Shown piece after piece: positions 1 through 64,000 of a stretch of 64,000 bases of DNA (positions are counted from its first letter, which is position 1; the number at the start of each line of letters is the position of its first letter). The notes below the pieces were generated by a model. That model worked only from the letters and a program-made list of their open reading frames with translations. It was not told the origin of the DNA and ran no database searches. A program made the position numbers and the translations under genes. The stretch comes from Felis catus (Eukaryota), in the NCBI RefSeq assembly GCF_018350175.1, contig NC_058377.1, positions 62,558,001 to 62,622,000 of the forward strand. Direction: 5' to 3'.

Positions 1-249
1 CATTTTGGGGATGGTGGCTGTGGACAAGCCCAGGTCGATGGAGTCCAACATGGCTAGGAAGTAGTACACGGGCTCATGGAGACTATGCTCAGTCTGGATC
101 ACAAACAGGACAGCAGCGTTCCCCAAGAGTGCAACAAGATACGCAAAGAAAAAGGGAAATCCAATCCAGACGTGCACATCTTCTAGCCCTGGGATACCCA
201 GGAGGAGGAACGAAGAAGGATGGAACTGGGTGTCATTAAGAATGGACAT
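1..249 (-). CDS. Olfactory receptor OR52E6/OR52E8-like, 5' part only (runs off the window)
   Basis: Reads [26 protein letters not shown]...[27 protein letters not shown], 83 codons with no stop. In-frame upstream ATG at 276. Positional counterpart of OR52E6 by recalled human gene order. Confidence 0.85.
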
Positions 250-678
250 TCTCTCTGCCACTGTTGATGAGTGCATATAACAGAGTGAGATGTCAACTTC
301 TCATTAGTGATTCTTGCTCCACTTCCATCTCTTTCCTGACTCCTGGTTAAATGCAAAATAAACTTGTAATATTCATTTTCTCCCATTTCTCCCAATGTTA
401 TCAAAATTTTTATGCCACCCTTACCTGAAGATCAGAAAGCTCCAGGAATAGAGCCAATCTCTCTATTCCCCATATCATTCCCATTCATCAAAGGTTTAAT
501 AAGAAAGAGGAGAAGAATATTCATCTATCAGGTAGATCAAAGTGAGGAGTAGGAATAATACAGGTTTTTGTTCTTTGTATCTTATGGTGTTACACACACT
601 GCATTAATTTATATGAAAAATGCTTTTTCATATGTAATTCAACCCATTATCTTTTAGGGAATTTGAGGACCAGTAATG

Positions 679-709
<31 letters not shown>

Positions 710-1904
710 ATTATGTATATGCATATATATATGTAAATTTGCATGTCTATATGTGTATATTTATTTGACTGTGCATATAACTCTATTTGATTCTGAAACC
801 GAAGCCAAAAATTTACTTCTTTTTTACTCGTGCACCTAAAACTACTTCACACATACAAATTCTCAGAAAAAGATAATAACATTTATTAAATGAATAAGTC
901 ACAGGAAAGTCATAACAACAATCAGCATGCCCCAGATTATTAGTAACATAATTTCCATCTTAACTAACTCTTCCAAAAATCATCTTCATTCAGAATATTT
1001 TGGATCATGTATAAAAACAATAAAATAGAGACATTTGCATAGGAACTTTTAATGTGATAGTGAAACTTGGATTTATAAAATATTTTAAATTGAAATTATC
1101 TCATTATACACTGAATCCATAAATTTCCAAATTAATTTCAGAAGCTGTTTTGGGAAGTCTAATCAGGGATACCTAAAGAGCTTCTAGTGTTTTGAGCACT
1201 ATCCTATTCAAATCCTATCTATTCCTATTTATACAAGGAAAAGGGAGTATTACTTTGGACATCCTTGAAATTAGAGTCCAACAAAGCGGTTCTCTATTCC
1301 TTGAGGTCTTCCTGGATGTCTCCTTTTAAGGACTAAATAATAAGTAATTTATTAAGGGATTCGTTATATAGAACTAGCTTGAGCAGCAGAATGTTGGAGC
1401 TACTTATCCTGAACTAATATTTTAGGAAAATCAGGAAAAGACAAGTTCTTTATTGACTAACTTCTTGAGATAAAATGATTTTGAAAACAGTGTGTAAATG
1501 ATAGATGATTGGGATAGATGGTTGGAAACTGGCAGAGTTCATACTTGAGTGGGACTAATCAGAGATAGATGCACAGAAAAAGCATCACAGCCTGTAGTGA
1601 AGAAAGTGGTCTATGTGAGGCCTGTTTGAAGTGGCAGAAAGATGGATAAATTGAGATAGCAATTTAGATAGAAAAATTGAATAAGACCTGACTGATGCCG
1701 TCACGGTGTAGTGAGGGAAATACAAGTGAAAAGATGAAATCTGAATAAAATGTTGCATTGTGGTAGAAAAATACAGCAAATGCTGTGGGTATGAATAAGA
1801 CAAAAGAAATTCCATGAAAGAAGTAAAATGGATCAAGGACAACTTTGTGTTTCACAGACAAGCATAGGAAGTTTATTCTAGGTAGAGAGAAACACATGTA
1901 TGAT

Positions 1905-2024
1905 TTTTAGAACAGGAATCAAAATTTTTCTACCTTGTAGAAAATTTTAGAACAGGAATCAAAACAGGAATCTAAAACAGGAATCCTGTTTTAGAACAGG
2001 AATCAAAATTTTTCTACCTTGTAG
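1905..2024. repeat. Complex local duplication with internal palindrome
   Basis: 36-bp unit at 1905-1940 and 1989-2024; spacer made of AACAGGAATC pieces and a palindrome at 1971-1995. Confidence 0.9.
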
Positions 2025-2586
2025 GGTGAGTACTCTGGTTTGCCATCTAAGTCTTGGGCTCTGTGGCCATTTTTGCAATCTCTTTCAGATTCCGGATTAA
2101 TGGTTCTATCTTTAAATGAAAGCTGTCTGGGTTACTCAAGTGAACTACAGCATGAGGTTGTAGAATTGTTATGGTTTTACATCCAAAGAAGGAAGCCCAT
2201 CTTATTCTCACCCCTGATTTTCCAGGAGCATTAACCTCCTAAGAATTGGTTCCCTTCTAAGTGCTTAAACAGCTGCATTTCCAAACCAGTTAACCAACCA
2301 GTTACTTAATTCATTCCATAAGTATATGCTGATCTGTTCTATCAATATATGTTCACATACCCTCAAACCTTTGCCAGGTTCAGTGATGAGACTGGGCCCC
2401 AGCTTCTCCCCTTGAGGACCATGATTTCTAATGTCCTGAAATGAATTATATCAGACAGTCATTTTCTCAGTTCTGTATCATGTTACTCATTACTTTACCA
2501 TATTCCACAACCTCTACCTACCATACACATAAACACTATTTCATGTCCTATAACTGATAAAGAACGGAAGAAAGATTCTTTATTCC

Positions 2587-2735
2587 AGTGTTTTGTAACC
2601 AGTGGTCATTTTCTCCCTAGGGTATACTTGGCAATGTCTGGAAACATTTTGACTGTCAAAATTTGGGTGAAGTGTTACCACTGTCTAATGTGTAGGTGCC
2701 AGGGGTGCTGCTAAATATCCCACAGTGCACAGAAC
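2587..2735. mobile_element. MER20-like hAT DNA transposon fragment
   Basis: TTGGCAATGTCTGGAAACATTTTGACTGTCA...GCCAGGGGTGCTGCTAAATATCCCACAGTGCACAG resembles the recalled MER20 consensus. Confidence 0.7.
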
Positions 2736-2983
2736 TGCATAAATTTAAAGAGATATATGAACACATAGGAATGTCTGTAGCCATGATAGTATATGGGTAT
2801 ACAATTTGTAATGGCCAAAGCTTATCTGTGTATTCTCCTTATCCCTTCCCTGTATTTATGTATTTCCTGTATTTATCTTCATTATGTACTTACTTTCCTT
2901 CCTTCTCCCTATTCTAGGTTAGCATGAACTCATTCCCCATTTCCCATGCTATTTCTCACAGCCCTAACCAAAGACTACACAGC

Positions 2984-3135
2984 CTTACCTTGCTTTCCAA
3001 GTGTATTTGAGAGGGTGGACTTTGGAAACATCATCTGACATCTCTCTGGGTCCACACTTTCCTAGGCAAAGAATGGGCATTTATATTGATGCAGCTACCC
3101 TGCTTCCAGTAGGATGGGACTGTAGTCTCCCCGGG
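2984..3135 (-). promoter_or_regulatory. Candidate promoter and non-coding exon 1 of the first OR gene
   Basis: Minus strand: O/E-like TCCCCGGG near 3128-3135, TATAAA 3080-3085, donor AAG|GTAAGG (GT 2988-2987). Matching acceptor TTTGCATTTAACCAG ends at 343. Confidence 0.5.
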
Positions 3136-3619
3136 TTCTTGGCATAGACTGTGATATTCACTGGAGAGTTCTCTTAAAAGACCTCCCTGCCTTCACTAGA
3201 ACTATGGGGCAAAAGTCATTTACTTTTTCTTTCCAATGAAACTCTGTATCTTTTCTGCTTTCCAAATTAAAAGTCTAAGCTCCTGATTAACACCTGAGCT
3301 GTTAAGATTATTATCAGCTATCTTCTTCAATGACACATTCCATTAGTCCGCCCTTGCTCTTTTGGTTCTACATTATCTGTGTTACAACTTAAGTCTGATG
3401 TGTCTGTAATTCCTTTGCCCTACTCCTCATGAACTATTTTGGTGAAAGACGGATAAAGCAACAAAGATATGAGAAGCCAAGATCCTGCAAAGAAGGAAGT
3501 TCAATAAGGTGAGCCCAACTTCTTACTCATCATTACCCCACTGGTTGTTTAATGATTATAGGAGCAGGGAAAGAGGCTGATGACCAAGGCAGAGGAAAGA
3601 CACTCAGACACAAGGAAAC

Positions 3620-5450
3620 TTACAGAGCTTAGATCCATACACTCTTGTATGGTTAACTGAGCCCATCCATCCACTTTCCTAGCCTGGGTCCCAGATATCA
3701 ACGTGAAGAAACTAGCTTAGGGTCACCTACTCCATCTGTTGCAGTTCTTTAAAGCAATCTTATCCATTTCAGCTACCCCAGCTAAGACTTTACATTTCAC
3801 AGAGAAAACAAGAGCCTCCCCTAGTATGCTTTTTCTGAATTGCTGACCTATAAAATCTGTGAACATAATAAAATATATGATCTGTTGACTTTATACTATG
3901 AAGTTTTAGAGTGATTTATACATAAGAATAGAAAACCAAGAGAAAATCTGCCACCTTTAATCAGGTTCCATCTTTTTTTAAATTTTTATTTATTTAGTTT
4001 GAGAGAGAAAGAGAGACAGAGGAGGATAGGGACAGAGAGAGAGAGGGGAGAGAGAATCCCAAGCAGGCTTCACACTGTCAGCGCAGAGCCTGACACAGGG
4101 CTCAAACCCGCAAACCGTGAGATAATAACCTGAGCCAAAACCAAGAGTTGGATACTTAACCAACTGAGCCACCCAGTAATCAGGTTCCATTTTATTAAAA
4201 CCCAAAATATGTGTCATTAGTTTGACGACTGTGATAGACAGGAGATTCATAGGTCTTAAGAAGACTGTAGGTGAGGGCAGAAGAAAAGTGAGGAAGACAG
4301 AATTGAAAGCTTAGGTAAAAAGGATATTTTCTATGTGGAAATCTAAATTTGACCAAACTGTTACATTCAGTAACATGGAAAATAAAAAAAGGTTTATAAC
4401 AAACTGATAGATTTGGCCAAAGAGATTTCCAGGCAGAATGCCAAAAATGCCAGGTGGTTTCTTTTAGCTATGTATAATAAAATTTAGACAGAGAGAGACA
4501 AGTTAAAATATGAAGGAGCCAGGACTTAGTGGCTTTTAAAACCAAGTCTATTTCCATTCTCACCCTCTCCTCACTGCAAAACATTCTCAAAATAAGAAAC
4601 AGCTCCAAGGCAAAGATCATAAGAGTGTGACTGTAAAACCTTTAAGATCTCAGTGGCTTAAATTAGTTTCTCATACAGAATTTCTGACAGATTAAAAGGT
4701 TTTACAGGATGTTAGGGGCATGCCTCACAGACTCTCTTTATCAATTGTAAAGCTACTAAAAATATTAATGGCAGTACCCCTAAAGAAGCCTCACAGAAGG
4801 TCCAGATGTATCTTGAAGGGAATTCTAATTGTGGCTTTTGTTTAATGGACCAGATTTTTAAATTGACACACAAGAAACCCGCAAAATTTTAAAGCACTTA
4901 TATGAGCTTGGGATGAAAAAGACAAAAACAGTAAAAAGGAAAAGAAGACTTTGGACCACCGAATTTTGAAAGACAAGAAGGAAGTGGAGAACAATTACCA
5001 AGGTTTCAGCATGAGCTGTTTTATTTAAAAAGAAGGATGACTCAGACGGTGGAATCAAGAGCCCAGAGGGCAAAACCAAGAGCAATAAGGAATCACTTCC
5101 AGAGCGATAATCAGCAAACATGTTCTCCAGGGCCATGGGCTAGTGATTACTGTGTCTCTCTCATTTTCCCTTTATTAAATCAGAATGTCTCATGTGCTTG
5201 TGCTCTGCCTATTGTATGTTGGATATGTGCAGGGCAGGATACTTTCTGTATGAATTCACAGGTCTCTATATAAAGGTAAATAATACTCAGTGAACCAAAC
5301 ACAGAGTCTCATCTGCACCTGAAACTGATTTGGAAAGTGAGATCATGTACCTTGAGACTAAGTATGATAGTATAATGGGATAGGAACTTCTTTATGTTTG
5401 TTTGTTTGTTTACATGAAGGAGGAACATAAATAATTATGGCCTTCTGGTA
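3620..5450 (+). mobile_element. MaLR (MLT1-type) LTR plus internal sequence
   Basis: MLT1-like LTR 3' end near 3830-3941 followed by MLT1-int-like sequence; boundaries approximate. Confidence 0.55.
3972..4177 (-). mobile_element. SINEC (CanSINE)
   Basis: tRNA-derived head, (CT)n and A tail; TSD AATCAGGTTCCAT at 3959-3971 and 4178-4190. Confidence 0.95.
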
Positions 5451-5464
5451 GACTATGATTTTAT

Positions 5465-7620
5465 TTCTAATGTTTTTTAATTGTGAGAAAATACATGTAA
5501 ACTCTATCATTAGTGACATTTAGAACATATACAATGTTTTGTTACCATCACCACAACCCAGTTCCAGAGCATTTCAATCACTTCAAAAGGAAAGTGTACT
5601 CATGAAGCAGCCAGTGTATATTTCCTCCTTTTTCTCCAGATCCTGGAAACCAATTTGCTTTCTGTCACTGTGGCTTTTCCTATTCTGGGTATCATACAAT
5701 CTGTGGCCTTTGCATCTGGCTTCTTTTACTTTCCATAATGTTTTAAGGCTCATGCATGTAGTAGCATGTGCCAGTACTTCATTATTTTTTTATGGCTGAA
5801 TATTATTCAATTGTATGGTTCTACTACATGTTGTTTACCCATTCTTTAGTTGATGAACACTTGAGTTGCTTCCACCTTTTAGCAAGTAGTACCATTAAAA
5901 ACATTAGTATAGACGTTTTTGTTCAGACACCTGTTTTCAGTTCTTCTAAGTATATATCTAAGAATAGAATTGTTGGGTCATAGGTCAGTCTAGGTTTGAA
6001 TTTTAGAGAAACAACCAAGTTGTTCTCCACAACACCTGCACTATTTTACATTCCAGACAAAAATATATGAGAGATATCACTTCTCCCCATCTTCATCAAT
6101 ACTTATTTTGTCTTTAAAAAATTATTATTATAGCTTTCATTGTGTGTCTTGTGATATCTCATGCCTTTTATCTGCATTTCACTAATGACTAATGTTATCG
6201 AGCACCTTTTCAAGGGTATGTTGGCCATTTACATATCTTATGTAAAGAAATGTCTATTCAGCTTCTTTGCCCATTTTCTGATTGTGTTGCTTGTGTTTTT
6301 GTCATTGAGTTGCAAGAGTTGTTTATATATTCTAGGTACTAGACCCTTTTCAGTTATATGGCTTGCAAACATTATTTTACCATTTTACAGGTTCTCTTTT
6401 CACTCTCTTGATAGTGTCATTTGATGCATTTTTAAAATTTTGATGAAGTCCAAATTTCAATTTTTCTCTTATTTCTTGTATTTTGGTATTATGTCTAAGT
6501 AACTATTGCCAAATTCAAGGTCTCAAAGATTTACTCCTTTGTATTCTTCTAACATTTTCATATTTACAGTTCTTGTATTTAGTTCTTTGATTCATTTTCA
6601 TTTTATGTGTGTTTATGTGATGTCAGGTAAAGGTCCAACTTCATTCTTTTGCATGTGGATATCTGGTTGATCTGTTACCATTTTTAAAGAAACTATTTGC
6701 TCCTCTTTTGAATTGTCATGACCACAGATATTTGACTGTATATACTTGAGTTTGTTTCTTGAATCTCAGATCTATTCCATTCATCTATATGTCTATCCTT
6801 ATGCCAGCACCACATTGTATTAATTACCATAGCTTTGTAGGCTGTGTGAGTGTTTCAAACTAGGCAGGGTTTTTTTTAAGATTATTTTGACTATTTGGCA
6901 CCCCTTGTAATTCAATATGAATTTTAAGATCTGAGTTTCTAGTTCTGTAAAGAAGGTTGTTGAAATTTTAATAGCTTTTGCAGTGAATCTATAGAGTGCT
7001 GTGGAGACTATTACCATCTTAACAATATCGTCTTCAACCTATGGCCGAAGGATGCATTTCCATTTAATTAGTTCTTTCATTTCTTTCGTCAATGTTTTGC
7101 AATTTGCACTGTGCAAACGTTGTTTAAATGTGTTTTTAAGTATGTTATTTTTTTAATGTTACTATAAAGGGAATTGTTTTAATTTACTTTTTGTATTTTT
7201 TTATTAATAGTGTATAGAAATATATTGGTTTTGTGTGTTTCCTTCTTTTCCCTCCAACTATGCTGAATTTTTATTATTATATGACTACGAATATGTTAAT
7301 ATGGTCATTCCCTCTAATAGGTTTTTTATATGTATTGCTAATTGCTATGGCTAGAAATTTCAGTACTATGTTGAATACCAAGAATGAGAACAGGCATTCT
7401 TGTTCTGTTCCTGATCTTAGGGAAAACTGTTCCATCTTTTATCATTAAATATAATGTTAGCTGTGGATTTTTCAGATGAGATCGGATGCGTTCAGGGTGG
7501 TATGGCCGTAGACTAGCTGTGGATTTTTCAAAAATGGCCTTAATGGTAAGAAGTTCTCTTTAATTCCAATTTGCTGAGTGTTTTATTATGAAAGGGTGGC
7601 CTGTGTTCTTTAAAAAATAT
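5465..7620 (-). mobile_element. Old L1 (L1M-type) 3' UTR and ORF2 fragments
   Basis: Antisense L1 motifs such as AAATGTCTATTCAGCTTCTTTGCCCATTTT and GGTCCAACTTCATTCTTTTGCATGTGGATATC; no open frame. Confidence 0.85.
7472..7513 (-). pseudogene. 3'-truncated 5S rRNA retropseudogene (5S nt 1-42)
   Basis: Reverse complement GTCTACGGCCATACCACCCTGAACGCATCCGATCTCATCTGA is 39/42 identical to the mammalian 5S 5' end; flanked by direct repeat TAGCTGTGGATTTTT(CA). Confidence 0.95.
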
Positions 7621-8141
7621 TGACACTTCACTCATCAAAAACTGTGTTTGACTCCTCTCTCTCTGAATTGGAGGAGGTAAATAGTTGTTTAAATAAATAC
7701 AGTATGGTGAAGGTAGTGCTATATAATTTCTCAGAATCGGTTTTAATAGATCATGCAACTTGCATCTTGTATTGCTGGGAAGACTACTTGTTGGGGCCTT
7801 TGTAAGAAGGTTGATCCTGATTACACCATACTGGAGAAACCACAGGCAGTTTCTCTGGATAAGGGTTCTGGATTGAGCCCTTCAATTATCCTGGCCTAGA
7901 AAACAGACATGAGAGTAGAAATTAGTCCAAATCCCACTAGTCCCAGCCACCAGTCATATGGGTCACCCTCAACAATTTGAATGATTACAGCTAACATCCT
8001 AAACATTATGAAGCAGAGAACAGTCCTTACTTAACTTTTCTAAATTCCAAGTCAATAAAATTTATGAGATTGATTTATTTGTTTCATGCCTTCATGCTGC
8101 TAAACATAAAGTTGATTAAACAGTAATAGATAACCAAACCA
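7620..8141 (+). mobile_element. MLT1-type LTR remnant
   Basis: Ends ...AAACAGTAATAGATAACCAAACCA, a typical MLT1 terminus; resembles 3620-3941. Confidence 0.55.
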
Positions 8142-8270
8142 CTTACATTTATCTGGAATCACATGAGGCAAGGAGACAGAAAATGACATAGAAGAAATAA
8201 TTTGAAGGATTTCTGCTAACATATGATAACATATACATTATAAAACTATAGAAAGACATAATTCCATACA

Positions 8271-9655
8271 TGGTTTCCTTTGATGTGCAAAAGATTTTGT
8301 TTTGATGCTGTCCAATAGTTTATTTTTCTTTTGTTTCCTTTCCCTTAAGAGACGTATCTTGAAAAAGTTGCTATAACTAATGTTGAAGAAATTACTGCTT
8401 ATGTTCTAAGAGTTTTATGGTTTCAAGTCGCATATTTAGGTGTTTATCCATTTTGATTTTATGTTTGTGTATGGTGGCTGAAAGTGGTCCAGTTTCATTC
8501 TTTTGTATTAGCTCTTCAGTTTTCCCAGCACCATTTACTGAAGAGAGCAAAAGAAACAATCAACAAAACAAAAAGACAATGTACTACATAGGAGAAGTTA
8601 TTTCAAATGACATATGATGAAGAGTTAGTATGCAAAATATATAAAGAACTTACACAACTCATCACCAAAAAAACCCCCAAAATCCAATTAAAAATGGGCA
8701 GAAGCAAGCAGACATTTCTCCAAGTAATACACACAGATAGCCAACAGACAAGTGAAAAGAAGATCAGAGAAATACAAATCAAAACCACAATGATATATCA
8801 CTTTACATCTACCAGAATGGCTAGCCTCCAAAAGACAAGAAATAACAAGTGTTGGAGAGGATGTAAGGAAAAAGAAACCCTCATGCATGGTGGGAATTCC
8901 CTCATGTTGGTGGGAATGTAAATTGGTGCAGCCACTGTGGAAAACAGCATAGAGGTTCCTTAAAAAAATGAAAAATAGAAATACTATATGATGCAATAAT
9001 TCCACCACTGGGCATTTACCCAAAGAAAATGAGAACATTAATTTGAAAAGATATATGCATCCCTATGTTTACNNNNNNNNNNNNNNNNNNNNNNNNNNNN
9101 NNNNNNNNNNNNNNNNNNNNNNNNNNNNNNNNNNNNNNNNNNNNNNNNNNNNNNNNNNNNNNNNNNNNNNNNNNNNNNNNNNNNNNNNNNNNNNNNNNNN
9201 NNNNNNNNNNNNNNNNNNNNNNNNNNNNNNNNNNNTTATGACAACATGGATGGACCCAGAAGGCATTATGCCATATAATGTATGCCATATATTATACCAT
9301 ATAATTTTACTTATCTGTGGAATGGAAAAAAACAAATAAAAGAACAAAAAGAACAAAAAGCAGAATCACACTATGAAAACAGAGAACAGAGGGGAGGAGA
9401 CTATGTGGATATGTACAATGGGTGAAGGGGAGTGGGAGATACAGATTCCAGGTATGGAATGAATAAATCACTGGAAATAAAAGGTACAGCATAGGGAATA
9501 TAAGCAATGTTATTGTAATAGCATTGTATGGTGACAGGTGGTAGCTACATTTGTGGTGGACATAGTACAATGCATAGAGTTGTTGAATCACTAGTTGCAC
9601 ACCTGAAACTAATGTAACATTGTGTTAACTATATTCAAATAAAACAATTTTTAAA
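8271..9655 (+). mobile_element. Carnivore L1 3' end with 5' inversion (8271-8545 inverted)
   Basis: ORF2 C-terminal remnant and 3' UTR on +, preceded by an antisense ORF2 block; contains N-run 9073-9235. Confidence 0.85.
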
Positions 9656-9791
9656 AACAGCCACAAATCTCAATAATAACATATTTTTTTAAAAAAATAA
9701 CAGTATATCAAGTAACATTGTCGAAAACCAAAGACAAAAATAATTAAAAGCTTCAAGCTAAATAAGACACATTGCCTTTCAAAAGTATGAG

Positions 9792-10382
9792 TGATTTGTC
9801 TCTCTTTCTCCCCTGTTCTCATTTGTTTTGTTTCTTAAATTCCACATATGAGTGAAATCATATGGTATTTGTCCTCCTCTGACTTATTTCACTTAGAATT
9901 ATACTCTTTAGCTCTATCCATGTCANNNNNNNNNNNNNNNNNNNNNNNNNNNNNNNNNNNNNNNNNNNNNNNNNNNNNNNNNNNNNNNNNNNNNNNNNNN
10001 NNNNNNNNNNNNNNNNNNNNNNNNNNNNNNNNNNNNNNNNNNNNNNNNNNNNNNNNNNNNNNNNNNNNNNNNNNNNNNNNNNNNNNNNNNNNNGAGATAT
10101 TTCCATAATTTAGCTATTGTAGATAATGTTGCTATAAACATTGAGGTACATGTATCACAGAAACAGACTCTTGACTATAGAGAACAAACTGATGGTTACC
10201 AGAAGGGAGATGGGTGGGAAATGGGTTAAATAGGTTATGGGGATTGAGGAGTGCACTTGTAGTGATGAACACCAGGTGTCTTATGGAATTGTTAAATCAT
10301 TACATTGTACACCTGAAACTAATATTATACTGTATGTTAGCTAACTGGAATTTAAGTAAAAACTTTAAAAAATAACAAAAAA
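9792..10382 (+). mobile_element. Carnivore L1 3' end with 5' inversion (about 9792-10156 inverted)
   Basis: Antisense ORF2-end block followed by sense 3' UTR and A-rich tail; contains N-run 9926-10093. Confidence 0.85.
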
Positions 10383-10802
10383 ATATAAGGGTTTATAAAC
10401 TTATGTGTAGTAGCATGTGGGAGTAGCTATATGCTCAACTCATAAAAACTTCAGTGTATTAAAAAAAAAGTCCAGAAAGAGATAAAAAGAATCTCAAAGT
10501 GAAAACATAAACCATGCCCCAAAATGTTGAAAACACATCATAAATAAAACATACCATCGTCAATTTGGTTCCATAGAAATAACTTCTGAGATGCAGAATT
10601 TCATATACAAGATATACTGAAGAGTACTCTCAGGAATTACAGCTTTAAGGGAGCTTGTATTGGACAGAGAGAAGGGCTGACATTTAACACTATATTTTTA
10701 ATAGTTTTTCTATTTTAATATTTTAAATATTTTTCTATTTAAATTTTTCCATTTAATATTTTTTCTATTGTAATTGAGTAAACTCAGTAATTATATAATT
10801 AT

Positions 10803-11018
10803 TTAAATTTTTTTTTTTACATCTTATTTATTTTTGATAGACAGAGACAGAGCATGAGCGGGGGAGGGGCAGAGAGAGAGGGAGACACAGAATCTGAAGC
10901 AGGCTCCAGGCTCTGAGTTGTCAGCACAGAGCCCGACAAGGGGCTCAAACTCACAAACCCCGAGACCATGACCTGAGCAGAAGTTGGACGCTTAACCGAC
11001 TGAGCCACCCAGGCGCCC
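10803..11018 (-). mobile_element. SINEC_Fc-type SINE
   Basis: GGGCGCCTGGGTGGCTCAGTCGGTTAAGCGTCC head; imperfect TSD AGTMATTATATAATT. Confidence 0.95.
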
Positions 11019-11584
11019 GAGTCATTATATAATTATAATTAAATTACAAGAGTTCTCTCTATATTTTTAGACAACTCCTTTATCTTACACATGATGTATA
11101 AATATTTTCTCTCAGATTATGGCTTTCTTTTTCATTTTATTACTAGTATGCTTTGAAGAAAAAATATATATACTTTAATGAAGACCAATCAATCATTTAA
11201 AAATATTTATTGCTGCTGTTGTCATATCTATGAAATTTTATGTGAACAATATTACAAATAATTTTATGTTGGTTATTATACTTTAGCTCTTGTCTTTAGG
11301 TCTCTGTTCCATTGTAGGTTAATTTTTTCTATGATGTAAAGTAAGGGTCTAAATTAATCTATTTGCATGTGGATATCCAATTATAGCAATCTGGTATCAT
11401 CAATGCACATATTATTAACTTCAAATATAAAACCTGCCACTCAAACACAATTAATGTTATTGGTCTCAATATTCCCCTCAATTTTTCCTCCTTCCTACTG
11501 GGTTAGACATAAGGTAACTAACTCTAATTTTCACAATGCAGGAAACGTGAAATCTAAAACAGACCTTCCAAGACCTCTGACTAG

Positions 11585-12526
11585 TTAGCTATCTGTCTTG
11601 AGGAAAACCCTCAGGACTCGCTCCCTAATCTGTTTGGTCCTGACCCCATAGATTATAGGATTGAGAGCTGGCGGAACAACCACATATAGGTTGGCCAAGA
11701 AAATGTGGATATATTGAGGGATATTGTGGCCAAATCGGTGTGTCAAGAAAGAGAAAAATGCTGGTGTGAAAAAGGCTAAGATAACACCAATGTGAGAGCC
11801 ACAGGTGTTGAGAGCTTTGAGTCGGGCATCCTTGGAGGGTAAGCAGAAGATAGCATAGAGGATCCTGACATAGGAGAGAATTATAAGGAGCACATCCAAT
11901 AATAGGAGAGAAATGTTGCCAAGACCGAACATAATATTTACTTTGATGCTGGCACAGGCCAGGCGAGCAATGCCCATGTGTTCACAGTAGGTATGAGGGA
12001 TGATATAGTGCCCACAGAAGGGCAGCCTCAGGAGGAGAAATACCAGAGGGGCCACCATGCACAGGTTCCTCAGAATAGCCATGCCTGCAATGAGGCTGAT
12101 GATTTTGCTGGTGAGGATCATGGTGTACCGAAGGGGTTTACAAATGGCAACATAGCGGTCAAAGGCCATGGCCACCAACACAATGCTCTCCATGGCAGTG
12201 AAGAAGTGGATGAAGAACATCTGGGAAAGGCAGCTTTCAAAAGATATATCCCTGAGGCTGAACCAGAAGATGCCCAGCATTTTGGGGATGGTGGCTGTGG
12301 ACAAGCCCAGGTCGATGGAGTCCAACATGGCTAGGAAGTAGTACACGGGCTCATGGAGACTATGCTCAGTCTGGATCACAAACAGGACAGCAGCGTTCCC
12401 CAAGAGTGCAACAAGATACGCAAAGAAAAAGGGAAATCCAATCCAGACGTGCACATCTTCTAGCCCTGGGATACCCAGGAGGAGGAACGAAGAAGGATGG
12501 AACTGGGTGTCATTAGGCATAGCCAT
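11585..12526 (-). CDS. OR52E8: Olfactory receptor OR52E8-like, intact, 313 aa from MAMPNDTQ
   Basis: Single-exon 7TM ORF with [33 protein letters not shown] and [17 protein letters not shown]; closest to recalled human OR52E8/E6. Confidence 0.93.
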
Positions 12527-12696
12527 TCTTTCTGCTGCAGTGTTTGCACAATTCTTTGTGCACATCAGAGACAATTATTGACTTCTCATTAGTGAATTCT
12601 TCTCCTCTTCTCCCTTTGTCTAGATTCCTAGTAAAATGCAAAAAGCACTTTCATCTTCCCTTACTCTTTTTCAGAAAGAAGTTAAATAATTATTTT

Positions 12697-12902
12697 AGCT
12701 AACAATACCATATTTTATACTTCAAAATTGCCAAAAGACTGTATCTTAAATGTTCTCACCCCCAACAATAAATTGATAGTTATGTGATGTGGTAGGAGTG
12801 ATAGCTAAAGCTATGGAGGTTACCATATTATAATATATAAATGCATCAAATCAACACACTGTACACTGTGAACTCACACAATGCTTTATGTGTGATTAAA
12901 AA
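12697..12902 (+). mobile_element. L1 3' UTR fragment (L1MA9-like)
   Basis: CTTAAATGTTCTCACC...AAATCAACACACTGTACAC; imperfect flanking repeat AGAAAGAAG(A)TTAAA. Confidence 0.7.
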
Positions 12903-13251
12903 AGAAAGAAGATTAAACACACTCCTTACTGTGTGCTATCCTCTCCTGAACATCATCTGGCACCAGGAACAAAACCAGCCTTAATCTGCTGCCACTCTAC
13001 CTAATAAAAAGAGACATAAAGACAAGAGGGCAGAAGAATTATCTCCTGCACAGTTGAAATTCAAACTCTGGAGTGTAGCCAGAAATAAACGAGAAAGATA
13101 AAATTCCATAGTCTATGTATCTGATCGCGTCCCACATATTTTTACTTACTGTGCATAGTGCTTTCTTTGGTATTTGTAATCTCAATTATTCCCCTGTTAG
13201 GGAATCTAAAATTCGTAAAGTGTAGAGTGCATAATCCTGTGTGTATGTGTG

Positions 13252-13369
13252 GAGGGGTTGTTGGGGGGGGGTGGGCTAAATGTGTAAGGGGCACTAAGGA
13301 ATCTACTCCTGAAATCATTGTTGCACTATATGCTAACTAATTTGGATGCAAATAAAAAAAAATTAAAAA
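13252..13369 (+). mobile_element. Very short carnivore L1 3' end
   Basis: TCTACTCCTGAAATCATTGTTGCACTATATGCTAACTAA plus A tail; 19-bp TSD AATCCTGTGTGTATGTGTG at 13233-13251 and 13370-13388. Confidence 0.9.
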
Positions 13370-15938
13370 AATCCTGTGTGTATGTGTGCATGTGTGCATA
13401 TGTGTGTTTATACATTTTTATAGGTTCTTGCAAATACTAGATATTTGACTCTTAGAGCAGAAGAAATTATTTATCTTTGTTTATTCATATGCATGAACAA
13501 ACTGCCATATGAAAGTTCTCAATTTAAACATTTGTAAACAGATGAATTAATTAAAAAGAGATGGGACAGAAAACACTTTCAATGTCTTATTTTATAAAAT
13601 AAATACTCAATTCTATCATAATTTAGTTTTTAAAAAATTTACCTATAAGATTTGAAAAATAGATAATGACTAAGAAGGGGAGATATTTGACAAAGAGTAT
13701 TTTGCAGTTATGATGAAAGATGAATTGAGAGATTATTTTAATCTAGGTAAATTTATCATCTGGAGAGTACATAAGTAAACATATACAGTAAATAAACTGT
13801 CCAGGTATAGGCCAGCTGGGGGAGGGGAGACTAGATATTTGGGGCTAGACAGCTTTCAAATATATCTCTGTCTTGTATCCATGGAGACAGGGCAGGAGCA
13901 TCTTAGACATCCTAGAATTCAGTTCCTACCAAGATTCTATCCTAGCTCTCAGGTTTTTATGGGTGTCTCCTTTAAAGTAATATCGGAAGAAAAAGTATCA
14001 AGTGATTTTGTTTTACAGCATTTATCCAGAATATGTGGGAATTCTGAACTTATTTATAGAAATTAAAATTTTAAAACAAATAAGGGAGAAGTCCGTTACT
14101 GCACAGTTTATTTGAGAAAAGCTAGTCATAAAGAAAATGTGACAGTGATTGTCACATGCAGAAAGCTTAGATTCAACTTTTGGAATACTTGGTTGTTGGA
14201 ATAAGAGCTGACAGGCATCCATTAAAGATAAATACATATAAAGGTCAGTACCTCCTACTTAAAATCCATAACAAGACAAATGACTTGCTAACTGTGCCCA
14301 TTTGAAACCTATGAAGGATAGCAAAAAAAGAGAGATAATTTTGTAATTGGAGAAATTGTCTCAGGAAATATATGTCTGTGTGTGTGCGCATGTGTAGCTA
14401 AACCTGGTCTGCTAGGGCCGGAGAGGAGACAATTGAAGTTCTCAATTTTGCAATGTGAAACTATCAGAGATAGTTTTTGCCTTTCATTAGTGAAGAATAT
14501 GCAAGGTAAGTGGAGAGGTTCTCTTCACAATTTATTCCATCAAATATTTATGAGGCCTTCTGTGTACCAGCATTGATTAGGAAATTTGAATACAAGTTCA
14601 AAGAAAACTTGTCACATACTCTCAAGGAGGCCATTAAATGGAAAGGGAGATAAAATTCCAAAGATGAAATTAAAAACTTGTATTGCAAGTGCTATGTTAG
14701 AAATATATAGAGAATGTTGTAGGTATGGAGGTAGATCAAGAAAAATGCCATGAAGGAGGTTCAACTGATGCTAAGATTCACAGAACAATTCTTCAGCCAA
14801 AGAAGGAAAAAAATTTAATCTATATAGAATGAAGAGAAAGAACAAATTGAAAATAAAAGTATGGTGGCCAGTCAGGGCATGAAAAAGGAATCTGTTACCG
14901 TCTTGATGATTTTATCTAGAAATTCAGTAGATTGACAAACAGACTGTTAATAGTTTCATGTCTTGGTCACTCTTGGGGCTCCATATAGCAGAAACTTAGA
15001 AAATAAAATAGGGCTACATCCCTAGAAAACCAACGTGTCCCACTTAGTTCTGTAGATTTTCTAGGAAGGCTTGCAAATTGGTGCTTCTGAAAAAAACTCA
15101 TTTTCAGTCTGTAAACACTGATCAAAGCAACCAATTACTTAATCATTCTGTAATTATTTCATCATCTATTCACATATCCTCCAATCTGTTGGGTTTAGAA
15201 ATAAGACTGGGTCATAGCCCTTCATTTGACCTGTTACTTCTAAGGTGATACATGGGATTACATCTGTCTAACCAACAATCATTTCCTCCATGTGCCATCC
15301 TCTTAGTCTACTTTACTCCACTAACCTTCACCACACCCGATATCCACATTCCCATTTCTGGAACTGCTAGCAGAAGGAGAAGAAATGATGGACACCTCCT
15401 CATGCTTGCCTAGTCTTGCAGTATCATGACTTTTTCACTTTTATGCAACCTTATTCCCTTCTTCAGACGCTTCATCACCATAGGTCTTATTTAAAAAAAA
15501 AAACTACATTTCATGGCCATGCTTCATGATTCATTTACTCCCAAATTGATTAAATAAAAAGAATTTATTAGTCATGTTTACAATACCTAACACAGTTCTA
15601 GAAATAGAGAAAGCAAGTCCTTGCCCTCCTAATACTCACATTCATGCACCTGTATAAATAGTCAGAAGAGTCAAAAACAATCGGTAAACTGACACCAGAT
15701 ACATTTGTGCATCTCCTTCCACATCTCACTCTTTAGTTTTGTGTGTGAGATTTTGCATGGTCATAAGTACAAGTTCATGCAGTAAAAGTGTACCCTCAAG
15801 AGGTTAGGAGTATGAGCGTGCATTCTCTCTTGATCTTGTTTTCATGTTCATCTGTCCTCCATCTCTCCATACTACCTTGCCTGCCAGCAACTCTTTCCCC
15901 ATTCCTTTTGGTATTTTTCACAATTTAATCATGATATG

Positions 15939-16115
15939 ACTTACATTGGTCTCTAAATCTCTATGAAATATTCCTTGGCATCTTCTTGGGACATGTCACT
16001 TATTATGGAAATACCTATGAATGGAAAGTATTTATATTTTTCTTACAACCCCACACCCCCTGGGATGGGGACATAGAGTGTCTTGGAGATCCATTCCCAG
16101 AGGATTCTAATTATT
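15939..16115 (-). promoter_or_regulatory. Candidate promoter and non-coding exon 1 of the OR52E8-like gene
   Basis: TAATTA 16108-16113, O/E-like TTCCCAGAGGA 16094-16104 and CCCCTGGGA 16057-16065, TATAAA 16031-16036, donor GTAAGT 15944-15939. Acceptor TTTTGCATTTTACTAG ends at 12628. Confidence 0.6.
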
Positions 16116-16488
16116 TGACCTGTCTGGCAGGTACCAGAAAATAACCCCTCACAGGATGCATCTTTATTTGTCCTGACTCAAAACTCACTTACTGTGAACA
16201 GCCTCTTCCCTGACTATTAGTCAAAAACAAGTAATAGAAATTGTCTAAGATTGCAGCTTCCTGAAGCAATAATATTATTAGAGCTAACAAAAGGCTGACC
16301 AAAAAAGTTAAAAGAAAAAATTGGAAAATGAATTGACCATACAGAGTTTTTCAAAGGTCTGAAATATTTCTTAACTATAAAGACACATACATGTACATGA
16401 CTACACACATCCCCAGGAAAGTCCTGAGAAATCCCTAATCTGTCATCTTTGGTGAATATTGACGAAATAATATCAAAATGCAGAATGT

Positions 16489-16690
16489 GGGGTGTCGGGG
16501 TGGCTCAGTCGGTTGGGCATCTGGTTCTTGATCTCTGCTCAGGTCATGATCTCACAGTTTTGTGAGTTCAAGCCCTGCATCTGGCTCTGCCCTGGGAGCA
16601 TAGAGCCTACTTGGGATTCTCTCTCCCCCTCTCTCTCTTCCCCTCCTCTGCTAGCACTGTCTCTTTCTTTAAAAAAAAATCTTAAAAAAA
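16489..16690 (+). mobile_element. SINEC
   Basis: Head, CT tract and A tail; TSD AAAATRCAGAATG. Confidence 0.93.
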
Positions 16691-16766
16691 AATACAGAAT
16701 GCAGTTCATTCTATTAGAAAATATCTGGTGTACTCCAGAAGTCATTTATCTCTCTCTGTCTTTCTG

Positions 16767-16819
<53 letters not shown>

Positions 16820-16864
16820 TGGGGTGGGGTTGCTACATTGCAGAATGCAGATATTTTTAATTTT

Positions 16865-17390
16865 AAAAACTACAGAAAAATATCTCACTGAGTACAGATA
16901 AAAAAGTCTTCAACAATCTATGAACAAATCAAATCTAACAGCATAGTAAAAAAAAATCATGTAGCATGACCAAGTGTAGTTTATCCCAGAAATGCAAGGT
17001 GGTTCAAGATAATAGAAACAATCAAAATATCACATAACATTAATGAAATCAAGGGGAAAAACCACATAACCCTCTTAATTAATGCAGAAAGAACATTTGA
17101 CAAAACCTAAAAAGCTTTTATAACAAAAACATTTTACAAACTTAGAGTATAAGAAAACTTCCTCGACATTATAAAGGGCATTCATGGGAAAAACAAACAA
17201 ACAAACAAACAAACAAACAAAAACTGCAGTTCATATCATAGTCAATGGTGAAAGATTGAAAATAATCTCTCTAAGATCATACACATGAAAAGAATGCCTG
17301 CTTTTAACATTGCTATCTAAAAATTTACTGGAAGTTCTAACTAGAGCAATTTGGCAAGACAAAGTCATTCAAATATGAAAAGAAGGAGGG

Positions 17391-17424
<34 letters not shown>

Positions 17425-17750
17425 AAATAAATAAATAAACTATAAAAAGAAAAGGAGTAAACTATATATGTTTGTAAATGATATAATCTTATATAAAGAA
17501 AATTATAAAGAATGTACAAGACATCCATCAGAACTAATAAATGAATTCAGCAAAGTCACACAACACAATGTCAACATACAGAAATTAGATATATTTAAAT
17601 TCCACCAGTGAATAATCAAAAAGAGAGCTGAGAAAAATTCCATTTACAATAGCCTTGAAAAATAAGAACATACATATTTAGGAATAAATTTAACCAAGAA
17701 AGCACAAGATTTATATATTAAAAGCTATAAAACCCTGATAAAGGAAAGTA
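16865..17750 (+). mobile_element. Old L1 ORF2 (RT region) fragment
   Basis: GACCAAGTGTAGTTTATCCCAGAAATGCAAGG; GAACTAATAAATGAATTCAGCAAAGT; decayed. Confidence 0.85.
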
Positions 17751-17751
17751 C

Positions 17752-19873
17752 AATATATTCTCTAGATATATCTGGAGTTTGAAAATGGGACTACATATTG
17801 GAAATCTACAGGATTAATAAATTATATTCAGATAATTCTGCACTTGATATCAAGATTGGCTTTGTGCTTAAACCATAGATTATTCTAATTTCCTTTTCAA
17901 ATTTTTCTAAATTTTGAAGGGAAACAGTATATATAGCAAACAAGGGAAATTTTAGGTACAATTCAATTGGAACTAGAAACAGAACACATATAATTATTCA
18001 CATCTAAAATGACTTTGCTGTAAGTGAGGAAATAATGTCATGTATACCTAATCCTAAACTGTAGTCTCTTATATTAGCCAATTCACAGAGATTGAATTTA
18101 TTGGGTAAATAGTAAGAAGGAGAAAGAGAGAAACAGATAGAGAGGTAGAGAAAGACAGAAAGAGAAAGAGAAAAATTGAAGGAATCGGGTTAAAAAGAAA
18201 AAAGGGAACAAAAATGACAGTAAGAACAAGATAGGGGAACCATTAAAATGAAAATGAATAATGACTCTAGAGAAGGAAGACAAAACTTGAGAATTAATAT
18301 ACAGAATATAAATCTGTGGAACAGATGCACTAGTTTAGACACTGTCACCAAGCCATGGCTTATACCTTATTTTCCTCATCTACAAAGTGAGATTGTTGAA
18401 TCAGTGTTCCTTCAGGGTCTAAACGTACCTAAAGAGAAGACACATGGAAAAATGGGGAGTGTTCTCATCTTTTCCCACCAGCCATTCTACTCCCAAACCA
18501 CTGCTGCCTCCAGGACATCTTCCTTTTCCATCAGTGCTTTCCCTTCGTCCAGTTACATGGGGTGGGTGGGTAGAGCAGACAGCAAAGTTACCTGTCAACT
18601 CTAAATGAATTCCAATAAAAAATAAAAATCTGGCTACTGCTATCTACTCTAATAGGAAATTTGAAGCAGAGCTCAGATTATTAAAATGTGGGTGGTATGT
18701 GGATATATTTTCCAAATGTTGACACTGAACTATTATTTCTGTACAAATATCTTCACAACTCTCTCTCGGATGTGTTTGGTCCTGACTCCATAGATGACCG
18801 GATTAAGGGCCGGTGGGACAACCACATAAAGATTAGCCAGAAGAATGTGGATATAGCGGGGAATGTTTCTGCCAAAACGGTGTGTCATAAAAGAAAAAAA
18901 AGCTGGCGTGTAAAAGCACAGCATGACACAGACATGAGAACCACAGGTATTGAGAGCCTTTAGCCGGGCATCCTGAGAAGGAAGGCGGAAAACAGCTCGA
19001 AGGATAAGCACATAGGAGGAGGCAATCAGGATCACATCCACAATGATATTAGAAATCACCATGAGCCCATAGATAATGTTGACCTTGATGGGTGCACAGG
19101 CCAACCGGGCAAGACCCATGTGCTCACAGTACGTATGAGGGATGATGTGATGCCCACAGAAGGGCAACCTCAGAATGAGAAACACGAATGGAGTCACAAG
19201 AATTAAATTTCTTCCCACAACAAGAGAAGCTAGGATGCTGATGGTTTTATTGGTGAGGATCATGGTGTACTGGAGAGGGTTGCAGATGGCAACAAAGCGG
19301 TCATAAGCCATGGCCACCAGGAGAACAGTCTCCATTCCTGTGAACATGTGGATAAAGAACATCTGGGCAAGGCAGCCCCCAAAGCTGATCTCTTGTTGGT
19401 TGAACCAGAAGATGCCCAGCATTTTGGGGATGGTGGACGTGGACAGACCCAGATCGATCATAGACAACATGGCCAGGAAGTAGAACATGGGCTGGTGGAG
19501 ACTGTGTTCAGTCTTGATCACAAAGAGAATGGTGATGTTCCCCACAAGGGCAATCAGGTACACAATGCAGAATGGGAAAGCAATCCAGATATGTACAGTT
19601 TCCAGTCCTGGGATTCCTAGCAGGTGAAACAAGGGGGGATGGAAGTGGGTGTCATTGATGGAAGTCATTCTCCCAGCAAGTGTCATTGAATTCCTGTTGA
19701 GGCGTAGGTATCTCACTCTCGTTATGACCTTTTCTTTATCAAGGTCCTGGAAAGATGTAAGAACTCTGTGTGTGTTAGAGTGCTATGGGTGGTGTGCTAC
19801 AGGTCTTAGTATGAGTAGTTGGTTACAAACATTAGAGATTCTGTTCTTTGCAAAGGGTAATTGGGTAACTCTC
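17752..19873 (-). repeat. Left arm of an inverted duplication (partner 35131-37268)
   Basis: Reverse-complement homology; identical core 18446-19720 = 36537-35263. Confidence 0.92.
18733..19668 (-). CDS. OR52E4: Olfactory receptor OR52E4-like, copy A, 311 aa from MTSIND (in-frame upstream ATG at 19686)
   Basis: Intact 7TM ORF with [24 protein letters not shown] and KALNTCGSH; matches recalled human OR52E4. Confidence 0.92.
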
Positions 19874-20106
19874 TTTTTTTAAAATAACTTTTATTTTTTA
19901 ATATTTATTTATTTTGACAGAGAGAGATAGTGTGAGTGACTGGGGGGGGGGCGGGCAGAGAGAGAGTGATAGAGAGAATCCCATGCAAGCTCTGCACTGT
20001 CAGCACAGAGCTTGACACAGGGCTTGAACTCACAAACCATGAGATCATGACCTGAGCTGAAAGCAAGAGTCAGGCACTAAACCGACTGAGCCACCCAAGC
20101 ACCCCC
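19874..20106 (-). mobile_element. SINEC
   Basis: Typical head, CT tract and tail. Confidence 0.92.
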
Positions 20107-20318
20107 TTTTTAAAAAATGTTTATTTACATATTTTGAGAAAGAGAGAGAGCCAGAGAAAGAATGTGAGCCAGGGAGAGGCAGAGAGAGGAAGACAGAGGA
20201 TCCCAAGTGGGCTCTGTGCTGACAGCGGAGAGCCCAATGAGGGACTCAAACTCAGAAACCATGAGATCATGACCTGAGTTGAAGTCAGACACTTAACCCA
20301 CTGAGCCACCCAGGCTCC
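20107..20318 (-). mobile_element. SINEC (in tandem with the previous one)
   Basis: Typical head, CT tract and tail. Confidence 0.92.
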
Positions 20319-22034
20319 ATTCTGATTTCTTTTTAATCTCCCCTTTTTACTGATGCCCCAGGCCCTAGTAACCACCCTTCTACTTTATGTTACTGTGAGT
20401 TTGGCTTTTTTTTTTCAAGATTCCATAATAACTGAGATCGTGTAATATTTGTCTTTATGTGACTGGCTTATTTCACTTTGGTATGATGTCCACAGATTCA
20501 TCCATGTTGTTGCAATGATAGGATATCCGTCTTTTTAAAGAATGTATAATATTCCAATGCATATATAGACCACCTTTTAAAGTTTCTTTCCCCACGTAGA
20601 AATTTAAGATAAATTGGCAAAACTGAATGTTAATCAGTGAAGTTTCTTTCCCATATGAAGTTTCTTTTTCAATAGCTGTTGACTTTTGTAACTGTTGAGA
20701 AAAATTTGAGATCAGATCTAATAATCTACTGCCTAGAGCTGGAAGAATGGGAAGTGATTGATTAATGGGCATAGGATTTCCTTTTGAATTGATGAAATTT
20801 TATAGAACTAGATAGTGTTAACAGTTGTACAATGTTGTGAATGTACTAAGTGCCACTGAATTGTAAAGTTTAAAATGGTTAAAATGGCACTTTCATGTAT
20901 ATTTTATAATTAAAAAAAATTGCTGGTAATATAGATACCCCAAAAAGCCCAAAGACTTAGTCCAAGCATTTCAAAGACTGGAAACAGAGAATAAGGAAAA
21001 AGGAAGGAGAAAAATAAAGTAAAATACTACCTGTTGTATATTTTATGTGAAATAACAAGAACTGACAATCGACCAAATAGCAGACAGCAAGGTTCATGGG
21101 GATTTCCCTAGAGCTTCTCTTCAGCAAGTTTAATGACAAAAGGGAATTCATATTCATTTTAATTCCAATGTCTGAGACTCTCTGGCACCTGGAGACTTCA
21201 TTATAAATCCCCTCAACACACACACACAAGGACAATTTATAAACATCTCTTAGGGCATATTGAGGGTGTATAAGTACATAATTTCAGTAATTAAATTCAC
21301 AGTTGCCAAATGACTTCCTAAGATGGAACATAGGGAACGTGGTGTTTGTGATCAATGCATCTGCAATGTGTGCTTACGATTGGAATTTGGCTTCACAGAA
21401 ATTGAGTTAAGACCTAGAGTATTGGGACTGGGAATGGTACAGATCACTGGTCTGGGGAAAGGTAGGAGGAAGACTAAGATTGGAGAGGAAATATCTACAC
21501 CTGTAATATTTCAGGCATATATAACCTCATCTACTCAACCCAATAATAATCTGAGATAGATAGTACTATGTTTATTTCTGGATGAAACTGAAATACAGAA
21601 TATGTGTGACTTACATAAGGTCAGAAGGCCAGCAAGAATAGAATCAGGACTCTATCCCATGCCACAGTGAAGTGATATTACAGGGTGTCTACTTCTGCTT
21701 CTTTTCCCATACTGCTTTGATAGTGAGTGAGACACAAAGTTTAAAAAAAAAAAGCCATAGTAGGCAAAAAAGGAGAGAGTAGTGAGTTTGAACTCCTTTA
21801 TAATTGAACTGATTCTACACATTCAATACCTTTGATATAAAAAAGGACACAATATGGTAATCAGTTGTTGGTCTCTCTCCATGCTTTATATTTTGAAAGG
21901 ATTAAACTGAATTCAAACTTGATTATTGGGAGACCCAAATTCATGATTGATGCCATGAGCCAAGATAAGCCAAGAGGTGAAAAGCATAGCTTGTTACAAT
22001 AACAAAAAATGTCTTTGGAACTAAATGAATAGAT

Positions 22035-22625
22035 GTATAGTGAGGAATTTTGCCTTACCCAAAAAGAGGTCTGGCCTTTGTTTTTGGCTTCTAGGAAGTT
22101 ATCTGTCATATCTGATAGGAGTTTAGGATGAGGGGTGGTCAAACTCTATCTCAGTGTAAGGGCTGACCACACTATAAATACCAACAATATAACTTAGGGT
22201 GAGAACTTTGGGTCATGTGGCACCAACCAATCTGGAGATTGAGTTCAACCATGTGTGCAATCAATCAATCATATATACATAAATTTGGACACCAAAGCTC
22301 AGGTGAGCCTCCGTGGTTGGCAATATAACTATGCATATTGTCACACATTAATTCCAGGAGGGTAACTCATTCTGACTCCATGAGGGAGGACAATGGATGC
22401 TTCACATTTACAAACCTCACATTCTACCATCAGCATCTCTTCCTTTGTCTGATTTATGATTTTAATCTTTCCCTATAGTAAACTGTAACCATGAGTATAA
22501 TAGCTTTCAGTGAGTTCTGAGTCGTTCTAGTAGATTAGTGAACCTGGAGGTAGTATGGGAAACTTCCTGAACTTGCAGTTGATGTCAGATGTGAGAACAG
22601 TATCAAGAACTGTGCCCTCAAATTT
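22035..22625 (+). mobile_element. MER21-like LTR
   Basis: GGACACCAAAGCTCAGGTGAGC...AAACTGTAACCATGAGTATAATAGCTTTCAGTGAGTTCTG. Confidence 0.7.
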
Positions 22626-23633
22626 GTGGTTTGGTCAGCTCCAGGAAGCAAATCAGATCTGATGTCACATTTCCCTCTCACCAGTTACAGAAGTCAACAG
22701 GTTCTTCAGAAAGATCTTTATATGGGGAAGAAACTTCACAGATTATCATTGCCCCTTGCCAACATATCTTAAAATTGCTACTTGGGCATACCCTAAGAAT
22801 TATGTGGATCTCCTTCTAGATTCTCAGTTCTGTTCCATTGTCTCTTTTTCTTTCTTTTTTTTTAAATAGCAACGCTGCCATAATCATCATAGTTTTATAG
22901 AAAATCTCAACATTTGGTAATGAAAATCTTCCAGATTTATTCTTCTTTGAGGTAGTTTGGTTATTCTAGGTCCTTTATTTCTCCACCCCTTATCTTTCTC
23001 TCTCTCTATTCTTTCATTACTTTCACTAATAAGTTTGCAAACACAGGTCCATATCAGTGTCACAAAACTTAGTTTCTCTTAATTTCACATCTTGATTCTG
23101 CTGCTTATTAGCAACGGGAAGTTAATGAGCTTATCAAAACCTCTCTCTTCCATAAACGAGAACTTGTGTCACAGAATTGTGGGGGGAGAACTAAATGAGA
23201 TAGTGTATGCAAATAATGACAACAACAATGTCTGAAAAATTGTAGGTACTCAATTAATGATAACCATGATTATTGTGCCGGCTATTATTATGATCAATTT
23301 TATTATCTCCTAATAGTATTTATTTCTTCAGGAAGAGGAAAATTAATGCATTTAATTCCTCTGAACCCATCATTTTAGGAAAGACACAATGTTAGCTTCT
23401 ACATTCTTTAACACTTATGCTGCAGGTCAGGAGTGATACTGGGATTATTTATAGAGAGCTGAAAAGGGGTAAAGAATCAAAGGCCTTTAGAAAAATTTGT
23501 TCCCATTATGAATCCTTTGTTAAGGAATGTTTTTATTTTTAATTTTTGTAGATCTCAGTTAACTGTGGATGAATTGTCCAGTGGGAACCACCACCAACTT
23601 TTAAAAATCACACCATCGTCAGCCTGCTGGAGA

Positions 23634-24599
23634 ATGTCTTCTCCCAATGTCACTGAATCCCATCCTCCTTCATTCCTATTGCTGGGGATTCCAGGGTTGG
23701 AAGTTGCACAAATCTGGCTTGTATTTCTCTTCTGTGCTGTGTATCTGATTGCTCTTGTTGGAAATGTTATCATTCTGTTTGTTATCTGGGTTGATCATAG
23801 CCTTCACCAACCTATGTTCTACTTTCTGGCCAAGCTGTCAGTGATTGGCCTAAGTCTCTCTACTACTACCATCTCCAAGATGCTGGGGATCTTCTGGTTC
23901 AGACTTCAGGAGCTGTGCTTTGGGTGATGTGTTGCTCAAGTGTTTTTTATCCACTTTTTTACAGTCATGGAGAGCATTGTACTTCTTGCCATGGGTTTTG
24001 ATCATTATGTGGCTATTTGCAACCCCCTCAGGTACAGCATGATTCTTACCAACAGAGTGATTGGTGTAATTGCTGTGATAGTGGTACTAAGAAGCTTATG
24101 CATGATTGTTCCCATCATTTTTCTCCTCCTGAGCCTGCCTTACTGTGGACACAGAATCATCCCTCATACCTATTGTGAGCACATGGGAGTGGCACGTCTA
24201 GCTTGTGCCAGCATTAATGCCAATGTCTACTATGGTCTTGGAAATATTTCTATCTTGTTTCTGGATGTGCTTCTTATCATTGTCTCATATATTAGGATCT
24301 TATATGCTGTCTTCCACCTCCCTTCCCAAGATGCCCGCCTGAAAGCTCTGAATACCTGTAGCTCCCATATTTGTGTTATCTTGGTCTTCTTTCGTCCAGC
24401 TCTCTTCTCTTTCCTCACTCACCGCTTTGGTCATGACATCCCCAAGTATATCCATATCCTCCTGGCTAACCTCTATGTAGTCATACCCCCTGCCCTCAAC
24501 CCAGTCATTTATGGCATCAGGACCAAGTAGATCCAGGAATGGGTAAAGAGTCTCTTTGTTAAAACAAGATTGATGAGAGGTAATTCATTCAAGTCATGA
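23634..24599 (+). pseudogene. OR52E-family pseudogene (positionally like human OR52E7P)
   Basis: One continuous frame from [22 protein letters not shown] with in-frame TGA 23925-23927 and TAG 24528-24530; DRY changed to DHY; next stop 24597-24599. Confidence 0.9.
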
Positions 24600-24671
24600 A
24601 ATTATAGGGTCTGAAAGGACTAAAATTTATGATAAAATTAATAAATTTCTTTCACCAAAATTAATTTTCTC

Positions 24672-24840
24672 TCTATATAGATATCTATAGCTATAACTAT
24701 AGCTATAACTATAGATGATATATATAGATATAAGATGATATAGAGAAAGAGATAGAGATAGAGATAGAGATAGAGATAGAGATAGAGATAGAGATGATAT
24801 AGATATAGGCATAGATATAGATATATATGAGATATATATC
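24672..24840. repeat. Compound (ATAGAG)n/(ATAGCT)n microsatellite
   Basis: Read directly. Confidence 0.9.
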
Positions 24841-25295
24841 AGAAAAAATACTGCCTGTAATTGTTGGAGGTACGTACACTTCTGTGTGTCTGAATGTGTA
24901 CTTGCAATGATACTCTCTGTTGACCTCTGGCATAGAATATTACATACAAGAATAAATTTAAAGGAGGAAAACTTTGATTCACTGAAATAACTTTGTGTTA
25001 AAACTGGTGTTCTAGATCTCTTTCAGGCAATAATAAGATTTCTTTGACAGAGATGTTCAATTAGAGATCACATAACCAATTACAGGTATTAAGTAAACTG
25101 CAACAAGTTTCTATAATTAATACAGTACTGCTTAAAAATAAATAGTACAGTTTTTACTGAAGCATATGCAAGCAAAATATGGGAATTAGACTAGATTTTT
25201 TGGTGTTTTATTTTTTCGTTTTGTGTTCTCTCAAATTCCTGATTCTATAAAGTTCCTTCTAAGCCTAACCTTCAATATAATACACCCTCATTCTT

Positions 25296-25511
25296 TTTTT
25301 TAAAGATTGTTTTTTAATGTTTATTTTTTCAGAGAGAAACAGAGTGCAAGTGGGGGAGAGGCAGAGAGAGAGGGAGACACAGAATCTGAAGCAGGTTCCA
25401 GACTCTGAGCTGTCAGCACAGAGCCTGATGCAGGGCTCAAACTCATGAACTGTGAGATCATGACCTGAGCAGAAGTGAGGCACTTAACTGATTGAGCCAT
25501 CCAGGTGCCCC
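25296..25511 (-). mobile_element. SINEC_Fc-type SINE
   Basis: TSD ATACACCCTCATTCTT at 25280-25295 and 25514-25529. Confidence 0.95.
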
Positions 25512-25859
25512 GATACACCCTCATTCTTGAACTGACAAATTTAATACTATGTCATCTGGCTAGCCCATCCAGGAGTTTAAAAAAATGTTGTGGAACAAAT
25601 GAAAATTGCAAGAGGGAATATTTTTCAACAAAGAAATTAGTAAAAAAAACAAAAACAAAAACACAGACAATACAAAGAAATAATGTTACTTAACAATTGA
25701 AGTCATAATTTAGAAAGATTAAAAGATGCATTCAGTGGTCTGAAGTTTATTGAATAGAAAATTGAGTAGTACTAAAGTATATGAAGTGGTGAGTAAAATG
25801 AGTGTGTGGATTTTTAGAAAGTATTATCTCACACTAGCATTTAGAAAGGATAGGAGATA

Positions 25860-25993
25860 GGGGTGTCCTGGTGGCTCAGTAAGTTAAGCGCCCAACTTCG
25901 GCTCAGGTCATGATCTCATGGTTGGTGAGTTTGAATCCATTGGTAGCACAGAGCCTGCTTCAGATCCTCTGTCCCCCTCTCTGCCTCTCCCCT

Positions 25994-26040
<47 letters not shown>

Positions 26041-26050
26041 AAGAAATAAA
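25860..26050 (+). mobile_element. SINEC with internal deletion
   Basis: Head, shortened body and long (CT)n. Confidence 0.9.
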
Positions 26051-26529
26051 CACACACACACAAAATAGGAACGATAGGAGGTAGAAAATTAGTGAAGCAC
26101 AAAGTTAATCTTCAGGTATCTATGATTCGAGAAGAACTGGAATTTGGATAGAGGTAATGCAAATAAAGAGAGGGTATCTGCTCTGAAATAAGAAAGAGCC
26201 ATAAGGTATGATTTAGCCACAAAGTGGCAAGAGACATCATGGATGACTACTTATTTATTTATCTGTTTTTAACTGGGTGGCTTTGGGTAGGCATTCAAAT
26301 ATGTAAGAAGAAAAAAGAAAATTATTCATGAACATGAAAAATGCAAATATAAGAAAGGGGATGGGAAAAGAAATTGGACTGTAAAGAACCTTAGAAAATT
26401 TAGAATGTGAAAAAGTAAATGTAACAGGATTTTCTGAAGTGGATGAACTCAGTACAAACAACGCACTATGGTTTTCAAAAACAACAACAGAAAAGAAAGA
26501 ATGATAATTTAAAGGAAATTTTATGCAAC

Positions 26530-26740
26530 ACCTGTGTGGCTTAGTCCACTGAACATCCAACTTTGTCTCAGGTCATGATCTCCAGTTTGTGGATTCAAGC
26601 CCCGCATCGGGCTCTGTGCTGACAGTTCAGGGCCTGGAGCCTGCTTCAGATTCTGTGTCTCCCTGTCTCTCTCTGCCCCTCCCTGCTTGTGTCCTCTCTC
26701 AGTCTCTCTCAAAAATAAATAAATAAACGTTAACAAAAAA
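26530..26740 (+). mobile_element. SINEC
   Basis: Typical body and AAATAAATAAACGTT tail. Confidence 0.92.
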
Positions 26741-27044
26741 GGAAAGTAAATTTTAAAGACATGACTGACCTAAGTAAAATATTTTTCAGCTTAAATAAAG
26801 TCAAATTTAACTTTGGATGTTACAATACTGATCACTTCATCTAATTCTATGATTTTCCTAGTCATTTGTATTCATTTATTATACAAAACAAATGTTTTTA
26901 AAGTATATTATTAATGATGATCATTCAATCTCAGTGAGAAGAGTTAATATTGAGGTAACGGTAGACAAGAAACAATAGAGCTAGCATGTACACAAGTTTT
27001 TATAATCACCCATTTAATTTCACATATATTATTTACTTTCTATT

Positions 27045-27235
27045 ATTTTTAAAATTTTTAAATTTATTTTGAGAGAGAGCAGGGGAGGAACAGAGAGAGA
27101 GGGAGAGAGAGAGAATCCCAAGCAGACTCTGTACCATCAGTGCAGAGCCCGAAGCAGGGCTCAAACTCATGAACTATGAGATCATGACCTGAGCTGAAGT
27201 TGGACACTTAATGGGCTGAACCACCCAGGCTCCCC
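27045..27235 (-). mobile_element. SINEC
   Basis: Typical body. Confidence 0.92.
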
Positions 27236-28616
27236 TAGCTTCATATTCTTTATCCCTTGAACTAATGAGGTACCAAATACTCCCTTGATTTAAACACTTT
27301 ATTCTGGACATGGGTTGTAAAAGTCTTCCTAAATTTCTATGTCAAGATATATTTTTTGAGTCCAAGTATTTACTTCTGATCTCCTTCAAAAGTACATTGA
27401 ATTAATAATAAGCTAGAAATAATAAAAATATAGTATTTTTGGTGATTACAATATAGGTCATCAACAGACTGGATATTTTTTTAAAACTTCAAGGAAAGAG
27501 AAGGAAATTGAATGGAAATATTGGATAATATAAACAACAACATAATAAAACAAATGAAATATAGTGCTTCCAGGATAATGTAGGTCACTTTTTTTTCCAA
27601 ATAGCACAAATTGTTTCCAAATTCAGAGCCAAACAATACAGTAAGTAGAGCAGACCATGAAGCAATCACCAGGATACTAAACAGATGCCTATATTCATGG
27701 AATAAATGGGCCAATAATCTTTCCTCATATTTTATACACAGAGATGTACAGTGAACTGATTGCTACTTCTATCCTCCAGAAAAAACATAATCTGATTGGT
27801 ATCAAAATTCTCAAATGCAAAACTGGATGTTAAAAAAAAGTCTACATGACTTGAGGAAAATTATTTTGTATTAGAATTCAGTGTTCATTCAGTCCATTAT
27901 TCATGTCCAAGAGAAAAATGAAGACATTTTGAAAAATTGACAGAATATTTAAAACATGTTTTAAAGCATTAGATCGATAACAAAGTAGCAAAGATAAATG
28001 GGACAAGATGCCAGAAAATAACAGAAAGTAAACAAAAATGAATCCTGCCTTCGGTGGTGTTTTTCCTCAACATGTACTACGCATTTTCTGATTTAGAAGA
28101 GCTCTCAGAAAGTCTGGTAATATCAGGAGAGCTTTAACAGTATCACAGCATTGGGTAGGATTAAGCCTTGGAGTTCAGAGCTTGACAAGGATTAGGGGAA
28201 ATAGATCACCAAAGGAGTGCCCAGAGAGTGAGGGTAAATCAGAAATACAGCAGTCATCACAAAGTATGTAACCTGTCAGCATTAGCTCAGTTCTAATTAG
28301 AATGGCATGATGTGCTTTTACCCTAACTGCTTATCAGAACTGAAGTGAAACCTTTTTTGGTGATGATAACAATACGGATGACATAAAAGTATTCTGACAA
28401 GTTGTCCTTCATAAACTCAGCATTTAATAATAAAAAACCATATAACAAACACAAAAATTAACAGAACCAAAAAGCAAACAAAAAAGGAGAAAAATATTCA
28501 AAAGGGAACCAGATACTTAGATTACCAAATAACTATGATTATTATACAAAGCAAATTGGATGGCAAGATGAAAAATTTCAGCCATGAACCAGAAACTAAT
28601 AAAAATCAATTGAAGA

Positions 28617-29605
28617 GGAGTGACACAAGCAAGATGGTGGAATAATAGGTTTTCAGCTCATGTCTCCTTATAGAAACAAATATTTGACAGTCATCCATGA
28701 ACCAAAATGCCTTTGTGGGAGCTTTGGGATCCAAGAAGAAGGTTGTAAGACCCAGGTAGAGCCCATGACTGAAAAACGGTAGCTTTGAGAAGGCAAGCCC
28801 ATACACTAATGGCAGGCCTCCTGACCATAGTCCTGGCTGCATACTGGAGGCAGCCATGTCTTTTGTGAACTTGGCTCCAGTCCCACCTGTATGTAATCCT
28901 GATACTAGCCACTTTTGCCAAGGGAATCAGTAGAATCCATGCCCATCTCTGCCCTCTGTAACAGGTATACCAACCTCAGACCTGATTGTGATCCCTGAAG
29001 CAGTTGCCATGGCTTGATTCCAGCCCCACTCTACCACAGACCAGGGGCAATTTTGCCTGAATAGAGACAAGCCTAGTGGCCCAATGGGAACCAGTGGGGG
29101 CTACACCCATCTGCAACCCTGCTAACAGATCTGCCAACCATGGAGCCAACTGTAGGCCAGATGATAGCCACAGACCTGGTTCCAGCGCTACTCAACCATG
29201 ATCTCAGAGGTAGTCCCATCAGTCCAGTGACCCAGCAGAAGGATTTTACCTGCCAAAATCAGTCTAAAAATTGGAAGGGGTATCTGTTCTTTCAAACACA
29301 CATACCAACTTAAGTTACATAGATCACAAAGAATCAGATAAACATGACACCAACAAACGTAACTAATGAACTCCAATAGCTGGTCCTAAAGAAATGAAGA
29401 TCTATAAACTACTTAATAAATAATTCAAAATAATCATCTTAAAGAAGCTCAGTGCACTACAGGAGAAGATAGACAACTAAATGCAATCAGGAAAACAATA
29501 CATGAACAAAATGAGAAGTCTAACAAAGGAGTAGGTACTATAAAAATGAACCAAACAGAAATTATACAGCTTAAAATATAAATACTAAACTGAAAAAATT
29601 CAACA
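28617..29605 (+). mobile_element. L1 5' UTR and start of ORF1, decayed
   Basis: CAAGATGGTGGAATA start; ORF1-like TTCAAAATAATCATCTTAAAGAAGCTCAGTG...ATCAGGAAAACAATACATGAACAAAATGAGAAG. Confidence 0.7.
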
Positions 29606-30500
29606 AAGAAAAAGTGCAGTCAATATATACATCAGAATATTATTTAACCTCCAAAAAGAAAAACATCCTGCCATTGAAGGAACATGGATGAAACTGAGGA
29701 CATGACTCTAAAATGAAATAAGCCAGTCACATGAAGACAAATATTGCATTATCNNNNNNNNNNNNNNNNNNNNNNNNNNNNNNNNNNNNNNNNNNNNNNN
29801 NNNNNNNNNNNNNNNNNNNNNNNNNNNNNNNNNNNNNNNNNNNNNNNNNNNNNNNNNNNNNNNNNNNNNNNNNNNNNNNNNNNNNNNNNNNNNNNNNNNN
29901 NNNNNNNNNNNNNNNNNNNNNNNNNNNNNNNNNNNNNNNNNNNNNNNNNNNNNNNNNNNNNNNNNNNNNNNNNNNNNNNNNNNNNNNNNNNNNNNNNNNN
30001 NNNNNNNNNNNNNNNNNNNNNNNGGAAAAGGGAAGATTAAAAAAAAAATTAGAAATAGAATGGTAGTTGCCAGAGGAAGGGGTGAAGAGTCTATGGGGAG
30101 TTATTGTTGAGTGGATNNNNNNNNNNNNNNNNNNNNNNNNNNNNNNNNNNNNNNNNNNNNNNNNNNNNNNNNNNNNNNNNNNNNNNNNNNNNNNNNNNNN
30201 NNNNNNNNNNNNNNNNNNNNNNNNNNNNNNNNNNNNNNNNNNNNNNNNNNNCTCAGTCTGTTGAACGTCCATCTTCAGCTCAGGTCATGATCTCGCGGTC
30301 TGTGAGTTCAAGCCCTGTGTCGGGCTCCGTGCTGACAGCTCAGAGCCTGGAGCCTGCTTTGGGTTCTGTGTTTCCCTTTCTCTCTGCCCCTCCCCTACTC
30401 ATGCTCTGTCTCTCTCTGTCTCAGAAATAAATAATCATTAAAAAAATTTTTTAAATGGTTGAGATAGTAAATTTTATGTTATGTGTATGCTACTACAATA
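29606..30500 (+). mobile_element. L1 3' end (L1MB-like) with two N-runs and a nested SINEC at about 30252-30447
   Basis: ATGAAATAAGCCAGTCACATGAAGACAAATATTG; ATGGTTGAGATAGTAAATTTTATGTTATGTGTAT. Confidence 0.75.
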
Positions 30501-31869
30501 AAACTCAGGGGAAAAAATGGTAAAGGTAGGAAACACAAAACCCAAGGGGAAAAATGTGTATGTTATAATAGCAGTACACATTGATATAAAAATAAGAGAC
30601 TTGGAGATTGTGTTTTTCATCTTGTCATCCAATTTACTTTGTATAATAATCATAGTTATTTAGGAGTCCATGTATCTGGTTCCTTTTTGAATGGTTTATA
30701 CAGAAGACCATCATGGAGAACATGAGAATTGGTGGAAAGTTGAAGGAAAGTGAAAATGAGCAGTAGTTATTTTCTAAGTAGGACTCTTGATCACCTAAGA
30801 CAGAGTAATGTTTTGGAGAGTCATGAAGTAGAATTAAAGTTTACAGTTTGGTTGGGCATTTGCTGAAGTACTTTGCCAACAGTGGTGTATATACTTTATC
30901 ATATAAAGCCCAACATCTATAATGGAGAAGCAGAGGGAATAAAAAGAAATCTTAAGTAGAGATTAGATAGAGTCAGGCTTGATTTGTAAAGGTAAATGTT
31001 GAAACAATGGGGAAAATGGGTACCATGAGGGAGTGACCAGAGAGAGGCCAGGAATGTAAGCTTTTCATTCATCAAAAAGAGAAGCAATAAAAAAGAGAAC
31101 ATATCAGATCTAACCAGAATCTCTTTTGAACACAGATATTATCTTCTCTCTCTTAACCACTCAAAATTATCTGAACTTAGAAGCCAAAAAAAAAAAAAAA
31201 AAAAGATTTTCTAATGTATTCAACTGTCCTTCAGTCTTTTCCTGTCTGTACTCAGGAAAATCCTGACCTAAGGCATGCCCTGGTACTTGAAGGTCTACCT
31301 CACCATCATCCAGGGAGGGAGACAAAGAAAGCTAAACTTTGAGCTCTAGCTAGATTCTGTTTTCTCAGGAGAATGTGGAGTTTCCTTCACCTTCTGTCAA
31401 AAGAGTTAAAACACATGAAAGCCCCTCTTCAAAGACTTTATCTGTTTAAAATTAGTTATAGGTTGTAAGGAGAATCTTTCTGAGTTGGAAGAAAGCTGAT
31501 ACTATTATCTACAGGGATGAACACTGTCAAAAAATAGACTGTTGGTACAGGGTCTAATGTGTCTATTTTAGGGGTCTCATCTTTTGAAATCATGGTCATA
31601 ACACCAGACTGCATCAGGATTCACACATTTATATTAAACAAAGCAGAAGAGTCACTAATAGCTGTTTCCTAAGAAGTCACACTCCGAAGACTTAATGACT
31701 TAAACTTAATTATTTTCATGACATCATCCCCCAGAAAGACTCCCCCCACCCCTTCAGGATATTTCGTTTCCTAACAGCTCATGAGACATAATCTCCCCTG
31801 ACCTAGAAGTTACATCTGATCTGGTGATTTGTTTCTGCAGATGGTAGAGAGGAACAAATAGTTAGATGG

Positions 31870-32113
31870 GCTTAATGACCCATCAGCCCAAGTTTATGTG
31901 CCCAGAGGACTCTGAAGGCTAAGCTCAGGGATCCTGGGACATGCTTAGACTTAGGGATGTTTTCACTCATTATAAAGATTTTCTCCATGTGACAGGATGG
32001 ACTTAGGACCTGGAGGCTTGAAGGGGCTCCAATCACCATATGTAAGCACCTAGGCTTATGCTGTGGTATTGGTTCAAGTGAGGGCTGACAGAGGAAATAT
32101 TAGAAAGGTAAGG
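31870..32113 (+). promoter_or_regulatory. Candidate promoter and non-coding exon 1 of OR52E4 copy B
   Basis: TAATGA near 31873; O/E-like CCCAGAGGA, CTCAGGGA, TCCTGGGA, CTTAGGGA; TATAAAG 31971-31977; donor AAG|GTAAGG at 32108. Confidence 0.55.
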
Positions 32114-35100
32114 CTACATAGACAGGGGAGATGAGACACAATAGTGAGGAAGAGAAGAGGTAAATGCGGATAGAAGGGGACAATAGTCTCTTCTCTGCTC
32201 AGGAGTTATCCAAACCCCATTATCCATTCTCTTCACAAAAGAACACAACAGAGCACATGGGACTGGAACAGACATTCAGCAGGTGAGCACAGAGATATGC
32301 CAACAGGCANNNNNNNNNNNNNNNNNNNNNNNNNNNNNNNNNNNNNNNNNNNNNNNNNNNNNNNNNNNNNNNNNNNNNNNNNNNNNNNNNNNNNNNNNNN
32401 NNNNNNNNNNNNNNNNNNNNNNNNNNNNNNNNNNNNNNNNNNNNNNGCTAGAAAGCCACAAATAGTTTTCAGTAGCATAACCACATATATTGTCTCTAAA
32501 GAAGATTGCTTTGACTAGCAAATTGTTGGCAGGGAAGCAGACCCAGCAACTAGGCTTGCTGTGATTCATCTGAGGCAGAAGAAGGCTACTGCAGGCCACT
32601 GTCATATGTTTGAGGCTAGATGTAGAAGTGTGACTGATGTCATATATAAATAAAATGATGTAGGTATTATACATTTGGTCTGCCCTATAATCTTATTTGT
32701 TTTCTCCTGCATAATCCTGGTTTAGAGGTTCTCAATTCTACATTGCCCCCCTTCCCCCACCATGCACCTACTACTTTATGGAAATATATCCAAGCCTTTT
32801 TAATGGAGCCCAGTACAACTGCTAGTTTAGTCATATCCAATGTCCCCCTCTAGTTTTCTGTGTCATAGCCTATTCATGACAGTGCCTGAAAGAAGTTACT
32901 CTCATCAATTGGTAGATCCCACCCAGCTTGAGAAATCTGTAGAATGAGAGAGAACACAGTTTACTTTCCAACTGAACTGTATTAGTTTATGTGTGAATCC
33001 ATAGAATTCCAGAAATAAATCTAAATGTGAAGCTCTACACTTCTCATTCACTTTGCAATATTCTGGGTCATCCCTCTTTCCCTGCCTCCTTCATCTTACC
33101 CTATAGTCACCATGAATTATTTGTAAGTAATAAACTCTTTATAATCAAGTAAGTTATTTGTGCTATTAGGTGACATTCTTAGCTATTTATAATTAAAAGA
33201 AAAATAAAATTTGGGGAAGGACTAATAGTTTAAATAAGTACCACTTATTGAATATATCCTAAGAGCTAGTCCTTTACATGCATCGGTCATATTTGTGCTT
33301 AAAACAAGTCACATGGATAGAATTTATTAACTCAATTTTACAGAAAAAAAACTGATGTAGAAAGTAAAGGAATTTGTTCAAGGATTCCCATTAGTATGGC
33401 ATAGCAAGATTTCAAGGCGTGTTTGAATGAATTCAAAGTCTGTATAAATCATCTATAATATTCTACTATAAGAGTCAAAGGAAAAAGAGCCAGTGGGGTA
33501 AAGAAAAAAATACAACTTCAATAAATTGAGAGTTGGTGGTCACTAAAAGGGAAAGATCTCTAACTATTATCAATTAAACTTTTAAAATGGACTCTGGGCT
33601 TTTTGTCCATGTGCACATCTAGAAATGGATGAAATTACTACCTTGCCTTCCAGGAATAATCCTTGAGCTTATTGGCCCACACTATCTGCCACTATTTGTG
33701 GCACACAACTGCAGCAGAAATAAGGCAACTTCCTGACCAAAATTGTGAGAGGGTGGGTGCCCTACTGAATTTGAGGTATATTATCAAAAAGAGCTCCCTC
33801 TGCTTCTCCCCTGGAAAGCTCCCCCATCAGCCAGTAAAGTATCATTGAAAAACAGCAGCCCTGAAGATGGGGCTGACTCTGGACTGTGAATCTCATGATG
33901 TGTCATCCTACTTACTTCCTCAGACTCTCCTAAGTCCCACCAGCCATTGCCCTCTGATTTCTCAGCCTTGCATACTCCCATGGCAAACATTGTTTTCTCC
34001 ATATATATGAATAATTTTCTCTCTAGCTTCTTTGGAGACAAGAGATGTTCCTCTTTCTCAAGCATAGCAAGTGACTATCAATTCCTTTGCCTGGGTATTA
34101 CTACTCAGCAATAACTAGCTGGCAAAGTTACATGCAATCACATACATAATAATAATAATCAGCTTAATAACTAACTCTCTTTTTCTCTTTCTATCTCTCA
34201 CACATACACACACATAAGCGCACACTTACACAAATCCTGATTCTATTCAACAGCTAAATTCTGAAAAACTTGGAACCATACACTCCTGTGGCAGTGTTGG
34301 GAATGTTAAAATGAATATCCCCCAGTTTTTGCCCGCAGGCAGCAGCATTTCTATTGGTAACAAATAGATAAATACATAAAAGAAGTCATGTTGTATTAGA
34401 TGCAGCATAATTGTACAATATACTAGTGGCACAAAGTGTTAAAACAATTTCCTTTATTCATTTCAGGGATCAGGAAAGATTCATTAACAACACTTCAATT
34501 TTGGTGTCACTGAAATTTGTTACTTGTTTTATCTATTCATACCTGAAGCCAGGAACAACTTAAGGACAAGGTGTAATTTTCTATGTTCATTATATGTTGT
34601 AAGAAAGATGAACGTAGTTTAATTGATAAGCAAAAGGTAATTTATTGTAAGAACATTAGGGAATGGCAGAATAAACAGTCTCTGGAGGTGTGGGATAGGA
34701 AACTAAGGCATTCCATAAGATCAGGAATCATCAAAAACAACAACGGTCTCATAGGAGAGATAGATTGAGGGAAATTTAAAGAAAGACCATCTGATTGACC
34801 ACCCTTAAGTCATGTGACTATATGAGATCCATTAGGTAAATCCCTACATTTATATTATATCAAAAGACAGCCAATGGTATAATTCGGTCTTTCTCATTTG
34901 GACTTTGGATTCTCTAACACCAGATCGCACTTTGAGAAGTACCGGGTATAGCAGTTTCCCAAAAATAAAAAAGGAGCTATTTGAAAAAAAAATGGAAGAA
35001 AATATCAAGCAGATAAGCATACACTACTAGGTGAAAGACTATAAGTTCCTTCAAAGAACTCACATTATTACAAAAGTTAAAGGTCCACATAACATCACCC

Positions 35101-35130
35101 ACAATTCATTTCAGAACAATAACATGTATT

Positions 35131-37268
35131 GAGAGTTACTCAATTACCCTCTGGAAAGAGCAGAATCTCTAAAGTTTGGAATCAACCACTCCTGCTATTA
35201 CCTCCAGCACACCAGTTAAGGTTTGTCATTTCCTATGACCTTGATAAAGAAAAGATCATAAAGAGAGTGAGATACCTACGCCTCAACAGGAATTCAATGA
35301 CACTTGCTGGGAGAATGACTTCCATCAATGACACCCACTTCCATCCCCCCTTGTTTCACCTGCTAGGAATCCCAGGACTGGAAACTGTACATATCTGGAT
35401 TGCTTTCCCATTCTGCATTGTGTACCTGATTGCCCTTGTGGGGAACATCACCATTCTCTTTGTGATCAAGACTGAACACAGTCTCCACCAGCCCATGTTC
35501 TACTTCCTGGCCATGTTGTCTATGATCGATCTGGGTCTGTCCACGTCCACCATCCCCAAAATGCTGGGCATCTTCTGGTTCAACCAACAAGAGATCAGCT
35601 TTGGGGGCTGCCTTGCCCAGATGTTCTTTATCCACATGTTCACAGGAATGGAGACTGTTCTCCTGGTGGCCATGGCTTATGACCGCTTTGTTGCCATCTG
35701 CAACCCTCTCCAGTACACCATGATCCTCACCAATAAAACCATCAGCATCCTAGCTTCTCTTGTTGTGGGAAGAAATTTAATTCTTGTGACTCCATTCGTG
35801 TTTCTCATTCTGAGGTTGCCCTTCTGTGGGCATCACATCATCCCTCATACGTACTGTGAGCACATGGGTCTTGCCCGGTTGGCCTGTGCACCCATCAAGG
35901 TCAACATTATCTATGGGCTCATGGTGATTTCTAATATCATTGTGGATGTGATCCTGATTGCCTCCTCCTATGTGCTTATCCTTCGAGCTGTTTTCCGCCT
36001 TCCTTCTCAGGATGCCCGGCTAAAGGCTCTCAATACCTGTGGTTCTCATGTCTGTGTCATGCTGTGCTTTTACACGCCAGCTTTTTTTTCTTTTATGACA
36101 CACCGTTTTGGCAGAAACATTCCCCGCTATATCCACATTCTTCTGGCTAATCTTTATGTGGTTGTCCCACCGGCCCTTAATCCGGTCATCTATGGAGTCA
36201 GGACCAAACACATCCGAGAGAGAGTTGTGAAGATATTTGTACAGAAATAATAGTTCAGTGTCAACATTTGGAAAATATATCCACATACCACCCACATTTT
36301 AATAATCTGAGCTCTGCTTCAAATTTCCTATTAGAGTAGATAGCAGTAGCCAGATTTTTATTTTTTATTGGAATTCATTTAGAGTTGACAGGTAACTTTG
36401 CTGTCTGCTCTACCCACCCACCCCATGTAACTGGACGAAGGGAAAGCACTGATGGAAAAGGAAGATGTCCTGGAGGCAGCAGTGGTTTGGGAGTAGAATG
36501 GCTGGTGGGAAAAGATGAGAACACTCCCCATTTTTCCGTGTGTCTTCTCTTTAGGTACGTTTAGACCCTGAAGGAACACTGATTCAACAATCTCACTTTG
36601 TGGATGAGGAAAATAAGGTATAAGCCATGGCTTGGTGACAGTGTCTAAATTAGTGCATATGTTCCACAGATTTATATTCTGTATATTAATCCTCAAGTTT
36701 TGTCTTCCTTCTCTAGAGTCATTACTCATTTTCATTTTAATGGTTCCCCTGTCTTGTTCTTACTGTCATTTTTGTTCCCTTTCTTCTTTCTAATCTAATT
36801 CTTCCCATTTCCCTCTCTTCCTCCTTCTCTCCCTCTTTTTCCTCCCCCCTCCTCCCTTCTCTCCTTCTCTTTTTATCTCTCTCTCTCTCCCTATCTCTTC
36901 TTCACTGTTTCTCCAATAAACCAAGTATCTGTGAATTGAAGAATATGGGAGAATACAGTTTAGACATTAAAGATATATGACATTATTTCCTCACAGCAAA
37001 GTCATTTTAGATGTGAATAATTGTATGTGTTCTATGTCTAGTTCTAACTGAATTCTACCTAAAATTTTCCTTCTTTGCTACACCATTTACCTTCATATAT
37101 ACAAGATTCCAGAAAATTTGGAAAAGGAAATCAGCATCCTCCTATGGTTTAAGCACAAAATCAGTCTTGATAGCGAATTCAGAATAATCTCAGTATGATT
37201 TATGAATAATGCAGATTTCCAATATGTAGTACCATTTTCCAAACTCCAGGTATAGGTAGAGAATGTAG
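35131..37268 (+). repeat. Right arm of the inverted duplication (partner 17752-19873)
   Basis: In the core, paired positions sum to 54983. Confidence 0.92.
35315..36250 (+). CDS. OR52E4: Olfactory receptor OR52E4-like, copy B, 311 aa (in-frame upstream ATG at 35297)
   Basis: Protein identical to copy A; orientation matches my recollection of human OR52E4. Confidence 0.93.
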
Positions 37269-40200
37269 TTTGCTATAAACTAGATGAAAGGATCACTGAA
37301 CTTTAATTTGTGACTGACTAGGGCTCTTTTTGAAAAAAATCAGAAATCTTCATCATATCTTCTGTTTCAGAACCACATTCTCGTTTTGCATGATGGTAAG
37401 CAAAATACTCAAAAGCACACCAGAGTGGAATATCAGAAAATGAGGATAGATATAGCTAAGAGTACAAGCAAAGCAACAATACCTGTTGCAATTTCTGTAA
37501 ATCTGGGCAATTTAGGTGAATCTGATCAGCTCTTGGTCTGAAGTTTGATACTGGCAAAGCAAAATTCTTGGGTCCTATAACACCTTGTGAAATACCTTAC
37601 TCCTGTGAGCATGAAAAAGTTTGCTTGTTTGTTTTTTTCAGCCTCTGTCTCTTAGTCCTAAAATATAATGGACAAAATATTTTGAAGTTGGGAAGACATT
37701 AAAATTCACCTGATCTTTCCCATTTATTTTATATATCTCCTTTATTTTACAAGTAAGAAAACCAAGGTCCAAATAAAGGCAGGAACTTGTGTGCATAAAA
37801 TGTATGCATATTTAGCAGCATTTTGATTATAAAAAGAGTAGATAACTCATATAAATCATATAGATCACTCATACAAATCATATAAATCCACAAACTCCTA
37901 GCTCTTGTAAAACATTTAGGTTGAAAATATTTTATGTATGTACATGAGGCTCAACCATTGGTCCCATATGGAGATATCTAGGAAAGTGGGAGAGAGAGCG
38001 AGTATCCTAGGATTGGTGTTGGTGATGACAGAAAGGAGACTACAGAAAGCCTAAGTACAGGAACAAGCAGAAGAGTAACAGAGTGAAACTGGTACAGTCC
38101 TCACCAGTGTGGTCCATCAGTAGTGAGTGGTAAAGATTGGCCAACTCCCTGGTCATCCATATCTATACCACATATAAACATACTAAAGACAGGGTTTATT
38201 CTGCAGTCAATGATATGAAGCAGTCTATAGCATGTATACAGACCGCTGGTTAAATCTATATATGATATTGGTAAAATTCAATGTAAAAGTAATAGTGTAC
38301 ATAATGTGGAATGGGATTCATTATAATGCTGGTCCTGAGATGGACCATGAGCAAACTGCTTAGACCTGGTTCAGTCCCTGTCCTAGGCTCCCTTCCCAGG
38401 GTACCTCTGTGCTTTGGAGTAGCTTCTTCAAAATTTTCTAAGTTTGTTTCTGGTACATGGGACTGGTTGGGGACGGCACTGCTGTCTGACAGGGTGCCCT
38501 GAGCCTAGATCCGGCTGAGCACATCAACCCAGTCCTCAATTCTCCTCTTTAGAGAACTCTGTGACTCTTTTTCTTGTACCCACCAGCTTGGAAAATCAGC
38601 CATTTGACTGAAGACGCTTTGTGACCTGTATCTATGGGGTTGTCCTGAGATCTCATGGCTAGGACCTGGGTTCAGTAGAGCGGCTTGGTGAGCAGATAAG
38701 ATTTTCTGGACAGCGAAGTTTCTCTTTCATGGAATTCCAGAAGATGAAGCCATCACAATAGTGCTGACATGCTGATTGGAGGTGACCCTCACTCATCACT
38801 TCCTGCAGACATAGGAGGAGTTCAGGGCTCTGATTTAACCATTGGTCCTCTTCTGAACCTTGGGCTTGAGTTATGTGTTAGAGCTGTTCACTGACTCCCA
38901 CCCATCTATGTTCAAACTTAGTGCTGCCTCCTAGCTACAACATCCAAGGGTGGCAGTGGGAGCAGCATATATCCTCTATCTCACTGCCTCCTCTACCATA
39001 GCATTGGTACCCAGAATGATTATCCCAACCCTTCCATAGGCTCCATACTACTCACCAGGTGTTCCTCCAAAAATGGTTGCATTTACCACTCCAGAGTCTT
39101 TTGAGAACACTGTTCTGCAATGTCATTAGGTACTTTCAATCTATGTCCTATTTTATCTCCAATTGATATGATGACATGCTGTCTTGAGCCAATGTTAAGT
39201 AATGTCAGATGAGGTAGGGGCATTCCTTGTATGAATGGGAAGGTTCTCACTCTACCCACATGCCTCACCTATACTCCAAGCTGGTGACACTGCATAAAAG
39301 GGAGCAATGCAATCAGAACTGAAAAAGATCACTTTCTAGATATACAGTGATTAGGGACTAAATATTTCAGGTGGCTAAAAGATGTGTTTTTCTAAATTAA
39401 TGTTATAAAATTCAAAAAAATAAATTTAACATGAACAGAAAAAAACTATCATGCACATTTTCCTGAATGATCTGGTTAAGCCTGACATTTATGGTCATCA
39501 CCAATGAAAGACAAGACAAACCTTTGAGAGATCATTAGAAGCTGCTATTCATAAGTAGTACAGTGAGTGGTGCAGCATCTTAAGTAATGGTGCAATTAGT
39601 ATTAAATAATTAGAATTGGAAATGCCAGAAGCAAGACAATCTATATTGTTTTGAAGAGCCATGGCATTGTAAGTAATAACAGTGTTAGTACCTTACCTTT
39701 GTGGCAGGAGAAATTAAATGGTCAGAATTGGTCTGTTTGACAGTTTAAAAAACGTGAATAGAAAGTTAATGTAAGGGAATAGAAAGAAGAAATTATCTGG
39801 AAACTATAAAGGATCTCCATGTGCAGTGATTGAACAACCAAGAATACATATATTTTCTACCCATTATCCTAAATCTTCATCAATAAATTATTATATATCA
39901 CATATGTACATGAATTTTATAATAAATTTATAGTCAAATTGTTAATATATTCAGGAGCCTTACAAAAATATTTGTCCAGGCACTGCACTCAGTGCAGGGC
40001 AAGTCCTGCACACATTTTTATATCTAGTCTTGGTTTGCCCAATTTCTAACTTCCTTTTGCACTCTTGTGATGGGTGTCAAAATAATAATGCGCTGGACCT
40101 GGAGCATGATCCCAATGTCTTGGGAATAATCTGTATGCAGTTTGACTATTGGTTTGTGGATGAAACTATACGTATGTGTATGAATGTACACATGCTTATG

Positions 40201-41914
40201 TTTGTGTTAAATGTGGCATAAATTTACTAGTGTCTGTGATTATTAAATGCATTTCCACATAGGCTTAATATTAAATATTTATGACATAAGAAGAAAAAAA
40301 TATACAAAAAATAAAAATAATTGAGGAAATGATGAAAAAAATACAATAACTTCCATGTTTAATGATATTTTATCAGATTAAATGTTTCAAGACAAAGCTG
40401 TTTTCTATAAACGTCCTCTGCCCTCCCAGTCACTCCTTCTTCTTGGGAATCCTTTATGCAACACCCAGTACTTTACAGAATATAGAAGCCAGTCTAGCTC
40501 ATTGAATATCAGTACTGTTTATCTTCAATACTGTTATCCACCAAGACCTTAGAAGCAGACATAACTCAATCTCACATAAAGAAGTAAACGTTCATGAAAT
40601 TTAAACCAGATACAATATCTTCTCATATCTGTTTCAAAATTGACCTACTAAGTGGTTTTTCGATCCATAGATCATGATAATTTAGTCAGAGCCTTGATAT
40701 TATCCTGCTTCAAAACAAAACAAAACAAAACAAAACCAAAAACACAAAAAAACACAAAAAAGCTCAACCAATCAAACAAACAAAAAAACCTTGTAAAAAA
40801 TCCAGATGCCTGCAGATCCTTCCATTTTCCACATGCCAAGTTTTAAGAAAATTTCCAACAATTTTCCCAAGTGGTTTCATGATTTTTACACCTGTACCAA
40901 CAAATATGAGGGTTCCAAGCACTACATTCTCACCATTTGGTCTTTTTGGTCTTTTGAATTTTAGCTACTCTAGTGAGCGAAAATCAGTATATCATTATAG
41001 CTTCAATTTCCATTTTCCCATGGCAAATAATGTTGTTCATATGTTAGCAGAAACCATTTTTTCAATCTTTTGTGAAATGTGTTAGTCTTTTCCAAGAACT
41101 ACAAAATAAACTACTTTGAGACATATTTCAGTGTAGTTCAAAAGTCTTTGAGAAAGTGGTGTTCAAATGAAAAATTGCTTATGTTAAAAGTAAAATAAGA
41201 CTAGTAAAATTATATATAGCATATGTAATATGAAATATCATATATTACATATGGTATATTATATAAAATAAAATTAAGTTTAAATAGAGGAATCTTCAGG
41301 AAAAGATAGGGCTGCCTGTTGGCTATATTAATCAGAGTTTTGGAAAAAGCGGTTGGCAAACACAAGCCGGGCCCCTTATATTACAACAAACTATTGGCAC
41401 AAGGAATGATAAGGATAGTGCAGGTGAGGATATGTACTTCTTGGCCTGAAGACAAGAAGTTGTTCTTGGAACTCAGAGACTCAGAGAGCATTATGAAAAA
41501 GGCTTCCTGATAGGAGCTGAGATTTGTTTTGAAGGACTCACCCAACCCATGATGACCTTCATGTCACCTGCAAGGAGAGAGCAGGTTGAAACCAGAATAT
41601 CCTGACTTTACTTCTGTCCTATCCTCTGATGGCACTTTCTATTTTTTGAACCCAACCAGATGCCAAAGGACAAGGGAGGATATGGATGCGGTGCATACTT
41701 GTGAGTACTCTAGGATACAGAATATGGAGTGCTCCTGGAGCAGCAAAGAGAAGATATCCAGCACATTGGCCCACATAAATGAAAAGCTGGAGGAAAATTC
41801 TGAACAAAATCTTCAAAGCCTGCATTCATATATATTTCCCTTTCAATTACCACTCTATATTCGTTTTTCAGGATTATATGTGTGTTATCAGATATTGTCT
41901 CTTTCTACTTCTTT

Positions 41915-43195
41915 TCAAATTTTTATTTAAAATATAGTGCACATACAGTGCACTACTGGTTTCAGAAATAGAATTCAGTGATTCATCATTTACATACAAC
42001 ATCCGGTGTTCATCATAACAAGTGTCCTCCCAAATACCCGTCACATCACCCATCTAGACACCCCCACCCACCTCCCTCCATCAACCCTCAGTTTGTCCTC
42101 CATCATTAAGAGTCTCTCATGGTTTGTTTCCCCTCTCTTTTTCCCCCCTACCCTATGTTCATCTGTTTTGTTTCTTAAATTCCATATATGAGTGAAATCA
42201 TAAGGTATTTTTCTTTTTCTGACTTATTTCACATAATACATCTAGCTCCATTCACATCATTGCAAATAGCAAGATTTCATTCTTTTGATCACTGAGTAAT
42301 ATTCCATTGTGTGTGTATATACAGAATAGAATACTGTGATTGATGTGTGTGTGTGTGTGTATACCACATCTTCTTTATCCATTTATCAGTTGATAGACAT
42401 TTGGGCTCTTTCCATAATTTGGCTACTGTTGATAGTGGTGCTATAAACAACAGGGTGCATGTGCCCTTCAAATCAGCACTATTATATCTTTTGGATAAAT
42501 ACCTAGTAGTGTAATTGCTGGGTCCTAGGGTAGTTCTATTTTTAACTTTCTGAGGAAACTTCATACTGTTTTACAGAGTGGCTGCCCCAGTTTGCATTCC
42601 CACCAACAGTGCAAAAGTGTTCCCCTTTATCCATATCTTTGCCAACATCTTGTTTCCTGAGTTGTTAATGTTAGCCATTCTGACAGGTGTGAGGTGGTGT
42701 CTCATTGTGGTTTTGACTTGTATTTTCCTGATGATGAGTGATTTTGAGCATCTTTTCATATGTCTGTTAGCCATCTGAATGCCTTTTATTTTTTTGTTGT
42801 CTGATTGTTGAGGCTAAGACTTCTATGCTAAATAGTAATGGTGAGAGTGGACATTCCTGTCTTGTTCCTGGCCATATAGTAAAGGCTCTTAGTTTTTCCT
42901 CATTGAGGATGGCATTAGCTGTGAGTCTTTCATATATGGCCTTTACAATGTTGAGGTATGTTCTATCTACCCCTACTTTGTTGAGGGTTTTTATCAAGAA
43001 TGGATGCTATATTTCATCAAATGCTTTTTTTGCATCTATTTACAAGACCATATGGTACTTATCCTTTCTTTTATTAATGTGGTGTATCACTTTGATTGGT
43101 TTGTGAATATTGACTCATCCCCGAAGCCCAGGAATAAATTCCACTTGATCATGGTGAATAATTCTTTTAATATACTATTGAATTTGATTTGCTGA
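41915..43195 (-). mobile_element. Carnivore L1 3' end with internal deletion near 42790
   Basis: ORF2 remnants ([25 protein letters not shown]; [25 protein letters not shown]) plus 3' UTR. Confidence 0.92.
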
Positions 43196-43634
43196 TACTC
43201 TCTCTTATTGTTCTCAGGGTTCCCTTAGAAGAGATTTAAATTTCCTTTTATGCTTTTAGCAAGACCAAGAGTTATGCAAAATAATGCTGATTTAAAAAAA
43301 AAATCATGTGGCCTAATACACTTTGAAATCAAATATGGTATGTTTACCTTAAGGGTTAAAATAAAAAAAAAAAGAAGGAATGAAATAATCATGTAATTGC
43401 CACCCATGTTCTATGTTTGTGTTCCTAGGTATTCCCACATAATTTCAGTACCACAGTGAAATTTAAAATGTAGGTAGGAGGCGTTAAGCCTCTGACTGGC
43501 TAGTGAGCTGGGACCTGTTTGAGGACAGTACTTGATGGAGGATGCAGATTGCTTATCATCTGTAACTAGAAGGTATTTCTGACCAGGAAACATAGAGCTC
43601 TACCTCAAGGATATGGAAATTTTCCGTCCCATAC

Positions 43635-43797
43635 TCCAGGCCCAGGGACATGGCCCATTGTGAGAGGCCCTTCTCAGGGGACTAGGCTCTTATATAACTC
43701 CTTGGCTCTGGCTATTGAGACTCAGTCACACGCAGCTTGCAGTCTGTGACATCCAGACTGCAATGACTTCTCAGATGCTGGGCAGAGGTAGGTGAGT
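43635..43797 (+). promoter_or_regulatory. Candidate promoter and non-coding exon 1, probably of the OR52E5-like gene
   Basis: O/E-like CCCAGGGA 43641-43648 and TTCTCAGGGGA 43671-43681, TATATAA 43691-43697, donors GTAGGT 43788 and GTGAGT 43792. Acceptor TTTCTGTTTCTCCAG ends at 51815. Confidence 0.55.
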
Positions 43798-45389
43798 CAG
43801 CTCCTGTATATGCTGGAAGAGGGTTCACAATGGCAGTAACAAAAGTGTTCGTGTGATGAGGGAGGTCTGCTGGCTCAGCCAGAGTCTCTGTAGCTGGGGC
43901 CATCTCCAAGTGGTGCAGCAAGAGAGAGAAGTTGTGGTGAGAACAACATGGATTCTTAGCTACACATCAGTCATTCCCACAGAATGACACTGCGAAACAC
44001 TCACTAATAAATAATAAATAATAAACTGGTATCAACAAACCCAGGATCCCTATATGTATATACAAACATATAACAAAGAATGTCATATTCAAACATGAAG
44101 GAAACTATCAATGGTAACTCTCATTAGCTGGCCCAAATGAAATCTTTCCTTCTCTGCATCCTTCTATATTGTCATCTCGGAAGCGAATCTCTTACACTGG
44201 GCACAGCTATCCTAGTGAGAGAAGGCTACAGCATATCTAAGAAAGGGGAACAGATAGGTTGAAAGATGGAAAGCCTGGGAACCTGCTACAGAGGTTATTT
44301 AATTCTGCTGCAAAGAATGGAAGCCAGTCTAGTAGAAGTCCAATAGTTTACCAGAAATTTGAATGTCTGAAAGGAAAGAGAGAGGTTCAGAAAAGGAGAA
44401 GAAGAGAGAGCCCCAGAGGGTTATGTGAAGATAAAGTTAGGAAATATACATAGAAGTGCTTATTACACAGAAAAAAATCAGTAAATGGGGAAGATGACTA
44501 TGTAAGTAATCATAATGCTTACAATAGAGGCAATGATCTAAACAGACAATAATTTTTGCCAGTTATGAAAAGCATATTGACTGGGGACATTGTGAACCTA
44601 TAGTATATTTAGAATACCAAAGCACCTTTTGGGAAGTTTCCCTATAAAGACTGGTAAATAATGGAAGGATAACTATGACAGTAGAAAGCAAAATACTGGA
44701 ATTAGTCGAATTTAAGATCAATGAAATTGGAGACTTCAAATGCATCCCTGCTGCATGCCCACATTTGGAATAATACTTGGCAAATAGTAAGCACTCTATA
44801 AATATTAATCAAATGAATTAAAAGATTCATAACTGAGAACTTCTATAATAGATTAAGGCAGAGGGTGGTAGTAATGGTAAGTTTACAGATGATAATAAGT
44901 ACAGAAGGTGAAAAAGTTATTGGGAGAAGTTATTAGAACATGTAACAATCTATAAGATTTTAGAGCCTTGATACATGAGCTTAATCTTTTATTGCAAGAA
45001 TAATATAACAAACCCAATGAAGTGAAATAACCTCCATTCCCCTGCTCACCCTAAGTTACACCATGAGAAGTGAACAGAGGACATCTCAAACTGTTTATGA
45101 GCCCTCAATCCCTCTCCCCTGGTTCTGCACAGAGTCCCTTGCTCCTTTCTCTTAGAATGTGAATCACTGCTTCTCAATCACATTTTATTAACAGGATTAT
45201 ATCGATTAGATATATGTTTTTCAAAAGAAAAAAATACTGAGGGCCATTGGTGAAGAGAGATAAATTATAGAAAAAGTTAAGATAAAATATTATGGAAGTC
45301 TTAATTTACTCAATTATTGTAAACAGGAAGAAAAGTTAAATTTGACAGCTATTTCCGAAGACTAACCCTATTAAATTGTTATAAAGTTG

Positions 45390-46550
45390 ACCTACTGCAA
45401 TGCTTCTCCATCACTAATAGAATGGTACAGGATAACATCATCTCCAACCTGGATGTTTGTGATAAGTTTTTAACTGATCTGATTACAAATGCACTTCTTG
45501 CCCTGAATACATTTTGACAGTGAACCAGAGTGATTTTTTTGAAATATAAATTGCATCATGTTACACTGTACCTTATAATCTTACAGTGTCTTCTCATTGC
45601 TTCTAGTATGAAGAGAAAATTCCTTAAAATTAACCATAAGTACCTACACAATCCCATCCCTCAGTTTTTGCACTTCCTGTTCCCATTAACTAGAAGTATT
45701 CTTCTCCACTCATTCCTCTCTTCCACTTACTGTTACTAGACTCTTATCTTTCAGCTATCAATGTAGTTAACACTTCTTCAGGAAAGCATTCCCCATGAAC
45801 TCTGGTCAGGTTAAATGAGCTTTAGTATACAGTGACTCTTCTTTGTAGCCCAGTTGTTACTTTACACTATTTAAATGTATTTGGTTAAGGTTGGTCTCTC
45901 TCACTAGACTAAATGATCCTGAGAAGAGGGCCTGGATTTGATTGAATTTGCCCACACAGTACTTTAAACACTAAGACTAGGCACCTAGTGGTTGCCCAAT
46001 TACAGTTAACTGTGTTTAAATGGAGAATTTCCAGGATTTAATGCCTGTTTGGATGTGAAGCATGAAGGAATATAGAGAAGAGAAAAGTATAGATGATGTC
46101 TCCAAGGTTTCTTGCCTGGGATACTGTGTATATAACACCATCAACTAAAATTCAGGAAAATGGAGAAATGGTTTCGGAGTAAAGATGATCAACCTACTAC
46201 AGAACTTGGTGGATAAGATGTGCCTTAGTTATAATCGAAGCAGACATTCTGTAAAAGTATTTGGAGATGTATAGTGAACTGTGAAAGAAATATTCTAGAA
46301 ACGTATTTTGAGAAGCACCAGAGAAAAAATGTAGTGCTTACAGTTAGGAAAGTGAATGGAATCATTCTCAGGAGGCACCTGGGTGAGTAGAGACTGCAGA
46401 CAAGGACAGAACACTACTTAAAAGAAAGATAAAGGAAGACAAGAGTAAGCACATTTCAAAAAGTATTCTGAGAGTTAGATGAAAAACACAAAGAAATGTT
46501 TTAAAAGCCAAGAGAGACTTCTTGAAGAAGATCTCATGGAAATGAGGACA
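45390..46550. mobile_element. L2 fragments in both orientations
   Basis: CATCATCTCCAACCTGGA, GACTAGGCACCTAGTGG and GTCTCCAAGGTTTCTTGCCTGGG are L2-like; boundaries approximate. Confidence 0.6.
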
Positions 46551-47055
46551 TTAATAGATGACGAATTTACCATTCCCTGGTTGTAGGCATGCCACAGCCA
46601 GTTATCTTTAGTTATTTCTAGTCTCCAGGTAACAGAAAAGCTGGAGTTATAATGACTGTGTGAGATTCAGTCTGAAGCCCAGAAAAAAAACGAAATCAGA
46701 GCATGTATTCTCAAGTGACAGTTACTTAGAGTGAACTTAGATCTATAAGCTTTTCTGTAGTACACTAAAGTGTGTGTGTGTGTGCATGTGTGTGTGTGTG
46801 TGCATGTGCCTGCATTGGAAGTGGGGATTATGTCTGATGCATCTCAGAAAGGTTGTTTTATTGAACTAGGAATAAACATGAATTTTATTCAAAGCCACAG
46901 AGCGTAGCAAATTAATGTTTTGCCCCAACCATAGAGTTACAGAGAATATTTGCAAGTAGAGAAAGTAGACAGAGTGAGATGTGAGGTTTAAATGAAGAAA
47001 AATAAATAAGGAAAGAATGTTTCCCAAGACTAAAGGATAAGATAAGGCCAAGGGA

Positions 47056-47503
47056 GAACAGAGACACAATGCCATCTGTAGCATGTACTATCGTATCTCT
47101 CCCAAATCTGCTTTTTAGGACGTACCCATCTATCCCTCGGCTGCTGGGGATATCAGATTCTGAGAGCTCACATCTGCACCCCGCCCTGGAAAGAACTACC
47201 TCATCCAAAGTTGTGCCCCATCACACAGGGTGGTCCATGGTCAATGACTAGATACCACGGGAATACAAATAACTGACTTCCTTGCCTCATGGTGGGATAA
47301 TTTAGAAGGGCTATTCCAGCTCCAAAGCTTCCCATTTTATCATGGGAGGTATCAGATGCAACCTCACAAAAGGTCAGTTTCTCCTTTGAACAGATCCTAC
47401 CTTATTGACATTTTCACAAGTATGTTTCCCCAGAAAACTCAAAATTCCTTCTGCACACCATTCTATATCCCAGTTCTGTTCCTATGGAATTTAATCTAAG
47501 ACA
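47056..47503 (+). mobile_element. LTR16-like ERVL LTR
   Basis: CTTGCCTCATGGTGGGATAA...CCAGCTCCAAAGCTTCCC; ends AATCTAAGACA. Confidence 0.55.
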
Positions 47504-47676
47504 CTGTATATAACAGGAAAGATTGTTATTTCTACTCTATTTTCATTTGTTAATTATTGCTTGCCACTAATTAATGACCACAGCCTGTCACTGTATAAAG
47601 TATCATGATATCATGGAGATAAATCTGACACTGGCTTTGATGCCAAGGAAATTATACCCTAGTGGTAGATATCTAC

Positions 47677-47858
47677 CAGTTTCTCAAGCTGGAATGAGCA
47701 TCAGAATCACCTGCTGGGTTTATTCGCAGATTATTGGACCTCACCCCCAGAGTTACTGGTTAGGTGGATTTGGAATATTGTCTAAGAATTTGCGTTTATA
47801 ACAAATTACCACATGATGCTGATACTCCTGGACTAGGGACACACTTTGAGGACCAGTG
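47677..47858. mobile_element. MER5A hAT MITE
   Basis: CAGTTTCTCAAG...GCATCAGAATCACCTG...GACACACTTTGAGGACCAGTG with terminal inverted repeats. Confidence 0.8.
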
Positions 47859-48207
47859 ATAACTAACATAACAGAGAGATAGATAGACTTCTGGAAAAAA
47901 ATAACAAAAAGTATAAGTAATCCTGAAATAAGTCAATTAGGGAAGGCACTGTGGATGGTATATCATTAAATCTGGGCTAAGAACTATTTTGTTGATTGGA
48001 GCTTGTAGAGAAGATTTCCTCATTGGAAGAAATAAGAAGACATGAAGAAGAAAGTATTCAGAAAGTATGAAGTTCAATTTAACCGAAGTGTAGAGGTAAG
48101 ACTATATAGGTGGGTCATAATTAGTGTTTAAGAGTCTTTGGTGTCATTTTATAAAGTATTGACTTTTTTTCACATAAGGCACTATTGCTGGTTTTATTCC
48201 TGTATGT

Positions 48208-48410
48208 CAGAGTTGGCAAACTTTCTCTATAAAGGGAGAAAGAATACATATGTTTAGCTTTGCTGGCCAGTAGTTCTTGAGCATGACTGCTCAACTCTGC
48301 CACTGTAAGGTGGAAACAGCCATAGAAAACATGCAAATTAACAAGAATGTTTGTGTTCCAAAATATCTCTATTTACAAATGCAGATGGTGGGCCAGATTT
48401 GGCTCATAGC
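48208..48410. mobile_element. MER58A-like hAT element
   Basis: CAGAGTTGGCAAACTTTCTCTATAAAGG...GGCCAGATTTGGC. Confidence 0.75.
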
Positions 48411-49070
48411 TCAGAGAATGGAGATTTCACTTGCTTATGATAATGAATCTGATAAAAATAAAATTTTTATTTTATTGGCACATTCACTAAAAAGGAGAAG
48501 CTAGCTTACACTTTGAGTCTGGAAATGATTTTTTTCACTCACAGGAGAATCTACACAATTTTTCAGTTGTTCAGCTTAATTATGACAAGAGCATTTAAGT
48601 CATTGTGAGACAATTGGTTAATTGTGACAATGTTAGTGAATACATACAAGAAGTTTATAACTTCAAGTGAACAATATAACTCTTCAGAGCTAACATTTTA
48701 GAAAACGTAATTCCTGTAACAAACACATGATCTTAAGGTTAGAAATAACAGCCATCAAGTTGGAAGCTGCATATCACAGAAGAACCTGTGTTTATAGTCA
48801 CGGAACTGGTGAATATATAAAATAAACTTGAACACAAACTTTGTTCCTTTTGCTAATTCTTTCCCATTGAATTCTTATTTCCACCAAATTTAGGTATTCC
48901 ATATTCTGTCCTAGTTCACTGACAGATTAAATCATTTAGCCCTGAAGTTTAAGTTTCGTGCCAATGAGATGTTGTCTATAGTTTCCTAGTTAATACTATT
49001 GTGATTTATTATAACCTCTATTTTTCTTTTATCTTTCAAAATGGCCATGAACAAATTAAGTATTTTAAAT

Positions 49071-49288
49071 GGTTTTTTTAATGTTTATTTATTTTTGAGA
49101 GACAGAGAGAGACAGAGCACAACTGGTGGAGTGGCAGAGAGATAGGGAGACACAGAATCCAAAGCAGGTTTCAGGCTCTGAGCTGTCAGCACAGAGCCTG
49201 ACACAGGGCTCAAACTCTGAATGGCAAGATTATGACCTGAGCCGAAGTGAGACAGACGCCCAACCGACCAAGCCACCCAGGAGCCCCA
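49071..49288 (-). mobile_element. SINEC_Fc-type SINE
   Basis: TSD AATTAAGTATTTTAAA on both sides. Confidence 0.95.
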
Positions 49289-50232
49289 GGAATTAAGTAT
49301 TTTAAACTAGTAATAATTATATCCCACAAGTAGGGGTGTGATTATCATATTGGTATTTATCATCAGTCCCTCTAGAAGCAGTAGATGGGAGGAAACACAA
49401 AAACTGAAAAACCAAGTAAGACAATTTGGTAATAGATCAGTTTCACAATGTTGGTCAGCCAAGGTATATTGGCGAAAATAAAAATAGAAAAATAGGGAAA
49501 AAATGAAGATAAAAACATAAATAGTATAAATTTCAAAAACAGAGCCAACAGTGCTTAATAATTAATTAGAAGAAATAATTATGATGAATAAATTATTCAT
49601 AGTTTTCAACTATTTGTTACTGAAAAGATACTACACATTAATAGAAATAAGTACATTGCCTGAGAAATAATAGGGAATTCATGGCAGGAAGTGGCAAATG
49701 GAATGGAAAGAGGTGGTCTCAGGAAATATTTCTCCTTCTTCTCCTCAGTGCTGACATTTACATAGAATCTCTACGCAGGGCAGAGTAGCAGCATCACGTG
49801 TCTACAACTTTGAATTCTCAGACCAGCCCACATGATCCGTGTTGTCACTCCCAATTTCCAAGTTTTACAATTTGATGATTAATAGAAGCAATTATTAATT
49901 TGGATATAGTTTTTAATCCTTTTGCCTGAACTCCATTTACCCTCTCTTTAAATGGGGACAATAGTGGTACTGATCTCAGACCTGTTTTAACCTTTATGCA
50001 TAATAATACTTGCAAAGTACTGAGCAAGTACTTGGTGCATAATGTAGAGCTAGACTTTTTCATCATAACACAACCTGAGTTATTTTTCTTCTTATTAGAA
50101 AGGAAAATGAAAAGAATTCTCTGACATATTAAAGGGTGCATAGAAAGGTGAATCTAGTTAAATGTAATAGGTGGGGCGGAAGGTGTGGATATTGATTTTC
50201 ATGGGATCAGACCCAATTAGAAGGAAAAAACT

Positions 50233-50414
50233 GGAGGCACCTAGGTGGCTCAGTTGGTTAATCGTCCAACTTCGGCTCAGGTCATGATCTGGCAGTTCAT
50301 GAGTTTGAGCCCTGTGTTGGGCTCTGTGCTGACAGCTCAGAGTCTGGAGCCTGCTTCAGATTCTGTCTCCCTCTCTCTCTGCCCCTCCCCCACTCATGTG
50401 CCCCTCCCCCACTC

Positions 50415-50455
<41 letters not shown>

Positions 50456-50512
50456 TCTCCCTCTCTCCATCTCTCCCTCTCTCAAAAATAAAATAAAAAC
50501 ATTTTTTAAAAA
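50233..50512 (+). mobile_element. SINEC_Fc-type SINE with expanded CT tract
   Basis: Typical head; internal duplication of GCCCCTCCCCCACTCATGT. Confidence 0.93.
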
Positions 50513-51513
50513 AGTAGGAAAAGACTGGACCAACACAATCCAGAGAGTGAACACCTCATAATGTATTTTCCCTCCTCCAGTAGGATTATAGCACATCTTT
50601 GAAAGCAACTGCACAGTACATTATTTTTAAAAATTAGACACAGTATGAGCAAATCCCAATCTAAATGAGATATCATTATACCTCCAAAGCAGTTTTTGAG
50701 GCCTCTGTTAAAGCCACGTCATGGGAATTTCTGTAAAATTGGTACCACCATATCAGAACTCATTGCACTCTCAAAGGAACATCAAGGCAAAACATATGGC
50801 ACTGCCTTAGATGTAGCACTGCCCACACTCAACAAGCCCAGTCACTGTAGGTATTTCACCCATGCCCCAGAGCACCCCACAGAACACACCCTGTAACAGA
50901 ACAGTTTCTAATGGTTGGGCACATCCAAGAATCCCACAGCTCCACCATGTTACAGGTTACACACACAGGGCCAGTTACAACACAGACTCAACCACAAGGC
51001 ACACCAGATAGAGTCCATTTTTAGAGTAAATAAGCCTGATGCCAGCTTCAACACATTAGCTTCCATCACTATATAAGGGAAACTAGCTAAAGCACTGATA
51101 TAACTTAACCTGTTCCCAAATGCAGGCAAGTATCTGGCCTTGGTACTGCTCTAACTGTAAAAAAAGATAGACATATTGTCACTATCCAGGCAACATGAAG
51201 GATTATCCATTAATACAATGCATCATGAAGAAGGCAGAAAAGAAGATCAAAAATCACAAAAGGCTCTTCAAAATATCTGGGAACAACCAGTGTTAAACTG
51301 TTTAGGAATGTGAATGTGATTTAACCTATTGAATGATAAGACTTTGTAGTCCTAGGAGGGGTATTACTTTGCTTGAATTACATAATAGTCTCCCAATGTG
51401 TCTAAATTTCTTAATCCATTCCTTAGCTCAGATCTAAGCACCAGCTATCCAGTCCCTTTATTTTGCAAGTATCATTCCCCTGAACCATTCATCTCATTCC
51501 CAGTCCTGTGATA

Positions 51514-51554
<41 letters not shown>

Positions 51555-51909
51555 ATCTTGTTTATACTTTACATCCTTGTTTATGATTAACAGACAAAAC
51601 TGATAATAAATATTTGCATATGCAGATTCTTCCTTACACATGGAAGGGAAGAAACATGCAGGACTGCTGTATTTGGAAATTTTTTACATGGTTTTCTATG
51701 TAGATGAGGCAAATACTTTGAAGTAAGAGTGCCTTTTTAACTGTGCCTCGCATTGCCTCTTTAGGCTTCCTCTGCTGTATTATGGAATTAAAGAATGGAT
51801 TTTCTGTTTCTCCAGAAAGTAGGCAACATGCTATGAAAGAGGTTAGGGTCTCTCCCTGGAAGCGAGAAAACTCCTGCAAGAAATGAGTCTATAACCAACT
51901 CCCACCAAT

Positions 51910-52851
51910 ATGCTGCATTCCAACAATACACAGTTTCACCCCTCTTCCTTCCTTCTGGTGGGGATTCCAGGACTAGAAGATGTGCACATCTGGATTGGCT
52001 TCCCCTTCTTTGCAGTGTATCTGACAGCCCTCCTAGGGAACATTACTATCCTGTTTGTGATCCAGACTGAACACAGCCTCCACCAACCCATGTTTTACTT
52101 CCTGGCCATGTTGGCCTGCACTGATCTTGGCCTGTCTACAGCCACCATCCCCAAGATGCTAGGAATTTTCTGGTTCAATCTCAGGGAGATTGGGTTTGGT
52201 GCTTGCATCACACAGATGTATACTATCCATATATGTACTGGCCTGGAGTCTGTGGTGCTGACAGTCATGGCCATAGATAGATACATTGCCATCTGTAACC
52301 CCCTGAGATATAGTATGATCCTCACCAATAAGGTGATAGCTATCCTGAGCATAGTCATCATAGTCAGGACTTTGGTGTTTGTGACTCCATTCATATTTCT
52401 CATCCTAAGATTGCCTTTCTGTGGTGTCCGGGTTATTCTTCACACCTACTGTGAACACATGGGTTTGGCAAAGTTGGCTTGTGCCAATATTAGGATCAAT
52501 GTTGTCTATGGCTTGATTGCTTTCTCAGTGGGATACATCGACCTTTCTGTGATTGGATTCTCCTACGTTCAAATCCTCCGAGCAGTCTTCCATCTACCTT
52601 CCTGGGATGCCAGGCTCAAGGCACTTGGCACATGTGGCTCCCATGTCTGTGTCATGGTAGCTTTCTACCTACCAGCCCTCTTCTCCTTCATGACACATCG
52701 CTTTGGCCACAACATCCCTCATTACATCCACATTCTTCTGGCCAATCTGTACGTGGTTGTTCCCCCTGCTCTTAACCCTGTTATCTATGGGGTCAGGACA
52801 AAACAGATAAGAGAGCGTGTACTAAGGATGCTTAACCCTAAAGGCTATTGA
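51910..52851 (+). CDS. OR52E5: Olfactory receptor OR52E5-like, intact, 313 aa
   Basis: [11 protein letters not shown]...[20 protein letters not shown]...[15 protein letters not shown]...IAFSVGYID, as in recalled human OR52E5. Confidence 0.93.
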
Positions 52852-53708
52852 CATTTAGCCCTATAAGGATTTTTTATGACGGGTTAGGGAAATAATAATA
52901 AGATCAAAGCAGAAGTAAACATTGGGAATATTTTTGTAAAACTCCAGCACTCCCACACAGGACAATCACAATATATTTCCCCCATTCCTCCCAATTTGCA
53001 AAGCCACTGGAAGGAATATCTCAGAGATTCTAAAACTATCTCTTTACTTTGCCACAAGAAAAATACAAACAAAACAAAACCACTCACATTTAAACCCCAC
53101 AGATATTACAAAATTCCTAAAGAGAGAATAAGATTTGCAAAAAGGTATGGCCCCAGTAACTGCCTTGAATAATTTCCCTCCACATTGAACTTCTCTTCAT
53201 TCACACGTCAGAAGGTGAAGCTCATGTCTTAAAATGATGTGGGATTTCATCAATATCAAGTAGGATATAGTTGCAAAAGAAATTAACTTAGAGTCATAAG
53301 AGCCAGGTTTAAATTCAGGCTCTGCCCTTGACTGAAAGATTTACCTGAGAATCGCACTTAAAGCTCTTTGAACTTCAGTATACATGCCAATAAAATGCTA
53401 TAAAGCAATATTAATCTGGCACTGTGAACTCAAAAAAAATGTTGAAAAAATCTTTGAAGTTTGTAAAACATGAAAATATTTGGAAATAGTAAAAAAATGT
53501 ATTTGTAGTGTGGTTGTTACTTCTAGCATATGTAGATTTAGCTTACTAAACCCAATTCTAGTATATAGTCACTGGTATGAGGTGAGGGGTCCATTCTGGG
53601 TTACCTCAGTGCTTGGGGCTCTTAATGACCCTCATCCCTTACCTTGGCCAGAGGGTCTGTCTGTCAGGAGACTAGAAAGCCCAAAGAATTATGAGGGCCC
53701 TATCTAGA

Positions 53709-54453
53709 ACCCTCTTACCTTGTTGTTAAGAATGCAAACTGGTGCAGTTACTCTGGGAAACAGTATGGAGGTTCCTCAGAAAGTTAAAAATAACACTATC
53801 CTACAGCCCAGCCAATTGAACGACTAGGCATTTACCCGAAGGATACAAAAATACTGATTTAAAGGGGCACATGCACCCCGATGTTTATAGCAGCATTATC
53901 AACAATAACNNNNNNNNNNNNNNNNNNNNNNNNNNNNNNNNNNNNNNNNNNNNNNNNNNNNNNNNNNNNNNNNNNNNNNNNNNNNNNNNNNNNNNNNNNN
54001 NNNNNNNNNNNNNNNNNNNNNNNNNNNNNNNNNNNNNNNNNNNNNNNNNNNNNNNNNNNNNNNNNNNNNNNNNNNNNNNNNNNNNNNNNNNNNNNNNNNN
54101 NNNNNNNNNNNNNNNNNNNNNNNNNNNAAAACAGATGAACATATGGGAAGGGAAGGAAAAATAAAATAAGATAAAAACAGAGAGGGTGGCAAACCGTAAG
54201 AGACTCTTAGCTATAGAGAACAAACTGAGGGTTGATGGAGGAGAGGTGGATGGGGGATGGGTTAGATGAGTGATGGGCATTAAGCAGGGCACTTGGTGTG
54301 ATGAGCACTGGGTGTTATATGTAAGTGATGAATCATTAAATTCTACTCCTGAAACCAATGCTACACTATATGTTAACTATAGAATTTAAATAAAAATTTG
54401 AAAAAATAAATAAAATAAAGCCATTTTGGTAAATTGGAAAAAAAAAAAAAAAA
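53709..54453 (+). mobile_element. 5'-truncated carnivore L1 3' end
   Basis: ORF2 end, 3' UTR and tail; TSD GAGGGCCCTATCTAGA 53693-53708 / GAAGGCCCTATCTAGA 54454-54469; contains N-run 53910-54127. Confidence 0.92.
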
Positions 54454-55776
54454 GAAGGCCCTATCTAGATTTGAGGCCTCAGGGAAACCCTGTTGCTCAC
54501 AGTTCTTATTAGGGTAAGCTTTAGGACAAACTGTAATACAGTGGCTATTGACTTAATATAAAGTCATTCTTATTAGAGCATGTGAACTAGGTAAGGCAAT
54601 TGATTTCTTTGGGTATTCTGGGAGCTTCAAAAATATGAAGCTGGCTTCTGTTTAGAAATGAGACTCTGGCTGAAACTCAAGGTAGGGGGAACAAGAAATA
54701 TGCAGAGAACTGGGATAAGGTGATGATAATGTAACTTAGAGAGGAAAAGAATGGAAAAAATGATATTTTGTGTCAAATATACTCAAATACATAAATAAAT
54801 GGAAAAAGTGATCAGGAGATCATTTTCTAAATAGAAAGCATGAAATTGACACAAATAAGATTTAGAAAATTGACAGATCAAAATTGTGGTGAAAATGACC
54901 TAAAAGGCATCACAGATTTTCTCCCAAGTAAGATGCCAGACCACAATAGCTTTTCATATTTCTTATGTTATACTAACTGCTTTGCAATACTAAATAAATT
55001 TGCAAAGCTTTCAAGATCATTTTAGAAAGTTAACATTATCATGATGGCAAAGTCAGAAAATAGAGAAGAAAGAAAATATAGAAGAAAAAATTCAGAATAA
55101 AGAAAACTATAGATCAACTACACATACAAATGCAGGTAAAAAAAAGTGTAAATAAACTTGAAAAATAAATTTGGTTATATATTTTTAAAAGGAAATAATG
55201 GATATTATTAGAAGAGTACATACATACTGAGTGCCAAGTGTTTTATTTTCATTACCTCATTCATTTTTAATAATCCTAAAATACAGACACTATTATTAAT
55301 ATCAGTTTGTGTAAGTGAAAATTAAGACTTCAAAATGATAAATTTTGTCAGTAATTTCATGTGTCTACTAAGTGTAATCTCTCCAGGTTCTAAACCTATA
55401 TCATCAACTACCCATATGGGACAAGTATAGACAAGAACAATGGTTCAATATTAGAAAATATACAAATTAAATCCACTATATCGATAAATTAATGCATAAA
55501 TATTATATAGTAAACTCCATAAATTTTGAGGCTAGTCAAAAAGTTCAAAATATTAACTCTTTTTAAAAAGGGGAATAACAAAAGTAAAAAGGCAGTCTAT
55601 TAATGTGGAAGAAAAATTCTTCCTCTTTAAGTATATAATTCCTATTAAAATCAGAAACTAGTATAGGTTTCTCTAATAAGCTTTTTGAAATTATTTACTA
55701 AAACATTGTTTATATATCAACTTGATACAATGAAACTCAACTAGGAAATTAAAGAAACATGTTTTGTGTTGTTTTA

Positions 55777-55996
55777 ACAATTTATTAAGTTTATTTATTT
55801 ATTTTGAGAGAGAGAGACAGAGAGACAGAGAAGGCAGGGGATGGGGCAGAGAGAGAGGGAGAGAAAGAATCCTAAGCAGATTCCACACTGTCAGCACAGA
55901 GCTGGATGCAAGGCTCCATCCCATGAACCATGAGACCATGACCTGAGCCAAAATCAAGAGTCAGACACTTAACCAACTGAGCCACCCAGGCTCCCC
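55777..55996 (-). mobile_element. SINEC
   Basis: TSD AAGAAACWTGTTT. Confidence 0.93.
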
Positions 55997-56220
55997 AAGA
56001 AACTTGTTTTTTGAGAAAATTAAAACTCATCATTTTTTGTAGGTAATACAGTTTCCTTCAATTTTGACAGAATGATATGAAAAAAAATTGTTAGTAACAA
56101 AGTCTTCAGTGTTACCAACTAAAAAGTATATAAAAACCCAGATATAGCCAATGAAAAACAGTTACACATAATACCCAAGGTTCACATCAGGGTAACAACC
56201 ACAAGCATAAATGTACACAC

Positions 56221-56639
56221 TGTTGGAGGAAGTCATCAATAGGATGTGGCCACTAGTTGATCCATGAGCTAGACCTGGGCAATCAGAGGCTTCCCATCCC
56301 CTTCCTTGTCCATGAAATGTATCTTCCACTTATCTTCCCCACTCTCCTGCTCCAAGGACATAACCTTGAGATAGTAATGTATTGTTGAGACCATCTGGAT
56401 GGAATACATGACTGAGCCCAGTAAGGTCTCTATATAAACTTTTAAGATTCTAGCAGGTGGGTCCAGAGAGGTAATCTTACAGGACTCAAGATAAGCCCTG
56501 AATGTAAGTTCCCTTGCTTATTAAATCTGCCACCTATTGATCTGGATTGGTCTGCCTCTTTATTCAGTCTCTCTTTGCTCTCTATGTGTGGGGACCAGTT
56601 TCAGATTTCACCTGGGGAACTCCCAAGGTTGCAAACCTA

Positions 56640-56643
<4 letters not shown>
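56221..56643 (+). mobile_element. Solo ERV LTR (carnivore type)
   Basis: TG...CA ends, TATATAAA, ATTAAA polyA-like signal; sits in an (AC)n tract. Confidence 0.65.
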
Positions 56644-56682
<39 letters not shown>

Positions 56683-57439
56683 AGATGTAGAAGTAGAGGT
56701 AGAGGTAGAGGTAGAGGTAGGTATATATCTATGTTCTCATTGACCCTAGGAAAATGATGGCTGCTTTATTGTGAATCTTACCATACATACTCCCAAAAAA
56801 ACATAACATCAGAAAGAGCATGAATAAAATCACAATGGCCCATTCCTTCAACATTAATAGAAGACATAGATGGCATGATTTCAAATCATTTTAAGAAGAG
56901 AAAAAGAGTTATGGCTACAGATCCCACAGCTGCCACTGATGTTAGCTTCAGAGTATGGGTGGAGGGGAAATTAAAAGGCTATTTAGAAAAGAAGTGAGGG
57001 TGTGAAAGACATATACATGGCATAAATAAGAAATAAAGGGGAAAAAAAGCTCCACTAAATCCTAAAATATTAAACACAGGTCAGGGATGTTATTGAAAAC
57101 AGCACTGGATACAGGAAAGTAGTTTAAAAGCAAGAAGGGCCAGAAGTGGCAGCCTCAGAAATGTACTGTGAAGAAGGAGGATAACCAGAGGAAAGGGGGG
57201 TCCTCCTTAGAGATATGGTAATAAAAAAGAAAGGAGGAAATCAGAGGGGAATCAAAATCCTAAACAAACCAAGGAAAACCACAAGACATGGCAACCTTTC
57301 CCTGCTCTCCTGGCAATGTTTTATTCCTCAAATAAACTGATCATGAAACTGACAACAGGGTGCTCTTTCAGCAAAATAATGAGAAATAGGAAAAATCAGT
57401 TCAAATCTATAAAATGCTACAGTAAGAAGTAAATGAAAT

Positions 57440-58015
57440 TACACCACAAAAATTAATTAAAGATGTATCAAAAACCTAAATGTAGGAGCTAAAACTATAA
57501 AACTCCTAGGAGAAAACATAGGGATAAATCTTCATAACCTTGCATTATGCAATGTTTTCTTAGTTATAACACAAAAAGAACAAGTGATTAAAGAAAAAAA
57601 CAGATAAATGGGACTTCATTAAAATTTAAAACTTTATACCTCAAAGAACAGCGTCAAGAAAGTGAAAAGATAACCCACAGAATGAGACAAATATCTGCAA
57701 ATCATATACATAATAAGGCTCTAAAACTAGAGCATATAAAGTCTCTTACAAGTCAACAATAAAAACCAATTAACACAATTAAAAATGGACAGACATATTG
57801 TGGTTTAACCTCACAAATGAAATATTATTCAGCCATAATGAAATACTGATACAGACAAATGGGTGAACCTTGAAAACATTAGGCCACGTGAAAAGCATAA
57901 TGCCCATATGTTGTATGATTCCAATTAATATTAGAAGTCCATAATATACAAATCTACAGAGATGGAATGTAAATTAGTGATTACCAGGGACTGGTGCAGA
58001 AGAATGAGGACCTTA
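57440..58015 (+). mobile_element. Old L1 ORF2 end and 3' UTR fragments
   Basis: CCTAAATGTAGGAGCTAAAACTATAAAACTCCTAGGAGAAAACATAGGG. Confidence 0.85.
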
Positions 58016-58106
58016 CACTTGGGTCATTAACTTAAAAGGTTGGTGGGAGAGGGGGGTCTCAGATATTTGAGGACGGTGCTGCCTTGAACTGGTACTAGTG
58101 TCACAG

Positions 58107-58539
58107 TGATGTGGGAAACAAAGGCAGAAGGAAATGGCAGAAAAAATTAAATGTTCTTATAACCTGCAGCCCATTGACCAATACTTGAGGCAGGCAGAGT
58201 AAAACTTTTCTCCAGGAACTCCCTACTGTCTTAATTCTAATGATTTGCCAGAGGGAAAAACAACCTTAGCTTGAGGATAGCTAGGCCTCCCATATCCTAT
58301 GAGTTTTCTTTAGCATATGAAAATCTCATTGGAAACTTCCCCTGGACTTGACCTCCCCCAAATCCATAGTATTTGACCAGTCTCTCCTCAAGGCCCAGTG
58401 GCAGCTATTCCTGCCCATGGGTCCTGTCCCTGTACTTTAATAAAATCACCTTTTTGCACCAAAGACATCTTCAAGAATTCTTTCATGGCCGTCGGCTCCA
58501 GACCCCACGAACTCAACTATCACCACAAAAATCTCATCA
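58107..58539 (+). mobile_element. ERV LTR, copy 1
   Basis: TGATG...CATCA inverted termini; AATAAA at 58439; homologous to 59558-60225. Confidence 0.75.
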
Positions 58540-59557
58540 CAAACCAAACACAAACCCAAATCCCAATCAAACTCAAACCCAACACCCAACCAACGCTGGA
58601 GCCTAGCATCAACTCCACTGCCAGGTGAAGAATCATTGCTCAGGGATACTGACAAGATAGAAACAGACAGGAAGAAGCAAGTATCCCTTGCCCTGCTTCA
58701 GCTTTCCAGTCTTTTCCGGTTGTTCTCTGTGGGTGGAAACTAACAGGGAGCCAGCTGACAAAGAAGAGTGCCAGAGTCCAAGTCCCAGCATCCCAAAGCA
58801 GATCTGGGTGGATGGGTTTGGGGCTAAGAGACAAGAAGAGTTAACGACAATGAGACTCCTATCAGTTCTGACGGCTTATGACCACACAGAATCAAGTCCT
58901 CCCATGCAGGTACATGCAGAGACATGACACTAATTACATAATGTTACAGGGGAAGCTTTCACAGCTGGGAAAGAATTTGGAGTTAGCTGTCACCAGGAAT
59001 AGAGAGTGATTGCATCACATTGTGGGGATTCCACAGAGTAACTGCAACTCAGTGCTGCTGTGGGCTCCAGGGCAGACTTCTACACTCAGTAATGGCAGGA
59101 AAGGAAAATGGCATCCATTTGCTTACAAGAAGGGGCTCTTAATACCCTCAGGCTTGGCTCTCATTTCCTCAAGCCCCAGCCACAGGTGTGACTCAGCATT
59201 TGTCATTTTCCACAAGAGAATTCTCTCCTAGGGCTCCCTCCGTCTCATGGCTGTTAGAAGAGTTTTATCCACCACCACCTTCCTACTGTCCCTCAGAGGA
59301 CAGAAGGGCCAACTTCAAACACGATGGCCTAAAATGATACTAATAATCTCAATGTTCTTATATACTGATAATAGTGATAGTCATGACAATGAAAATAAAA
59401 GCTCAAATGTTTTGAGCACTTGTAATCTGCCAGCATCTGTGCATAACATTAATTTTCAGAAAACACTTCTGTGGATGATTATAAAAACAAGCTTCTAAGA
59501 AAATCTAACAGAAAGGATACAATTCATGGGAACCTGATACATACTGTCAGGTGATAT

Positions 59558-60225
59558 TGATGTGGAGAACAAGGGCAAAAGAAATGTAGATAAAATTAAA
59601 TTTCCTGGGGGAGGGGAAGGAAAAAAAAAACAGGTTAGAGTGGGAGAGAGCCAAAGCATAAGAGACTCTTAAAAACTGAGAACAAACTGAGGGTTGATGG
59701 GGGGTGGGAGGGAGGAGAGGGTGGGTGATGGGTATTGAGGAGGGCACCTTTTGGGATGAGCACTGGGTGTTGTATGGAAACTAATTTGTCAATAAATTTC
59801 ATATAAAAAAAATAAAAAAAAAATAAAACAAGACAGTCAGACAAAAAAAAAATTTCCTTATAACCAGCAACCCACTGACAAATACTTGAGGCAGGCAGAG
59901 TGTAAAGTTTCTCTAGGAACTCCCAACTGTCACAATGTTAATGCTTTGCTAGAGGAAAAACAACCTTAGCTTGACATAGTGAGGTGTCCAGGATCCTGTA
60001 AGTCTTCTTTAACATGTGAAAAACCCCTCTTGGAAATTCCTTTGTCTTTACTTCTCCCAAATCCATAGTATACAATTAGTATATAATCAGTCACTCCTCA
60101 CAACTCCAGTGCCCCCAAATCCTGTCCCCATGCTTTAACTTTAATAAAAACACTTTTTTGCACCAAAAATCTCTCAAGAATTCTTCCTTGGCTGTTGTCT
60201 GTGAACTCAAACAGTTCAAACCACA
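59558..60225 (+). mobile_element. ERV LTR, copy 2, same family, interrupted by an L1
   Basis: Shares AATACTTGAGGCAGGCAGAGT, AACAACCTTAGCTTGA and CCCAAATCCATAGTAT with copy 1. Confidence 0.75.
59607..59849 (+). mobile_element. Young felid L1 3' UTR fragment
   Basis: AGAGCCAAAGCATAAGAGACTCTTAAAAACTGAGAACAAACTGAGGG; TSD AAATTTCCT at 59598-59606 and 59850-59858, at a TT|AAA site. Confidence 0.92.
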
Positions 60226-60979
60226 TGAATATTGTCCAGCATTTGGTCCACTCTGTTGGTCTCTCTAGGAGTGCTTTCTCTACCTCTGCAATGCTTCTCC
60301 CAGGTGCAAACCCAGAAGGGACTCAAAGAGGAATCGCTGTTAGTGGGTCATATTCAGATCTTAATTTCTGCATCAGGTTTCCCTAGATCAGTACCAACAG
60401 CCAACATAATTATAAGAAGTTTTACTCAAACTGGGTGTACACAGTTATAGAAACTACAACTTGTGTTAGAGGTTTGTAAGGGATGTAGGGGCCAGCACAC
60501 CTGTTGTCATTTCTCACAATGTTAAGCACAACCTAGGGCACATCAAGGGACTTAGTTTATGATATTGAAATGGCTAAGAGAAGAGTTAGCCAATAGTGTC
60601 TACAATTCGTCTCTAGTTCCAAGTAGTAGATCCCTAAGTATAAGAACAGACAAGCCACATCCTCCATGTTGGCTCTCCCTTCTAATCCTTGGGAGACAAG
60701 TTAAGAGGACCACAGTTTCTCACAGAATTCTCAAGCCCAGGGCAGGTGGCTTAAGGAAGTGGACACAATAGTCCTAAGACAGGTTTTGGGATGAGTCCTC
60801 GTACATATAAAGTAGATGAGAGAACAGCATTACCCAAAGAGCCAGATCTTAAGAGGCAGATACACTTTGCCATGAAGTTCTTATAGCAAAAACAAACAAA
60901 CAAAGAAAAACGTCCTCTTAGTATAGTCTTTGAACATGTCTTCTTGGTAGAATGAAGTAATATAAACTAAAGACGTTTT

Positions 60980-61203
60980 GGGGCACCTGGGTGGTGCAGT
61001 CGGTTAAGCGTCCGACTTCAGCCAGGTCACGATCTCGCCGTCAGTGAGTTCGAGCCCCGCGTCGGGCTCTGGGCTGATGGCTCAGAGCCTGGAGCCTGTT
61101 TCCGATTCTGTGTCTCCCTCTCTCTCTGCCCCTCCCCTGTTCATGCTCTGTCTCTCTCTGTCCCAAAAATAAATAAACGTTGAAAAAAAATTTTTTTTTT
61201 AAA
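60980..61203 (+). mobile_element. Young, CpG-rich SINEC_Fc SINE
   Basis: Perfect 18-bp TSD ATAAACTAAAGACGTTTT; many CpGs retained. Confidence 0.97.
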
Positions 61204-61647
61204 ATAAACTAAAGACGTTTTAAACTGGTAGAGTACAGACGTTTTGTCAGTTTAACTGAGAAAATCTGTGGAGCCACTTGGCTAACACAGACTGACTATG
61301 GCCAAGTTGTACTGGAAGGGGGTGTATTAAAAACATGAGAAGAGGGAAGGGAAGGGCCAACCAATAGTCACTCACCTCACCTTCTAGTTTGAAGATAAGG
61401 CACTTTAGAATGAGGAATATACATAAGGAGCACAGCCTTTTGAGAGAGATCTGTATATTTTGAACCAAATACTATCATTGAACACTGCCATTCAGGACCA
61501 GTGCAGACTTAAATCAAAACCCAGTAGCAAAAGGGAGCAAAAACTAAATATCTCTAGGAAAAAGGGAGTATATGCTGGTGACCAGTGCCCAAAACAAAGA
61601 CCTAAACATTGTTGAGAAAACTAAACTACATTTTCCACATATAGTAA

Positions 61648-61862
61648 TTTTTTTATGTTTTATTTATCATTTTTGAGAAAGAGAGAGACAGAGTGAAAGC
61701 GAGAGAGGAGCAGAGAGAGAGGGAGATGCAGAATCCGAAGCAGGCTCCCAGCTCTGAGCTGTCAGCACAGACAAAGCCCGGTGCAGGGCTCGAACTCACC
61801 AACTGTGAGATCATGACCTGAGCCATAGTTGGACTCAACTGACTGAGCCAACCAGGAACCCC
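61648..61862 (-). mobile_element. SINEC_Fc-type SINE
   Basis: TSD CATTTTCCACATATA. Confidence 0.95.
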
Positions 61863-62077
61863 TCATTTTCCACATATAATAAAGCAGAGTTTGGGACCCT
61901 CTTAGTACATAGTCATCCTGATACACTATTGCTCTTCATTCTAAGCATTTGGGTGTTAATAATGAGATCTGTGACCTGAGAGCTCCGGTGTCAGACATCA
62001 ACACTGCAGCCACAAAGTCTACACAGCCTGGAGTTACTGCCATGAGTAAATAAATGCTTCATAGCTGCAAGTCAACA

Positions 62078-62091
62078 CTGCCCTCTTGTGG
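62078..62091 (-). promoter_or_regulatory. Candidate CTCF site
   Basis: Reverse complement CCACAAGAGGGCAG fits the CTCF core CCASYAGRKGGCRS with one mismatch. Confidence 0.45.
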
Positions 62092-62241
62092 TTACAGACA
62101 GGAAAAGTAATACTAGGGTGAATTCAGTTCTCAGCCTCTGCTTGGTGTGTGAAAGGGGACTGACAATTCTGTTATGAAAATTCCTGGGATTTCGAACACA
62201 TATAATGCAGTTAAACTGACAAAACATCTGTACTCTACCTG

Positions 62242-62457
62242 TTTTATTTTATTTTTTTAACGTTTATTTATTTTTGAGACAGAGAGAGATAGAGCATGAA
62301 CGGGGGAGGGTCAGAGAGAGGGAGACACAGAATCTGAAAGGCTCCAGGCTCTGAGCTGTCAGCACAGAGCCCCACGCGGGGCTCGAACTCACAGACTGAG
62401 AGATCATGACCTGAGCCGAAGTCGGACGCTTAACCGAATGAGCCACTCAGGCGCCCC
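62242..62457 (-). mobile_element. SINEC_Fc-type SINE
   Basis: TSD ACTCTACCTRTTTT. Confidence 0.95.
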
Positions 62458-64000
62458 ACTCTACCTATTTTAAGTGGCTTTAAGAAGAAGATACTGTACT
62501 TCTTGCTCATTAGGTATGTGGGGATTTGAATGATTAATTTAAAAATAAATTAATTGTCAATGATATCTAAGATCAATATCAAATCAATGGCATGGGCCAG
62601 GTATTCATATTTACCTATATCTCTATATTTAATAAGATGTTACTTTAGCACTACTGGCTAAAGACTATTTGTAATAATAACATTTATTAATACCTTTATC
62701 TACTAAACCAAAATTAGTTATTGGGTCTTTATATGTGATCAGCACAGAACGGATTAGCATAGATAATTACCAAAAGGTAACCTACTCTCAGAGTGATTAT
62801 ATTCAAAACAGCCCATGAATTATTATTATTCTCATTTTTACAAATCAGACAACTGAGCAAAAGATAAATACTAATGGTCATTTAGCTACTAGGGACCAGA
62901 GACAGGAAAGAGAAATCAGGCACGTTTGCTAACTAAACCCATTTTGCCTATCACATTGTCTAGGGATTTAGCTATGTTTTTGGACTTCACCTGAACAGCT
63001 TTGTTGTTTTGTTTATTGTTTTCTGAAGTTTTTTGTGCTCTAGATTATACATGGCAAAGCCAGTGCACATCAAAATTCATCATATATTGAATTAGTCAAT
63101 GCAGGCAAGGTTGATTACTACAACAAAGATACCACAGTAACATAACACAATAAAACTTTACTACTCATTCATAACCCATTCCAGTGCATAGGGGTTTGAC
63201 TTCACGTCAACATTTAGGGACCCAACCTTCTTCCATATACAGAGCCTTCATGTATCAAGCCCCTAGGGATCTCCTAAGGTACTTATGAATCTGGCTGACA
63301 TAGAAGCGAAGGGAGAAAATGTTCAGGATCTTGTAAGAGGTTTTAGGGGTTCAATCTGGGAAAGATTTACATCATTTTTTCTATCATCCCATTGGCCACA
63401 TTCCTCACATACATCCAGCTGCCTACAGACAAGGCTGGGTCACTGAATATTCATTTCTTGAGAGAAATGATACAAGAGAGACTCTTGAATGTAAAATATA
63501 CTTACCCTCAAGGAAGACCATCCAAGATCTCCTGCAGTCACTGTATGTAGCCCAAAGTCCAAGGTCTCCATCAATGAGTGCCTTCTGCATCAGGTCCTGA
63601 TGTGATTCCTTGTGGACTCGTCATTTCCCTCCTCACATCACATATGTAATTGTGGAGCAGACACTGGTACCAGTCATTAAGATTCCCATTTGGAAGTGAG
63701 GTATGGGATTCATTTAGCAGGAGCTTGTCCACAGTAATGCTGGAATACATTGGGGGCAGGCACTGTAACATTTTTATCCACTGAAGTGGTGGAAGTACTC
63801 TGACTAGACACTGGTTATGTTCTCTGAGATGAACTTGCCATTGTTTCTATGACCCCTTGTTCTGCCTCTGGAGGGCTGTGTCTTCTTCATTGCCCTTCAT
63901 GGCATTATGTCATGCTGTCATGCAGGCATTGGAACACGTGACTTCTTTTGTGTTACTACATTTGGAGCCTGTTTCCAGCTCATAAAATATTAAGATCAAT

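Follow-up and report, generated by a model that had tools for sequence, protein, structure and literature searches.

Results

An inverted pair of OR52E4 genes with an exact core

Self-alignment of the 64-kb window, by which we mean the whole stretch of DNA analysed, returned a single inverted match (17754-19873 / 37267-35131; 91% identity over 2166 columns), and each of its arms carries an intact OR52E4 gene (Table 1). The spacer at 19874-35130 is 15,257 bp long, in agreement with the initial annotation, which had described inverted homologues around a 15.3-kb spacer. That annotation had also reported 1275 bp free of mismatches and matching sense and antisense translations; arm-to-arm alignment gave the same longest exact run, and the two ORFs are identical at the DNA level. 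Its estimate by eye of roughly 75-80% identity for the outer arms was right about the diverged ends, but the figure becomes 78-84% on aligned columns, with intermediate steps and a shoulder of ~96%.

Table 1. Features of the window, with position, strand and the basis of each assignment.
Feature	Position	Strand	Basis or remark
OR52E8-like "S" gene, 5' part	1..358	-	extends ~690 bp past the left edge of the window
OR52E8-like "L" gene, 326 aa	11585..12565	-	half of a second homogenised pair, in direct orientation
Arm A: additional (carnivoran) OR52E4 locus, from intron end through coding exon to ~1 kb of 3' sequence	17752..19873	-	self-alignment; dog OR52E4 at same place in gene order, minus strand
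AATAAA, candidate poly(A) signal, copy A	18097..18102	-	place homologous to copy B signal
3' shoulder, arm A; putative older tract	18193..18445	-	9 differences in 253 bp
Exact 1275-bp core, arm A; putative latest conversion tract	18446..19720	-	alignment
OR52E4 ORF, copy A, 317 aa (311 aa from second Met), intact	18733..19686	-	name from protein-cluster members and tree
Two SINE copies directly at arm A 5' end	19874..20318	.	many 70-80% matches in window
Dispersed repeat fragment	20330..20578	.	of 1163 candidates, 40 were scored, 39 of them further matches at 72-79%
150-bp element 5' of copy A; putative borrowed promoter or 5' exon	20591..20741	-	homologous to element upstream of OR52E7
Partner element, 0.85-1.0 kb upstream of OR52E7-like ATG	22636..22786	+	
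OR52E7-like pseudogene in spacer, stops at codons 98 and 299	23634..24599	+	N-terminus matches OR52E7 rows by eye
Arm B: ancestral OR52E4 locus	35131..37268	+	strand as E7 and E5, matching mouse, rat, chimp, cow
Exact 1275-bp core, arm B	35263..36537	+	34 bp before first ATG, ORF, 287 bp past stop
Candidate splice acceptor in arm B core	35287-35289	+	
OR52E4 ORF, copy B, 317 aa, intact	35297..36250	+	
3' shoulder, arm B	36538..36790	+	terminates at a CT-rich tract carrying large indels
AATAAA, candidate poly(A) signal, copy B	36915..36920	+	
OR52E5, single copy, synteny anchor	51910..52851	+	

Identity between the arms drops stepwise (78-92-100-96-82%). In coordinates of the plus-strand copy, 24 of 107 positions differ over 35131-35237 (K2P 0.27), 2 of 25 over 35238-35262, 0 of 1275 in the core as assembled, 6 of 213 over 36538-36750, 3 of 40 over 36751-36790 and 78 of 432 over 36791-37268 (K2P 0.21); flank K2P is 0.18-0.27 overall. 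The core includes ~545 synonymous and non-coding sites (321 non-coding, ~224 synonymous), at which 98 differences would be expected at flank divergence and 0 were observed (P about 1e-47). The shoulder is distinct from both the core (P=6e-4) and the outer arm (P=5e-9), and its nine differences are possible locus-specific markers, able to tell transcripts of the two copies apart. GC content is 41% in the non-coding core versus 28-32% in the outer arms, which points weakly towards raised GC. We found no further old arm-to-arm homology past 19873/35131 or 17752/37268; a match between 20436-20578 and 29609-29753 was considered as a continuation of the arms and rejected as one of many dispersed copies. 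Arm B words were present at 0.91-0.97 in 20 of the 24 sequencing runs among those listed (10 studies, one of them flagged as a possible source), and the three runs at 0.06-0.08 were counted as no evidence.

In a tree of 53 rows, the encoded protein falls within a 46-row OR52E4 clade (support 99/97) that is separate from E5, E8 and the other 52E receptors; cluster members P0005 and P0006 (76% to the query) were excluded from this tree. It is 99.7% identical to Lynx rufus OR52E4 and 89-91% identical to marsupial proteins, and at least 17 distinct sequences occur among the 40 members listed of its 281-member protein cluster. Residues that the initial annotation had called unusual are so only in part: L19 of PLFHLLG is nearly felid-specific, but H21 also occurs in dingo, mink, ermine, two pangolin rows and warthog, and the N in ISNII is the usual residue at its site. 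The best solved relative is OR52cs (PDB 8HTI, E=4e-147). Residues R6.59 (R270) and H45.52 (H189) of the OR52 carboxylate site are kept and align with R265 and H183 of OR52cs (offset counted by hand); H6.58, F6.55 and the FY6.48xP motif likewise align with the octanoate-bound OR52cs structure in the available account of it (PMC10703812). Both loci would give rise to a receptor predicted to bind carboxylic (fatty) acids. Unlike OR52cs, OR52E4 is described there as having no confirmed ligand, and its assays with C5-C11 fatty acids failed, likely owing to poor surface expression (PMC10703812).

The same two loci in dog

Locus orthology was assigned by gene order and strand, and proteins were compared across species by eye with those of one caniform, the dog. 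In the portions of the report by Olender et al. (2020; PMC7160942) that we drew on, dog OR52E4 and OR52E4B occupy the same loci as the felid pair, with the same strands and neighbours, and both are intact. The shared layout is E8(-) E4(-) E7(+) E4B(+) E5(+), and order and strands also agree for E18, E15 and the further E8 genes. Copy A corresponds in place to the dog minus-strand E4, and copy B fits the syntenic place between OR52E7 and OR52E5 in mouse, rat, chimp, cow and dog; E4 is single in mouse, rat, cow and chimp, and two copies occur in this genome and dog (PMC7160942). OR52E7 itself keeps a common strand in the window, dog, mouse and chimp. In the two genomes compared, it lies on this ancestral strand nearer the minus-strand E4, and a flipped spacer was found in neither this genome nor dog; the gene is intact in dog and broken in this felid.

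The dog copies differ from each other at 6 of 311 residues (98% alike), and a common set of 13 sites separates each of them from each felid copy. Five of the 13 states (A56, S91, R103, V181, T309) are absent from all 23 other mammal rows; felid Q97 is found in none of the 23, and H14, L19 and H305 in one each. This pattern, with the shared layout, points to a pair that probably predates the cat-dog split and has been homogenised in each lineage. The published tree also unites dog E4 and E4B, and it includes a single human OR52E4, the number given in the initial annotation (PMC7160942, file 4). Clustering by locus across species, the outcome which that annotation had set against its own proposal of an old inverted duplication with arm-to-arm conversion, is not what the dog proteins display: they group by species, and the presence of the same two loci in dog supports the proposal.

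Other probably homogenised pairs in the cluster

The idea that the pair is unusual is not supported. Six pairs, OR52E4 included, combine near-identical genes with old flanks (12 of 106 OR loci in 1.56 Mb; 6 of the 11 pairs whose CDS identity is at least 97.5%), four of them in direct and two in inverted orientation. OR52L1/L2 look alike in pattern across several mammals. All 12 genes of the homogenised pairs are intact, versus 69 of 94 others, which could also mean that selection retains both copies. Their GC3 is not raised (median 0.590 vs 0.592 for the 69 others, P=0.96), a point against conversion, of which raised GC is a reported hallmark.

Comparison with felid orthologues indicates conversion in the neighbouring OR52E8 pair as well. 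Its L and S genes share exact runs of 449 and 330 bp and, over positions 30-290, differ at 2 residues here versus 9-14 in seven other felid comparisons. Three lineage-private states are each present in both copies of this genome, and the seven comparisons yielded only one such shared state (tiger, position 105), so recent whole-gene conversion there appears lineage-limited. ENA proteins include both converted (P0292) and unconverted (P0291) E8-S alleles, and P0292 agrees with this genome's homogenised allele at every variable site displayed. Because six pairs show the same pattern and the E8 pair shows conversion in this comparison, the OR52E4 pair is not special within its cluster.

A shared element upstream of copy A and OR52E7

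The SINE pair that abuts arm A is presumably CanSINE-like, and we take the neighbouring repeat fragment to be derived from an L1 3' end. Beyond them lies a 150-bp element that matches one upstream of OR52E7 at 119 of 147 positions (81%; K2P 0.22) with a score of 154 against a shuffle maximum of 65; only one weak other match was found in 1.56 Mb, and N stretches in the spacer could conceal another copy. A genome search returned the element itself alone but failed to recover the known 81% copy, which makes it weak evidence against a repeat. Copy A has no OR52E4 upstream DNA past 187 bp, which together with the OR52E7-type element suggests that it may be a promoter chimera. A scan with O/E and homeodomain patterns gave no strict O/E site and 0 matches inside the shared element.

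Discussion

We consider it probable that the inverted OR52E4 pair arose by one duplication before the cat-dog split and was kept alike by repeated non-crossover gene conversion; its age is likely over 45 million years. Recurrent conversion is supported because the stepped identity reaches neutral sites, the dog layout is the same and copies group by species. In an early carnivoran, an inverted duplication would have placed a second OR52E4 coding exon facing OR52E7 head-to-head, preceded by a fragment of the DNA upstream of OR52E7. Purifying selection would then have preserved the protein, and with it enough similarity in the exon for continued pairing, as the arm ends drifted and gained the indels and SINEs that may now stop tracts. 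Tracts differing in length and age would have left the identity steps, with an age below about 1-3 My for the last full tract and of about 8-18 My for the shoulder at the rates assumed. A crossover between inverted copies would flip the spacer and leave both copies in place, which would let the pair persist. Conversion confined to coding sequence under purifying selection has been described (PMC3924837), and no selection for identity or extra dose is needed for the explanation.

Such selection could still accompany conversion, retaining both copies and their identity for the sake of more neurons or a wider zone, possibly with copy A on an OR52E7-derived promoter. The pair would then resemble dosage-selected concerted duplicates of the histone, ribosomal or Y-ampliconic type (PMC3924837). 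We regard this as unlikely, the indirect signs being mixed. Neither copy is broken in this genome or in dog after at least 45 My, OR52E4 is well conserved, and copy A has its OR52E7-type element while OR52E7 is broken here. In the available accounts, identical transgene copies are chosen independently (PMC1995454), and one study, as cited in PMC6056506, obtained higher sensitivity on over-expressing two mouse ORs. The homogenised pattern, however, is common in the cluster, and four of the mammals compared have a single copy. The dog minus-strand copy holds five of the six differences between the dog copies (asymmetry not significant, P=0.22), including R194W, where 24 of the 25 other rows have R and the remaining row has Q, and an ermine E4-like protein, from a record flagged low quality, has an apparent frameshift. 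In mouse, 12-fold more TAAR4 neurons left the detection threshold unchanged (PMC6056506). A neuron-number purpose for the pair is thus doubtful.

Separate recent duplications in the cat and dog lineages, or a lone recent overwrite without long exchange, are very improbable. OR52E4 has duplicated separately in pangolins, squirrels and elephants, with several copies of the two pangolin species clustering by locus as expected from ordinary birth-and-death. Yet the same inverted insertion between E8 and E7 would be needed twice, and a recent origin or overwrite can account neither for flank K2P of 0.18-0.27 nor for a shoulder intermediate in age. It is equally hard to credit that assembly or polishing made two slightly different copies identical. 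The core is read as 100% rather than about 99% identical from the assembly alone, and the dog copies are 98%, not 100%, alike; however, polishing cannot raise 80% to 100% or create the dog pattern, and nine differences survive directly beside the core. The ENA match to P0292 places at least the E8 pair's state elsewhere too, and a Lynx rufus protein marked by A72G, a private change, is recorded under two RefSeq accessions from a single contig, which could be isoforms of one gene. Least credible of all is templating by cDNA of an mRNA instead of arm-to-arm DNA pairing: the high-identity zone begins directly downstream of a putative splice acceptor in copy A (CAG, 19749-19747) and fades ~125 bp short of the candidate poly(A) signal, but purifying selection and adjoining indels predict the same borders, copy B lacks this acceptor, and germ-line transcription would have to be assumed.

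The favoured history, duplication followed by recurrent conversion, has close precedents, and the mechanism itself is well known. BMP8A/B (inverted), DDX19A/B and TUBG1/2 are likewise two-copy sets with paralogues grouping by species, mosaic identity and diverged upstream DNA, in inverted or direct orientation (PMC2720389). They are multi-exon genes with conversion over 100 My and a GC rise as support, whereas OR52E4 has one coding exon, about 45-60 My or more and no GC3 rise. The filter of Carson and Scherer (2009) required two exons and an intron, which single-exon OR coding regions could not pass, and the word olfactory occurs 0 times in the available text (PMC2720389). Conversion of whole OR coding regions, one paralogue replacing another, is a known process (Sharon et al., 1999, as cited in PMC1995454 and PMC1794568). 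Unlike the OR52E4 pair, no case is traced by synteny across cat and dog in the parts of those papers available, where cluster-level orthology work assumes very limited conversion. The dog genes appear in PMC7160942 as names only, with gene conversion mentioned 0 times in the main text; its species set lacks cat, and the shared age of the pair is not remarked in the portions used here.

The new detail is the OR52E7-type 150-bp element upstream of the extra copy. A bolder, speculative and rather unlikely extension is that copy A is an early-carnivoran promoter chimera whose exon has been conversion-matched for 45-60 My or more, so that one receptor would be made from two unrelated promoters, in more cells or a second zone. 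In the same extension, such locked pairs would account for about a tenth of the class I cluster, and many "species-specific" OR duplications would be old pairs.

Coding-sequence trees would count the OR52E4 pair as two recent duplications, one in cat and one in dog; gene order and flanks indicate one old event. With 12 of 106 OR loci in the part of the cluster covered sharing the pattern, and OR52L1/L2 similar in several mammals, conversion may inflate lineage-specific OR gains and blur orthologue names. With its identical protein, different upstream DNA and distinguishing 3' differences, the pair offers a natural experiment for OR gene choice.

Stepped identity between the inverted OR52E4 copies

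The inverted homologous arms proposed in the initial annotation, copy A (minus strand, 17752-19873) and copy B (plus strand, 35131-37268), were recovered by self-alignment as a single inverted match of 2166 columns. The mismatch-free 1275 bp claimed for them (the core) was also found, as were the agreeing ORF translations, since both arms carry identical 317-codon ORFs. A genome search, in which the best 40 of 176 candidates were scored, yielded only these two OR52E4 copies.

Identity changes in steps along the alignment. The core contains 321 non-coding and approximately 224 synonymous sites, and 98 differences would be expected in it under flank divergence. None was observed, and protein constraint alone is therefore insufficient to explain its identity. 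The shoulder, the 3' zone beside the core, is distinct from both the core (P=6e-4) and the outer arm (P=5e-9), suggesting that two or more events took place.

Features of the OR52E4 arms and other repeated features; G000:C21 marks positions on the same contig outside the window numbering
Feature	Coordinates	Strand or orientation	Observation
Outer 5' arm, copy B	35131-35237	+	24/107 differences
5' inner step, copy B	35238-35262	+	2/25 differences
Core	18446-19720 / 35263-36537	- / +	0/1275 differences
Shoulder, copy B	36538-36790	+	9/253 differences
Outer 3' arm, copy B	36791-37268	+	78/432 differences
OR52E8-like pair (L and S), in-cluster control	1-358 (with OR locus L016) and 11585-12643	direct	12.3 kb apart
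OR52L-like pair (loci L107 and L111)	G000:C21:62924772 and 62964072	both -	coding 99.7%, flanks 78-79%
OR56B-like pair	G000:C21:62945163 and 63008215	both +	63 kb apart; exact run 1453 bp; flanks 67% and 85%
Second inverted pair	G000:C21:61248922 / 61273988	- / +	25 kb apart; coding 98.3%, older flanks
Distant inverted OR pair	G000:C21:62636202 / 62871521	+ / -	235 kb apart; coding 96.6%, little flank homology
Several OR pairs	G000:C21:62695840-62817566		60-73 kb apart; flanks 97-100% identical
Common exact run	G000:C21:62472902/62505244		1008 bp, mostly upstream of genes
Repeat of ~360 bp	58138-58497 / 59838-60200	direct	74% identity, 1.7 kb apart

Gene order and age of the pair

The felid OR52E4 protein is one residue away from Lynx rufus OR52E4 and was placed in the OR52E4 clade with support of 99/97. 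R6.59 and H45.52, carboxylate-binding residues of OR52cs, are retained, and a fatty-acid ligand is predicted; assays of human OR52E4 failed (PMC10703812).

From left to right, the window and its flanks contain E18-like(+), E15-like(-), E8(-), E8(-), E4(-), an E7 pseudogene(+), E4(+) and E5(+), the E15-like and E18-like names coming from dog gene order only. The OR52E7-like gene (23634-24599) has stops at codons 98 and 299 and is a pseudogene here; OR52E7 is intact in the dog, cow, mouse and rat tables of PMC7160942 and a pseudogene in chimp. Supplementary file 1 of that paper gives the dog chr21 order as E18P(+), E15(-), E8D(-), E8C(-), E8(-), OR52E4(-), E7(+), OR52E4B(+), E5(+), and one E4 each, on E7's strand, for mouse, rat, cow and chimp, the counts taking in each of the 7 places where the file has the name. 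The single E4 on the E7 strand in these four species, together with the dog order, indicates that copy B occupies the ancestral place, and the matching dog minus-strand OR52E4 indicates that copy A is common to both lineages. Flank distance between the arms (K2P 0.18-0.27) corresponds to 41-135 My at rates of 1-2.2e-9 and fits cat-dog sharing. The cat and dog lineages split 45-60 Mya (PMC4084570).

Clustering of copies by locus across species had been named as evidence against conversion; in dog, the proteins group by species. Dog E4 and E4B are joined in the published tree (PMC7160942), and by eye their peptides in its file 7 differ at 6/311 residues. Thirteen sites in the same comparison set both dog copies apart from both felid copies. 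Five of these dog states are absent from 23 other mammal rows; felid Q97 occurs in none of the 23, and H14, L19 and H305 in one each. The presence of lineage-own states at both loci argues that each lineage spread its own changes across both. Two accessions on a single contig exist for one Lynx rufus protein that carries the private change A72G; two converted loci would account for this, as may isoforms. Pangolins have at least four OR52E4 copies, several of which, unlike the carnivoran pair, group by locus across two species (protein rows P0058-P0079, P0269-P0273).

Probable gene conversion

The conversion reading is based on the identity profile, gene order and species-wise protein grouping. 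That conversion can act on entire OR coding regions is known (PMC1995454, PMC1794568, PMC10463633). Of the kind reviewed in PMC3924837, the conversion would be non-crossover, persisting where purifying selection keeps copies alike and halting at indels and insertions. The pair works like BMP8A/B-type long-term concerted pairs and behaves as expected under most of the tests for such pairs (PMC2720389). Ancestral spacer orientation in the two genomes compared, this one and dog, indicates no fixed inversion. No paper on the carnivoran OR52E4 pair was found in the literature covered; cat OR catalogues in subscription journals and bioRxiv supplements, outside it, may note the pair.

The neighboring OR52E8-like genes L and S are letter-identical over stretches of 449 and 330 bp, with flanks near 60%. 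Their orthologues are distinguishable in 7 other felid comparisons (9-14 residues differ over positions 30-290, versus 2 in this genome). Three states common to L and S here are absent from 19 other felid rows. The S-specific motif at 212-220 in those comparisons, also found in one dog protein, was overwritten in this genome. The motif is polymorphic among ENA proteins, of which P0292 is a converted and P0291 an unconverted S allele and P0290 an L/S hybrid. Leopardus geoffroyi and Acinonyx proteins are hybrids with an L start and an S end, as expected when direct repeats undergo deletion or conversion, and a tiger protein is also hybrid.

Recurrence across the cluster

We surveyed 1.56 Mb, ~60% of the span of genome-search hits, containing 106 OR loci (81 intact). 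With cut-offs set after the table was seen and flank matches that may include repeats, 11 pairs had coding identity of at least 97.5%; five had near-identical flanks (recent duplications), and six (2 inverted, 4 direct) had flanks at or below 85% or unalignable. All 12 genes of these six pairs are intact versus 69/94 other loci, and GC3 showed no rise over other cluster genes. Only the E4 pair has 100% coding identity; a longer exact run is found in the putatively named (from dog order) OR56B-like pair, whose GC3 of 0.66 tops the six.

By eye, OR52L1 and OR52L2 of the same species resemble each other in file 7 of PMC7160942 (cow, dog, horse, chimp, orangutan and rat), yet retain a locus-specific I/M after PG in TM6; the two may have been converting for as long as placental mammals have existed. 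The pairs at 62695840-62817566 represent either recent segmental duplication or an assembly duplicate.

Upstream region of copy A

Upstream of the first ATG, homology between A and B reaches only 187 bp, up to two SINEs and a dispersed repeat. Just past these, a 150-bp element (20591-20741) matches 22636-22786, which lies upstream of OR52E7, at 81% identity, each in the same orientation relative to its own gene (match score 154 versus a shuffle maximum of 65). Their K2P of 0.22 equals the age of the arms. One further match, weak (E=0.001), was found in the 1.56 Mb, and an additional copy could lie concealed in N stretches of the spacer. We infer that copy A joins OR52E7 upstream DNA to the OR52E4 coding exon, through fold-back duplication with deletion or template switching; the element is a candidate promoter or exon. 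Each copy retains a homologous AATAAA and, ahead of the ATG, a candidate acceptor. At 19747-19749 copy A has another candidate splice acceptor (polypyrimidine plus CAG); copy B reads TAT there (35234-35236), and the high-identity zone begins directly after this site. The ~360-bp direct repeat elsewhere in the window is probably old mobile-element fragments.

Significance of the pair

That two loci serve to raise neuron number is possible but unsupported: of the six differences between the dog copies, five are in the minus-strand one (P=0.22), a frameshift is apparent in an E4-like protein of ermine, and evidence linking neuron number to sensitivity points both ways, a 12-fold increase having brought no gain for TAAR4 (PMC6056506). 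The OR52E4 pair itself is real and well explained. What it contributes is the cat-dog proof of its age, a measure of how often near-identical genes with old flanks recur in the cluster, and a testable lead in the possible promoter chimera at copy A.
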